64,000 nucleotides of DNA. Origin: Takakia lepidozioides (Eukaryota > Plantae > Bryophyta). Both the position numbers and the translations under genes were made by a program. How positions within the stretch are numbered: position 1 is the first letter of the stretch; the number at the start of each line of letters is the position of its first letter. The notes under the pieces are model-generated. The model had not been told where the DNA came from. It saw only the letters and a list, made by a program, of their open reading frames with translations, and ran no database searches. Below are positions 1 through 64,000 of this stretch, in pieces. The DNA is taken from the NCBI GenBank assembly GCA_030704615.1, contig CM060733.1, forward strand, positions 20,708,001-20,772,000, given 5' to 3'.

Positions 1-388
1 ATGCAACATTTTATCTGACCTGGCATCCGACGTGGCTACCAGTGTTATTGTGATGTTTGTTCTTGTGGTAGTTACCACCGAGAAGATACCACGACCACAG
101 TTTTCAATGGAAAGCTTGATGGTAGCTAAACGCTGGAAAAACCAATCACATAACTCGATGTTACGTTAGCACCATTTTGAAACATGACCCCGCCCCCGCT
201 CCATCTTCCCCGCTTCAATATTCAAATGAGGATATCAGTTGCATCTGCATCATCGATCTCTCATACTTCAGAGATACTTCAGAGACAAAGCTCTCAGTTC
301 ACAGCGCTCCCATTTCACATGACTCCCAATGCAGAGCAGATCCTGAGCAGATTGGTTTCTCAAGTCCTTCTAGTTCTTTTTTTTCTCA

Positions 389-1485
389 GTGCTTTGTACA
401 GTCACCATGTCGGTCTTTGGTGCCAGGATCAGTGACACCATGTATGGTATGAATGAGGGTGCAGTGCATCAAGGTGAAGAGCCGAGTCAAGACAAAGAAG
501 TGAATAAAGCATTTGGGCCTTCTAGAGGTGGCAGAGCACCACAGCCTGGGGGAAGAGGCAAGAAAGGCAAACAAGTTGTTGTATCATCATATTCAACTTT
601 GGAAGTGAGAACCAAGAGGCCTCGCCAACCCAATTGGGAACACGACGAAGTGATGTCTCTGATCAAAGACAAAATAAATGAACATATGGCATCCATTGAA
701 AAGGTGGATCCGAGAGATCAATTTAAATCAGCAGTCACCAAGTGGAAGAAAATTGCTACACTTGTCATGGCCGAGGGCAACTCTACCTACACAAGGAATG
801 GGCCTGCATGCAAAGATAAATGGGGAGCCATCTATGGTGACTTCAAACGGATCTTGGACTACATGAATGACACAGGCTCAACGGGGAGTACTGGGAATGA
901 GTCCACATGACAGATTGCGTTGAGCCTACCCAGACATTTCAACAAAAGATGTAGTACAGCTATTGATGCATTTATGGGCGCTAGACCAATTTTCAGGCCC
1001 CCACATGCACGAGATTACATCCTCGACGACGATACAGTTTACACTCCTATCGGTTTTTCTGACGATGCACTTTCAACAGAACAAACGACCCAGGATCTGA
1101 ATTCTCCACCAAGGATGAATACGATGAATCCTAATTCTGACACAGACCAGGGATTGCAAGGTGATTGGCAAGTACCCAACGTCTTTTCTCCCTCCATTCC
1201 TACATCTGTACCACCGTTTGTGACCCCTATAACCGAACCTGTGTTCATCCCTCATAGATGCACAACTGATGTGCCTCGTCAACCTCGGGCAACATCTCCA
1301 ATTCATACCACCTCTCAGTCGACCTCCCCACCTCCATTTGCACCAAGCAAGAGGCCTGGAAACAGAGGTGTAAAACGGAATTCATCATCTATGCACAAGG
1401 ACATGGTGGAGGCCACTGAGAAATGCAGTAAACTGCTAGCAGAATCTCTTGATCGCATACACGAGACGAGTTTGGTCATTGAAGA
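389..1485 (+). pseudogene. Harbinger Myb/SANT-like (trihelix) DNA-binding protein, 5' part
   Basis: RQPNWEHDEVMSLIK...WKKIATLVMAEG...RNGPACKDKWGAIYGDFKRI trihelix signature, then a Pro/Ser/Thr-rich linker; broken near 910 and cut by the insertion at 1486. Confidence 0.8.
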
Positions 1486-1809
1486 TGTCAAGTTATTTTA
1501 CCACTAGTATGAAACTAGCTAGGAAATAGCTAGCTTTTACATATTGACATTTGGGATTGGCCCAAGTGTCAATCCAGGGTCAAGGCAGATTTAGGCCCTG
1601 GAGTGGTTATCTTCACGGCAAGCGCGGGAGGCTCATCTTTCTCGAGTTGAGCCTCACCGCGCCTAGCTATGGCGCCGTAGTGTGGATTCCCCATGGCGTG
1701 GGGCACTTGGCTTGACTTGTATTTGAGTGATGAGGTTATATATGCATGAGTTTATGCTTCAGCTTTGTGAGCTCGCATGAGCTTGTGCTTGTATTCTTCT
1801 TCTTTATCA
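1486..1809 (+). repeat. Terminal repeat A1 (3' part of the LTR)
   Basis: TGTCAAG...TTTATCA; nearly identical to 12253-12579 (3 substitutions and 2 small indels counted by eye). Confidence 0.95.
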
Positions 1810-1825
1810 CTCGAGAAAGATGAGC
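1810..1825 (+). promoter_or_regulatory. Putative self-priming primer-binding site
   Basis: CTCGAGAAAGATGAGC directly follows the LTR-terminal CA and is the exact reverse complement of 1631-1646; no TGG-starting tRNA-type PBS. Confidence 0.75.
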
Positions 1826-2504
1826 TCGTATCTGTGAGTGCCAGATACGAGTTAGTTGTAGCACTTGTGGTTTTTGCTTGAGAATGAGAGAAACCAAGTT
1901 GTTATGCAAGGAGCACCGTGGAGCTCTTGGTTGTTAGAAGCGGAGGCGATGTGGGTTACGAGGTGGTAGACCTTGGCATTCGATCTTCAGCTTCAGAGAT
2001 GAAAGCACCATGCTGCAGGTAATTCCAGAGCACCTTGATGGTTTCAGATTGTGTACATGCATGAGCAAGCACGATTGGGAAGAGGACCAGTCAAGAGCAG
2101 GTTATAGTGGCTTTGGTGGCAAAGCTGAGAACTGGACTTGGGAATGCGAGCTTTCATTGTGTGAAGGATTGCAAGACCAAGCGAAAGGGCTGATTTGGCT
2201 TGGGGCAAATCAGTGCACTTTGTGGAGTATGGTGAGATTGGGTTTCAATCTCGAGCTTCAGCATTGAGAGGGCTCTTGTCATGGCAAGAGCAGGGCTGGA
2301 ACAGGAGCTAAGAGGTGCGGCAAGGCCATGGAATGTGCACCTAGGGTTTCAGAGCTTGGAAGAAGAGCTCTTGCACACCAAAGAGAAGTGTCTTGTGGCT
2401 GGAAATGTAAGCCTTAGGGTTTCAGGAGCTTGGCAAAGGCTGTGGAGTGCTTAGTCTTGTCTTAGAGAGCATCAAGGAGCCAAGGAGCCAAGATAGGGGG
2501 CTGA

Positions 2505-2915
2505 TATCTCTTGTGTGAAGAGGTTGCATGTGTGGAGCATGTATTCAGCTCATTGAAGCTTCCATCTTCAAGCTTGGAGGGCAAGCAAGAAAGAGGGAAG
2601 GGCTGACTTCCCTTATGTGAGGGCAATGCATGTGTGGAGCATGCTATCAGCCTGTGAAGGCTTGCACTTTCAGGTGTGGGAGTGCAAGAAAGGAAGGAAG
2701 GGGCTGGTTTCCCTGTAGGGCATGTGGAGCATGCTTTCAGCCCTGCTGAAGCTTGTATTTTCAGGTTGTGGGTGCAAGAAATGAAGCAAAGGAGCTGATT
2801 CTCTTATGGTGAGAGTGGGGCATGTGTGGAGCATGCCTTCAGCCCATTGAGGCTCTTGTTTTCAAGCTTTAGAGAGCTAGAACGGAAGGTCTAGGGCTGG
2901 TTTCCACTTGGAGTG
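2505..2915 (+). repeat. About four degenerate ~100-bp tandem units in the retrotransposon leader
   Basis: Recurring GCATG(TG)TGGAGCATG...CAGC...TTCA(A/G)G...GCAAGAAA...GGGCTG at ~2527, 2629, 2720 and 2820. Confidence 0.75.
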
Positions 2916-3339
2916 AAAGAAAAGCACTTGTAGGGCCTATGTGAGTTGGGGTTTCAACTTCAAGCTTGAGGGAGCGCAACTCTTGAAGCAGCAGGTGTAG
3001 GGGGCTGGAATAGGCTCTAAGACAGATGCTATGGCCAAGGAAAGTGCTTGAATGAGTGCTCACAAGGGCTGGGAACCAGCAGGGCTTGGTTGTTTGCCAT
3101 TGAGTTTAGTGGCGTGTTTGGGGAGGCTAAGTGAGAAAAGGCTTGGTTTGTGGCAACCACCTCATGGCTTAGGGCTACTATGGTGGTGTGTGGGAGCCGA
3201 AAGAGCAAGAATACCTTGCTGATTTCCTCACAGCCGCCATAGCTCGGTGGAAAGAAGCCTAGAGTCCAAGAGACACAAACCCTAGCTTGGCGTGGCTAAA
3301 CCCCTTGGAGAAATGGCTAAACTGCCAGAGCGGCCATGG

Positions 3340-3800
3340 AGGGGCTGTGACGGGCTGTGAGGCCTGTGCCGGGTGGCCCTTCGGGTTTGTGACGGGCTGT
3401 GAGGGCCTGTGACGGCTGTGCCGGTGGGCCCCTGGGGGCTGTGATGGGCTGTGAGGGCTGTGCCGGTGGCCTTTTGGGGCTATGACAGGCTGTGCCCATG
3501 GCCTTTAGGGCTGTGATGGGCTGTGAGGGCTGTGACGTGACACAGGCCGTGCCTGAGGCCTTTGGGGCTGTGACGGGCTGTGAGGGGCTGTGACAGGCTG
3601 TGCCTAGTGGTCTGTGTGGCGTGACGGGCTGTGCAGGCTGTGACAGGCTTTGCCCAGTGGCCTTTGGGGCTGTGACGGGCTGTGACAACGCTGTGGCGAG
3701 CTTGCGCATGGGGGCTGTGACAAAGGCTGTGACAGGCTGTGCCCAGTGGCCTGTGGGACTGTGCGGCTGTGACCAGTGAGCTGTGTGGGCCTCTGCTGGT
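3340..3800 (+). repeat. GGGCTGTGAC-type minisatellite in the retrotransposon leader
   Basis: Dozens of GGCTGTGA/GGCTGTGC units. Confidence 0.9.
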
Positions 3801-4699
3801 CTGTGGGGCCTGTGTTGACCTGTGGACGGCCTGTGCTGACTCGTGGAGGCACTGGTGGACTGCCTGGACTGGCCGTGGTCTTGAAGGCCGAATTTTTGAA
3901 GCTCGTGGAAGGCGGTTGAGGAGTATCTTCATGATATTCCCATGGTCAGCGAGTGAGGGAGAGAGGAGAGAAGAGTGTTGGGATGAGGGCATGCTGGGGT
4001 TAGGCATTGCTTTAGCTTTCTTCCTCGTAGTTTCCACCACCCTCTCATTAAGCCAAGACCTTTCCGTAGTCAGTCCGGGTTTGGGCTGGGGTGTCCTTGC
4101 AGGAGCAACACCGTGGAGTTGTTTTTGGTGTGGGGGAGTTGTCGTTCTGATTTCTTATGTTTGGATCCCCTCCATACCTCCTGCATGCTTGACTCTGCAC
4201 CATGCTAGTTTTGTGTGGGCGCTTGTTTTTATATAGGTGATTGGTCCGGATTTGATCACCGGCCAGTCCTAGAGCATGCTGTCGATGGTGAGGCTGGGTG
4301 ATGACCAGCCAGACCATCATTGTTTTCTTCCTGTGGTGAGGTTGGAGGTGATGACCAGCCAACCATAGGATGCTTGCGGTGGATGCAGGTATAGGTGTAG
4401 GCTATGTTAGGAACTTAGTATTCCAAACCATAAGCCGCAACAGTTTCTCTACCCCGGTTACCTTGTGGAGAGGGGTTAGGGACATGTTCATGACCGGTTG
4501 AGTGTCAACACGGAGGTGCCACTAGTTGCTGGGGACAGTGCCGGTTCGAGCACTAGTGATACTAATGGGTACACGAGACGAGTGTGTGGTTTAGGCCACC
4601 TTCACCTCCTGGTCTCTCTACGGAGGTTCTGATTGGATTGTGAATCAGGAGGACTCATACCGCGGTGCAAGTTGTTTTTCTTGCCATTGTTGTGGGACA

Positions 4700-5800
4700 C
4701 AATGGAGGAGATGTATGGAGCTACCAAGGGGCCACGAAGGTACTCTGGGGCAGTGGGCACCATCGAGTTGGATGATTTTATCCAAGAGTTTGATAGTTGG
4801 TTGGTGTGATTTGCACAAATGCGCAATCCACAACTATTTACTACCCTTTCATGGCATGGAAGGGGCTGTTTCAGCACCTTGAGGGGGCCGCCTATGGATG
4901 ATTACCATGAGTTCAGGCGGGGGCATGAGGTTGAGATCGAGGAGTGGAGGATGTACTGGTCACCCGACTATGTCTCCATTACTAGGGGTACTAGAGCCAC
5001 CACGAGGGCAGTGGCTACAACCTGCCGCTGCACCGGCAGCTTCTCAAGTAGCAGTGGGACTAGTGGGACTGGTGGTACAGTAGCTACGACGTCCACCCAA
5101 GCCACTACCGCACCAGCACTAGCACCCGTGCCTGCCTTCAACCCTGTTGTGGAGTTCTTCGAAGAGTTGAGAGGAAACTACCAAGGGGTGAGGACAGAGA
5201 AGTTGCGGAGCTTGCAAGAGTTCCAACGGAAGCCGACCGAGAGCTTGAGGGAGGCTTTCACTCGCATGAGGCGCTTGATAAATGTAACCCAAGGGGTTAC
5301 GGAAGCTCAGGCAGTCCATTCTGGTATGGGATATTGGACAAGGAGCTGAGGAGAAGGGTGCGGGATGCAACTCTCCTACAAGCGGCCCAACCCACCTTAA
5401 CAAATGTGTTTTTGCTGGCAGAGCGGATAGAGCTCAACATGGTGGAGGAACGAGTTGGTCATGGTGGGATTTACTAAGGAGACACCACGGGGTATGGTGC
5501 TCCTAGCCAACCACTACCTCAACGTGCTCAAGGCAACAAGGGGGCTCAGGTGAAGCTTAGGGAAGGGCAGAGAGGACCTCAGATGCAGGGGTCTCTTCCT
5601 TCGTTTGCTGCCAACAACGGCGGATGTGGTGTGCTGGACATGTGGAGGACCCCATGTCAGAAGGATTGCCCAGAGGGAGGCAAAGGGCCGGCACATGCAC
5701 AGCCTACACAGTTGAGCAGTGTGGGCATTGTGGCAAGCACGGGCATGGAGAGGCCTAGTGTTATGGTTTGCATCCTGAGTTGCGCCCAGGGTCAGTTCCA
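4700..5800 (+). pseudogene. gag: Gypsy gag (capsid-like domain plus two zinc knuckles), frameshifted
   Basis: FFEELRGNYQGVRTEKLRSLQEFQRKPTESLREAFTRMRRL; knuckles CWTCGGPH..KDC (~5633) and CGHCGKHGHGEA*C (~5720). Confidence 0.8.
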
Positions 5801-6619
5801 AGGGAACAATGGTGGCCGGGGCGAGGTGGAGCAGCCCAGAGGACGAGGTGGCCAACCACGAGGTGCAGCCAAGGGCAAGCTCAAATGGCCAAGGACGCGG
5901 AGGTCAGGGTGTTGACCAAGGCATGGCCAACCGGCTTCAGCACTAGAGCAGACGCTCGCTGCCATGACTACAGCTCAGGTGGTACCGGCTCTAAGGCCGG
6001 ATGGTCCACCTCTTGCTCCTGAGGGAGGAGATATGGGAGCATGGGATTCATGTGTGGAGCAGCACTACCACTAGTGCAGGTGGAGTCTACTGCAGTCGTG
6101 ACTCAAGGAGCAGCACGAGTTCCTGAGCCACGAGGTACAGAGGTGGAGTTGGATCCACAGCGTGGGGAGGCAAGCCGTCAGGCTAGGCTTCCTCAGTCAT
6201 TCACATTGGCGAGACAGTGTCGACGCCATCCATGGCACCTAGTTCTCGCCCAACTGTTACCCGAGGCGGAGGTTACTATGCCATTGGGGAGAGCTACACG
6301 GGTAGCACCACTACCTAGTGTTGCCAAGCTACGGCAGCTAGTGTGCTGCTAGGAGCAAGCCACATCTGTGTGCCAGGCTCCATTGTTCTCGGCTACCATG
6401 ATTGCGACGCCGGGGGTAAGACCACTGAGGTGTTCAGGCTGGCAGCTACACTCTGTGAGAGTGGGGATTTTACGTCATCTTCTGCGGAGATAGTGGGAGG
6501 TGTAGTTCCGGAGGGATCCTCGGATTTGAGGGTCAAGACTGCCACGACGGCGCCATGGCAAGCTGCAGCTGCCAGGTTGATGAAGCTGCCAACTAGGCCA
6601 GCCATTGAGCGCGCCATGT

Positions 6620-7030
6620 GACACCTGGAGTTGTCATGTTAGACAACTAGATGACATTTTCTGTTGGGGTGGACCGGCAGGCAAGAGGTACCCACCGGCC
6701 ACTGCGGGTCTTGTTGGACTCGGGAGCTCAGCCATTGATGCTGGGCAGAGCTGCTATTGCAGGCTTGGGCCTCACGAAGGCGGATATGAGCCTTGTCCTT
6801 TCCAGATACAGACGTCTCTGGGAGGATCGGAGCAGGCTCGGGGCATGACACGGCGTGAGTTGGCTATCAGACTACGGCCCGGATCACCCTACAATAGCTC
6901 AGTGATGCGAGCCAAGGCCATTGTGACAGACGCGGTCTCATACGATGTCCTGGTTGGTGGGCCAGTGTTGTACCCCATGGGCTTTACCCTGGATTTTTTG
7001 GGAGGAGTCAGCTTTCTATAGGCCTGCCAT
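6620..7030 (+). pseudogene. Retropepsin-like aspartic protease
   Basis: RVLLDSGAQ catalytic motif and downstream YDVLVGG...MGFTLDF. Confidence 0.85.
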
Positions 7031-7419
7031 TGGCAGTCAGGGGAGGGCCGGCGTGTGTAGCTCCCTATGACTTCATAGGAGGAGTTGCGGTTGCCCAACG
7101 AGGCAAGATGCCGACACTAGCACATTCAAAGCGGCAGTGAGTTGGCCTAGAGAGTTGCTTGAGGGCAACGATCATTCAGAGGATGTGCCACCTCCGGGAG
7201 AGCATGATGACATGTATGGTATGGCGGAGTTGCCTACCATGGTTGCTCAGACTCCATTGTGGGCCACGAGCAAGGATTTGCAGAGGGATGCTGATAGACG
7301 GGTGCAACAAGCCTGGGTGGAGGCTTTTTACCGTCAGGAGAGGAGGAGAGTGCGGGGATTGCACCAGGACCACCTCAGTTGTCTCCATTGGACACCACAC
7401 CATGTGGCAGTATCCGGAT

Positions 7420-8400
7420 GAAAGCATTTGTCTTCTGGACTTTTTTGGCGGGATCAAACACCCGGATTGGCTGCTGTGGTACACAAGGCAGGTGTACGAG
7501 TTCGGCGTTACCTGTACGTGGAGAGGGATGAGACTGCACGACGCGTTTCACTTCGCCATGTTGCTCAGTTGGTGCAGCGGTACCCTGAGTTATTGTCGGT
7601 GTCTGCAATTCGTGGATATCAGTAGGCCTTGCCAGCAACATTTCGTTGCTGGGGGCACAGGATTTGGAGCGGGTTGGCTCCATTGATCTGGTATTGGCAG
7701 GTTGGCCCTGCCAAGGGCATTCATCAGCCGGGCATGGCAATGGATTCGAGACTCGAGGTCGGGTCTGTTTTGGGAGATGGGCGGGTTTTGCGCCACTTGC
7801 AGCTTCATCAAGCTGTATCTACCAGGCATACATCTTGGAGAATGTGCCACTGATGGGCGATTCTCGGGCCAGGGTGATGGCCAGTGTGCATCAGTCCGTT
7901 CATGGCTTAGGTCAGCAGTGTTGCTAGATGCAGCTACAGTGGGGTCACGGGCTTATCGTCCACGGCTATGGTGGACTAACTGATGCCACCCGCACTGCTC
8001 AAAGCGTGCATTTGATTGGGGTGCAGCGCCAGCACATCTCACAGTGGATAGCATTCTGGACACAGGGAGGCAGTCTCAGCGTGTGAGACACGATGACCGT
8101 TTGCCTTTGGCAGTGGTCACAAGGTGGGTCAACCACGAGCAGCATTACCTACATTGCTCAGTTTCCCAGGATCGCATGCTTTCTGGGATAGTGGATCTGG
8201 CCTCCTGTGGGATGCTCATTTTGTAGTAGTTAGTGGAGCTAATGCTGACGAGCGTGAGCGGGCAATGGGTTTTACCACTGGTACCACCACGGCGGTGTCG
8301 TCTCTTTCTGAGGCATCACGTCGTCAAAGTGTTGGGGCAAGCAATGGATCTCAATTGCTTGACCTGGATTATCAGCTTGGCTCTGGCTGAGCAACGCAGA
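7420..8400 (+). pseudogene. C5 cytosine DNA methyltransferase domain (DNMT3-like) within the polyprotein, copy 1, frameshifted
   Basis: Motif I CLLDFFGGI, motif IV DLVLAGWPCQGHS, motif VI YILENV, motif VIII AYRPRLWWTN, motif IX ADERERAMGF, motif X VLGQAMD, in canonical order. Confidence 0.9.
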
Positions 8401-8789
8401 GTGCGGAGTACACTTCCCTCGATGGTCTCTCTGCCTACCGATACGGTACAGGCAGTGAGTGGGGGCGAGCATGTGAGGACCACGGGGTGCATACATCCAT
8501 GGCACACGTGGGAGGTGCTCGAGGTTCAGGGGAGTTGGCAGCCAAGGCGGCTGTGATGGATGAGGTTGGGGATTCTTGCCGGTTGAGGAGGTCCTCAAGG
8601 ATGAGATGATGGGGCAGGATGATGCCTTGTCATTGACTGAGCAGGCAGGGAGTACTGCTCAAGAGGTTGCAACATAGCAACCACTGGACGCGTCCTTACC
8701 TCTAAGCCCACTGGACTTAAGGTTGCAGTTACGGAGGACAATTGGGAGCCTGACATTGGACCCATTGTCACCGAGGAGAGAGACGACGT

Positions 8790-10170
8790 ATACGGCGGTT
8801 CCTGAGGGCTTACAAGAATTGCTTTGCCTTCAGTTTGAAGGACTTGGGAGCACTGAAGGGTCAAGAGATCCGTATTGAGTTGGCCACTGACACGCCAATC
8901 TTTCGGAGACCCTATAGATACAGTGACATGGAGAGGTCTTTGATAAGATGAGGACTCAAGATCTCTGGGAGGCAGGTTTGGTGGAGCTCTCTGGTGGAGA
9001 GTATGCTTCAGCCACAGTGATGCCAGCCAAGAAGGATGTCTATGGCAATTGGACGGAGAGACGTATGTGCGGTGATTACCGGCCTGTAAATCGTCAGACC
9101 AAGTCCGATAAGTATGCCATGCCAACACCAGAGGAGATCTTTGATGCCATCGGGCATGCTAAGGCCTTTAGCACTTTCGATTTACGATCCGGATATCACC
9201 AGTTGCCAATCAAGGAGGCGGACAAGCAGAAGACGACATTCTGGGGGATCAATGAGCACGGCAAGGATTGCCTATATCAGTTGGCGGTTTCTTACTATTT
9301 GGGCTTAAGAATGCTCCTACAGAGTTTCAGAGAGTCATGGATATGATTCTAGCAGGGGTGGACTTTGCTCGGTGCTACATAGATGACATCATCATCTTTA
9401 GTGTTACGATGGAGGAGCATGAGAGACACCTTCAGGTGGTATTGGAGCGCTTGAGAGCGCACGGATTGAAGTTCCATCCGGGCAAGTGCAAGTTTTTTCA
9501 CAACCAGATTGAGTATCTGGGTCATATGATATATCCTGGAGGATTGGGGGTACAGCAGACTAAGGTAGAGGCCATCGCACAAATTCCACGCCCCACGGAT
9601 GTGAGCCGAGTTCGAGCTTTCATGGGGTTGGCAAAACTATTATAGACGGTTTGTCAAGGGATTTAGTACCATTGCAAAGGCTCTAACCAAGCTGACCAAG
9701 GTGGACCAAGAGTGGCAGTGGGAAGATGAGCATGAACGAGCTTTTCAAGAGCTCAAGGTGAGGTTGACCTCGGCGCCTATCCTGAGACGACCTATCAGGG
9801 GGCGTCCCTTTCAGCTGCATACGGATTGGAGCATGTTGGGGCTTGGAGCGGTGCTCACACAGGTGGATGATGAGGGAAGAGAGTTCGTAGTGGTTTATGC
9901 TAGCCGCTCGAACAACGCTGGAGAGGCTAAGTACAGCTCATATGAGGGAGAGTGCTTAGCTGCAGTGTGGGCCGTGGCACACTTCAGGTGCTATCTATAC
10001 GGCAATCTTTTCACCCTTGTCACGGATCACCAACCACTCAAGTGGTTGATAGAGTCAGACAAGCTACGGGGAAGCTTGCACGGTGGGCACTCATACTCCA
10101 GGAGTATGACTTTCAGGTTGTGCATCGACCGGGTTTGGTCAATCGGGATGCGGATGGATTGAGTCGCAAT
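8790..10170 (+). pseudogene. pol: Reverse transcriptase and RNase H (Ty3/Gypsy)
   Basis: RMCGDYRPVN, DLRSGYHQL, FGLKNAP, YIDD, YLGH; RNase H FQLHTDWS..GLGAVLTQ, TDHQPLKW, NRDADGLSR. Confidence 0.95.
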
Positions 10171-10519
10171 CCATGCACGAGCCAACATGATGACATTGGA
10201 GCTCGGTGGCATGGTGAGACGGACGAGGAGATGGTGCCGAGATGGCACGCATCTGCATTTTTGTGTATCTTGGAATCGGGAGGTCAGGTTGGACCTACTA
10301 CAGGGATGACTGTAGACGGAGTGTCTGAGGACCGTGAGGCTAGTGATGAGCCAGGTGGTGCCAGAGATATACATGAGGATTCGGCTGTGTGGACTACTCC
10401 GCACGGGAGCCACGACAGCCACTGTGACTGCCAGGGAGAGGGATCGGATCCTGCAACGAGCCAAGAGGTTCAAGTGGGAGGGGATACACCTACTCACTAC
10501 TTCAAGTGTGGAGGATGAT

Positions 10520-11813
10520 CGGGTGAGGATTGTGCTTCACCCCACACAGCGTGCACGGTTAGTGCGGCATGCCCATGAGGAATTGGGGCATTTTGGAGTG
10601 CGACGCACTCACAGTTTACTGCAGGGGCAGTATTGGTGGCGTGGTATGCATACAGAGGTGCAACAGTTCGTGGCTAGGTGCATGTGTGTGACAGGGTGCG
10701 TGCTTCATTTCAACGCCCCTACACCACAGTTGCATCCTTTACCAATCATGGGATTGGGCTACAGGTGGAGTCTTGACTTCGCAGGACCGTTGCCACTGAC
10801 TATGCGCCACCACAGATATGTGTTGGTGATGGTGGAGCACTTCTCCAAGTGGGTTGAGTTGGTTCCATTGCCTGACAAGGCTAGTGAGGGGGCTGCGTAT
10901 GCATCTTGGATCGTGTGCTTAGCCGATTTGGTGCTCCAGCTGAGGTACTCACGGACCAAGGGAGAGAGTTCTTGGGGGAGTTTCAAGCTTTGTGTAATAA
11001 AGCCTTGATAGACCACCGCACCACTTCTCGAGATCATCCTGAGGCCGATGGCTTGGCAGAGAGAGTTGTTCAGACGGTGAAGAGGGGTTTGCGCAAGTAT
11101 GGCTTACAGAAGGGACACCTAGGAGATTGGGATCTTCAGGTTCCTTGGTTAGTCATGGGCTACAGGTTCAGCAAACAAACATCACTTGCCTCCTTCTCAC
11201 CATATTTCCTTTTCTTTGCCTGAGAGCCGGATTTGCCTGCAGCCATTCGTAGGGACACTGCTCAAGTCCTTAACCTTGACGATCCGGACGTGTGGGTACG
11301 TGCATGTGATCAGCATGCAGAATTGTTCAAGAAAGTCATGCCCATGGCTTTTGAGAACCTTGCCATTGCACAGCACCGTGATACGTTGAGGTATGCCACT
11401 ATACGTGGTGGAGGATATCGTCCTGGGTTCGAAGGTTTAGCCCTGGTGACTATGTTTATTTGCAGCAGACTGCTCCTACGACTCTGGATGTTACTGCAGG
11501 GCGTGTTATTCTGAGGGTTCGAGAGGTGTTGCCCTCAGGGGTCCTAATCTTGGAGGGTCGGGATGACATGACTTGGAAGGACCATGTGCGTAATTGTGCG
11601 CCATGTCACCTTCCCAATGTCGATGGCAGAGTTGACCCAAACTTGGCAGTGGTACCTGCAGGTTTGAGGTGCATGCTCTGTGGGTCTGCCAAAAGGGCAG
11701 CCACCATGCTGGTGTGTGATCGATGCTCAAGGGGTTGGCATATGGGATGTTTGATACCACCTCTTGAGAAGGTTCCTGACGGAGATTGGTTGTGTCCACA
11801 CTGCTTGGGATAG
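10520..11813 (+). pseudogene. DDE integrase with HHCC zinc finger and C-terminal PHD finger
   Basis: HEELGHFG...C; LDFAGP, TDQG, AERV; C4HC3 finger CMLC...LVCDRCSRGWHMGCLIPPLEKVPDGDWLCPHC at 11670-11804; stop at 11811-11813. Confidence 0.92.
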
Positions 11814-12062
11814 TGGTAGTGGACATGACTGGAGGCAACTAACAAGACATGGGAGGCCAAGCTCATAGGAGTCAATACATGAGATCCCAAGCTCAAGTTC
11901 ACAGGTTGCAAGACGGCGACTAACGATGGGGCAACTCTTGCACCCGGCCTCTTGATCTATCGAGTTTGAGTGTAGTAGGGATAGTGGTGGAAGACTTAGT
12001 GAGGCTATGGTCACTATCACATCTTGTGGCTACCTGGACTTAGAGGGACCTAAGCACCAGCT

Positions 12063-12072
12063 AGGGGGGCGA
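12063..12072 (+). promoter_or_regulatory. Polypurine tract
   Basis: AGGGGGGCGA just upstream of the TG that starts repeat B1. Confidence 0.75.
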
Positions 12073-12073
12073 T

Positions 12074-12250
12074 TGTATGGACTAGTGACTGCCATAGTGG
12101 GCAGCATAGTGGCAGCCTAGTGACTGACTAGTTGTAGCCTAGTGGTTGGACTAGTGGCTGGACTAGTGGTATACTAGTGTGTGGTGTGCACATGTGTTGT
12201 GTGGTTTTGGACAACGATGTAGTTGTGTAGCGATATGTATGTGCACGACA
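12074..12250 (+). repeat. Terminal repeat B1 (5' part of the LTR)
   Basis: TGTATGG...CACGACA, CTAG-rich; matches 12581-12768. Confidence 0.95.
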
Positions 12251-12252
12251 AC

Positions 12253-12579
12253 TGTCAAGTTATTTTACCACTAGTATGAAACTAGCTAGGAAATAACTAG
12301 CTTTTACATATTGACATTTGGGATTGGCCCAAGTGTCAATCCAGGGGTCAAGACAGATTTAGGCCCTGGAGTGATTATCTTCACGGCAAGCGCGGGAGGC
12401 TCATCTTTCTCGAGTTGAGCCTCACCGCGCCTAGCTATGGCGCCGTAGTGTGGATTCCCCATGGCGTGGGGTGCACTTGGCTTGACTTGTATTTGAGTGA
12501 TGAGGTTATATATGCATGAGTTTATGCTTCAGCTTTGTGAGCTCGCATGAGCTTGTGCTTGTATTCTTCTTCTTTATCA
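12253..12579 (+). repeat. Terminal repeat A2
   Basis: Direct repeat of 1486-1809. Confidence 0.95.
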
Positions 12580-12580
12580 A

Positions 12581-12768
12581 TGTATGGACTAGTGACTGCC
12601 ATAGTGGGCAGCATAGTGGCAGCCTAGTGACTGACTAGTTGTAGCCTAGTGGTTGGACTAGTGGCTGGACTAGTGGTGGACTAGTGGTATACTAGTGTGT
12701 GGTGTGCACATGTGTTGTGTGGTTTTGGACAGCGATGTAGTTGTGTAGCGATATGTATGCGCACAACA
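12581..12768 (+). repeat. Terminal repeat B2
   Basis: Direct repeat of B1 with one extra 11-bp GGACTAGTGGT unit; ends CACAACA, followed by the TSD AAGA. Confidence 0.95.
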
Positions 12769-13022
12769 AAGAGAAACGCACGAAGACACAAGAGTTTCTT
12801 CTGTACACGCAGTTGGACTACTTCAAAATGAGAGACAAAGAAGTAAACCGCACTCAAAACAACATGGTCAGAGCTATCATAGATTTGACGAGAGTAATGG
12901 GGCTTGCATTTGTGAAGGGTGCCCATCCTAAAGATGTAGGAGGTTCCAATGCAAGAGGGGCAAGAGGTTGCAGTGACGAGGAAGACTCTTCTCATGTAGG
13001 TGCAGACAATTCCAACATGTGA
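12769..13022 (+). pseudogene. Harbinger Myb/SANT-like protein, 3' part
   Basis: Removing 1486-12772 gives the in-frame junction ...SLVIE-EKRTKTQEFLLYTQLDYFKMRD..., continuing a helical segment. Confidence 0.8.
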
Positions 13023-13149
13023 AAAAAAGACTACAGAATAAAACTTCATATAGCTACAGTGAATTGTAAAAACTATAGATGATTTGACTACGAAATAATG
13101 GCATCGGCAGTGGCTTGATAAATAACATGCTCACATGTAGTCATGCTAG

Positions 13150-14409
13150 GTTGCGTTGACGACCCAGATATATCGCCAATTGAGTGCATTTCTGAACACC
13201 CGATATTTCCTAACCCTGAATGAATTCAGTTTCTGGTCTGTCATTGCCAAATTCTGGTCCTTCGTTGTATTCTGGCCTTGGCAATGCTTGGTTTTCTCTC
13301 TCAATGATTCTCATCAGCCTCTCAAGGTCATCTTCCCTTCTGCCCCTGATAAGGTTATGCAGGATGCAACAACATGTAAACACATCTGGAACCAAAGTGA
13401 CATGAAGCTCAGTTTTGCAAAGCGTTTCTCTGAAGGTTTTTTTCATGATTCCGAAAGAATTTTCGACTACAGATCTTCCTCTTCTGTGTCTACGATTGTA
13501 CAAGCTAGGATCGAATGATTGCCCTCTTTACGTGGTGTCATTATCCAAGAAATGCAAGGGTAGCCCTTATCGCCAAGGAGATAGGGAGAAAATCCATCCT
13601 GTGAACCCCTGTCCATGTTAAATAATCCCTGGTGTTGTGCTTTCCGGTAGAGTCCAGAAGTCTTTAATACCCGAGAATCATTGACACTTCTTGGCTCATT
13701 CCAATGTATATATCCTTGAATTTTTTGTTGCAATCAACTACCCTTGTGCAACCATTGAGTAACTTTCTGTTTTGTGGTAATAATAATCATCTGCAACTGG
13801 TCCCAGTGGTTTAGCGATCGCAATGTGTGTGCCATTGATTGCTCCGTGAATACTTGACAAACCACACTAGCTTTTGAACTCGGCCATTACTGTCTCCATT
13901 TTTCTACCTACAGGCCATGCAATGAGATTCCGAAAGAGAAGATTGACAGACCACACTACCTCATGAATTACTAGTGACACAGTCGATCGTCCAATCGCAA
14001 ATTGTTCGCTACACGTGAGTAAATTAGCCCCTTGAGCTAATTTGTAAAGAACGCATGATACCCTAATTTCAATTGGTATTGCTATTCTATATAAATTGGT
14101 GTCCTGCTTTTGAATGAAAGGCTTCAACTTATCACACATGTAGAAGACACTCTCTTTGGACATACAAATTTTTTGTATCTAGCGATCATCATCGAACTCT
14201 GTCAACAAGAAAATGGAAAACCACGTAGTGCTACGAGGTTTCACCCAATCTCCGAGGTCAGGATTTGTCTCTGCAATGAAATCGGGTAGGAAGAAAGGTG
14301 GAGTCTTATTTGTAGTTTCAATCATATTTCGTGCCATTTCCACAAGGAGAACCAGAAAACTTGAGCACAAAATCAATTCCTCGATGCTTGGCTCATTAGA
14401 GGAATCCAT
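13150..14409 (-). pseudogene. PIF/Harbinger (HARBI1-like) DDE transposase
   Basis: HTH region (FAIGRSTVS), IHGAINGTHI (catalytic D replaced by N), SVNDSRV, YLLGDKGYP, RSVVENSFGIMK; several stops and frameshifts. Confidence 0.9.
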
Positions 14410-15749
14410 GGTGACAGATGTGATATACAAGCAAGAAAGTGGAACAAGAAATCAACACGCAGCAACGACAAAATGTAGAAGAGAGAAACGAGTGCAGACA
14501 TAGACATGCGCAGACAGGGAGTAACAGATTTATGTGTGTACGCTCGTCGTCCTATCTTGATGTTATATTTTACCACCACTATAAGTAACATTCAAGTGTG
14601 AACAGACGTGCTAATTTTAACTACCGTCGATGATGTTAGATAATCTATGATATATTAAAATATCCACATGGCATCGTGGGTTGGTGTTATCAACTATTTT
14701 TAGCAATATCCCAACACCACGTGTGCAGGGACCTTAACCAAGAGAGACACCATCCAGTTGGATGAGCATCCATCCCATGGATGAGGTTTGGATGTGATTT
14801 GGAAGCCCATAGCGATGGAGCAGACGAGAACTGCCCATCGTGGAAGGCCGCGGTGGCTAAGTAAGGAAGGTGATTGGAGCAGAGGACCTGGTGGTGCCAA
14901 GGCCGCTTCATGCTTTTCGTGGAGAGAGAGAAGAGGCCGAGCTTGGACCGCACGGCAGAGAAGCACACCGACAGCGATGCAGGGAGGCCACATAGCCTGA
15001 GAATTTATTATGAGCGAACTTAGAGTTTTAATGGAGTTTAAGCCTTGAGCGAAGACGTCCAGCCAACGATGAGTGTCGGCACTGGCGAGCAACCCAGAAG
15101 CTGAAAGAGAGGCTTGACTCAGCAGTCGAAGCTAAGCCTGGTGGAGCTCCTGCCAGGGTTTTTCCAATTCACCTGGAGCTCAAAATGGGAAAGTCGGCGA
15201 ATCGAGCCTTGTGACCGCTGCCAGACGAGGGGGGATGCGGGGTCCATTGGCAGTGTGCTGACCTAGCGCAGCGACATAGGATGCCTGCCTTCCCCAGGAG
15301 CCTTGGAACTTGCAGAAGAGGGGACAAAACTTGTACCTCTCTCCTGCTTGCTCCAATTTTCCAGATTTAAGTACAAGTTGAGGCAAGGAAGGCTTGGGTG
15401 AAATTGAATGCAGACATTTGCAGGGATCAACAGTCTGAACATGTTGTTTTATAATAACTTAATTCCAGTGTGCAGCATATGTACTATCAAATTTCTGGTC
15501 TAGATTGTCGTAAATGAATCATGAGTGGAATAGGTGATTAGTGTGAAATGGATCATCACTTTTGTATACCGACAGTGTGCAGTGACACATAAGTCTTGGC
15601 ACGAGCCTTGGCACGAGCTTCTGCTGAACATTGATCGCTGAAATGAGCTTGGACTCAAAATCTTCGTCCTCCGGAAATGATAAACTCGTGCATGCCAACC
15701 GTTCTGATCAGCTAGTCATGTGCTCCTGAAGGTTCTGTCCACGGTAGCA

Positions 15750-16200
15750 TTTAGAAAAGTCTAAAGGGGTTGTGTACGTTGCCATTTACCGACATTATTC
15801 CGAGGGGTTAAGCCTGGTTATATGCCTTCAATACCTCTGGTAAGGTAAGTGCCTTGAAGATGACGTGTAGTAATCTGTCTCAGTTCGATGGTTCCTCTTT
15901 TTAGGTCTCTCGGACTTGAGTATAACCAAGTTCAGAGTTCACCGAGGTTTTGAGCATCGAGCCTGAGGGATACTGAACCGAGATTGAACCCCTATTGAAC
16001 AGCTTGGAATATGGTGGAGCCTATGATTGGTCGGACTTCACATGCATCACTACACTTCCTTGCGTAGATCCTTTAGACCCAGGTCGGGTAGATCATTATA
16101 ACTAACACCCAGCTTTCTGAAGTATATACAGATTTGAGACTCATCCAGCAGGAAAAGAGAAAACCAAGTCCAACAGTAACTCTTGCTTTCGCTTTCACTT
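15750..16200 (-). pseudogene. Possible decayed leucine-rich-repeat fragment
   Basis: FRKLGVSYNDLPDLGLKDL resembles an RI-like LRR unit; little further support. Confidence 0.25.
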
Positions 16201-16880
16201 GGGCAAGCAGCCCATTCGTTTTTGTGTTGCCTGGGCATAGAGTGCAAGGTGACTCCTGGTTTTAAACAATCCTACCCAAAGTTCCTTCAAGCCCCTCAAT
16301 GGGCTGTGACTCTGTAAATTCGTTCGATGTTAAACAAACGAATTCATCCTTAAGGTCATATTCTTTACAAAGTTTGATACACCCCTCAACATTCATCAAA
16401 AACTATCAATTACCCATAATCGATCGGAAATACCCATAGTCCTAGTTACGGGTACACACGAGGGAGCATATTCTGCGACTATAGCTCATACAGCCGATGG
16501 CCAAAGGAAATGTGAAAGGCGTTCTCATATAGTTTCCCGTGCCATGACCAACTGAAGGTGGAGCAAGGCCGCCCATTCTGTGAAGCAGCGAAACATGAGC
16601 GATGCCTGTCAGAAGATAAGGAGGACTTGAACCTCTTCTCATGGAGACGCACGCAACATTATTACGTAAATATCTTCATGGCAGTTCAACTCAGCCTGTG
16701 ATACAGGTCTGCAGATGCAACTGAACATTTTTGGAGGGCGTGCATGCATGCACCTTGTTGACAAGCTCTCAACTGCAACTACTTAGTCGGTAACGAGTCG
16801 GTAACACGGGTGTATGCTATAAACTATCGTCGAACTGTATATAACCTACTTCCAACTTTGACTCTGAAGGAATTCCCAAG

Positions 16881-17093
16881 TACTATATAGCAGTTACTGT
16901 AGCCCATTAATGCACCCTTTCCTCTTAACGGATCGTGCAAAAGAGCCGTGTTCACATTGACAAGCTCAAAGTGGTTCTGGTCCAAATACTATATAGAAGT
17001 TACTGTAGCCCATTAATGCACCCTTTCCTTTCAACGGATCGGTCAAAAGAGCCGCGTTCACATTGACAATGTGGAAGTGGTTCTGGTTCAAAT
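16881..17093 (+). repeat. Two-copy 106-bp tandem duplication
   Basis: TACTATATAG.AGTTACTGTAGCCCATTAATGCACCC...GTGGTTCTGG starts at 16881 and at 16987. Confidence 0.9.
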
Positions 17094-17933
17094 CAACATG
17101 CTTCCTGAGCATCTGCTCTGACTTTCACTTCCTGGGGGACGTCAGATTCTGAATACAAGCGCTCCCCAAAAAGAATGTGTCGTAAAAATTCATCTTTGAC
17201 TCAATTACACTGTACGAGGTCTGATGTTGTGGTTCGATCGATCTTGCTAATTTGGTACTACATATACTAATTGTTTGAGCGTGCCCCCCCTAACATTTTG
17301 TAAATCTCAAGTGTTCATTTGCTTCAACCTGCCTTGAACATACGACCAAATATCACGGAGAGGTTCTGTTGTTTACGTGTTTGCAGAGTTCGTTGCTCGA
17401 AACGTACAGCTTATGATTCAAAAATATTGTCGTTAAAATATGAATCCCGACATTTGAATTTTGAAATTGACGCGTGCGCTAATATAGTCGGGACAAGAAG
17501 AGGGGGCAGGTCTTATCGAGACGGTCACTCCGACGTAATCGTGCGCAGATCTGAATTATTTAAGACAATCAAATGCACGCGGGGACGGTTCTGGTCGTTG
17601 GAGACCCTGCTATATATCCCGACCTCCTCCTCTGCCCTCTTTACTTGAAGCTCTCTCTGGAACTACTCCTACTATTCTTAGGCTGAAGCCGGAAAGTTTT
17701 TGTTGTACAAGCAAAGTGTGAAATTTGTAGTGCCTGCTTACTCTCTGTTATAGCAGAAGGACGGCTCCTTATTCTTTAGTAGATCCACCAGATCGTACTC
17801 TTGAATGAGTACACTGACTTAGTGAACTCTTTCTCCTCAAGGGCGTACTACTCTCAAGCCTCACTAACTAGACTGCTATATCCACACTTCTGAGTTTGAT
17901 CAAAGGACAGTCTCAAGAGTCATATCATTAACC

Positions 17934-20900
17934 ATGGTTTCAAACAATGATGTATATATCTTCCTTTCTTTGATCTATTTAAAACTCCAATTTCTGTAGA
18001 GAGATAAGGTTGAGATGCTTTAGTGAAGGCATCATGATTGGACAACTTACAAGTAACTAGAAAGGTACTTGTAAAAGTCTGTCGGCTTAGTCATGAATTG
18101 GGCAGGAAGGCCTGGTACTGGCGCCAGACATTGCCCAGGAAGTCAAATTTTCCAGTCCTATTCTTATGTAGTCCACTTCGAGTATGTATTTGTTTGCGTC
18201 GTTAATTATTCTCCTTTTAATTTTTTCGGGGTCTATATGATCTGTGCGACGGAATATAACAGTATGAAGATGGGTTGTTTTGCAGTGGTGGGAGGCCCAA
18301 GCTTCGAACGTTAACGACGCCGATGAAGTTCAACAGGATCCGGTAAATCCTCACTCTACCAGACATATCCAAAGGACGGTCGAGAAAGAGCGTCGCTCGT
18401 GATCAAACTGAAAATGATGTCACATAGTTGGACATGGAATTCAGTGTCTAACATCAAGTGCTATTCAGCCTTTTCAGGAATCTTCACACACTCTTATAGA
18501 TCCCAAGGGACAGAGAACAGAAAAGAACCGCAGACCTGTTTGGGCATGGTGACAAGAAGAGACCGATCTGAGCTTTTCAGTGTAGCAGTCTGGGAGCCCC
18601 GGAACCGACGGAGGCACCGGTCTGCGAAGCCTGGACTTCCCTAATTAATTATAACCATTCATAGACTTCAATTGTGTTGTATCGGGTCCGTCTGTAGGGA
18701 TGGGTTACTCATTAATAGCCTAGATCTGATATTATCTCTATTAAGCTCCCACTGCATGATAAACCTAGTGGTGATGGAGCCCCAGGCAATCATTCCGGGT
18801 AGATATAGCAGATTGTACAGACACCAAACAAAATTCCATACCAGTTCACTACAGATTCCCTTGAGATTGCTGCTGAGATGATAGACTTCAAATAGCAGAT
18901 TTGTAAGTAGGTGGGACAACATACAGTTTATCACGAGGCGCTGTTGTATATAGGTTTCATTGGCAACATCTAATATGAGCACCACCCAACCCAAATGGGT
19001 GGGATGGTGGTATTACTGATTTCCTGGAACCCAAAGAGGTGAGAATGACCCATAAGACAATGAAGCCTAGTGACAGTCTTCCTTTTATAGTCCAAAAAGC
19101 CAAAGTCTTGTTATTTTGCTTCGTTTTAACTTTTCCGGAAGGGGTGAAGTGACCCCATAAGTTAAGCTTTCTTCGGCAGGTCGAGTCAACCTACCTTCTA
19201 ATTTGAAGAAACACTAACCACCACGTCCAGGACTATGGAATACATAGTTCACAAATTCTATGATACAGCACCGAAGTACAAGCACAAGGACGCTACCTGG
19301 CCCTATCATTGATGTCCACCTTGGAAGATGATGGGTGGTAGGAGCTGACCTGCAAGAGCATGCGTAACCTCTCGGTCCTAAGTATAGAAGCTCTTGACTT
19401 CAAGATTTCATAGGTACGGATAGATTCTCATTTTCCATTACTAGTGTCATCCTGTTCTTGATCTAGGAATGAGGGCCTAGCACCTCACCTCACCTTAAAG
19501 AAAGCTTATGAGGACTCTCTTTGACCCAAGTATATAATATTTCATCCGCATAACATAGTAATTCCACAATGCAATCAGTTTAAACTGTAATGCACAGTCA
19601 GATCAGCGCCGTCAGTGCATGTTCCCTCTGAACATTTCTGCTACGGCTACCCAGTACCCTTCAACCTCGCCCGCAACTCCTATAGAGTGGAAGACTACTG
19701 CAATGAAGGCTTTATAAGCTTAGATATTATGCAGCCCGAGATGCAGGAGGGGAGCGCGGGAATATACATGCTCTAAAATCATAAAGCTATGACAACACAG
19801 CACAGCCTTCTATATGTTCGGGGACTTGGTTAGCATTTCAGGGCTAGCGCTTAACCCTCGCACAAAGCTGGCATATTGTCCAGATATGAATATGAAAAAT
19901 CCTCTTCGTATCATATAGAACCCTTTCTTCCCGCCCTTCCCGAGAGAGAGTGTGTGCGATGTGCCTTCATCAGTATCAGCATTTAAATGTTACTAAGTAA
20001 ATGACCAGTAATTTAGCACCTGAAGGGATTGCAACTTAGTAGATAGATAATTTCCTACATGATCCTGTACTCTACCACAACGTAGACTTCGAATGAATTT
20101 AATTTTCCACATAATAACACCTTAGTAGAGAGGTCCTTGACGTATAGGCGCCGAACGTTCCTTAGAAATCTCGTTGAGAGCTGTAACAATCACACAATAG
20201 CTTGTGCTCAATAATCAAAAGTGATGAAATATGCACGTTTGATCTGACAACGTTTGCCACACATCGGATGAATTCGGGTTGTGTATTTCTCTTCACCTAG
20301 CTAAGTAGAGAGATTTATTAACTCTTGGGTACTACCATTGTGACCTCAGACCTACTCAACTAGAGTCAACGTACAGTACATCTAAAGGGAAGTCAACTTT
20401 GATTTCGATATTAGAATCTCCCAGCGAGAATCAGTTTTGAGGAAGTCTTCGCGCACAATTACACTAGTGCTATGATGAACGCGCATTTGAATAAATTGGA
20501 CCTGAATTCGTGCCAGAGCATTTGCGCGATGCGTGTCATATAAGGAAGATGCAACTATCTTCCAGTTGAACAGTCAACCGTCGATCTTCATAGCTAGCAA
20601 GTGGAAGTGACAAGTTTTAAGTCTAAGAAAAAGCTAGTGATTTCCAATGAATTTCTAGATGGTTGAGGCTGAGAGGGTTAAGATGTCATTTTCCCGGAGT
20701 CCTTCAGGAGGAGAGCTTTAGTGAAGGTCTCACAAGCCAACTTGTTTTGAATAGGCCTAAGAGGATGCGAAGCATGACATAAGGGACCTTGACTTTTCCT
20801 GAGAGGCGATGCTTTATATATGCCATAGATGGTGTTCAAAATCTCAAACTCGTGCAATAATTAAGTTGTTTTTAATAGTTAACACAAATGAGAAAACATT

Positions 20901-21633
20901 GAACTCGTTGCTATCTTCCCCCTCCAGTCCCCCTTCATACCAATAGAATGTTGTACGCTGGAGCGACTAAAATGCAGCTCATGGGTGTGCAGGTAATCAC
21001 TGTAAGAGTCAGCGTCGTTCTCGACGAAAGCCAATTGAAGAAAGTGCGGAAAGTACTCCGTAAAATGAGTAAGCATGGATCCCGACTTGTTCTCTTGTTT
21101 CTCTGTCTTTCTACCAAAGTAAGGTTCTCTCTTAGCTTGCGTTCATCAAGTCATAGCCTATGGATCTTCAACAATACACTGGACCGCCATCAGTTTCTTC
21201 TCCGACATGGTGAGTGTATGGATGAATTTGTATTCTACAGTTGACAGAAATTCCCAATTCTCTCAGCATCATCAGCGTGTATGCCTATCAACTTAGTAAA
21301 TTTTTCACAAACTCAGTGCTGATTTCTGACAAATCTCATATGGCACTTCTGGGCGTGTGAGGATGCTCTGTGAGGCAGAGCGACTGAAAGAGGCTCTACA
21401 AGCCCTCTCTAGAAATTTGGGTAATATACACAGGATCATGAACGCTAGCTCAGTACACATGTGAAGGATCATCTCTCAATATGACTATCCTAAACAATGG
21501 CATTTGGACCTACTTTGCAGATCTGGAACTTCGCTATGATGATGAGACAGTCTCTGTCACAGGTGCGGGCATCGACGGAGCCAAAATTCTCAGAAAAATA
21601 CAGAAGGTCAATCGGAACGCCAGACTTCTGTAG
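17934..21633 (+). CDS. HMA-fold protein lacking the metal-binding cysteines (predicted 87 aa, 4 exons)
   Basis: Exons 17934-17951, 18286-18342, 20993-21068 and 21521-21633 with GT/AG borders. Same 18-nt / phase-0 / 76-nt / terminal plan as the neighbouring HMA genes. VITVRVSVVLDESQLKKVRKVLRKM-NLELRYDDETVSVTGAGIDGAKILRKIQK. TATA-like TATATA at 17611. The first two exons are less certain. Confidence 0.65.
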
Positions 21634-24322
21634 TAACAAGAATTCTTCTAGATCCTACACTCAGACAAGATGTGTAAAGTTCGACATTTTCCTTGTACAC
21701 TCTTCGACATTCTTTGCTGGAGCATCGTCACGCAATAATCATCAGAATAACGCTTCCTTCGGGAGGCGTCATATGTATGTATGCATCATCAGAATAACTA
21801 TGTAATTGCGTCATTTTTGTTGTGCTCTTCATTCCCGGACATTAATCTTTATTGGAGAATAAGGCTCTGGACAATTAGTGGTATATTTGGCAGCCACCAG
21901 GCTTTCATAGCCAGGTGCACTCGTTCAGTTTCCAGGGGATGTTACTATAGTCATTGTCAGATCTACTCCTCGAATGTGAAGATAGGACGAAGGGAGGGAG
22001 ACCACTACCTTCCGCTAAGCTTTGGAGATATTCAATATGTGTTTCATCGACAGTTTATGGATGACTTTATGCATACTTGTACTCGGACATGCAAGGTTGG
22101 TTGGGGTTTCAGCTGGGCTCGAGTTCTTTTTTGGGCGCTCCTGTTCTGTTCTGTTACTTCATTCCTCATGTGGTAGAGTCGTTCTCGTGTACAATCACAT
22201 CATGAATGTTCTTCAAGTTTGTTGGCAATCAGACTGCACGACTGTGAACAACACAATGGGGATGATACTTGGTAGGCACACTGGTGCAGATATTCAGTTG
22301 CTATGAACTTTGAACCCACCTGTATGTTTTGCAAGACAACTTAGAACTACATGTGAACTCTGTAAGTATTTTGACTTGAGGGGCTTGGACACTCCAACCC
22401 TAACTGTCCATCTTTGTCTTTAACCGGAGTCAGATCCTTGGGTTTGATTCTGATCAGACCGACTTCTGAAAGGAAGTTGTAGCCCTTCAAGAGAGACATC
22501 CAATGCCATCAGCCCCAAGTTCAGGAGACAAAAATCCAGGGACTTATGAGCAGATGCAGTTGAGGGTGACAGTTGAAGAGGAATGGAGAGGAAAGAGGAG
22601 GGCAGGGAAGAGTTCCGTCTAGCAGACGGCGTTATATCACGACGGAGGCACGGCCAACCGACGCAGGGGTTGGACGAAAGTTGATGATTGAGCTGGGCCC
22701 GACCGACCGCCCGACCGACGTCCGCTGACAGACGTCAAGCTGTTTGCTCCAGCACAGTTGACGTCAGTTTGGGGTCCACTGCAAGCGAGGTCGGCGGGCT
22801 TGGCCCCACTCCCTTGCCATTACAAGCACTTACTACTTAGAGTGGATTGTCTACTTACAGAGAAAACTCAACTGTTTCCGAGATTACTAAAGAACCCACA
22901 AGATATTTACACGACCTGCCTCGGTTTTGCTGAATTCCAATCTAGTGCTATCACATGGGCCAATGAACCTATCGAATGATATGAGAATGACAACAGTACT
23001 ACGCACGAGCTGGTCTGGTCTGATCCTTCAACTTTGTCTCTGGCACGATCGTTCATACTTTCATACATTGTCATTACCAGGTTGAACTGAAGGGGCTGGC
23101 CCTTCCCATCAACCATTCATAAACTTACGCATCAGCATTGATGTTGACCAAGTCAGCACTGCAGCAGTGACTGTCTCCTAGCTTCAGATCAAATATCTTA
23201 GAAAATGTTGAGAGCATGGGGACCACCATGGCCACTGCCACTTGAACCCAGGTGCAATTGGCCGTGATGGCGAGTCGCGACAACATGCAGCTGGCCACAC
23301 TGTGCACTTACCCATTGGTGAGACGGCCCAAATGTCTCCTTTTATGCTGAATATCTGGTACGCTCAGTTCTGGCCACCTCCATCTACTATCACCTTAGCG
23401 AAGATTAGTCTGTAGCTAGGACACTAAAATTTGGAACGGTAGCCTCCTGTAATTTCGGGATATTTATAGATCTTCAGTCTTGAGCAAGAAGCTTGGTCTG
23501 AGTCCACCCAGTAGATATGCAACCTGTAATATTTATCGTCACTACTGCTTGCGACTGAGAGAGGAGTTTTTCTTTGAAAAAAACATACACATGTACATAG
23601 GACAGATCTATTTCATTGGACAAGTGAACATAGGCCTGCTCCGCTAACAATGATTAAAATGGGTGTCCTTCCTTGTGGATACGTGGCCGGCAAGTTAGCG
23701 AGCGGTATCTCAGTTGCTAGCGTGGGCGATTCAAATGGCCGCCCAAAGACCACCCACCAAGCCTGTAAGGCGCGGGGCCCACTTTTGAGTCTGGATTCTT
23801 CCTTGTATTATGTAACTACAATGGACTGCTTTGATTGCATTTGGATAAAGTAATTCCCCTTCTTCCTCGCTGCTGGAATGTATAAAGCATCACAATTCGA
23901 CTCATTCCTTATGTACATATTCGTTGTGAATACCAACAATCTTCAACTTTCTTCATTTTCAGTGTTTTCTTGAATCTCTCTATCTCTCGATCTGCTTTCC
24001 CTGTGTTTACTATTGTGTTCTTGTGTGATCTTGCCTCCAAAGTTCAATGCTGTTTGCATTTGTCTGAAGTCACGTGATCGTTCTCTGAACATTGAGCTTG
24101 CTCCTCAATCTCGACTCTACTGGCCGTAATCATCATTTTCAACCACTAAAGCTCGAATCTCAGCGTGCAGCCAGCGATCCGGTCATCTACACACCCATCG
24201 TCGTCTTCCCTATCAAATCTCACACTCTTCAATCTCAGCATCTTGCATTCTTCTCCCGTGCCAGCGTCTTAGCGTTACTCCGAACCCAGAGCAGCTTCCT
24301 CAAGCTTCAAACACCAGCAAGG

Positions 24323-25959
24323 ATGATGTCGATGCAGGAGGTATCCTTTTGTTGGGAAGCTCACGTTGACTAACTCATCTCATTGGGGCTCATGTGTCGA
24401 GAACTAGAATTCTTATTGATCGCACCAGTTGTTGTTTGTTCAAATCGGGGCCTTTCAAAGTTCTTATGTTTCTAACAGTGAATATTGTAAACGCAGCTGT
24501 TCTATGGCGACCGGGAGCCCACTTGGATCATCCCCAGCTACCAGGACGTCCCTCGTCTTTACCACGACCCCCGAGTGTACCCAGAGGATGTGTCTCCTCG
24601 CACCCACAAGCAGTACCATCAGCGCACATACGTTCGCCCCGAGTCTCCTCCTCGTATCGATGAGGAGATCCCACAGTTCGCCGAGACTCGTTACATGGGG
24701 CCACCGGTGTGTGTCATTTCCTCTGTGTCTTCGTTTTAAAGAAACACACTTCTTTTCAAGATATAAGGAGGGTGAGGAGCCCTAGCGCAGCTGAAAGAAT
24801 TGGGAACACAAACTTGGAAGCTGACCTGAACTGTTTGAGGCTGAATCTGGGCACCTACCCAGAGTAGGAAACCAAATATAGATTTGAAACTGGATTTGAT
24901 AAGTCCCTATCCTGTGTATATGCATATAAGATGTACACTGGTGATGTTTGGGTTGCCCACCATGACATGCAAGGTCCCTCCTATATCCAGTATCGTTGTG
25001 CGCCCCGAGTGTTTTCTAAATTATAGTCCGGGTCCCTATCGAACCCACAGTACGTTAGTCGAGTCCATTAGGAACTTCGACTAGTTGGATTTTTGTCAAG
25101 TTTCAAGACCGGGACCTTCGATAGTTTCAAATTTCTGTTTTCTTCTGAAGTTTCTCCTTGGTGGGAATTCAGATTTTGGTAGCTTCGAGGATGCAATCAG
25201 AGTCCATGCCACAACCCTATGCTTGCCATTATTGTCGCTTCAGATTGAAGCTGAGATGGACTGCCGGAAGCCATGGTTTTATATTAGGGGCAGGACCTAC
25301 ATGTAATGTTGACTGGGCCATGGACATCTTGCAGGTCATTGAATTGAAAGTACCGATGTGCTGCTCGAAGTGTGAGGAGAAGGTCAAGGAAGCTCTTTTG
25401 GAAATGGAAGGTAAGTGGTTTGTTTTTCTACGTGCTCTCTACCTACAACAGGAAATTTAAGCAAATGAAGTGCCCCGTCTATGATGGGCCAGTAGCGGGC
25501 TATCCAAATCCGCCCCAAAACTGTCACTTTCTCGCTCTGGATGTGGCTTCTAGCGATGTACTGGCTGGAAAACGAAGTTTGTAGATCCCCTCTTCGTGTC
25601 CAAAAATGTAAGGTCAGGTTTTTGATCGGAGCTGTGGCGTGAGTGCAGGGGTCACAGGGGTCACATGCGATCAGTTCAACCAGAGGGTGACTATCACAGG
25701 AGATGTGGATCCTTTGAGGGCGCTCAAGCGTGTGAGGCGCATCAAGAAGCGTTCTGAACTGATGAGACAACCTGCTTACAGCCCTTACAGCCCTCAGCCT
25801 TACAGCCAGACGTTCGACAGCGCAAAGTCTTACCGACACCATGGCGAGAGCTCGAGGGTGCACTCTTATCGGTACGAGGAACCCAGGGCGTACAGCCAAG
25901 AGTACTACAATACGGCAGGCGCACTGCCACTGTCATACAATCAATACCGCCGCTATTGA
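24323..25959 (+). CDS. Heavy-metal-associated (HMA) domain protein, no CaaX (predicted 204 aa)
   Basis: Exons 24323-24340, 24497-24706, 25335-25410 and 25649-25959; VIELKVPMCCSKCEEKVKEALLEMEG-VTGVTCDQFNQRVTITGDVDP; Tyr/Ser/Pro-rich tail. Confidence 0.88.
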
Positions 25960-27639
25960 GCACTCTAACCATTCCTTAGAGATTGAAGATGTGCATAATT
26001 CTTTCACATTGATACGTTGACGGCTTTGTACATACATTCATTGAACAAGATAGCATCTAGAGGCAACAGACGTAGAAATTTGTGGCTCTGAAATTGTTCT
26101 ACCCGGTAGCAAATTCTGCACAGCGCAGTCTATCGGATTAGAACACACATACTTCGAGATAGCAGGAGATAGTGAGTGTCTCAAGGTTTTGTTAGTGTTG
26201 TCGCTGAGACCACAGAACACTATCACTGCAAATCTAGAGGATGTGTACAGTAGTTAGTCAATTCTAAGTTTGCCATCCTTGTTATGTAATCATACTCATT
26301 TTTTTCAATAAAACTGTACAGTGTATATACAACTCTGGTCTACATAGTGAAGTCAAAAGGCTGCATTTCCTTGTCCAGAGATAATGCTCAGGACTCCTTC
26401 ACACTTCACCTGTACCCCTTGATTGGATGGGGAGGTGGGTAGGGTGAGGGGCAGAAGAGATCCCAGGCCGGGACAATCTTAGATCCATCCAAAGAAATTT
26501 TATTAGGGGTGGTCAGGCACAGTGGTCTCATTTGGTGAGCCATGCTGCCAGCAGGAGCTTCCCTTGGAACAAGAGTTCATGGTTTGTTGGGCCTCTCACA
26601 ATCTCTTTTGCAGGTGGGATTTGGGGGTTGGTAGGTTAAAGTGGGCATTTCCTGCCTCCTGTTTGTTTTCTTCCTCCTCCAAGGGTTCTTGGTTCTATTG
26701 AGTAAATCTCTTCCTTTTCCCTGTGGGACAAAAAGAAAAGAAAATGGCTGCATTGCATGTTCTTTACTTGTGTATGTCACATCGCACAGAAATCTCGTGA
26801 CTGAAATCTCATGATTGAGCAATCAGTGAGGGACAAACTTTGGAGTTCTGCAACCATTGTCTCCCCAGTCAGTGGCTGTTAAACTGAGTCTGTCTACGGT
26901 CAGCTGGAGATCCAATGCACAAGTGTTTGGATCTACCACTATGATTGAGCATGTTAAAAATTTACTTTCCAGGAAGAGTCCGGACAACTAGGTGGTTGTG
27001 GATCAGCAGTGTGGCCAGCACCTATTGTTTTGCAGTAGCTCTGTGGTTGTTTCTTTAAAAATGTGCCAAGGGAACCTTCGACCTTATGTATTACAGCAAA
27101 TTCTTTCTGCAACTTTAGGCTGTTGGAATGCTGGAATGTGACCTGATAGGGTGTAACTGCCTATGGTTAGTTCCTTAGAACTTCCGAGAACTTCTGAGTT
27201 TCAAGGGCATTTGCATCTACGACAGGACTCCACTGATGAATTGCTGACAATGAGGTAAGTTAGTGATAGCTTAACCCATGGCCCGTCCATGGAATGAGGA
27301 GAATGAAGCAACTTCTCAAAGCTTTGACATTGATTATAAGCAAAATTTACACATCTTGTCATGAGAAAAAAAGTTCTGCAAGGGCTTCAGGCAGGCTTCA
27401 GAGATTATGATAAAATAGGGTTTTAACCAACAAGAGAGGCTTCAGATTTAGTGTGAAGTCTGCCGCTCTAGTAGAACCCTGGCGAGGTTTCCACTTTCTC
27501 TGGCTTAGTTTGAAGCAGGGCGTCCTACAAGTACCTAATTGAGAAGATGGGTCATTCGTCCCTTTGTCTTGTTTGTCATTTGGGGGGTTGCTGAAACTGC
27601 AAGGCGGAAGCAAGATGCACTGCGAAGGCGACAGGCACA

Positions 27640-28070
27640 AGTGGGTGGAAACGCTTTATCTTTGAGTGATCTCGAGTTCGTAGCATTCTTGACTGAGGAG
27701 GGTACGATTGCAGATTGCAGCAAACCTGACTCGAAGGCAAGTGTGTATGCCATTTTTTATGAGGAAAAGATTCTATATTACGTTGGTGTCTCAAGACAGG
27801 CTTATGAGAGTATGAGGCTACGCTTTGCACGCAAGCCGCTACAATGCTGGTATGTGAAGGTGTAGAATAAGAACCGTCCAGCCGAGCTCTACTTGAAAGC
27901 ATTCGAGACAAATGGATCTCTGAGAATGGTGCAGTTCCCAGCGGAAATGACAATGGGAAGTTGCAAAATATTTAGGAGAACCCACTGGATTGCAAACCTC
28001 TCATGAGAGAAGAAGAGAAGCTGAAGGTTGAAGAGGCAGAGGACGTTGTTAAGAACAGGAAGAAGCGGGA
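27640..28070 (+). pseudogene. GIY-YIG domain pseudogene (GRXS16 N-terminal / cyanobacterial GIY-YIG-like)
   Basis: SVYAIFYEEKILYYVGVSR...PSRALLESIRDKWISENGAVPSGN...ENPLDCKPLM, read through two in-frame stops; no introns seen. Confidence 0.7.
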
Positions 28071-29130
28071 GCGGCGATGTCTCGGTAGAGCAACCTGACG
28101 GTAGAGATGTGAAAGAGAATGTGGAGAAGTCGACAGGTTGGGCACTGTCAGCTCAGGAAGAGACCATTCAGAGAGAGCTTGAGCGTGAAAGAAACAGGGC
28201 ACAACTCTCGTAAGTTTCCAAGCATCTACTTAGAAATTCCAGAAATCCACTTGGAAATTATGTTCAGCAATAATAACACACCTTGTAAGCTGCCAGGTCA
28301 TAGGTGTGAGGAATGAGGAATCGCCGGTCCATTTAGTTCCATTTAGTATACCAAAACATTTTGTCTGCCTAGTATGGTGTATTTGGAGGAGGATTAAAAG
28401 CAGAATTCTACGCCTAATGCCACTAGCACATTGTGCCATTTGCACTAGCACATTATGAAACATAGGTAATGTGTTTGATTAGGACTTGCAAGCCAATGAG
28501 AGGGCATCAGACACAATCCTTTACGTTATGGAATGGGCCATTATAGTGGTTTCGGCGATGGTGGTTTCGGCGGCAGCTCGCAAGTCGCCACCACTTTACC
28601 GGCCACAATGGCATGTTGTGGCCCATTCCATAGTACGTAATTTGCTTTGGCTCGAAATTCTGGCCTTTTCGGGGGTCAGATTATATGCCATAATCTGTCC
28701 GGAATGCTCTGCCATGAAGTGGCCTTCCACCATGTGCACGTAGCTCAAGAACACCCTAAGCCCATCCTCCACTCCCTTGCAGCTCACCCCATTTATATAT
28801 TATACAGGGTGCTAAATACGGGCAATTGATATGGGATAATTCGCAGCCAATCAGATTGCGCTAGATAAAAAGCAGGCCCGCCCTCGTGCCGGACCTCACG
28901 CCAGTGAATGCCCTGGGCCGGGCATTCCCCCTCACCTGACGCAAGGAGCTTCTACCAACGCAAGTTGTCCTCACGCTCACTCTCCTGCACTATCCCAGAC
29001 AACGTGGCTCCCAATGGACGTACCTAATACATACCTGGGAAGTGGTTGTGGTTCCAATCCACCGATAAGTGTCACAAAGGTGTCATGTGTCCCCTTCCTA
29101 GAGGAAGGCAATAACCCTTAAGGGCGAGGA

Positions 29131-30491
29131 GAGCCCGCGAAATTTCGGTAGCCACATCGTAATGACGCTGGCTCCCTCCCCCCGCGCCACTGCTCCGCCG
29201 CGCCTCCGCCCCACCCCCAGCAGCGCACCTCTAGAGGCTTCACACGCCTGGCCATACATGTGCCCCGCCCCCTCCATGTCTTTATGTAGCTCACCAAAAC
29301 TCGCTCGCCGCTTGCCCTAAACTTTTGCTTTTCCCTTTGCACTTCCCCATTATGCAATTTGGGGGAACGATAAGAACAACCTTCCAGAGGATACTCTAAA
29401 ATTGCTAACTTTAACAAGGCTCATTTTCAGATTGAATATAAACCAAAAAAATTGTTTTATCCTACATAAGGTTGTTTTTATCATTCAGACTTGTTTGATG
29501 GGTACCTGCCGAAAGGTTGTTCCTTGTTTTGAATATTTCTCAATGTTATTATACCCTCGAGAAGGTTGTGCTTGTCAATTTTTCAATTGAGTTAAGCAAA
29601 TATTTTTACCTTACAGAAGATTATTTCTATCAGTGAGTTATGTTGATGGATACCTCATGTAAGGTTGTTCATGTCAATTTTAGAATTGCTCAATCCAAAC
29701 ATATTGGTATACCCTCCGGAAGATTGTTTCTATCATTTTTTTTAACTTACGTAATATCTAAACAAATACGTTTAATACCTTAGGGAAGGTTGTTTATGCC
29801 ATAAGGTCATGCGCAATGGATACCTTTTAGAAGGTTGTTCATGTCAAATTTAAAATTGCTTAATCCAAATAATATTAGAGTACCCTTTGGAAGGTTGTTG
29901 TGACTCATTTTTAACTTGCATAAAATCCAAACAAATTTGTTTAATACCTTACGGAAGGTTGTTACTACCATTAGGTCATGCGCAATGGAAACCGGCCGGA
30001 AGGTTGTTCATCTCAATTTTAAAAATGCTCTATTCAAACATATTGGTGTACCCTCCGAAAGTTTGTTCCGTGTCATTTTTTAACTTGCATAAAAATCGAA
30101 ACAAATATGTTTAATACCTTACGGATGGTTGTTCCTACGTTCCTACCATTAGGTTATGCGTGACGGATACCTTTCAGAAGGTTGTTATGTCAAGTTTAAA
30201 ATTGCTTAATCCAAATAATATTAGAGTACCCTCTAGAAGGTTGTTCTTATTATTCCCCCAAATTGTATAATGGGGAAGTGCGTGCAAGGTCCGGGTAGGG
30301 AAAGGCAAAGGGAAAAGCAAAAGTTTAGGGCAATAGGCGAGCGAGTTTTGGCGAGCTACATGAAGACGTGGAGGGGGCGGGCCCACATGTGTGGCCACGC
30401 GTGTGAAGCCTCGGGAAGTGCGCTGCGAGGTGCGTTGCTGGGACCAGGAGCCAGCGTCATTACGACGTGGCTACCGAAAATTCGCGGTTGT
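29131..30491. mobile_element. Non-autonomous foldback/Mutator-like element with long TIRs
   Basis: About 270-bp imperfect inverted ends (CCGCGAAATTTCGGTAGCCAC... versus ...GTGGCTACCGAAAATTCGCGG); interior made of ~50-60-bp AT-rich units with GAAGGTTGTT. No TSD recognised. Confidence 0.8.
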
Positions 30492-30499
30492 CCATGAGC

Positions 30500-32247
30500 A
30501 GCCAGCTCGTGATATCGTTGGAGATGGAATAGATGAGCGGCGTAATGCAAATCGCAGCCTTCTCCCTTGAGAAACCAAAACCCGGAGACCATCCCGCAAA
30601 AGGAACACCCGGGAAGGAGTGCAACTCAAGAATTGAAACTGCGAGACTGGTGGCACCCAGCTTCTACAGTTCAAATTCAGAGAAAGGGAACAAGGCCCCG
30701 GCCTAAGGGAAACGTGCAGGTTGCCATGCAGCTACTTCGCTTGGCGATGAGCCGTCCGAGGCCTGCACTCTCTTTCTTTTCCTAGAAGTAGTCGCGTTCA
30801 GAACAGGGCTGGGGAAACGCGCAACGGGGGCTGACACCAGAGCCAGAGAGGAGCTGCGGGTGAGTTCTCAATAGCTCTTAATGGGCCGGGAGCCTAAGCT
30901 TGAGAGCTCTCATGTGGCTTGGAAGAGTTAGAGCCTGCTTCACGGACATTAACCTGGCCGTTTCTCAAAGAGTGGGAAAGGAGCTCGATCTAGTCCTCAA
31001 TGCATCTCTCTATATGTCGATTAGTCGTATCTGCTTTGCTGCGGGTCTCTGCAGCACCTCCATTTTGGAGGAGTTCATTCGGTGACTTTGCGGTCGCCCT
31101 CTAAACGCCAACGCATCATCGCAGCGATTTCCATGAAAGCTCGTGTCTCTGCTGAGAATCTGGACAACATTGGGGTCATGATTGAAACTAATCCTTTCTT
31201 TTCTGATTTTGTGGTCATTCATGTGATGCCGATCATTCAAAGCTCTGATATCTCGCTGGACTCACCCGATGACAGGGCCTGGGTGAGTAAGCATAATCTT
31301 CACCAAAGCGTCCGAAGCCCCTGGGTTTTTGCCACTAATTCCCAGCTCCTCATAGAAGGAGATAAGCTGGTGGATGAGCTACTCAGATCCAATCGTGTTG
31401 CATCAATCAAAGAAGCAGGGGAAGGGGAAGCAGTGGATTTCCATGTTGAAGAGCAGCGCGCTCACGGTGTTCCCACTAATTCGCAGCTATCTGGTCATTC
31501 TCTGACCTTCATGCTTCCGGAGGAAACAATGAACACCCCCCCGCGGCGCTCTTCCCCTAGCTTCAGAACGGCGCAGGGCGAAGCTTCTCAAGAGGTTTGA
31601 TATCTCCTGGTGCAAGAATGACCTCCTCGGCACTAGACTGTCCGACACAACAATGCGCTGGAAAGACACCTCCCCCCCCTCCCCCTCCCCCCCCCAATGG
31701 GAAATCTCCGGTTGATGGGGAAGAGTCTGACTTCAACTGGAGGCACAAGCGCGCTAGGGATTCTAAAGCCAGGGCTCACCTTAAGTTTTAGTGTTCATCT
31801 TTAGCGCATTGGGCACGTCATTAGGTTATGTCGTTTCTAGACTATGTTGTTTTCAGGCACAACCGTTATCTGGCTCTACAGTTATGGAGGTAGGAAGATT
31901 AGCTTCAGCTTTTAGGCTCAGCTGCTCTCTGTCTTAGCAGTTCTGGTTGTTGGTTGGCCTCTTGCTATCCGCTTTCAGCTTCTGCCCTAGTTTTTGTTTG
32001 CAGGCTCGCAGCCCATCTGCGCAAATCTGCTTTCTCTGGGCTCTGCGATGCATTGGCTCTTTCATGAATTCACTCTCTTTCCTTCTTGTGGTCTCTTGGA
32101 TTTATGGTTACGGGGTGGTATCCCCCCAATAAGCCTTCACGGCCTAGGGTGGTTTTTTCTACTTCAATGTGCCTTCATCCATCCTTTAATAAATTTCGTC
32201 CAGGGCCTTTGTCCCTGTTCTTCCAAAAAAAAAGAAAAAGAAAAAAA
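30500..32247 (+). mobile_element. Possible degenerate poly(A)-tailed retroposon
   Basis: GC-richer block with broken ORFs ending in AATAAA (~32188) and an A-rich tail (32225-32247); no RT motif seen. Confidence 0.3.
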
Positions 32248-32771
32248 GGTGTCATATATATATATATATACATATGTATCCGGAAAATTTCTGGTCCGTG
32301 GACTTTCTGCTGCGCAAAAATCGGCTCATATAGTTCCACCCTCTGACTAGCTGGCTCCACATCAACCCTAGATGGTATCTCATCCGAGTGGCAAGGTTGT
32401 GCTCCATAGCAAGCTGGTTCTAGAATTGGAACCACCCATTCCATTCTCCCCCACCAATGGGACCACTGGTTCCATGCCCCACTAGTGCTGAGCAAAATGC
32501 CCAAAAATATACAAAGGAAAATCTAGATTCGCGAGCGTTGTCCATATGCGCCCAATATTTTCTCACGTTTTTCTCCATGTAGTTCTTACCGAAATTTCGC
32601 GCCATCTTTGAACAGATCTGAACCGTCCAGAAAAATATATCGATGGTTGAAATATTGTGAGGTATTTTACGTGAGGTAAAGTCTCGCTCGTCGACTCTGG
32701 TGCAGCATCTTGAATAGCAGAAGGTCTGGGTGTAGGACTTTATGACTTGACCTAATACAAAATTGGTAACA

Positions 32772-33493
32772 CAGTCTGCCCTGGATAAATGTTACCTCTA
32801 TAAACGTTAAACTACTCCCCTCTTTGTTAATTTGCCCTCCATAAATGTTAAGTGTACCATAAAGGCTTCAACTAAGAGGAGAAAGTAGTATAAGTTCCAA
32901 CTAGATTATGATAAGATTCCATCTTAAACATAACCAATCAGAAGATAGACAGTAAGTGGGATACTGCAGTGAATAGATGAAGCAAGTGTATATACAACAT
33001 TTCGAGACTTGATGTGGAGGTTATTTCTGAGATACAACGAATGTATGTTCAGCATTTTGAGACTTGACATGCAGGATGTTTTTGAGAGAACGAGATCACA
33101 TAAGTTATGTTGTAGTTGTACATGCATTCTGTTTTGCAAGTCGATGGTATGGATTGTAATTAAAATATTCTTTGAAATACCTATGCAGTTTTCTTTTTGG
33201 TTATTGATAGGTAGGCTCACCCACATGTGATTGGATAGAAGTGTTCAACTAATAAGTTAGATATTAGGTGATTAATAAAGATGAAAGATAACTCACAAAC
33301 AAAGAGAGAATACAATATATTACACTTTATCTCATAAGTGTTAATTTTATAGTTTTTACATTTGTTAAATGTTACATTGTGTAAATGTTAATGTGCTACA
33401 ACTAACCCCTTCATAAACTGTTAATGTGTTAACCTTGTCTAAATGTTATTTTTTTTCTACTCCCGACTGTTAACATTTACTCAGGGCAGACTG
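32772..33493. mobile_element. Tc1/mariner-type MITE
   Basis: TIRs CAGTCTGCCCTGGATAAATGTTA and TAACATTTACTCAGGGCAGACTG (2 mismatches); flanks CA and TA (TA TSD with one mutation); internal TAAATGTTA motifs. Confidence 0.8.
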
Positions 33494-33525
33494 TATTGTC
33501 ACGTTTTAATCACCATATCAGTTAC

Positions 33526-34108
33526 ACCACCTGTCGGTAGCACAGTTGGATAGTGAGTGCCACCCAGGGGATTCTGGGTTCAAATCCAGCTAACTTGTCG
33601 GGTGAGTGAGAAAGAGGTCATTTCTCCAATCACTATAAATGAAAGCGGCTTCCTTTGTGAGCGGTCCTCCCCAATGTTTCCCTTACTAAGATATAAAAGA
33701 ACAGTGACCGACGAGAGCTCAGTTGAATAGTGCACCGAGTGCCACCCAGGCGATTCTGGGCTCAAATCCTGCTAATTACCTTGTGGGGTGTGTATGATCT
33801 TCTTCCCCTTGCGCTCAGTGCCTCAGGGTGAGGTTACAATGGAAGAGGTCATTTTCTCCCCTCACTCTACTATATGAAGGGGCCTGATTTGTGAGCAGTG
33901 GTTTCCCTTACTAAATAAGTGAATAAAAAGATAAAATACAGACACCCACCAGAGGGTAGCTCAGTTGAATAGAAGCACTGATTGCCACCCAGGTGATTCT
34001 GGTTTCAAATCCTACTACTACCTTGTCGGGTATCATCTTCTCCACCCTTCCCTTGGGCGGAGTCCCTTGAGCCTGATTTGGTGGTCTTTCTTAATAATAA
34101 TAACAATA
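33526..34108 (+). mobile_element. Three tandem tRNA-derived SINE-like units
   Basis: Each has an A-box-like (T)AGC(T/A)CAGTTG, a TGCCACCCAGG core, a B-box-like GG(G/T)(T/C)TCAAATCC and an A-rich tail; starts at ~33526, ~33706 and ~33943. Confidence 0.7.
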
Positions 34109-34748
34109 GTGTATTAGTTTCAAGCATCCCACTGGTAGGGACACCTAGTAAGTTATCGTAGGCTCAAACTCTCCAACGGACGTTGGATATCATGAATATA
34201 ACCGAGAGGGGTCATTCTGTTAAGAGCGACTGGGAGAGTTTGGGTGAGTGGTGCTGGTCCCCACACATGGGAAGTGGTTCGGGAATTAGAATTAGTGGGT
34301 AAGCGGACCGGCGAGCATATTGATGGCAAGGTGCTGCCAACATCGCACCTCGCACACACGCGCTTCACACCCGCTGTGAATCCGCCATCCCAGTGAGGAA
34401 CCCTTGTCATAAAGCGCAGCTGTGAGCCCTCACACTGACCATGTTTCGGTGGTGAGACTTGTCTGGGTTTTGCAAGTCATTTCCCCTCTGTTTGCTGCTC
34501 TTGTCAGTTATTGTTGTCATGGTCTGATCGAATTTGCATCTGTCTTCCTACTCCGGAGAGTCCAGCTTGTTGATCTGCTGCAAGAAAGAGAAATCTGGTA
34601 ACCAGATCTCTATAGTCTAATTCGAAGTCTGATCTACGACCCCAATTTCTCTGCACCCAGCGGATTCCATCTCTGTGAGTGGGTAGGACAACACTGGTTG
34701 AAAATCTCTCAGGAGGGCCGCCTGCTGCCTACTGACTAGAGAACAAAG

Positions 34749-36057
34749 ATGACGTCCATGACTGAACTTTTTTATGGTCACAACGAGCCCACCTACATCA
34801 TGAGCAATTATGCGGATCGCTCTACCTACATGCAACCTGTAAGTCCTGGCACTACCCTCAAGAGCTTTAGAATCTTTCTGTCTCTCTTCAAGGAGGTATA
34901 CCACCAGTTGACACCACGACGACAATGTCGCTGGGGAGGTCAAGCTTCCATGTTGCCTCGTAGGAAAATTTAGCCCGGGTCGTATGTTGAAAACTTTTGT
35001 GGGCAATATGCTCCGAACAAATGAACACATTCTTGAATGGATCGCAGCTGTGGATCTAACTCGTGGCATGGTTGCTCCTTGTGTCAGCGTCTTGAACTAC
35101 AGGTACCCATGTGCTGCACGAAGTGTGAAAAGAAAGTGAAGAACGAACTGCTGGAAATGGATGGTAAGTGGAGCTTAGTTGGCGGACATCTGCTTCCAAG
35201 TTGGACTACCCTATCTCCCATCTTCCATTTGATTTAAAACACGGTGAACTCCCTCTTTGCGGGTGCCACAACAATCGCAGATCTATGACGTGCTAATTTG
35301 CAATCACCAAGAATGCAATCACCAAGAATCTGGCAAGCGAGAATTATTTAGATTGTTTTTATGTTTTCGCCCCACATGGCCCTTGAAAGCTTGAAGTTTT
35401 CAATTAGCTGTCAACTCCACCGTGAAGGATCTCCTGAAAATTCAGTGCACAGAGAGAGCGATCTACGTATTTTGGATCACAGTAGTGATTTGAGTCGAGC
35501 AAAGTTCTAAAACACATAATTATGTCTTTCCATGCAGGTCTGTACAAATTTATAATTTTACTTTGACCGGGTCACATGAGCCTGAGCAACGTTCTGATAG
35601 GTGGATGGCTTCTGGATCTGCAGGGGTTCAGGGGGTTGTCTGTGACCAATTTCGGCAGAAGGTGACTGTCGCTGGCGATGTGAACCCCGAGAAAGTACTC
35701 AAATGCGTGAAGCGCATAAAAGATAGCTCGGATTTCTGGACCCGCAGCAGCCATCACGGTCGATCAGCACACGTTCGCTCAAGTTCCGGCTATGCAGAGT
35801 CTAGTGTTCCCTACAGCCATTACTCGCATAGCTCTCACGTTCGATCATCACATGGGCACTCAAGTTCCTACACAGTGTCTCCTCCCTACCCTCCATCATC
35901 CTACAGGGATCAGAGCTTCGACAGCCAGTACCCCCGTTTCTACAGCCCGTCAAGTTGCAGCCCCTCTTATAGCGAGAACTGCTACACCCAGTACAACCCT
36001 TCCTACGGGGGCTCGTCCTACAATCCAGCATTCAGCCATTCATATAGTCACTACTGA
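34749..36057 (+). CDS. HMA domain protein (predicted 199 aa)
   Basis: Exons 34749-34838, 35088-35163 and 35624-36057; RLELQVPMCCTKCEKKVKNELLEMDG-VQGVVCDQFRQKVTVAGDVNP; Ser/Tyr/His-rich tail. Confidence 0.9.
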
Positions 36058-37661
36058 TGATCAGTTCAACGTTTTTTCGTGAAGCTTACTAGGCTTTGTT
36101 CACGCAACTTTGACAATAGGTCCAAAGAAGCCTTACAATAGGAGAGGCAAGAGGAAAGGCGAAAGACATTCTTCATAGCCGCCATTGATAGCGGGAGAGA
36201 CATGTGCAGCCCGATTGCAAATTAATTAGAGTCTAAGTTTACTATAAAATTTAGACGTGGTTCATCCAACTGCAGGCCGGAAAATTGTCACGGATGTATG
36301 TGTACCAGTGTACATGATACTTCCATTTTCTCAAGAAAGCTTGAGAGCGAAATAACTGGAACAAACTTGATTTCTGCATTGCAAGCAATTGAGAATGTGA
36401 ACTTGCTTGGCAAACCTGTAGTTACAACTTTCAAGATTTAATTGCTAATGCAAGCAGTGCTAGTTTAAATCTGAATAGCTCTCTCTGGAGCAGTCAACAG
36501 AAATTATGTTCTCTCAGAAATATCCTGCTTACTGATCTGTGTTGATCAATCAACTTGAACTTAACACCCACTGACTGCGCAACCCCTGCACAGAGCCAGA
36601 TTCAAATGTGCGACGTATGCGATATTGTGCTCGTGCATGGAACCATATTGCACAAGACTCGGAAGTCTCGTCTTCTAAAACCCTGCAGATTAAGAAAGCT
36701 GTCTTGGGAAGCTTGGGTTACTTGATGCACCTAGATCAACATTCTCTTGCCATTTTAAAACAAATTTCATGGCATCCTTTATGCTTAGCTTCTTTAAGAG
36801 ATCATAGCACCTACGTAGTTGATTGGCAGGGACGAATTTGTTCCCTGCACTCCAGTTGAGCGTTGAACCAACCACAGGCAGAAGGCCTCTTTCAGTAGCG
36901 AAGTCGGCAATACTCATCCTCCACCAGTTGACCAATCGACCAGCAGTATAATTTTTAGCCCACAAAACTTGATCCCAAGCCTGTAGCGTCTAAACTAGAA
37001 ACGTTTCGACGGTGGGCTTCGTGATAAGGGTTGTAATCTACGAGAAGTACCAGAACAGTCTCAATGTGCCCGGAAGAAAGGGACTAACTAGTACGATCTA
37101 CCCAGACGTTAAACATTTCGAACGATCAAATAAGCCCTTGAAAGGCAGGCCTGCTTCCATCGAAACCTAGATCAAAGGAAGGAACAACATCACATGCTAA
37201 CCGTGGTTTTGGTCAAATGTCTTGAAGACTCATTGACTGTAGTGATGATCAGTGAAGATGACAATTTGTAAGAGATAACTCTTGCAGAAGGTGGGGAAAT
37301 TCTTGCCACGATCTCTTATATGTACATATATTCATGTTTACTCATCAGTTCTCGAGCTCGTTTGTTAGTGCACACTTTGTGCACATACATTACTCCAACA
37401 AGTGATTCAAGGTGTATTGCGATCGTTCCATGTCATGAAACACCTCCCCATCTCTTTTGAGATGTTACAGTCATATGCCGCTGGATTGTGCTAACATTTA
37501 GGTGGAATAAAGGTCCCTGTTTCTGCCAAAAATAAATAAAAATACCCTCCCTTGTAGGCACTACAGAAAATTTTGTTCTCTGAAAAGTTCGAAATTAGCT
37601 TCTACAAAACTGCTTGGATGTCCACCTCCCGAAAATCCATGCAGCTCCTCTGCAGCTGGTA

Positions 37662-39251
37662 TTAAGTATAATAAGGGTAACTTGCGGTGTAGATAGATCC
37701 AGAACTAGGACCGTATTGATTGGAAGGGTAGACCAAGCAAGGTCTGCACTCTCCTAAGCTGAAGGAGTTAACGTCGTTCCGAGAGGAGTACTCCGCGCCC
37801 TGGTAACCGTCCTCGTCACTGTCGTCCTCGTCACTGGAGGATTCAGAAGCTACCTTCAGAGACAAGATCTCTGCTTTCTTGTGGACTTTCTTAGCCTTCT
37901 TCAGGACGCGGAAAGGGTCAACATATCCAGTGTATATTACGGTTACCTTGGATTTCATCCGGCTGGCGACCACATTAACAACCCCTGCACAGAATATGGC
38001 GCATTAGATCCATGCACATGACAGCTTTAATGGGGATTTAACGTTTGTTCACAACTCTGCTGTCACTCTGACAACTGTGGACATCACACGATGAGTTCAC
38101 TGAGACTGTCTACATGTTCGTAATTCGTGAGCACACAATTAGAAGTCTAAACTCTTACCAACGTTCTACTGCTTTCCTACCAATCGCATAGACGAAAGGT
38201 CCAGCAGCACTGCTAGTTCTTGAAATCCCCATTTTGGGATTGAATACTCTGCATGAACGCATATTTTGTGCTGCTGAATGCACTCACCATCCACTTCGAA
38301 GATTTCTTCCTTCACTTTTTCTTCGCATTTTGCGCAGCACATCCAAACCTTCATTTTAATCTGCTGCACATTCCCCTATCCACACCCCAAGTCAGGGAAT
38401 CATAAGGGTACAAGAATATAGTTCTATACAGCGGGGAAGATGGACCATGATATCTATGCCAGACAGCCATGAACATAAAAGAAAATGGAAATGCAAAAAT
38501 TCTCTGTCAGTGGGAAACAGCAATTCTCCCGATGATAGAAAACCCCCTATTTCGTGTATTGTACATAAAAGTGTAAACATGCATTCAAACTTTAAGCCGT
38601 CATTTTCTGAGACCCAACATTAGTTGCACCCAGCAGCATCCCTTACAACGACTATATCCTTCAGCTAAGATTTCAACTCTGCGAGATACGTTATTTCTCA
38701 CCCTAGAATGTCCAGGGCTAAAAGTGTAGGAGGAAAGGGCTCTAACCGGCAGCATGGCCCGGACAAAGAATCGATTGTTGATCAACCAGGCGGACTCACT
38801 GCTCCCATTCACGTAGACCTGAACAGTCCCACAACGCAAAATGCACCTTTAAGAGGGTGAAATCATCCGGAATTCACAAGAGGGCCCGCGCTGCAGGAGA
38901 GTTGGTCGACCAGCGATCTACCAGAAACATTTGCTCCAGATCTGCGGCTCAATTCACGGTGTATGCATGTAGAAATCTCTCTCTCTCGAATCAGACCCCA
39001 TAAATTCTCTCTATTGATTCGTACAATGATTTGCCTCCTCCCGCACTTAATAGACAAATTTTTTCTTCTATATTCCTCTCTGTCCTTCGCCACCATTCTT
39101 CTGTGTCTCTCTCATTATACACCTTCATTCAATGTTCACACAACTGAGCATCGACTTTCCGCTCCCGTCATACAGAAACTAAACCTCGTAAACTTTGTTA
39201 ACTAGATAGTCGTGCAGACGGTCAATAACATACCTCCCGCAAGTCGGCCAT
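37662..39251 (-). CDS. HMA domain protein (predicted 162 aa)
   Basis: Exons 39251-39234, 38818-38747, 38363-38288 and 37984-37662; QIKMKVWMCCAKCEEKVKEEIFEVDG-VVNVVASRMKSKVTVIYTGYVDP; acidic patch then Tyr-rich tail; TATA-like motif on - near 39560. Confidence 0.85.
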
Positions 39252-40199
39252 CTGCGCCCACAGATATGGAAACTAAGCCAATTTCTTCCTGCACAACCAC
39301 TGTAAACCTCCCACCAACACTGGCAAAAGATGATCAGACGGCTCGAAACCCTCAGGCCAGCTTTGCATAGGGCGCAAAGCAAAACTAAACCTGATCTCGC
39401 CCTAACGGTAATCTGACAAAGGAGCACAAAAGCAAACAGTACAAATCTCCAACACAGAAGTGACCCAAGTCAATTCAACTGGAACACGACAAAGCAGCGA
39501 GGGAGGTCAGGCTTCCACGGCGCACGGTGAGATGCAAGAGTGACGAAGCCACGGTCCTTTTATATCAGCGCCGTCGTTTGCTGTTGACACGACGGTCTTC
39601 TACACTACCGAATATGGGCTCAAACTGGATCACTACTCCCTCACCTCATTGTGTTGCCTTGTGCTCCGCCAATTATTTTCCTCGGTGGGTTGTTTGTTCT
39701 TCCAGCACATCTTCCAACACCAGCAAGCATGTCTACATACGAAGGAGGGCATATAATCTCTCCTCAGTCTGTCCCCACGCTCCGACACTTTGGAACGCAC
39801 ATGGTCCCATCAAACTGGGAATAGAGAAGTCCTCACCTTGACCATACCGTGACTGACGTGGATCTAAAAGCATTCGAGAGTATGTCTCATCAAACTGTAC
39901 TAAAATAATGTGAAACACAGACAAGTAAAAGTCGGTACTGAAACAACGTGTTACCGACAGTTTTTGGGCATATACTACAGATTGAAGGTCGGTAGGTGGG
40001 AGGTGGGTGGGGGATCAAAGTGGCGAATCTTGGACTTTATTTAGTGACGCATGATAGCAATCCACGGATTTACTGTCGAGTGCACTTTTTGTTTGTGGGC
40101 CATACATAAGGACAATGGTTTGGGCACTTAGGGTCCGGTGTGGGCTACAAGCTATTAGAAACAGACTTGCCGTTGCATAGGCCATACACCCAAGTATGA

Positions 40200-41227
40200 T
40201 GGAAAGCTGAGAGAAGTGCAAAAGAGGAGTGAAAGACATCCATCACAGCAAACATGTTACTAAGAGCCCCTTTCCCCAAAGGCTACTTGCTACTGTTCAG
40301 GATGCTTAAGCTTAGTATCAGACACATAGACCAAGGTAATCATTGTCATACCTCTTTCCGGTTTCAGAAGCTCTGAAAGAGTTCCTAGCTGTGCAGGCAT
40401 TCTGTCAAGCTCTAGTAGAGTGGTTACAAATGGAGTGCTCTCTAATGTTGTCCTCTCTCTTTAGCTCGGTCAGGATGTCCCTTATCCCCCTTTCTTTTTT
40501 TCATTGCAGCTAATAACCTGGGCTACTTTTTGGACAGTAACCCTAGTTGATGGCATCCATCTCGGGCCGGCAGATCACTTTAAAACTTCTATGTATGCTA
40601 ATGACTCAGTTTTGTTTCTTAGGAATGACTCCATGTCCCCTATCTAGGCTACTCTCAAGAGTATAAAGGTCTTTTGTTCAGCCTCTGGCTTCTCTGTCAA
40701 CTGGGGCAAAACGGTAGGATTGCTTTCCCGTCCTAACCGCGGCTCCCCCCTCACAATCCTCGTTAGGGTGAGGAATTAGGCATCCGTTGGCTCAGAGATG
40801 GTTAGTCCTATACCCTCCTTGCACATCAGGTGGGCACGGGACTCTCGTGGCAGCAATGTTTCCTGCAAACTTGCTTAAGTTGAGCTCAATTACTGGAGCT
40901 CCACAACACCCACAATTATAGGAAGAGCACTTACGGCCAATCAAATTCTCCTAGCTTCCACATGGTTCATTGCCTCAGTCTGGGACCCGGGCCCTAGACC
41001 TTTATGCAAGCAGATCAGGCATCTCATCAGAAATTTCATTTGGGGTGCTCCCACGACCGGGCAGAATCGTAGAGCCCTGCTTGCTTGGAATTAGCAGCTT
41101 TGTATGAGTAAGAAGCACGGGGAACTAGGAATTTTTGACATTGAATTGCAAGTCAATGCTCTTCTTACTAAATGGCTCCCTTTTGCCATTCTCAATCCTC
41201 ATGCCCCTTGGTCTTGGCTTCTAATTC
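40200..41227 (+). mobile_element. Degenerate L1-type LINE ORF2 fragment
   Basis: Remnants QGCPLSP (~40470), YAND (YADD-like, ~40593), ASGFSVNWGKT, and KKHGELGIFDIELQVNALLTKW. Confidence 0.75.
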
Positions 41228-42480
41228 GAAGGCATATGCCTTCTGGACTTATTTGGCGGGATCAGCACTGGATTGGCTGCAGTGCTGCAGGCAGGTGTAC
41301 GAGTTCGACGTTATCTGTATGTGGAGAAGGATGAGACTGCACGACGCGTCTCACTGCGCCATGTTGCTCGGATGCTGCAGCAGTACCCTGAGTTGTTGCC
41401 GGTGTCTGCAGTTCGTGGATATCAGCAGGCCCTGCCAGCAGACATTGCGTTGCTGGGGGCGCAGGATTTAGAGCGGGTTGGCTCCATTGATCTGGTATTG
41501 GCAGGTTGGCCTGCCAAGGGCATTCATCAGCCGGGCATGGCAATGGATTGCTAGACTCGAGGACGGGTTTGTTTTGGGAGATGGTGCGGATTTTGCGCCA
41601 TTTGCAGCTTCATCAAGCTGTATCTCCGACATACATCTTGGAGAATGTGCCGCTGATGGGTGATTCTCGGGCCAGGGTGATGGCCAGTGTGCATCAAGTC
41701 CGGTCGTGGCTTGGGTCAGCAGTGTTGCTGGATGCAGCTGCAGTGGGGTCACGGGCTCATCGTCCACGACTATGGTGGACTAACTTGATGCCACCCGCAC
41801 TGCTCAAGCGTGCATTTGATGGGGTGCAGCGGCCAGCACACCTCACCATGGATGGCATTTTGGACACAGGAAGGCAGTCTCAACATGTGAGACACGATGA
41901 CCGTTCGCCTTTGGCAGTGGTCAACAGGGTGGGTCAACCACGAGCAGCATTATCTACACTGCTCAGCTTCCCAGGATCCCATGCTTTTCGGGATGGTGGA
42001 CCTGGCCTCCTGTGGGATGCTCAGTTGCAACAGTTAGTGGAGCCTAATGCCGACGAGCGAGAGCGGGCTATGGGGTTTTCCACTGGGACCACGGCGGTGC
42101 CTTCTCTTTCTGAGGCATCACGTCGTCAGGTGTTGGGGCAAGCAATGGATCTCAATTGCTTGACCTGGATTATCAGTTTGGCTGTGGCTGAGCAACGTAG
42201 AGTGCAGAACGCACTTCCCTTGACGGTCTCTCTGCCTACCGAGACGGTACAGGCAGCGAGTGGGGGCAAGCCGGTGAGGACCACGGGGTGTAGACATCCA
42301 TGGCACACGTGGGAGGTGCTCGAGGTCCAGAGGGAGTTGGCAGCCAAGGCAGCTGTGATGGATGACATTGGGGATTCTTCTTGGGTTGAGGAGATTCTCA
42401 ATGATGAGATGATGGGGCAGGATGAGGCCTTGTCATTGACTGAGCAGGAAGGGAGTACTGCTCAAGAGGTTGCAGCATAG
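41228..42480 (+). CDS. C5 cytosine methyltransferase domain, copy 2, intact except for one 1-nt deletion
   Basis: EGICLLDLFGGISTGLAAVLQAG...DLVLAGW(P)CQGHSSAG...YILENV...AHRPRLWWTN...EPNADERERAMGF...RRQVLGQAMD. The only break is CC instead of CCC at the PC motif (~41510). Confidence 0.85.
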
Positions 42481-45247
42481 CAACCACGGGACGCGTCCTC
42501 TACCTCTAAGCCCACTGGACTTAAGGTTGCAGATACGAAGGACAATTGGGAACCTGACATTGGACCCATTGTCACCGAGAGAGACGACGACGTATGCGGC
42601 GGTTCCTGAGGGCTTATAGGAATTGCTTTGCCTTCAGTTTGAAGGACTTGGGAAGCACTGAAGGGTCAAGAGATTCGCATTGAATTGGCTACTGACACGC
42701 CAATCTTTTGGAGATCCTATAGATACAGTGACATGGAGAGGTCCTTGATTCAGATGAGAACTCAGGATCTTTGGGAGGCAGGTTTGGTGGAGCTCTGGTG
42801 GAGAGTATGCTTCAGCCACAATGATGCCAGCTAAGAAGGATGTCTATGGCAATTGGACGGAGAGACGTATGTGCGGTGATTACCGGCCTGTAAATCATCA
42901 GACCAAGTCCGATAGGTATGCCATGCCAACACCAGAGGAGATCTTTGATGCCATTGGGCATTCCAAGGTCTTTAGCACGTTGGATTTACGATCCGGATAT
43001 CACCAGTTGCCGATCAAGGAGGCGGATAAGCAAAAGACGGCATTCTGGGGGATCAATGAGCACGGGAAGGATTGCCTATACTAGTGGCGGTTCTTACCAT
43101 TTGGGCTTAAAAACGCTCCCGCTGAGTTTCAAAGAGTCATGGACAGGATTCTAGCAGGGGGTGGAGTTTGCTCGGTGCTACATAGATGACATCATCATCT
43201 TTAGTGCTACGGTGGAGGAGCATGAGAGACACCTTCAGGGGGTATTTGAGCGCTTAAGGACGCACGGATTGAAGTTACATCGGGCAAGTGCAAGTTTTTC
43301 CACAACCAGATTGAGTATCTGGGTCACATGATATATCCTGGAGGATTGGGGGTACAGCAGACTAAGGTAGAGTCCATTGCACAGGTTCCACGCCCCACGG
43401 ATGTGAGCCGAGTTTGAGCTTTCATGGGGTTAGCAAACTATTACAGACGGTTTGTTAAGGGATTCAATGCCATTGCAAAGGCTCTAACCAAGCTGACCAA
43501 GGTGGACCAGGAGTGGCAGTGGGAAGATGAGAGCAAGAACAAGCTTTTCAAGAGCTCAAGGCGAGGTTGACCTCGGCGCCCATCTTGAGACGACCTATCA
43601 GGGGGCGTCCTTTTCAGCTGCATACAGATTGGAGCATGCTGGGGCTTGGAGCGGTGCTCACACAGGTGGATGATGAGGGAAGAGAGTTCGTAGTGGCTTA
43701 TGCTAGCCGCTCGAACAATGCTGCAGAGTCTAAGTATAGCTCATATGAGGGAGAATGCTTAGCTGCAGTGTGGGCCATGGCACACTTCAGGTGCTATCTA
43801 TATGGCAATCTCTTCACCCTTGTCACGGATCACCAACCACTCAAGTGGTTGATGGAGTCAGACAAGCTTACGGGGAAGCTTGCACGGTGGGCACTCATCC
43901 TTCAAGAGTATGACTTTCAGGTGGTGCATCGACCGGGTTTGGTCAATCGCAATGCAGATGGGTTGAGTCGCAATCCATGCACGAGCCAGCAGGATGACAC
44001 TAGAGCTCGGTGGCATGGTGAGACGGACGAGGAGATGGTGCCCGGATGGCATGCATCTGCATTTCTGTGTATCTTGGCAGCGGAAGGCCAGGTTGGACCT
44101 GCAACAGGGATGACTGTAGATCAAGTGTCTGAGGACCCTGAGGCCAGCAATGAGCAAGGTGGCGCCAAAGATATACATGAGGATTCAGTTGTGTTGGACT
44201 ACCTCCGCACTGGAGACACGGCAGCCACTTTGACTGTCAAGGAGAGGGATCGGATCCTACAACGAGCCAAGAGGTTCAAGTGGGAGGGGACACACCTGCT
44301 CCGAGTGTGGGAGGATGGTCGAGTGAGGATTGTGCCTCACCCAACACAGCGGGCACGGTTAGTGCGCCATGCCCATGAGGAGTTGGGGCATTTTGGGGTG
44401 CGACGCACTCATAGTCTACTGCAGGGGCAGTATTGGTGGCGTGGTATGCACACAGAGGTGCAACAATTTGTGGCTAGGTGCATGGTGTGTGACAGGGTGC
44501 GTGCTTCATTCAACGCCCCTACTCCACAATTGCACCCTCTTCCGATCATGGGATTGGGCTACAGGTGGAGTCTTGACTTCGCAGGGCCGTTGCCACTAAC
44601 CATGCGCCACAACAAGTACGTGTTGGTGATGGTGGAGCACTTCTCCAAGTGGATTGAATTGGTTCTATTGCATGATAAGGCTAGTAAGGGAGCTGCGTAT
44701 GCATTCCTGGATTGTGTGCTTAGCCGATTCGGTGCTCCGGCTGAGGTACTCACGGACCAAGGGGAGAGAGTTCTTGGGGGAGTTTCAGGCTTTGTGTGAC
44801 AAGGCCTTGATAGACCACCGCACCACTTCTCGGGATCATCCTGAGGCCGATGGCTTGGCAGAGAGAGTTGTTCAGACAGTAAAGAGGGGTTTGCGCAAGT
44901 ATGGCTTGCAGAAGGGACACCTAGGAGATTGGGACCTTCAGTTACCCTGGTTAGCCATGGGCTACAGGTTCAGCAAGCAAGCATCACTTGCCTCCTTCTC
45001 ACCATACTTTCTTCTCTTTGGCCGAGAGCCGGATTTGCCTACATCCATTCGCAGAGAAGCTGCTACAGTTCTTAACCTTGACGATCCAGACGTGTGGGCA
45101 CGTGCATGTGAGCAGCGTGCAGAGTTGTTCAAGAGAGTCATGCCCATGGCTTTCGAGAACCTTGCCATTGCACAACACCGTGATACGTTGAGGTATGCTA
45201 CCATACGTGGTGGGGGCTATCGTCCTGGGGTTCGGAGATTCAACCCT
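41228..45247 (+). mobile_element. Second, truncated copy of the DNMT-carrying Gypsy family (DNMT-RT-RH-IN; no LTR, gag or PHD)
   Basis: Collinear with ~7420-11444, roughly 90% identical by eye; long ORFs at 41506-42480 and 43567-44799. Confidence 0.93.
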
Positions 45248-45976
45248 TTCTGCAGCTATCCCCCCAAAAACTGAGTCAAACAGAGTCCATTTGACAAAGA
45301 TATGACCAATTTGGTTTTAAATCATTTAAATTAGATCAAAAGGGCCCCCCTTTTTTTTTTAAAGGTTTGAGGGTCAAAGCATGCTACGGTCCACCCAAAA
45401 TGGACGTCCCAAGCTCTCTGCGAATGCAGTGCCACATAGAAGGACTGACATGGATGTTGGATATAAGTGCATTTTGAAAGTTTAGACATGAATCATTGAT
45501 CCTTATTCTGTGCTGAAAACAACGGTGGTTTTCTTTTTGGAATCCATGGAGATTTGAGCATTGAATGAAGTCCAAACGTAAAAGTATGTATGATGTCCAA
45601 AGTAAGGTTGTGGACTATATGGAATCAATTGGAGTGGTGGAAAACTTCAATTCACATAGGGATTTTAATGTCCAGTAGGAAGGTCACCGTTATACGTGGA
45701 AACCACAATGTAGCCCTAAGAATTAGTTTATGAGATATGTGAGAAATTTTCAAAATCTATCATTTTATCTTGGAACATCCTAATTCATTATACCTTCTTC
45801 CATTCATTTTCATGCTATGGTCCTTTCATAAGAAGTGTAGCTTTCAAGACTCCCTAAGGCACTTTACAATGATATGGAGGTTTATGAAGGAATGAACTGC
45901 TTGATGATTTTTCATGAAGAGAGTTACATTGGTGTATATTTTGGAAAATCTAGAAAATAATGTAACATTCACATAA

Positions 45977-46234
45977 GGGCAAAGGGGTTGCAGGAGACAC
46001 TAAAGGTTGCTACGTATGCCATTTTGGTGAAAAAAACTAAGTCGTTCGAGCTGCCTACCGTGAGATATGGACTGCGCGGCTGCGTCCGCCATGGATGCTG
46101 CATGAAAAGCTTCAAGATAACAGTCTCGCGCATGGATTGTGCAAGACGGCGGGTCACCCGTCGCCGGGTGGTCTGTCAACGTAGATTTTCAAAATGTCTG
46201 CGCGTTTGCAAGTGTGGCCCATACACCTTTGCCC
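45977..46234. mobile_element. Tourist-like (Harbinger) MITE
   Basis: TIR GGGCAAAGG / CCTTTGCCC flanked by TAA on both sides. Confidence 0.65.
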
Positions 46235-47568
46235 TAATGGCCTAACGTTCTCGTGCTATCGATCTTCTTTCTCATATTTTTGAGTGTGCAGAGATAGCCA
46301 TGCATGATATGCTTTCAGTTCTTATGTAATGCACTAGAGCGCACAAACAGCCTGGACACGTTGGATACGGGGTGCGACACGGGCAGTATTGGCGTGCAAC
46401 CTCGCCATTGACGTATCTTCGTGCAACCTGGCCATTTCCTCCAGCATTCGGGGTGTTTGGTTTTGCTTGTCGTACTCACTACGCACGCACATTCATTTGT
46501 CTATGTTGCTCACCTGAGTTCCAAGAAAGTGCCATGTGTAGTATTTATGTGATACATGTGTGAGTTTTGGAGGTTGCAATCTTTGTATAGTGATAACTAG
46601 CTGTAAGTGGTATTGTGTTTGCGTTTGTGAGGGTCACAATCTGAACCATATCAGCCCCATCTACTAGCTCAAGTCTTGGGTACGCAAGCTGCTTGTAGGT
46701 CGCGTGCACTTCAATTGCAGCTACTTACAGCCTGCGCATTACCTCCATCTAGAATAATGTTAATCTTCCTCAAGTTGAGCATGAGTAAGAGGATGTACTA
46801 CGCGTTAGTTTGGATAGGTTCTCTATCCAGGGCTCCCGCCACCATAGCAATCTCATGCCTTATCGTGCTCATCCTGTTTTTGAGTGGGAACCCCTACGCA
46901 TATTGCATTGACTGCCCTATAGCAGGAGACTTGATTATATACAGGGTCCCTCTCAAGGTGCATCCTTGGGGGTTCAAAATGTTGTATTGTGATGATATGC
47001 GATTTTCCTGCTGATGATATGCGTTCTTTGCTGCTGCTGCGTTTGGTGGAATTTTACCAGGTATTCAGCTGAGGTGAGGCCAGGGCGCTTTGGGATAATA
47101 ATTACACTGTACAAGCAGCAGCTATTACTGCTTCAGAATCGCTTTATTCGTGCACTAGGTTCTGTGCAGCATGTGACATTGAGTTCAATACTGTGGATGG
47201 GTTTCAAGGACGTGAAGTCGACATTCTGATTTTGTCCACAGTCCGGACGACAAGGGCGAGAGAATAATAGGAATGGTGAAGTAAATCGTGGAAGCATTGG
47301 GTTTGTGGTTGATTACATAACAAGTAAAGGTGGGGGCTCTCCCATTTGTTGTCATATTCATTGCAGATTTTCCTACTTGGTGTAAATTGGTGCAACAGAA
47401 CCGAAAGTGTTGATATTCTTCTCACATTTGCTTTGGGTTGTTTTGCAGGCCATGTTTTCATACAACTGAATTGGACTGGGACAACCATTGGGAGAGAGAG
47501 TACACTTAAGCAAACTGTTGTCTGGTTTTCCGATCTCTATATTGTGCTAACAGTTGTATCAGTTTTCA

Positions 47569-50500
47569 ATGGGGAACAAGAAGAACAAGTATAGGGTAAA
47601 TGGAGAGGTAAGACCAGGCCCTCAAAAAAGGGCAAAACTGGCTTTGTTGGCTGCAGCCAGGCCCACCGAGGATGCACGCAAACAAACCCACGCTGACCAG
47701 AAAAGAATGTATAGGGAGAGACTTCAAGCCCAAAAAGAGGCAGAGATTAATGCGGCTACTACAACGTCTGGGCAAGGTTCTGTGGAAGATGCCAGGGTGG
47801 GGTTTGGAGAACGAGACAAGAGGAGAATAGCTTTGAAAATGGCCGACTTCTGTTACAAGCAATTGAGGGAATGCCCAACACTTCATTCACAAACAGAGGT
47901 AATGGAGTTATTTTTGGGTCACCATCTCATTAAACTCAGCTTACCTGCCTATTACTTGCGCCTAAGGAGGCCAAGGCGCATGCAGATTGTTGAGAACCAG
48001 CAGAGCTCCATGCAACTTGTTAAGGGTGTGCAGTCTTTAGATAAGCTTGCGAGTAAACGCTCATTCTTAACAGCGTCTGTTAGTGGAACCCAGACCACTA
48101 CTGTGAGGGCAACGGCACGTATTCTTAATATTCATCATAGCAATATTAGTCGTGCAATTGTACGACGAAGAGTCATTGATTCAGAAGGTGAGGGTTTGTG
48201 GGCTTTGGGTGGGAGAAAGAAAAGGTCTGATCATGTACCAGATGCGACCGACGATCGTTTTGGCTTGGTGGGTAAATGAGACACGAGTGTCACCCAACAA
48301 GAAAGATGTCGTGAGGCAGCGCGTATCGAGGAAAGTCTATGATACACAAACCTGCTCACTATCTTCTTGAGACTCAGGTAAGCGAACCCTCTCTTTACAG
48401 TGTTTGTGTGGGCTCTCAGTACTTTACAATCCTTCTACACTTACTACTGTACATAACTGTATTGGACTATGTTGGAGTTTGTCAACTGCCATTTGTGTTT
48501 GGGTTGCCTCGTACATTTTCCCTAGACAAGGTACATCGTCACCTGTAAACCTACCAGTGGACTGAGATTACTGTACTCAATTGTGGACACTATGTCCAGC
48601 TCATGTCCTGAATTGGAGTGTCTTGAAGATGTCCCTCTTGTTCATGGACTGGTACTCATTGTAAACAGGCCTGGGATGGACTAGAAGTACGACTCACTAG
48701 CATGCACTCCTTATATTATGACTAGATAGGACAAAATAGCATGCACTCCATGTAATTTGATTTGGAGGGACTAGAAGTCGATGTACATGTACTCCATTAG
48801 TACATGCACTCCTTGAAATGTGACTAGAAAAGGACAATGACTAGGACTAGGGACCGATTTGGACATGCATTCCTTGATATGTGACTAGAAAGAAGTAGGA
48901 CTAGGACTGATTAGGACATGCATTCATTGGTATGTGACTAGGACTAGGACTAGGACTGGTTAGTACATGCATTCCTTAATATGTGACTAGAAAGGACTCA
49001 CACTCGGACTGATTAGTACATGTACTACTTCATATGTGACTAGGAAGGACTAGGTCTAGGACTACTAGGACTGATTAGTACTTGTACAATTTGACATGTG
49101 ATGAGAAAGGACTATGACTAAGACTAGGTCTAGGACTGGTCTAGGTCTAGTAGTAGGTATTCTTAGTGCATGCACTAAATGGGATTCTCTTTGTGCATGT
49201 TGTGGTGGCAATGCAGACTGCTTTCTTTCTTCGCTTCAAATCAGCCCATCCCAATGTCAAAGTGGGTCAACGATTGTTTGAGTTGTTTGAGGCCATTCTT
49301 TGTCAAACGCCTGAAGGATCGTAATGTTTGTTGCTGCAAATATCATGTGGAGATGGCGGAGTTGAAGGATGGGTTCAACAACATGCGGACTGCCGAGAGG
49401 GGTGTCCACTCTCCATCATCATGTACTTGTGACTGTAATATTTGTCGACGTGGACCAGTATTAGATGGTGAAGCTGGTTGTCAAGCGAACAAGCACCCCT
49501 ACAAAGGAGGAGTGACTTGGCTTTGGCAAGAAATTGTTTGTCCCAAAGGGGAATTGGATGAATGGCATCGGCGAGACTGTCTCATGGGAGAGTGCTTGAG
49601 GTGTGGCTCAAGTAAGTTATCTATTTGTCCCGTGGAGGCAAATGGTTGTGATTTGACAGTGCAGTGGAGATGCTATGCAAAAGAGAAATGTTGGGGAGAA
49701 AAGATGGAGCCCCTAGAATGAGACTGAAACTCCAATACCAAACGACTTCCTCTGTTGAATTCTTGTCGTACTTCAAACCCAAGCTACAGGCTTTTGTTCG
49801 TCATAACTTTGTAGCCCGATGGCAAGATGCTCAGTTTAAAGCCAGTTTGAAATCTTTGCCAGAGAATACAATATTGTCTGTTGTTGACTTTGCTGAAAAC
49901 TACACTTTTACAGTTCAGAATGAAGTGCAAGAGATGCACTGGCACAGTTTCCAGATCACTATATTGGTGCACATTACCTACCGGTGGAATCCACACCCTG
50001 ATGTGAATGATCCCGATTCCAAGGTTTTGAAAGAAATGCACTTTTACATTTCTGATGACAACAAGCATGACACGTTGTTCGTACAACATTGCTTTCGGTT
50101 TAATTGGAATTACCTTGCTGAAGCAGGGTTCAGACCTGAATCGCATTGGGTATGGAGTGACGGTTGTGCTGCTCAGTTTAAAGGTGCTCGTCCTTGGTAT
50201 TTTGTTAGTAGGTACCCCCACATCACAGGGGGTTGCACAATGTGGTGGAACTTTTTTGGATCAGGGCACGGGAAAGGTGAGCACGATGGGGCTGGTGCTG
50301 TGATCAAGAGGGCTTTTACGAGCAGAGCAGTTAAACTCAAATGGTGTGAAGCTGCAAAATGCTGCTGAGGCAGTAGCTTTTTTGCGCAAGAACCTGTCCA
50401 CCCGACCTCCTTCTTCGTACTCTAAGATTAGAACAGCAGTGAAAAGACATTTTTGGCTTGTTCGTACAGAAGATGTTGACCGTACACAAGAGTGGGATTG

Positions 50501-51144
50501 CAAGACCGTACCTGGAACTCGGTCTTTACATTCCATTCTTGGGAGGAACAAGTCAGACCCAACCAAACTTATGGTTCGAGACTTAGCATGTTTTTGTCCG
50601 CATTGTTTGGATCTTGATTGGGACAACTGCATCAGTATTGCTCATGCACAAAAATGGAAGTTGCAAACCCTGCAACCTACAAAATACAACTGTTGTCCGG
50701 AGGCAGATTGAAGAAGAAGGGGATGAAGAACAAGAGTTTGGGGGGAGATGGGGAGGACTTGGCCTCCTGCTTGGATGCAGGGGACAATTTTGCCTGCAAT
50801 GCTGAAGCTGGAAACTCAGAAGGGGTGGACTTCTACTTGCTCTGTTGTGAAAGGCCGGTTCACGTTGTTATGGAGACATTCACAGATGGGTGGGGAAGTA
50901 CTTTTGACCCTGGCGAGCATGTGTTGCAGGGAGATATTACCAGTTGTGTGGAAGAAGAGATAAGGCTTACAAGTTCCTATCTGACCAGCCTTTGGCATTT
51001 CTGTATTCGCATTTGGTGAGGGCTATCAAATTTGCTATGCCTCCAGCGACATATCGAGTCAAAGGCAAGGATGCAGTCTTCACCTTGTCTGCGGATGCAT
51101 TGGAAGGCATCAATGAAGCTCTGGCAGCAATGGAAGATCGCTAA
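47569..51144 (+). pseudogene. Sola-like (Sola2-type) DDD transposase, intron-containing, frameshifted
   Basis: VVDFAENY, WSDGCAAQFK and HGKGEHDGAGAVIKR triad motifs; Cys-rich segments; VPGTRSLH and CFCPHC. Intron 48378-49216 joins LLETQ to TAFFLRFKSAHPNVKVG. Superfamily assigned from recalled motifs only. Confidence 0.7.
48675..49155 (+). repeat. Degenerate GACTAG / CATGCATTCC minisatellite inside the transposase intron
   Basis: About 50-60-bp units TAGTACATGCA(T/C)TCCTT..TATGTGACTAG with GGACTA subrepeats. Confidence 0.8.
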
Positions 51145-54100
51145 GATGGCATGTTGCAGGCCAATCCATGGTTGACGGGCAACTTCCCTTATCGGGATGG
51201 GGTCAATTCTCCCTTGGGTTATGTAACTCAAATATGTAGCAATGTGAATTACAAGTTGCTTGTGAGCTGAGAGATTGTTTTCGGAATTTGTATGTATGTA
51301 GCTTTGTTATTTGGCCGCAGATTATAATTCATAATCTATAATCTATCTTGCAAGCTATGGCTGAAGAGGCTGTGGCTGTGGCCAAATTTGTTACTGTTCA
51401 ATTGAATGTGCCTGGTGACTAGAATTCCCGCACTAGTGCTGTGGTGTATCACTTCACAAGGCGGGGAATTTCAATTTAATGTGTCTGGTTTTTTTTCTGT
51501 GATTGGTTTCTTGTTATTTGGAGTGTGTCTGCCTTCCTCTCTGATCACACAATCTGTTGTCCTCCCCCTTCTCATACCAACTGGTTGGCAAAGGTGCCTG
51601 GCTACGAAGATATGGCAAAACCTCATCATAAACCCTACAACTTGTCATACTTCCTGGTCCTTTCAAAGTTCCACACCCTCGTTTTGGATAAGAAAGTGGA
51701 GAAGATCATAGCTGTAAAAATAAGGCACATGTTCCTCAAGGCACATGATCCTCAACACGCTGAAGCCGGGCGCCATTCTAGTCTGAGTTGCTAACAGCCT
51801 TCCAAACACAGTGGGACAATCAAGTGGAACAGCAGCAGACCTGCTATCATACTGTCTTGATTCCCTCTTCAAAGTTAAGCCATCCTTGCATATTGAACTG
51901 CATGCATTAAATCATACACACAAGTAATTTTTGGGCTTGGATGAAGTTGAGAGATACTATCAAACTCTCTGAAGAATTAGGCAGGCAGCACTACAAATCA
52001 CATTTATGTGCTCAATTGAGCGAAGGTAGATTGCTTAGAGCTGCCATTACTGAGGTATATTCTGTTTAGTGAGTTGATTAGTGTCCTGACTTGGGGTACA
52101 GAACCAGCTTGTCTCCTGTAGAGAGGGGAATGATGGGAATGTTGTCTGTTGGCCAGGCTTCGGTCCGCCATACAGGGATCTTCACCAAGGAGCTAGACTA
52201 ATTACCATTGAGAGATGGAGACTTGTATTGTTGGTGTCGATTGCAGTTTTGTAAATGAACTATCAGAGTCAAGCAAAGGAGGATAGAGGTACGCAACCGG
52301 ATGTAGCCATACCATCCACCAGTTAGTCAAATTTCAGGCGCAGACTCTGTTTAAACCCACGCATGTTGGAGAATTGTAGCACAGGCAGGAAAAGCAATGG
52401 GCCTTTCAAAGCCATCTTTCTCACATAGAATGAATAACAGTAGACTGCCTGCACGAAGGTATTCTAGCAATTCCTATCAGAAACAGATAGCAAAATAGAG
52501 TGCATTGTTTTCAAAAACCACTGTCATGATATTGCTGCCTTACTCAAAGTACAGCATACCTATCAGCAGAAAATGAACAAAGAACAGTAATGTGCATGCC
52601 CTCAATCCATGTCATGTGTCCATTGTGAGCTACTCGAGAAACCACAAGGGCAAATCCACATCACATGACTTGGCTGGGCACCTAATGGTAACAACTAACA
52701 CATCCTCTGCCAGTTCTAAACTGCTCAACATTGACATATCGTGGCACCAACCTCTACCCCATCGATGAAAGACTAGCCTTTGCTTGGTGCCTGCCTCCCA
52801 AAGTGGCCATGTCATAAATGAACAAGTACTGATGAAGAGACGAGACCTGTCCCCACAATGACAGCAGCGAGTGGTAAAGTCCTCATAAGTGTACAGTACT
52901 CAGCTTGTACCTAGTTGATATGTTTTCTTTTCTTCTTCTTAGGGCCTGCACCAGAAGAACCTGCATCCATCTTCAAGTTAGGTGGGTCTTGACAGTATTA
53001 AGGGACTTGACAACAGGCCCCCGAGTGGTCAAGTTGGGAGGAGTCTTCACGGTGTTCAGTGACTTCACAACAGGGCCCCGAGCGGCCTTCACAACACCAT
53101 CCCGTGGGATTGAGTTACTCTTATCATGGTGGCTCAGATCGTTGTCTTCATTCGTATCCAAGGGCTTGTGCACGACAACTCTCTTTGATGAGGGGGTACT
53201 TTCACCTGGGCACTTGTCCATATCCTTGTCAATTGATACCTTAGAATCCGCCCTAGTGGTGGGCTTCTTTGCATACTCTGCACTCAATGCCTTGCGAGAT
53301 CTCTTTCGTTCTCGTTTACGCTTCCCTGTTGCTGAACATGTGGACTGACAAGGGCTACAGCTGGGGGGTTCAACACTGGTCCAAGGAGGAGGGGTTGTTG
53401 CTAAGGCATGAGGTACATATACTACCATGGTAATGGAGAACCACCATCCAATTGAGCTGGAATTGCGGGAATGGATATTGGCGGAGCAACAAGGGAGGTA
53501 GCAACTGGTGGAGTGACATGAAATATAGGATCTGAAACTTGTGAGGGGCCTCCACCTATGGTACTTGCAACACAACTGTATCAGAATCAGACTGGGAGTC
53601 GGCCCCAACATCAGTTTCAAATCCCTGTGACCCCAATTCTGAGTCTGATGAGAGGGTTGCCACATGTCCAGTATTTTGGGCACCATCTCTTTCAACCTTC
53701 ACATCCACATAAGGAGGAACAACAGTGGATGGGATTGTCAAGTCCACAACATCTTCATGTGTACTTTGTAGCGTATGTGTCGTGACAATCTCTGGAACAA
53801 ATGCAGCCTGCAGTGGAGATCCAGGAATCTTTTTGGTGGAGAACCAGGAATGAGGAACTTCTTGACATAACCCTTTCCTGAAGCTGAAACTCTTGCATGA
53901 TGGTATCAGGTGTGACATCAACCTCAGGGTTCAACGGTCACCAACAATTGGTGCAACGATCCCCGGCCGCGACAGCCCCAAAGGTGACATTTGAAGAGTT
54001 GACGAGCTTGGAGTTCGAGGGAAGTTTTGGTTCACAGCACTACCACCATGTCCACTTTGGCCTCCACTGTAGTTGTGGTGAATGCGCTATAGTTGGTGGT

Positions 54101-54438
54101 GGCCTGAGATGGAGGTCCTGGTCTTCGTTTGTTGGCATCAATGAAGCCATCATCTGCTATCACACCTACACCATTACAACTGGTTTGAGAAGGCTGAATT
54201 ATCACTTGGTGCCTACTGTCTACCAATACAACATTAACTGTAATTTGAGTCCAGACAAGTCATTGTAGTCCTTACCATTGGCCGAAGTCCCAACAGTTGG
54301 ACTACAATAATTATGTGGGGAGTGCACAGTCCATCATAATGGACTTTTTGTCCCCCATATTAGACTTCCAAGTTCTATGCAGCTGATGGTGGGACTACAA
54401 GCAAGATTCACACTCCCTAATTAGGACTCACACTCCAT

Positions 54439-54938
54439 NNNNNNNNNNNNNNNNNNNNNNNNNNNNNNNNNNNNNNNNNNNNNNNNNNNNNNNNNNNNNN
54501 NNNNNNNNNNNNNNNNNNNNNNNNNNNNNNNNNNNNNNNNNNNNNNNNNNNNNNNNNNNNNNNNNNNNNNNNNNNNNNNNNNNNNNNNNNNNNNNNNNNN
54601 NNNNNNNNNNNNNNNNNNNNNNNNNNNNNNNNNNNNNNNNNNNNNNNNNNNNNNNNNNNNNNNNNNNNNNNNNNNNNNNNNNNNNNNNNNNNNNNNNNNN
54701 NNNNNNNNNNNNNNNNNNNNNNNNNNNNNNNNNNNNNNNNNNNNNNNNNNNNNNNNNNNNNNNNNNNNNNNNNNNNNNNNNNNNNNNNNNNNNNNNNNNN
54801 NNNNNNNNNNNNNNNNNNNNNNNNNNNNNNNNNNNNNNNNNNNNNNNNNNNNNNNNNNNNNNNNNNNNNNNNNNNNNNNNNNNNNNNNNNNNNNNNNNNN
54901 NNNNNNNNNNNNNNNNNNNNNNNNNNNNNNNNNNNNNN
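54439..54938. other. Assembly gap (500 N)
   Basis: Run of N. Confidence 1.
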
Positions 54939-55557
54939 CCATTTTTCCAGTCATGCACGTAATTCGAAGAGCGGATGGATGGAAATCTGACGCCGGATTT
55001 CCATCCGCCAGGTAAGTCAGCGCGCAAAATTTCCGTCATGCAGGTAATATTCGAAGAGCGATCGATGGAAATCCCGGCGCCGGATTTCCATCGATCCGCT
55101 CTTCGAATTACCTGCATGACTTGGAAAATGGCGCCGAATTCCGATTTTGGGTGCCAGTCAGATCTGGGACATAGCCGTTTTCGGCCCCGAACAGGAAAAT
55201 GTTTTTTTTTTTTTTTTTTTTTTCCTGCGCCATTTTTTCATTTCGGGGCGAAAATGGCTAAGTCCCAGATCTGACTGGCACCAAAATCGGAATTCGGCGC
55301 CATTTTTCCAGTCATGCACGTAATTCGAAGAGCGGATGGATGGAAATCCGACGCCGGATTTCCATCCGCCAGGTAATCAGCGCGCAAATTTCCGTCATGC
55401 AGGTAATTCAAAGAGCGGATGGATGAAAATCTCCGGCGCCGGATTTCCATCGATCCGCTCTTCGAATTACCTGCATGACGGGAATGGCGCCGGAATTTCC
55501 GATTTTGGTGCCAGTCAGATCTGGGACATAGCCGTTTTCGGCCCCGAACAGGAAAAT

Positions 55558-55595
<38 letters not shown>

Positions 55596-56408
55596 CCGGC
55601 GCCATTTCTTCATTTCGGGGCCGAAAATGGCTAAGTCCCAGATCTGACTGGCACCAAAATCGGAAATTCGGCGCCATTTTTCCAGTCATGCAGGTAATTC
55701 GAAGAGCGGATCGATGGAAATCCGGTGCCGGATTTTCATCCATCCGCTCTTCGAATTACCTGCATGACGGAAATTTTGCGTGCCGACTTACTTGGCGGAT
55801 GGAAATCCGGCGCCGGATTTTCATCCATCCGCTCTTCGAATTACCTGCATGACCGAAATTTTGCGTGCCGACTTACCTGGCGGATGGAAATCCGGCGCCG
55901 GATTTCCATCCATCCGCTCTCTCGAATTACCTGCATGACTGGAAAAATGGTGCCGAATTTCCGATTTTGGTGCCAGTCAGATATGGGACGTAGCCATTTT
56001 CGGCCCCGAAATGAAAAAATGGCGCCGGAAAAAAATAAAATAAAAAAATAAAAAAATAATAAAGACACGCCATTGTTCTTGTTGGGGCCGAAAACGGCTA
56101 AGTCCCAGATCTGACTGGCACCAAAATCGGAAATTCGGCGCCATTTTTCCAATCATGCAGGTAATTCGAAGAGCGGATCGATGGAAATCCTGCGCCGGAT
56201 TTTCATCCATCCGCTCTTCGAATTACCTGCATGACGGAAATTTTGCGCGCCGACTTACCTGGCGGATGGAAATCCGGCGCCGGATTTCCATCCATCCGCT
56301 CTTCGAATTACCTGCATGACTGGAAAAATGGCGCCGAATTTCCGATTTTGGTGCCAGTCAGATCTGGACTTAGCCATTTTCGGCCCCGGAATGAAAAAAT
56401 GGCGCCGG

Positions 56409-56455
<47 letters not shown>

Positions 56456-57270
56456 ACGCCATTTTCCCTGTTCGGGGCCGTAAACTGCTAAGTCCCAGAT
56501 CTGACTGACACCCAAAATCGGAAATTCGGCGCCATTTTTCCAGTCATGCAGGTAATTCGATGAGCGGATCGATGGAAATCCGGCGTCGGATTTTCATCTA
56601 TCCGCTCTTCGAATTACCTGCATGACGGAAATTTTGCGCGCCGACTTACCTTGCGGATGGAAATCCGTCGCTGGATTTTCATCCATCCGCTCTTCGAATT
56701 ACCTGCATGACGGAAATTTTGCGCGCCGATTTACCTGGCGGATGGAAATCCGGCGCCGGATTTCCATCCATCCGCTCTTCGAATTACCTGCATGACTAGA
56801 AAAATGGCGCCGAATTTCCGATTTTGGTGCCAGTCAGATATGGGACGTAGCCATTTTCGGCCCCGAAATGAAAAAATGGCGCCGGAAAAAAATAAAATAA
56901 AAAAATAAAAAAAATAATAAAGACACGCCATTGTTCTTGTTGGGGGCTGAAAACGGCTAAGTCCCAGATCTGACTGGCACCCAAAATCGGAAATTCGGCG
57001 CCATTTTTCCAATCATGCAGGTAATTCGAAGAGCGGATCCATGGAAATCCTGCGCCGGATTTTCATCCATCCGCTCTTCGAATTACCTGCATGACGGAAA
57101 TTTTGCGCGCCGACTTACCTGGCGGATGGAAATCCGGCGCCGGATTTCCATCCATCCGCTCTTCGAATTACCTGCATGACTGGAAAAATGGCGCCGAATT
57201 TCCGATTTTGGTGCCAGTCAGATCTGGGACTTAGCCATTTTCGGCCCCGGAATGAAAAAAATGGCGCCGG

Positions 57271-57305
<35 letters not shown>

Positions 57306-58118
57306 CACGCATTTTCCCAGTCGGGGCCGTAAACTGCTAAGTCCCAGATCTGACTGACACCCAAAATCGGAAATTCGGCGCCATTTTTCCAGTCATGCAG
57401 GTAATTCGATGAGCGGATCGATGGAAATCCGGCGTCGGATTTTCATCTATCCGCTCTTCGAATTACCTGCATGACGGAAATTTTGCGCGCCGACTTACCT
57501 TGCGGATGGAAATCCGTCGCTGGATTTTCATCCATCCGCTCTTCGAACTACCTGCATGACGGAAATTTTGCGCGCCGATTGACCTGGCGGATGGAAATCC
57601 GGCGCCGGATTTCCATCCATCCGCTCTTCGAATTACCTGCATGACTAGAAAAATGGCGCCGAATTTCCGATTTTGGTGCCAGTCAGATATGGGACGTAGC
57701 CATTTTCGGCCCCGAAATGAAAAAATGGCGCCGGAAAAAAATAAAATAAAAAAATAAAAAAATAATAAAGACACGCCATTGTTCTTGTTGGGGGCCGAAA
57801 ACGGCTAAGTCCCAGATCTGACTGGCACCAAAAATCGGAAATTCGGCGCCATTTTTCCAATCATGCAGGTAATTCGAAGAGCGGATCGATGGAAATCCTG
57901 CGCCGGATTTTCATCCATCCGCTCTTCGAATTACCTGCATGACGGAAATTTTGCGCGCCGACTTACCTGGCGGATGGAAATCCGGCGCCGGATTTCCATC
58001 CATCCGCTCTTCGAATTACCTGCATGACTGGAAAAATGGCGCCGAATTTCCGATTTTGGTGCCAGTCAGATCTGGGACTTAGCCATTTTCGGCCCCGGAA
58101 TGAAAAAATGGCGCCGGG

Positions 58119-58150
<32 letters not shown>

Positions 58151-59551
58151 ACGCCATTTTCCCAGTTCGGGGCCGTAAACTGCTAAGTCCCAGATCTGAC
58201 TGACACCCAAATCGGAAATTCGGCGCCATTTTTCCAGTCATGCAGGTAATTCGATGAGCGGATCGATGGAAATCCGGCGTCGGATTTTCATCTATCCGCT
58301 CTTCGAATTACCTGCATGACGGAAATTTTGCGCGCCGACTTACCTTGCGGATGGAAATCCGTCGCTGGATTTTCATCCATCCGCTCTTCGAATTACCTGC
58401 ATGACGGAAATTTTGCGCGCCGATTTACCTGGCGGATGAAATCCGGCGCCGGATTTCCATCCATCCGCTCTTCGAATTACCTGCATGACTAGAAAAATGG
58501 CGCCGAATTTCCGATTTTGGTGCCAGTCAGATCTGGGACTTAGCCATTTTCGGCCCCGAAATGAAAAAATGGCGCCGAAAAAACAAGAAAACAAAAAAAA
58601 AAACGTCATTTTTCTTGTTCGGGGCCGAAAACGGCTAAGTCCCAGATCTGACTGGCACCCAAAATCGGAAATTCGGCGCCATTTTTCCATTTCTGGGCCC
58701 AGTCAAATCTGGGACTTAGCCATTTTCGGCCCCGACTGGAATAATGGCGCCGAAAAAAAAAAAAAAAAAAAAAAAAAAAACAAACGATATTTCTCTCAGT
58801 TCGGGGCCGAAAACTGCTAAGTCCCAGATCTGACTGGTACCCAAAATCGGAAATTCTGTGCCATTTTTCCATTTCTGGGCCCTGTCAAATCTGGGACTTA
58901 GCCATTTTCGGCCCCGAACTGGAACAATGGCGCCGAAAAAAAAAAAAAAAAAAAAAAAAACAAACGATATTTCTCCAGTTCGGGGCCGAAAACTGCTAAG
59001 TCCCAGATCTGACTGGTACCCAAAATCGGAAATTCGGCGCCATTTTTCCAGTTCAGGGCCCAGTCAGATCTGGGACTTTGCCATTTTAGGCCCCGAACTG
59101 GAAAAATGGCGCCGAAAAAAAAAAAAAAAAAACAGCCATTTTTCTAGTTCGGGGCCGAAAACAGCTAAGTCCCAGATCTGGCTGGCACCCAAAATCGGAA
59201 ATTCGGCGCCATTTTTCCAGTTCGGGGCCCAGTCAGATGTGGGACTTAGCCATTTTCGGCCCCGAAATGGAAAAATGGCGCCATTTTTCCAGTTCGGGGC
59301 CCCGAAAATGGCTAAGTCCCTAGGGTGGCTGGCACCAGAATCGGAAATTCGGCGGCCATTTTAGGCCCCGAACTGGTAAAATGACACCGAAAAAAAAAAC
59401 AAAAACAAAAACAAAACCAAAAAAACGCCATTGTTCTAGTGCGGGGCCTAAAATGGCTAAGTCCCAGATCTGACTGGCACCAAAATCGGAAATTCGGCGC
59501 CATTTTTCCAGTTCCGGGCCCAGTCAGATCTGGGACTTAGCCATTTTCGGC
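54939..59551. repeat. Complex palindromic satellite with ~850-bp higher-order period
   Basis: 85-bp module GAATTACCTGCATGAC...CCGCTCTTC, inverted CAGTCAGATCTGGGACTTAGCC arms around poly(A/T) tracts, GGCGCC-centred palindromes. Confidence 0.95.
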
Positions 59552-62500
59552 AAGTAAATGCAATAAAATGTTGCATTTCAAGTCCACTTGTGCCACATTC
59601 CAACTTCACATGACCCTATTTCCGTGCCTCCTAACCCTATTTCCGTGGACTTACAATGGTCTGCTCATGTTTTTTTTTTTTCCGCTCATGCTCATGCCGC
59701 TCATGAAATAGCAGCCCCCACCTTACTCCATAGGTCCTCGATTTTGGGAATCATACTCTTGTCAGTACAACCCATGTAAAAGTAGCCATTCTTGTTTGCA
59801 GGTTGTCCAAACAACTTTGCACATTGTTCTTTGGTGATGTCTTTGTCTAAGAGAAGTTGTTTGGGATTCTTGCCTGTCGCATTCAGCTTGAGGACATCCC
59901 TGAAGTAATCTGCTGATTTGTGCCCCCCTCTTTCGCCCATAGTATCTTCAGATGCTGCATTGGAACTCTTCCCATTCATAGGTGAATTCTGTAACTTACT
60001 CCCCGACTGCACCATTGTTTTGAACCGCTTCTTGAGTGCCCTACATACTCCCAGCCCCACATTCCCATTAAACTAGTTTTTTACAACTCCAGGTTGGTTA
60101 TGTACGGAGACAGCAACATGAGGGGGCAAGGATGGAGCTACAAACCAACACCCTACCGACATTTCCAGCTTCATGAGAACCAACAAACCAACAAAACAAC
60201 AAACCAACAAACCCTAAACCCTACTGACATTTCCAGCTTCATGACAACCATACTACCTAATTCTGACATGAAATTACCTTTTCAATCAGAGGCCAAGTCT
60301 GGATCGTCTCTGGTTAACGCAAGTTACCCCTTCAAGAAGTGCAAGTGATCCACATAGATGACAAACGTGTTTTCCACACGTTTTCAAATTCTATATTCCC
60401 CCACATGGTGAAGTTTCAGAGAATCAACATTCACATATTGATGATATGCATTGCCATATTCCTCTTCGATCCCAACCAATGATTGACAGAAGGGACAAGT
60501 TCCTTCAATCTAGCGTCATGGTTCAGTTTAGGTAACTAGGTACGCAAGGATGAGTTGGGTTGTCACGTGCTACAACAACAAGAGACTACTCTACCCCTCT
60601 ACCCCACATAGGCTATGAGGTACGCAATAAAAGTGAAAATATGAGTAGGGAACACCAGATTGCACAAAAGCTAAGGGGGTGCCACACCTGTAATGCTTTT
60701 GCAAGATGTGGTGGGAGGTAGCGTGAGGGAGAAATAGTAGCCCCACAAATGTGACAACATATGCAGGCAAGCAGATGGAATCAGAGGATAGTAAAATGTA
60801 AATTCTTCAAGGACTAACATGGCAGCAAGAGAAACCAAACATTTTCAACACAGACACTCAAAATTCCTTGGCAATCAACAATCACACTGTTGGGCCCTTC
60901 TTCTGCACACTAGAAAATAGGTTACTGTCCAGGTCTCCAAAAATGGGATCCACTTGCCCCCCTCACTATAACATAAAAAAGGTAGCTCGTTGGAGAGTAG
61001 TTTGAAGTCATAACAACAAAGATAGGTAACACAAACTCAGGGGTCTGTTCACTTGTTTGAATAGACTGGACTTGGTACCCACTACCAGTGTGACAAACTT
61101 TACATTCAGCTACATATGCTACATCTGCTACTCTTCCCCTACCTCGCTGATATCGTCCCTTTTATAACAACGACCACATTTGGTACAAGCCATATACAAA
61201 TGCAACTTGACAAAAAAAGGCATGCAGTCTCACTTGAAACTAGCCAGCGACAACAGTTCACAAGTCTGCCTGGTAGGCCAGATTAGGCCAGATCCCCTCA
61301 TCCCTCCCCACGATCATTAAATGCCACAATTGTGTGCTCCCTTCCAGCACATATCTTGCTGTGGAGTTCTCTTCCAGTTGTAACTGTGATGAACATACAC
61401 AAAACAGGTCAAACAACTAAATGCAAATTTTGGATATTCTCACTCAAATGTTTCCACTGCAGACGGATTAATACTGAAGTTACAACGACCATGTTGGCCT
61501 ACCTTGGAGTAGGCATTGCCGTGTGAGAGAGCAACTCCAACCATGCCTAAAACTTTAAAATCCATTCAGCTTTCAGTGCCTGATACCAGATACCCTAAGA
61601 TGACAGACTCTATTTCTTGGAAGCAAGACCGTCATGTTAAACAGTTTGAAGTCATGGCAGAAAAATGTAGAGGAGATGTTTCAAGTACCTGAAGTTTGGG
61701 CAGGAAGAACTGACCCTGCTGGATGAAGCTCACTTGGAGGCTGAAGTGTCTAAAGCCACGTCCGAAGCATGAATAATGCTTGAACAAAAACAAGTTAGGA
61801 ATAAACATCCCTGAACTTGTTTCCAGTTTGTGACATGGGTGAACCTTAGGCTGAAAGGCCTACCTATCCTCAGCATTAAACTACAATTTAACCCCAGGGC
61901 GGGGGGTCAATTCTTGAACAAATAACACATGCAGACAGGAAAGGGAGATTGTCAATGCTCGATGTGTGGGCGCGCTGAAGGCAATACCCATTTTCTAAAA
62001 CAGTGTCCCGGGTATTCTCATCAGAGAGCAGACTTTTGTGATCAATCATCGTGCAGGTACCCTCACCGTAATGGTCACATACAAACTGTCATGTATGAAT
62101 GACTGTGCAGCCTAAATTTGTAGGGTTTTACAACATGAATTGCTAGCATGTAGCTCCAAAAATTAGCTCAACTAGACTCACTAACAAGACGTAAGTATAT
62201 CCTTCTCTGGGCAGGGAAAAAAATGGAGAAATACCAACCCAACAAAGAACACACCATAGAGAATGATAAACAAAACAGGCATCACTGTCAAGATTCAAGA
62301 AAGGCAATTAACCACCTGTGTTCAAATGCACAATGCAAGAAGTATAGAATCAGGCGTGAAAGATCGCAGCGGTGGCTCGTACTTGTAGAGTTCAAGTGGA
62401 AAATTACTAGTCATGATCATCATTTGGATGGCAATCTGCCATCTCTTTCCAGGCGCTACGACAGAAACATTCATGCTTGCAGGAACCTAATTCCAGATAT

Positions 62501-63349
62501 GCCGCACACCAAATCGACTGGCCACGAACTTGAACGAAACTTACCAAGGGTAGAGTCAGGCAACAATCAAGTGCTTTTCCAGCGATGGCACACCCGAGCA
62601 CCCCCGCCCAAGCTCCTCCTCTACTCCTCTACCCTCGTGCCTCTGCTGCTATGGCAGCAACACACAATGTTGCACTTTATAAGCTCTGCTCGCATCGCCC
62701 GCTTCCTCTGCTACCACCACCCAAGCGCGCCCATAGAAACACAGAAATGGAAATGAACTTCACGCATGCGTAGAGTTGATGAAACAATCACAAGCTAAAC
62801 CCTAAAAATCTTACAAAATGGTAAGCAAACTTTTGTGATCAAACATTCCCAATCTCTTCCCAATCTCTTCACATTCCCAATCCCAATCAACTCGTACGTC
62901 CTAGCTAGCTTCTAGTTGCGCATCGCGCGTCATACATGGCAGCTCGTCGTCCCCGCGCTTCAGTCTAGCCCAACACGACCAGCCATCTTCCAGCCACCCC
63001 CCGATGAAGGCGACCTCCAATCGACGGTAATAACTTGATGTACAAAAACAATCAACGGCTACAATAAATTCAACTTTTTCCGACTTCGTTCCCGCGTGCT
63101 GCGTTTTCTACTTCATATGTCCATTTTTTATGGACTGCAAGTTGCCGCTTTTGGATGGCCCGTACCATGCTTCTACCCTTTCAAATTTAAAAATTTAAAG
63201 TTACACCCAAAATATCTGGTAACTGGTTCCCGGTTCCCTAAGTTCTATATGGTTTCCTAGGTTCCCTGGCCACGTGCCCTATAATTTCTAGGATTTCAGT
63301 TGTGTTTACAAATGCACCCCCCACAGCTCTTGGTTACCAGTGACCTGCT

Positions 63350-64000
63350 CTCTTCCAGTCGAGATCCGTAGCTATGCCGAGCCTTAATCCTTTGCACCAA
63401 TATCCCCAACAAAAGCAAGAGCACTTACAATGCAACCCCGGAAAGCACCAGAGCTAACTAGCTTGATCAAGAACGCTTACAGCCCTTCATGCGTGCTGAT
63501 TTTTCAAGGTGACAACAACAGATCTGCTATCACTGATTGTGTAAGCCTTTACATGGAGTTGGCACAGGCTGCCCTCAAGTTCTGAATTGTAAACATAGAC
63601 CAAGCAGGTCGTGTAGTGAGCTGGGCCCCTTCAGCTCATATCCCGCTCATACACCAAGTGTCACCTGGTGAGTCCACAGTCTCCCACTCTCATACTCTCC
63701 TGCAACAAACACAACCTTGAGGTTCAATCCTCCAAAACCTGAGGATCGCCAGCCTGGGAGGTTGACACTGTCAGAAAGCGCCCTTCCCTTCCAGCAAATG
63801 GCCTAAGATCTGGTGACCTCGTCTATCCTTCCCTGGACTGCTCTTGCTTGGCCTTTCTCACAGTTGCCTGACATTTGACTACCCTCCAAAGAATCGGGTG
63901 AAGAGAGATGACCAGTAATAGATTGCCTGGAGGCTTGCTGTTGCAAAGGGGCTGGCGTAAGTGCAGCAGCTTGTTGTGCTGGCTCAATGTGGAGTTCAGC
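63350..64000 (-). mobile_element. Probable decayed LINE 3' region (zf-RVT-like)
   Basis: Minus strand gives GCVCCRRV*EWETVDS, resembling the CxxC...ETxxH motif of L1 ORF2 C-termini. Confidence 0.35.

Follow-up and report, generated by a model that had tools for sequence, protein, structure and literature searches.

A Ty3/Gypsy lineage of green plants with a DNMT3-like methyltransferase and split terminal repeats, seen from a copy in Takakia lepidozioides

Results

Structure of the element in the Takakia window

The window analysed here, a stretch of 64,000 nucleotides from contig CM060733.1 of Takakia lepidozioides, carries on its forward strand a retrotransposon (copy 1) that spans positions 1486 to 12768, and a second, truncated copy (copy 2) at 41228–45247. 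Copy 1 starts with a repeat, A1 (1486–1809), and a long leader with tandem repeats (1826–4701) in which we found neither a convincing ORF nor an antisense or extra one. There follow Gag (capsid and zinc-knuckle region, 4702–5800), an aspartic protease (6630–7050; LLDSG at 6711), a C5 cytosine methyltransferase domain (7420–8400), reverse transcriptase (RT; YIDD at 9376) with RNase H (8820–10170), integrase with its H2C2 zinc finger and core (10500–11230), and a C-terminal PHD finger with the stop codon (11670–11813; PF00628, E 3.7e-11); Gag, protease, RT–RNase H and integrase are all broken. The domain order Gag-protease-RT-RNase H-integrase, with a DDE integrase, is that of Ty3/Gypsy elements. 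We rejected the DIRS order (Ngaro/PAT) because an intact relative, L028, has an rve integrase and gives no tyrosine recombinase match, and because target duplications are present. Membership of the chromoviruses (Tcn1, Chlamyvir) by chromodomain was likewise rejected, as a PHD finger stands after the integrase instead; the chromodomain-bearing rows of our RT–RNase H tree (P0368, P0373 and P0375) lie outside the clade of methyltransferase-bearing elements.

The Pfam E-values of the window's Gag (Retrotrans_gag, 6.9e-4) and protease (0.0066) fall short of the cut-offs. The Gag start, MEEMYG, matches the starts of the corresponding Marchantia ORFs, and in a structure model of Gag from a Calypogeia relative the capsids of PNMA2, Arc and HIV ranked first, with a best E of just 2e-3; in this prediction the N-terminus of the first ORF looks like a capsid.

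The methyltransferase domain

An earlier reading of the window, made from its sequence only, had placed the motifs of a DNMT3-like methyltransferase between protease and RT. This placement holds for copy 1: motif I (LLDFFGG) lies at 7432, RRYLYVE at 7503, motif IV (PCQG) at 7706, motif VI (ILENV) at 7832, motif VIII (RPRLWWTN) at 7957, motif IX (ERERAMGF) at 8250 and motif X (GQAMD) at 8335. Copy 1 does not form an open gene, because the motifs are scattered over all three frames with stop codons; compared with it, other copies have short indels at 12 listed places and at 19 more besides. These frame breaks may reflect decay or, in part, assembly error, and such numerous breaks fit poorly with a young insertion. 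Breaks are also carried by a Harbinger-type transposase that adjoins copy 1.

Copy 2 is 90.9% identical to positions 7420–11444 of copy 1. It is truncated at both ends and has no Gag, protease or repeats. In its methyltransferase domain (41228–42201; motif I at 41240) the frame breaks once, at motif IV, after which it stays open (41491–42480); its RT, RNase H and integrase (42487–45247) are cut before the PHD finger. The open stretch matches PF00145 (E 4.3e-7; 30.1 bits, cut-off 22), as expected of a cytosine methyltransferase, and the Pfam search gave no match for the motif-I piece of copy 2 (41228–41512) or for the copy 1 ORF at 7141–7683. The motif order, I-IV-VI-VIII-IX-X, is non-permuted. 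We rejected an identity with the DRM methyltransferases on this ground, as their order is permuted, with VI-X before I-V.

The proposed affinity to DNMT3 agrees with both comparisons that we made: a profile and a relative's predicted fold are nearest to DNMT3A. With the family profile, built from 23 natural relatives, DNMT3A reaches E 5e-19 (72 bits), compared with 1e-9 for M.HhaI, 2e-7 for DNMT2 and 7e-7 for DRM2. The AlphaFold2 model of the stop-free domain of one relative, L001, has a pLDDT of 92.5, and among the Foldseek matches listed for it there are solely DNMT3A/B/C (best E 3.5e-21, TM 0.74). The putative origin of the domain from DNMT3 rests on this profile, on the predicted fold and on the published account of a related algal element (PMC5890265).

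The catalytic residues are well kept among 137 distinct domains—the Cys of motif IV in 132, the Glu of motif VI in 135, and the two Arg of motif VIII in 131 and 133—and motif IV reads E-C instead of P-C in 63 of them. Between copies 1 and 2, dN/dS is 0.28 for the methyltransferase (95% interval 0.17–0.46; 304 codons), 0.20 for RNase H–integrase and 1.07 for the adjacent linker; in an intact pair of relatives (L028/L030) it is 0.12 for the methyltransferase, 0.05 for RT and 0.54 for the linker. Because its dN/dS lies far below that of the linker, the domain is selected and not a passenger: the catalytic region shows purifying selection and no neutral decay.

Conserved residues and predicted fold together suggest that the domain is probably an active DNA methyltransferase. 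It could instead have another job, such as methylating RNA, binding nucleic acid in the particle or acting as a decoy for silencing factors; a structural role would suit capsid-level amounts, motif IV departs from P-C in the domains mentioned above, and the isolated domain of the algal element KnitGypsy-Dnmt3 gave no methylation in yeast, a result that its authors name inconclusive (PMC5890265). We consider such a job rather unlikely, given that each of the catalytic residues (Cys, Glu and the Arg pair) is conserved in 131–135 of the 137 domains, that the nearest profile and fold are those of DNA enzymes, well ahead of the tRNA enzyme DNMT2, and that the related SymbioDIRS-Dnmt3 domains do methylate CG in yeast (PMC5890265).

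Distribution and relationships of the family

The domain had been taken for a family trait rather than a chance capture, and the relatives bear this out. Of at least 287 confirmed metagenome loci we kept 80, in 49 of which the methyltransferase has a protease upstream and RT downstream; 14 have the protease upstream only, 12 RT downstream only, 4 neither, and 1 has RNase H upstream. Other family members thus carry the domain, although the loci cannot reveal members without it because they were fetched by the domain itself. An exhaustive search returned 552 clusters at E 1e-10 or better.

A related lineage is present in land plants, as had been supposed: best matches are 74% in Calypogeia fissa, 72% at best in Marchantia polymorpha and 51–57% in Sphagnum. 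Algal relatives come from Closterium, Klebsormidium nitens and Coleochaete scutata, and chlorophyte relatives from Scenedesmus and Monoraphidium. Marchantia polymorpha has many Gag-protease-methyltransferase ORFs of ~1280 residues, annotated as hypothetical (Mp4g09160, Mp5g06330, Mp5g06860, MpVg00370 and MpVg00540 are examples). Chlorophytes have a sister form with the methyltransferase between RNase H and integrase (RH-MT-IN). In sequencing run X1, 13,325 contigs match 1.5 kb of the element, which suggests a large family, their summed depth being no copy number. Three contigs from a run that was tentatively taken for RNA match 7380–8860, an observation that says nothing on expression.

We built an RT–RNase H tree of 175 rows and a methyltransferase tree of 154 rows by quick searches, with SH-aLRT support only and no bootstrap; the methyltransferase tree has no host DNMT3 sequences. 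In the RT–RNase H tree all rows with a methyltransferase fall into a single clade of 160 rows (SH-aLRT 100), within which the RH-MT-IN form makes up one group of 45 rows (99) whose named members are chlorophytes; the window falls with Calypogeia, Marchantia and Sphagnum-like rows (97), and Coleochaete comes next (95), neighbours that point to a seed-free land plant as the likely host. The methyltransferase tree shows the identical split. Three K. nitens proteins (P0100, P0307 and P0325), which by species and domains are presumably the KnitGypsy copies of PMC5890265, belong to the window's methyltransferase group (SH-aLRT 95) and RT clade (100). The trees and a common repeat layout thus uphold the suggested link to the charophyte element. 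The simplest reading of these sequences would be that the green lineage acquired the domain once, long ago, and that its position changed afterwards; two acquisitions from a related donor are also conceivable.

Readings of the domain as a neutral passenger, as a host gene captured by chance or as an artefact of assembly are very improbable. Both window copies are indeed broken, and 48 of the 54 full-length single-frame domains of the loci contain stops, but RT is equally decayed in the same loci (stops in 25 of 36), dN/dS is far below 1, the architecture recurs across many genomes and assemblies, and the RT and methyltransferase trees divide alike.

Scans with short patterns were also run on viral and prokaryote sequences. 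The viral scan gave 57 pattern matches, two of them weak matches to unrelated methylases. The prokaryote genome scan gave 3 of 388, all of them whole Gypsy contigs in prokaryote bins; we read these as mis-binned eukaryotic DNA and set a prokaryotic origin aside, noting that short patterns may miss distant donors.

An in-frame stop between methyltransferase and RT

In both window copies the methyltransferase frame ends ~90 codons past the domain at TAG CAA CCA (8675–8683 in copy 1, with the stop codon at 8675–8677; 42478–42486 in copy 2, with the stop codon at 42478–42480), and in copy 2 the same frame runs on past the stop into pre-RT sequence. UAG CAR YYA is the type I signal of TMV, which is active in plants and helps ribosomes to read through each of the three stop codons (PMC13517186); the identical 9-nt context occurs in the window and in L022, L028, L030, L039 and L083. 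In our elements, as distinct from TMV, the putative signal stands between Gag-protease-methyltransferase and RT.

In the window's clade (clade 1), a stop followed by CAR-YY is found at the matching place in 33 of 38 covered loci and is decayed in one; the other four (L016, L018, L023 and L024) have no signal, and three further loci are uncovered. The 33 loci represent about four or five distinct linker types and are not independent, because most of them are one Sphagnum-like family. The context of the stop (CAACCA, CAGTTA, CAATCA or CAACCC) is nevertheless kept across linkers that barely align. In a second subfamily (clade 2), the string occurs in 1 of 39 loci, and we found no conserved stop upstream of the methyltransferase domain.

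Intact relatives show this layout. In L028 a single frame extends over 976–8226 and is interrupted once, by TAG CAG TTA, which separates a Gag-protease-methyltransferase ORF of 1369 codons (ORF1) from an RT-RNase H-integrase-PHD ORF of 1047 codons (ORF2); L083 has the same layout, with TAG CAA TCA as the single stop between the two. In both elements ORF2 has no Met until residue 116, which is within RT. In-frame CAR-YYA is found at 8 of ~2400 codon pairs of L028. The full-length ORF1 proteins of Marchantia and of the Calypogeia cluster terminate 73–77 residues past the domain.

From these sequences, occasional readthrough of the stop codon would probably yield the RT-RNase H-integrase-PHD part. 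The stop could also be a true end, with ORF2 made by re-initiation or from a spliced or shorter RNA. The Sphagnum-like family, in which the context is mostly CAACCC and not the full CAR YYA and in which six loci have TAA, offers a Met just two codons downstream of the stop; and the ORF2 calls of Coleochaete (P0265) and Klebsormidium (P0325) begin with a Met ~90–120 residues before RT, so that a separate ORF2 start is possible in these two. As a general account, however, this is decidedly improbable in view of intact L028 and L083, which have no Met before RT, of two ORFs that remain in frame, and of a CAR-YY conserved across unalignable linkers.

However ORF2 is made, the methyltransferase sits on the abundant capsid ORF in the window's clade. 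Elsewhere—in K. nitens P0307, in several Closterium proteins and in the clade 2 loci—no stop separates it from RT. In the chlorophyte form the domain lies within Pol, so a capsid-level supply is not required across the whole clade.

Split repeats, priming and the internal junction

The sequence-only reading had given a difference of ~1–2% between the terminal repeats. The low divergence is confirmed, but two complete and equal terminal LTRs are not what copy 1 has: its repeats are split as A…B-A-B, a structural variant with Gypsy enzymes. A1, which begins TGTCA, forms the left end; the right end is made up of B1 (12074–12250, ending CACGACA), which has a polypurine tract on its 5′ side (12063–12072), A2 (12253–12579) and B2 (12581–12768, ending ACA). 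A1 and A2 differ at 3 of 324 columns and by two indels, B1 and B2 at 3 of 177 columns and by one indel. The element has TG..CA ends and is flanked by a 4-bp target duplication, AAGA (1482–1485 and 12769–12772); removing it together with one AAGA copy keeps an interrupted Myb-type ORF open for ~80 more codons. Such similar repeats and an unaltered duplication mark the insertion as young compared with the family. Of seven full elements, six have a 4-bp duplication and none a 5-bp one; the seventh, L041, has no duplication.

At the primer-binding-site position directly 3′ of A1 (1809–1825) we saw no TGG-type tRNA site by eye, and no tRNA gene was found within the 64-kb window. Inside A1 there is a candidate self-primer (1631–1647), a perfect 17-nt complement of the primer-site position that was matched in 0 of 500 shuffles and is paired in the computed fold (z −7.7). 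Self-complements of 10–17 nt are significant in seven of eight elements (not in L050), with a sequence that differs per subfamily. Tf1/sushi and Tcn1, which are Ty3/Gypsy elements of mosses and fungi, resemble the window's element in having no tRNA primer site and are predicted to self-prime (PMC6317226). By analogy with them, reverse transcription of the family is likely to be self-primed.

Where B1 meets A2, the two terminal sequences of the element abut with a spacer of two nucleotides (CACGACA-AC-TGTCA, 12244–12257). The same B|A junction, GACA-NN-TGTC, is present in 14 of the 14 elements in which it was located, including the chlorophyte-type L055. Two nucleotides is the overhang length of processed integrase ends. 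Two abutted ends with a short spacer are also the substrate of a DDE enzyme at the circle junctions of the IS911/IS3 family and at retroviral two-LTR circle junctions; here, in contrast, the LTR itself contains the junction, which persists in the integrated copy, and we infer the mechanism.

In the standard scheme the functional LTR would be B+A, extending between polypurine tract and primer site, and the cDNA would be B-A…B-A. The A…B-A-B form could then arise if integrase opened a circle with two LTRs at its left internal junction, GACA-NN-TGTC, a route to which we give close to an even chance. The A2|B2 joint fuses precisely the boundary defined by the primer and that defined by the tract, and L053 has lost most of B2 at this joint. 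These points, with the standard B-A…B-A product and the match of the spacer to the processed overhang, count against the alternative that A…B-A-B is copied from RNA in each cycle by template switches, with no two-LTR circle opened. Template switching, which we rate as a serious possibility somewhat short of even, has in its favour that the layout is identical to that of DIRS-order elements, for which it has been proposed (PMC5890265, legend of Fig. 4c), that A|B junctions are near-uniform within families (L041 and L053 deviate), and that the mirror form A-B-A…B is absent among the seven full elements. The uniformity of the A|B junction fits an inherited junction equally well as a newly ligated one.

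Discussion

Our analysis extends an element known from one alga across the green lineage and describes for it an expression signal and an end structure that are unreported in the searchable literature. KnitGypsy-Dnmt3 of K. nitens, a published Gypsy element that carries DNMT3 and has split repeats (de Mendoza et al. 2018, PMC5890265), resembles the window's element in its Gypsy domain set, its non-permuted DNMT3-like domain, its DIRS-like A…B-A-B repeats and its purifying selection. It was published for K. nitens alone, with the domain in a Pol ORF together with RT, whereas in the window the domain closes the Gag-protease ORF before a readthrough-type stop and is not in one frame with RT; among the K. 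nitens gene models, P0307 is fused, and for P0100 and P0325 there are two models next to each other. The accessible text of PMC5890265 mentions no readthrough, self-priming, target duplication or internal end junction, and no bryophyte or chlorophyte member. SymbioDIRS-Dnmt3 and SymbioLINE-Dnmt, from the same paper, and EpiLTRs and DAM-LTRs (bioRxiv 10.64898/2026.05.21.726589) are likewise retrotransposons with a DNA methyltransferase, but they belong to other orders or carry enzymes of other clades (DNMT4-like, Dam). The accessible part of that preprint names 'streptophytes (Gypsy-DNMT3)' without Marchantia or land plants, and its figures or supplements may include Marchantia; similarly, PMC12344493 reports DNMT3 in retrotransposons of 'streptophytes', and its tree or supplements may include Marchantia copies.

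Some of the remaining features have parallels among other elements. Two proteins with a PHD finger before the integrase (P0355 and P0356) fall outside the clade of methyltransferase elements. REM1 of Chlamydomonas is a green-algal Gypsy element that has a PHD finger and whose LTRs consist of sub-parts. Gypsy-7a_cRei of Chlamydomonas resembles the window's element in the same respects, but no methyltransferase is listed for it in the accessible text and its PHD finger precedes the integrase (PMC9940879). Tf1/sushi and Tcn1 have a chromodomain and ordinary LTRs, unlike the PHD finger, methyltransferase and split repeats of the window, and a Gag-protease ORF followed by a second ORF is known from some plant Ty3/Gypsy groups (PMC6317226). 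In what is accessible of PMC9940879, PMC8557442 and PMC11982613 there is nothing on the family beyond PHD fingers in Chlamydomonas elements. Literature mostly outside subscription papers yielded no account of members in bryophytes or chlorophytes or of the Marchantia gene ids, and no work on readthrough, priming or integration in the family.

We lean towards a mechanism in which the methyltransferase, ending the Gag-protease frame before a leaky stop, is packaged at capsid level and methylates cDNA prior to integration. Translation of RNA starting from A1 would mostly yield Gag-protease-methyltransferase and would pass the stop now and then; particles would contain many copies of the methyltransferase and few of RT and integrase; and the self-primed cDNA would be methylated before it integrates, with the PHD finger guiding insertion. 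On balance, the enzyme's main substrate would be cDNA of the element itself, either within the particle or having just left it. The sequence-only reading had left open whether the enzyme acts on cDNA in the particle or rewrites methylation at target sites; the in-frame stop, which puts the methyltransferase in the Gag-protease ORF, favours the former. The solved structures closest to the PHD finger are those of CHD4, KDM5B, PHF12, KDM5A, ATXR5, DPF3 and PHF21A, which we take to be readers of the unmethylated H3 tail; by analogy, the finger on the integrase may well read this tail and steer insertion. Methylation might benefit the element by making it resemble host DNA, by protecting it from editing or by pre-setting its chromatin, options that PMC5890265 offers as well.

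CpG observed/expected is 0.54 in the element against 0.65 in its flanks, and 12 private transitions fall in mixed CG, CHG and CHH contexts. Neither the depletion nor the mutation contexts prove self-methylation, because host methylation alone explains both. The enzyme might also act in the nucleus on chromosomal DNA, whether at the insertion site, on the element's own genomic copies or on competing elements. Readthrough would leave a large excess of ORF1, beyond the need of one cDNA; the clade always has a chromatin-reading PHD finger; and the chlorophyte form has the domain directly before integrase-PHD. In the window's clade, however, ORF1 carries the domain and ORF2 the PHD finger, so that processing by the protease would presumably separate them, and the methylome of K. 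nitens is ordinary and plant-like despite the element (PMC5890265). We regard nuclear action as unlikely.

Taken together, our results permit a joint reading of an unnamed Ty3/Gypsy lineage as old as green plants, which would use a leaky stop to provide one DNMT3 for each capsid subunit, methylate its cDNA in the particle, prime its own reverse transcription and integrate, much as bacterial insertion sequences do, by the opening of a two-LTR circle at a junction of its two ends instead of from linear ends. As a whole, this remains tentative, and it is doubtful that all of its parts hold at once.

That a transposon should carry the class of enzyme that silences it has been a puzzle since 2018, and the sole Gypsy case in print is from an alga with a negative assay. 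Marchantia polymorpha, with its genetics and methylomes, makes a test in a land plant feasible, and the position of the stop predicts the amount and the place of the enzyme. Marchantia copies, filed as hypothetical proteins, can inflate counts of host DNMT3 genes, and LTR finders that require two equal terminal repeats would miss such elements. The internal end junction and the target duplications point to a route of integration that, in the searchable literature, is undescribed for LTR elements.

Results

Copy 1 of the methyltransferase-bearing Gypsy element (1486-12768, +) interrupts a Myb/SANT ORF on the same strand (374-1485 and 12773-13090), which in the Pfam search gave PF13837 at E 9e-4, below the cut-off. 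A broken DDE transposase lies on the opposite strand at about 13150-14400 (-), and the two ORFs together look like a DNA transposon hosting copy 1, presumably of the PIF/Harbinger family. Copy 2 (41228-45247) is immediately adjoined at its truncated 5′ end by a plant LINE-type RT remnant recognised by eye (40560-41227). Elsewhere in the window, 35494-36057, judged by eye, is probably an exon of a host gene similar to heavy-metal-associated domain proteins, and a Pfam search of it returned no match; broken transposase-like ORFs at 47551-51019 carry a Cys-rich stretch (CCCKYHVEM) as well as the sequence HGKGEHDG, and a Pfam search of 49652-50365 within them likewise returned no match. The satellite at 54939-59589, with units of ~380-470 nt made from 85-nt subunits and with long inverted arms, adjoins an N gap.

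At the A|B joint of the related locus L053 (14482-14511), only the last few dozen bases of the right-end repeat B2 are left, while its target duplication is intact. A second, AT-richer subfamily (L035, L041, L043, L050 and related loci), at about 40% identity and on contigs of the same kind, has split repeats and, from its sequence, predicted self-priming; no stop was found downstream of its methyltransferase.

The same methyltransferase clade also occurs in a second element architecture, with the domain placed between RNase H and integrase (L055, L084, L085; P0078 and P0200 from Scenedesmus; P0230 from Monoraphidium). This form is a separate RT clade in the quick-search RT-RH tree (45 rows, SH-aLRT 99), and the internal junction GACA-NN-TGTC is also present in L055. 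Entire eukaryotic Gypsy-methyltransferase contigs are contained in prokaryote genome bins (L083, L084, L085), likely as contamination; one such contig reached UniRef labelled as a cyanobacterial protein (P0380).

A further Gypsy polyprotein, P0355, carries a Dam adenine methyltransferase, with a PHD finger upstream of the integrase, and is placed by the RT-RH tree outside the DNMT3-like methyltransferase Gypsy clade; it is consistent with the DAM-LTRs of a 2026 preprint (bioRxiv 10.64898/2026.05.21.726589).
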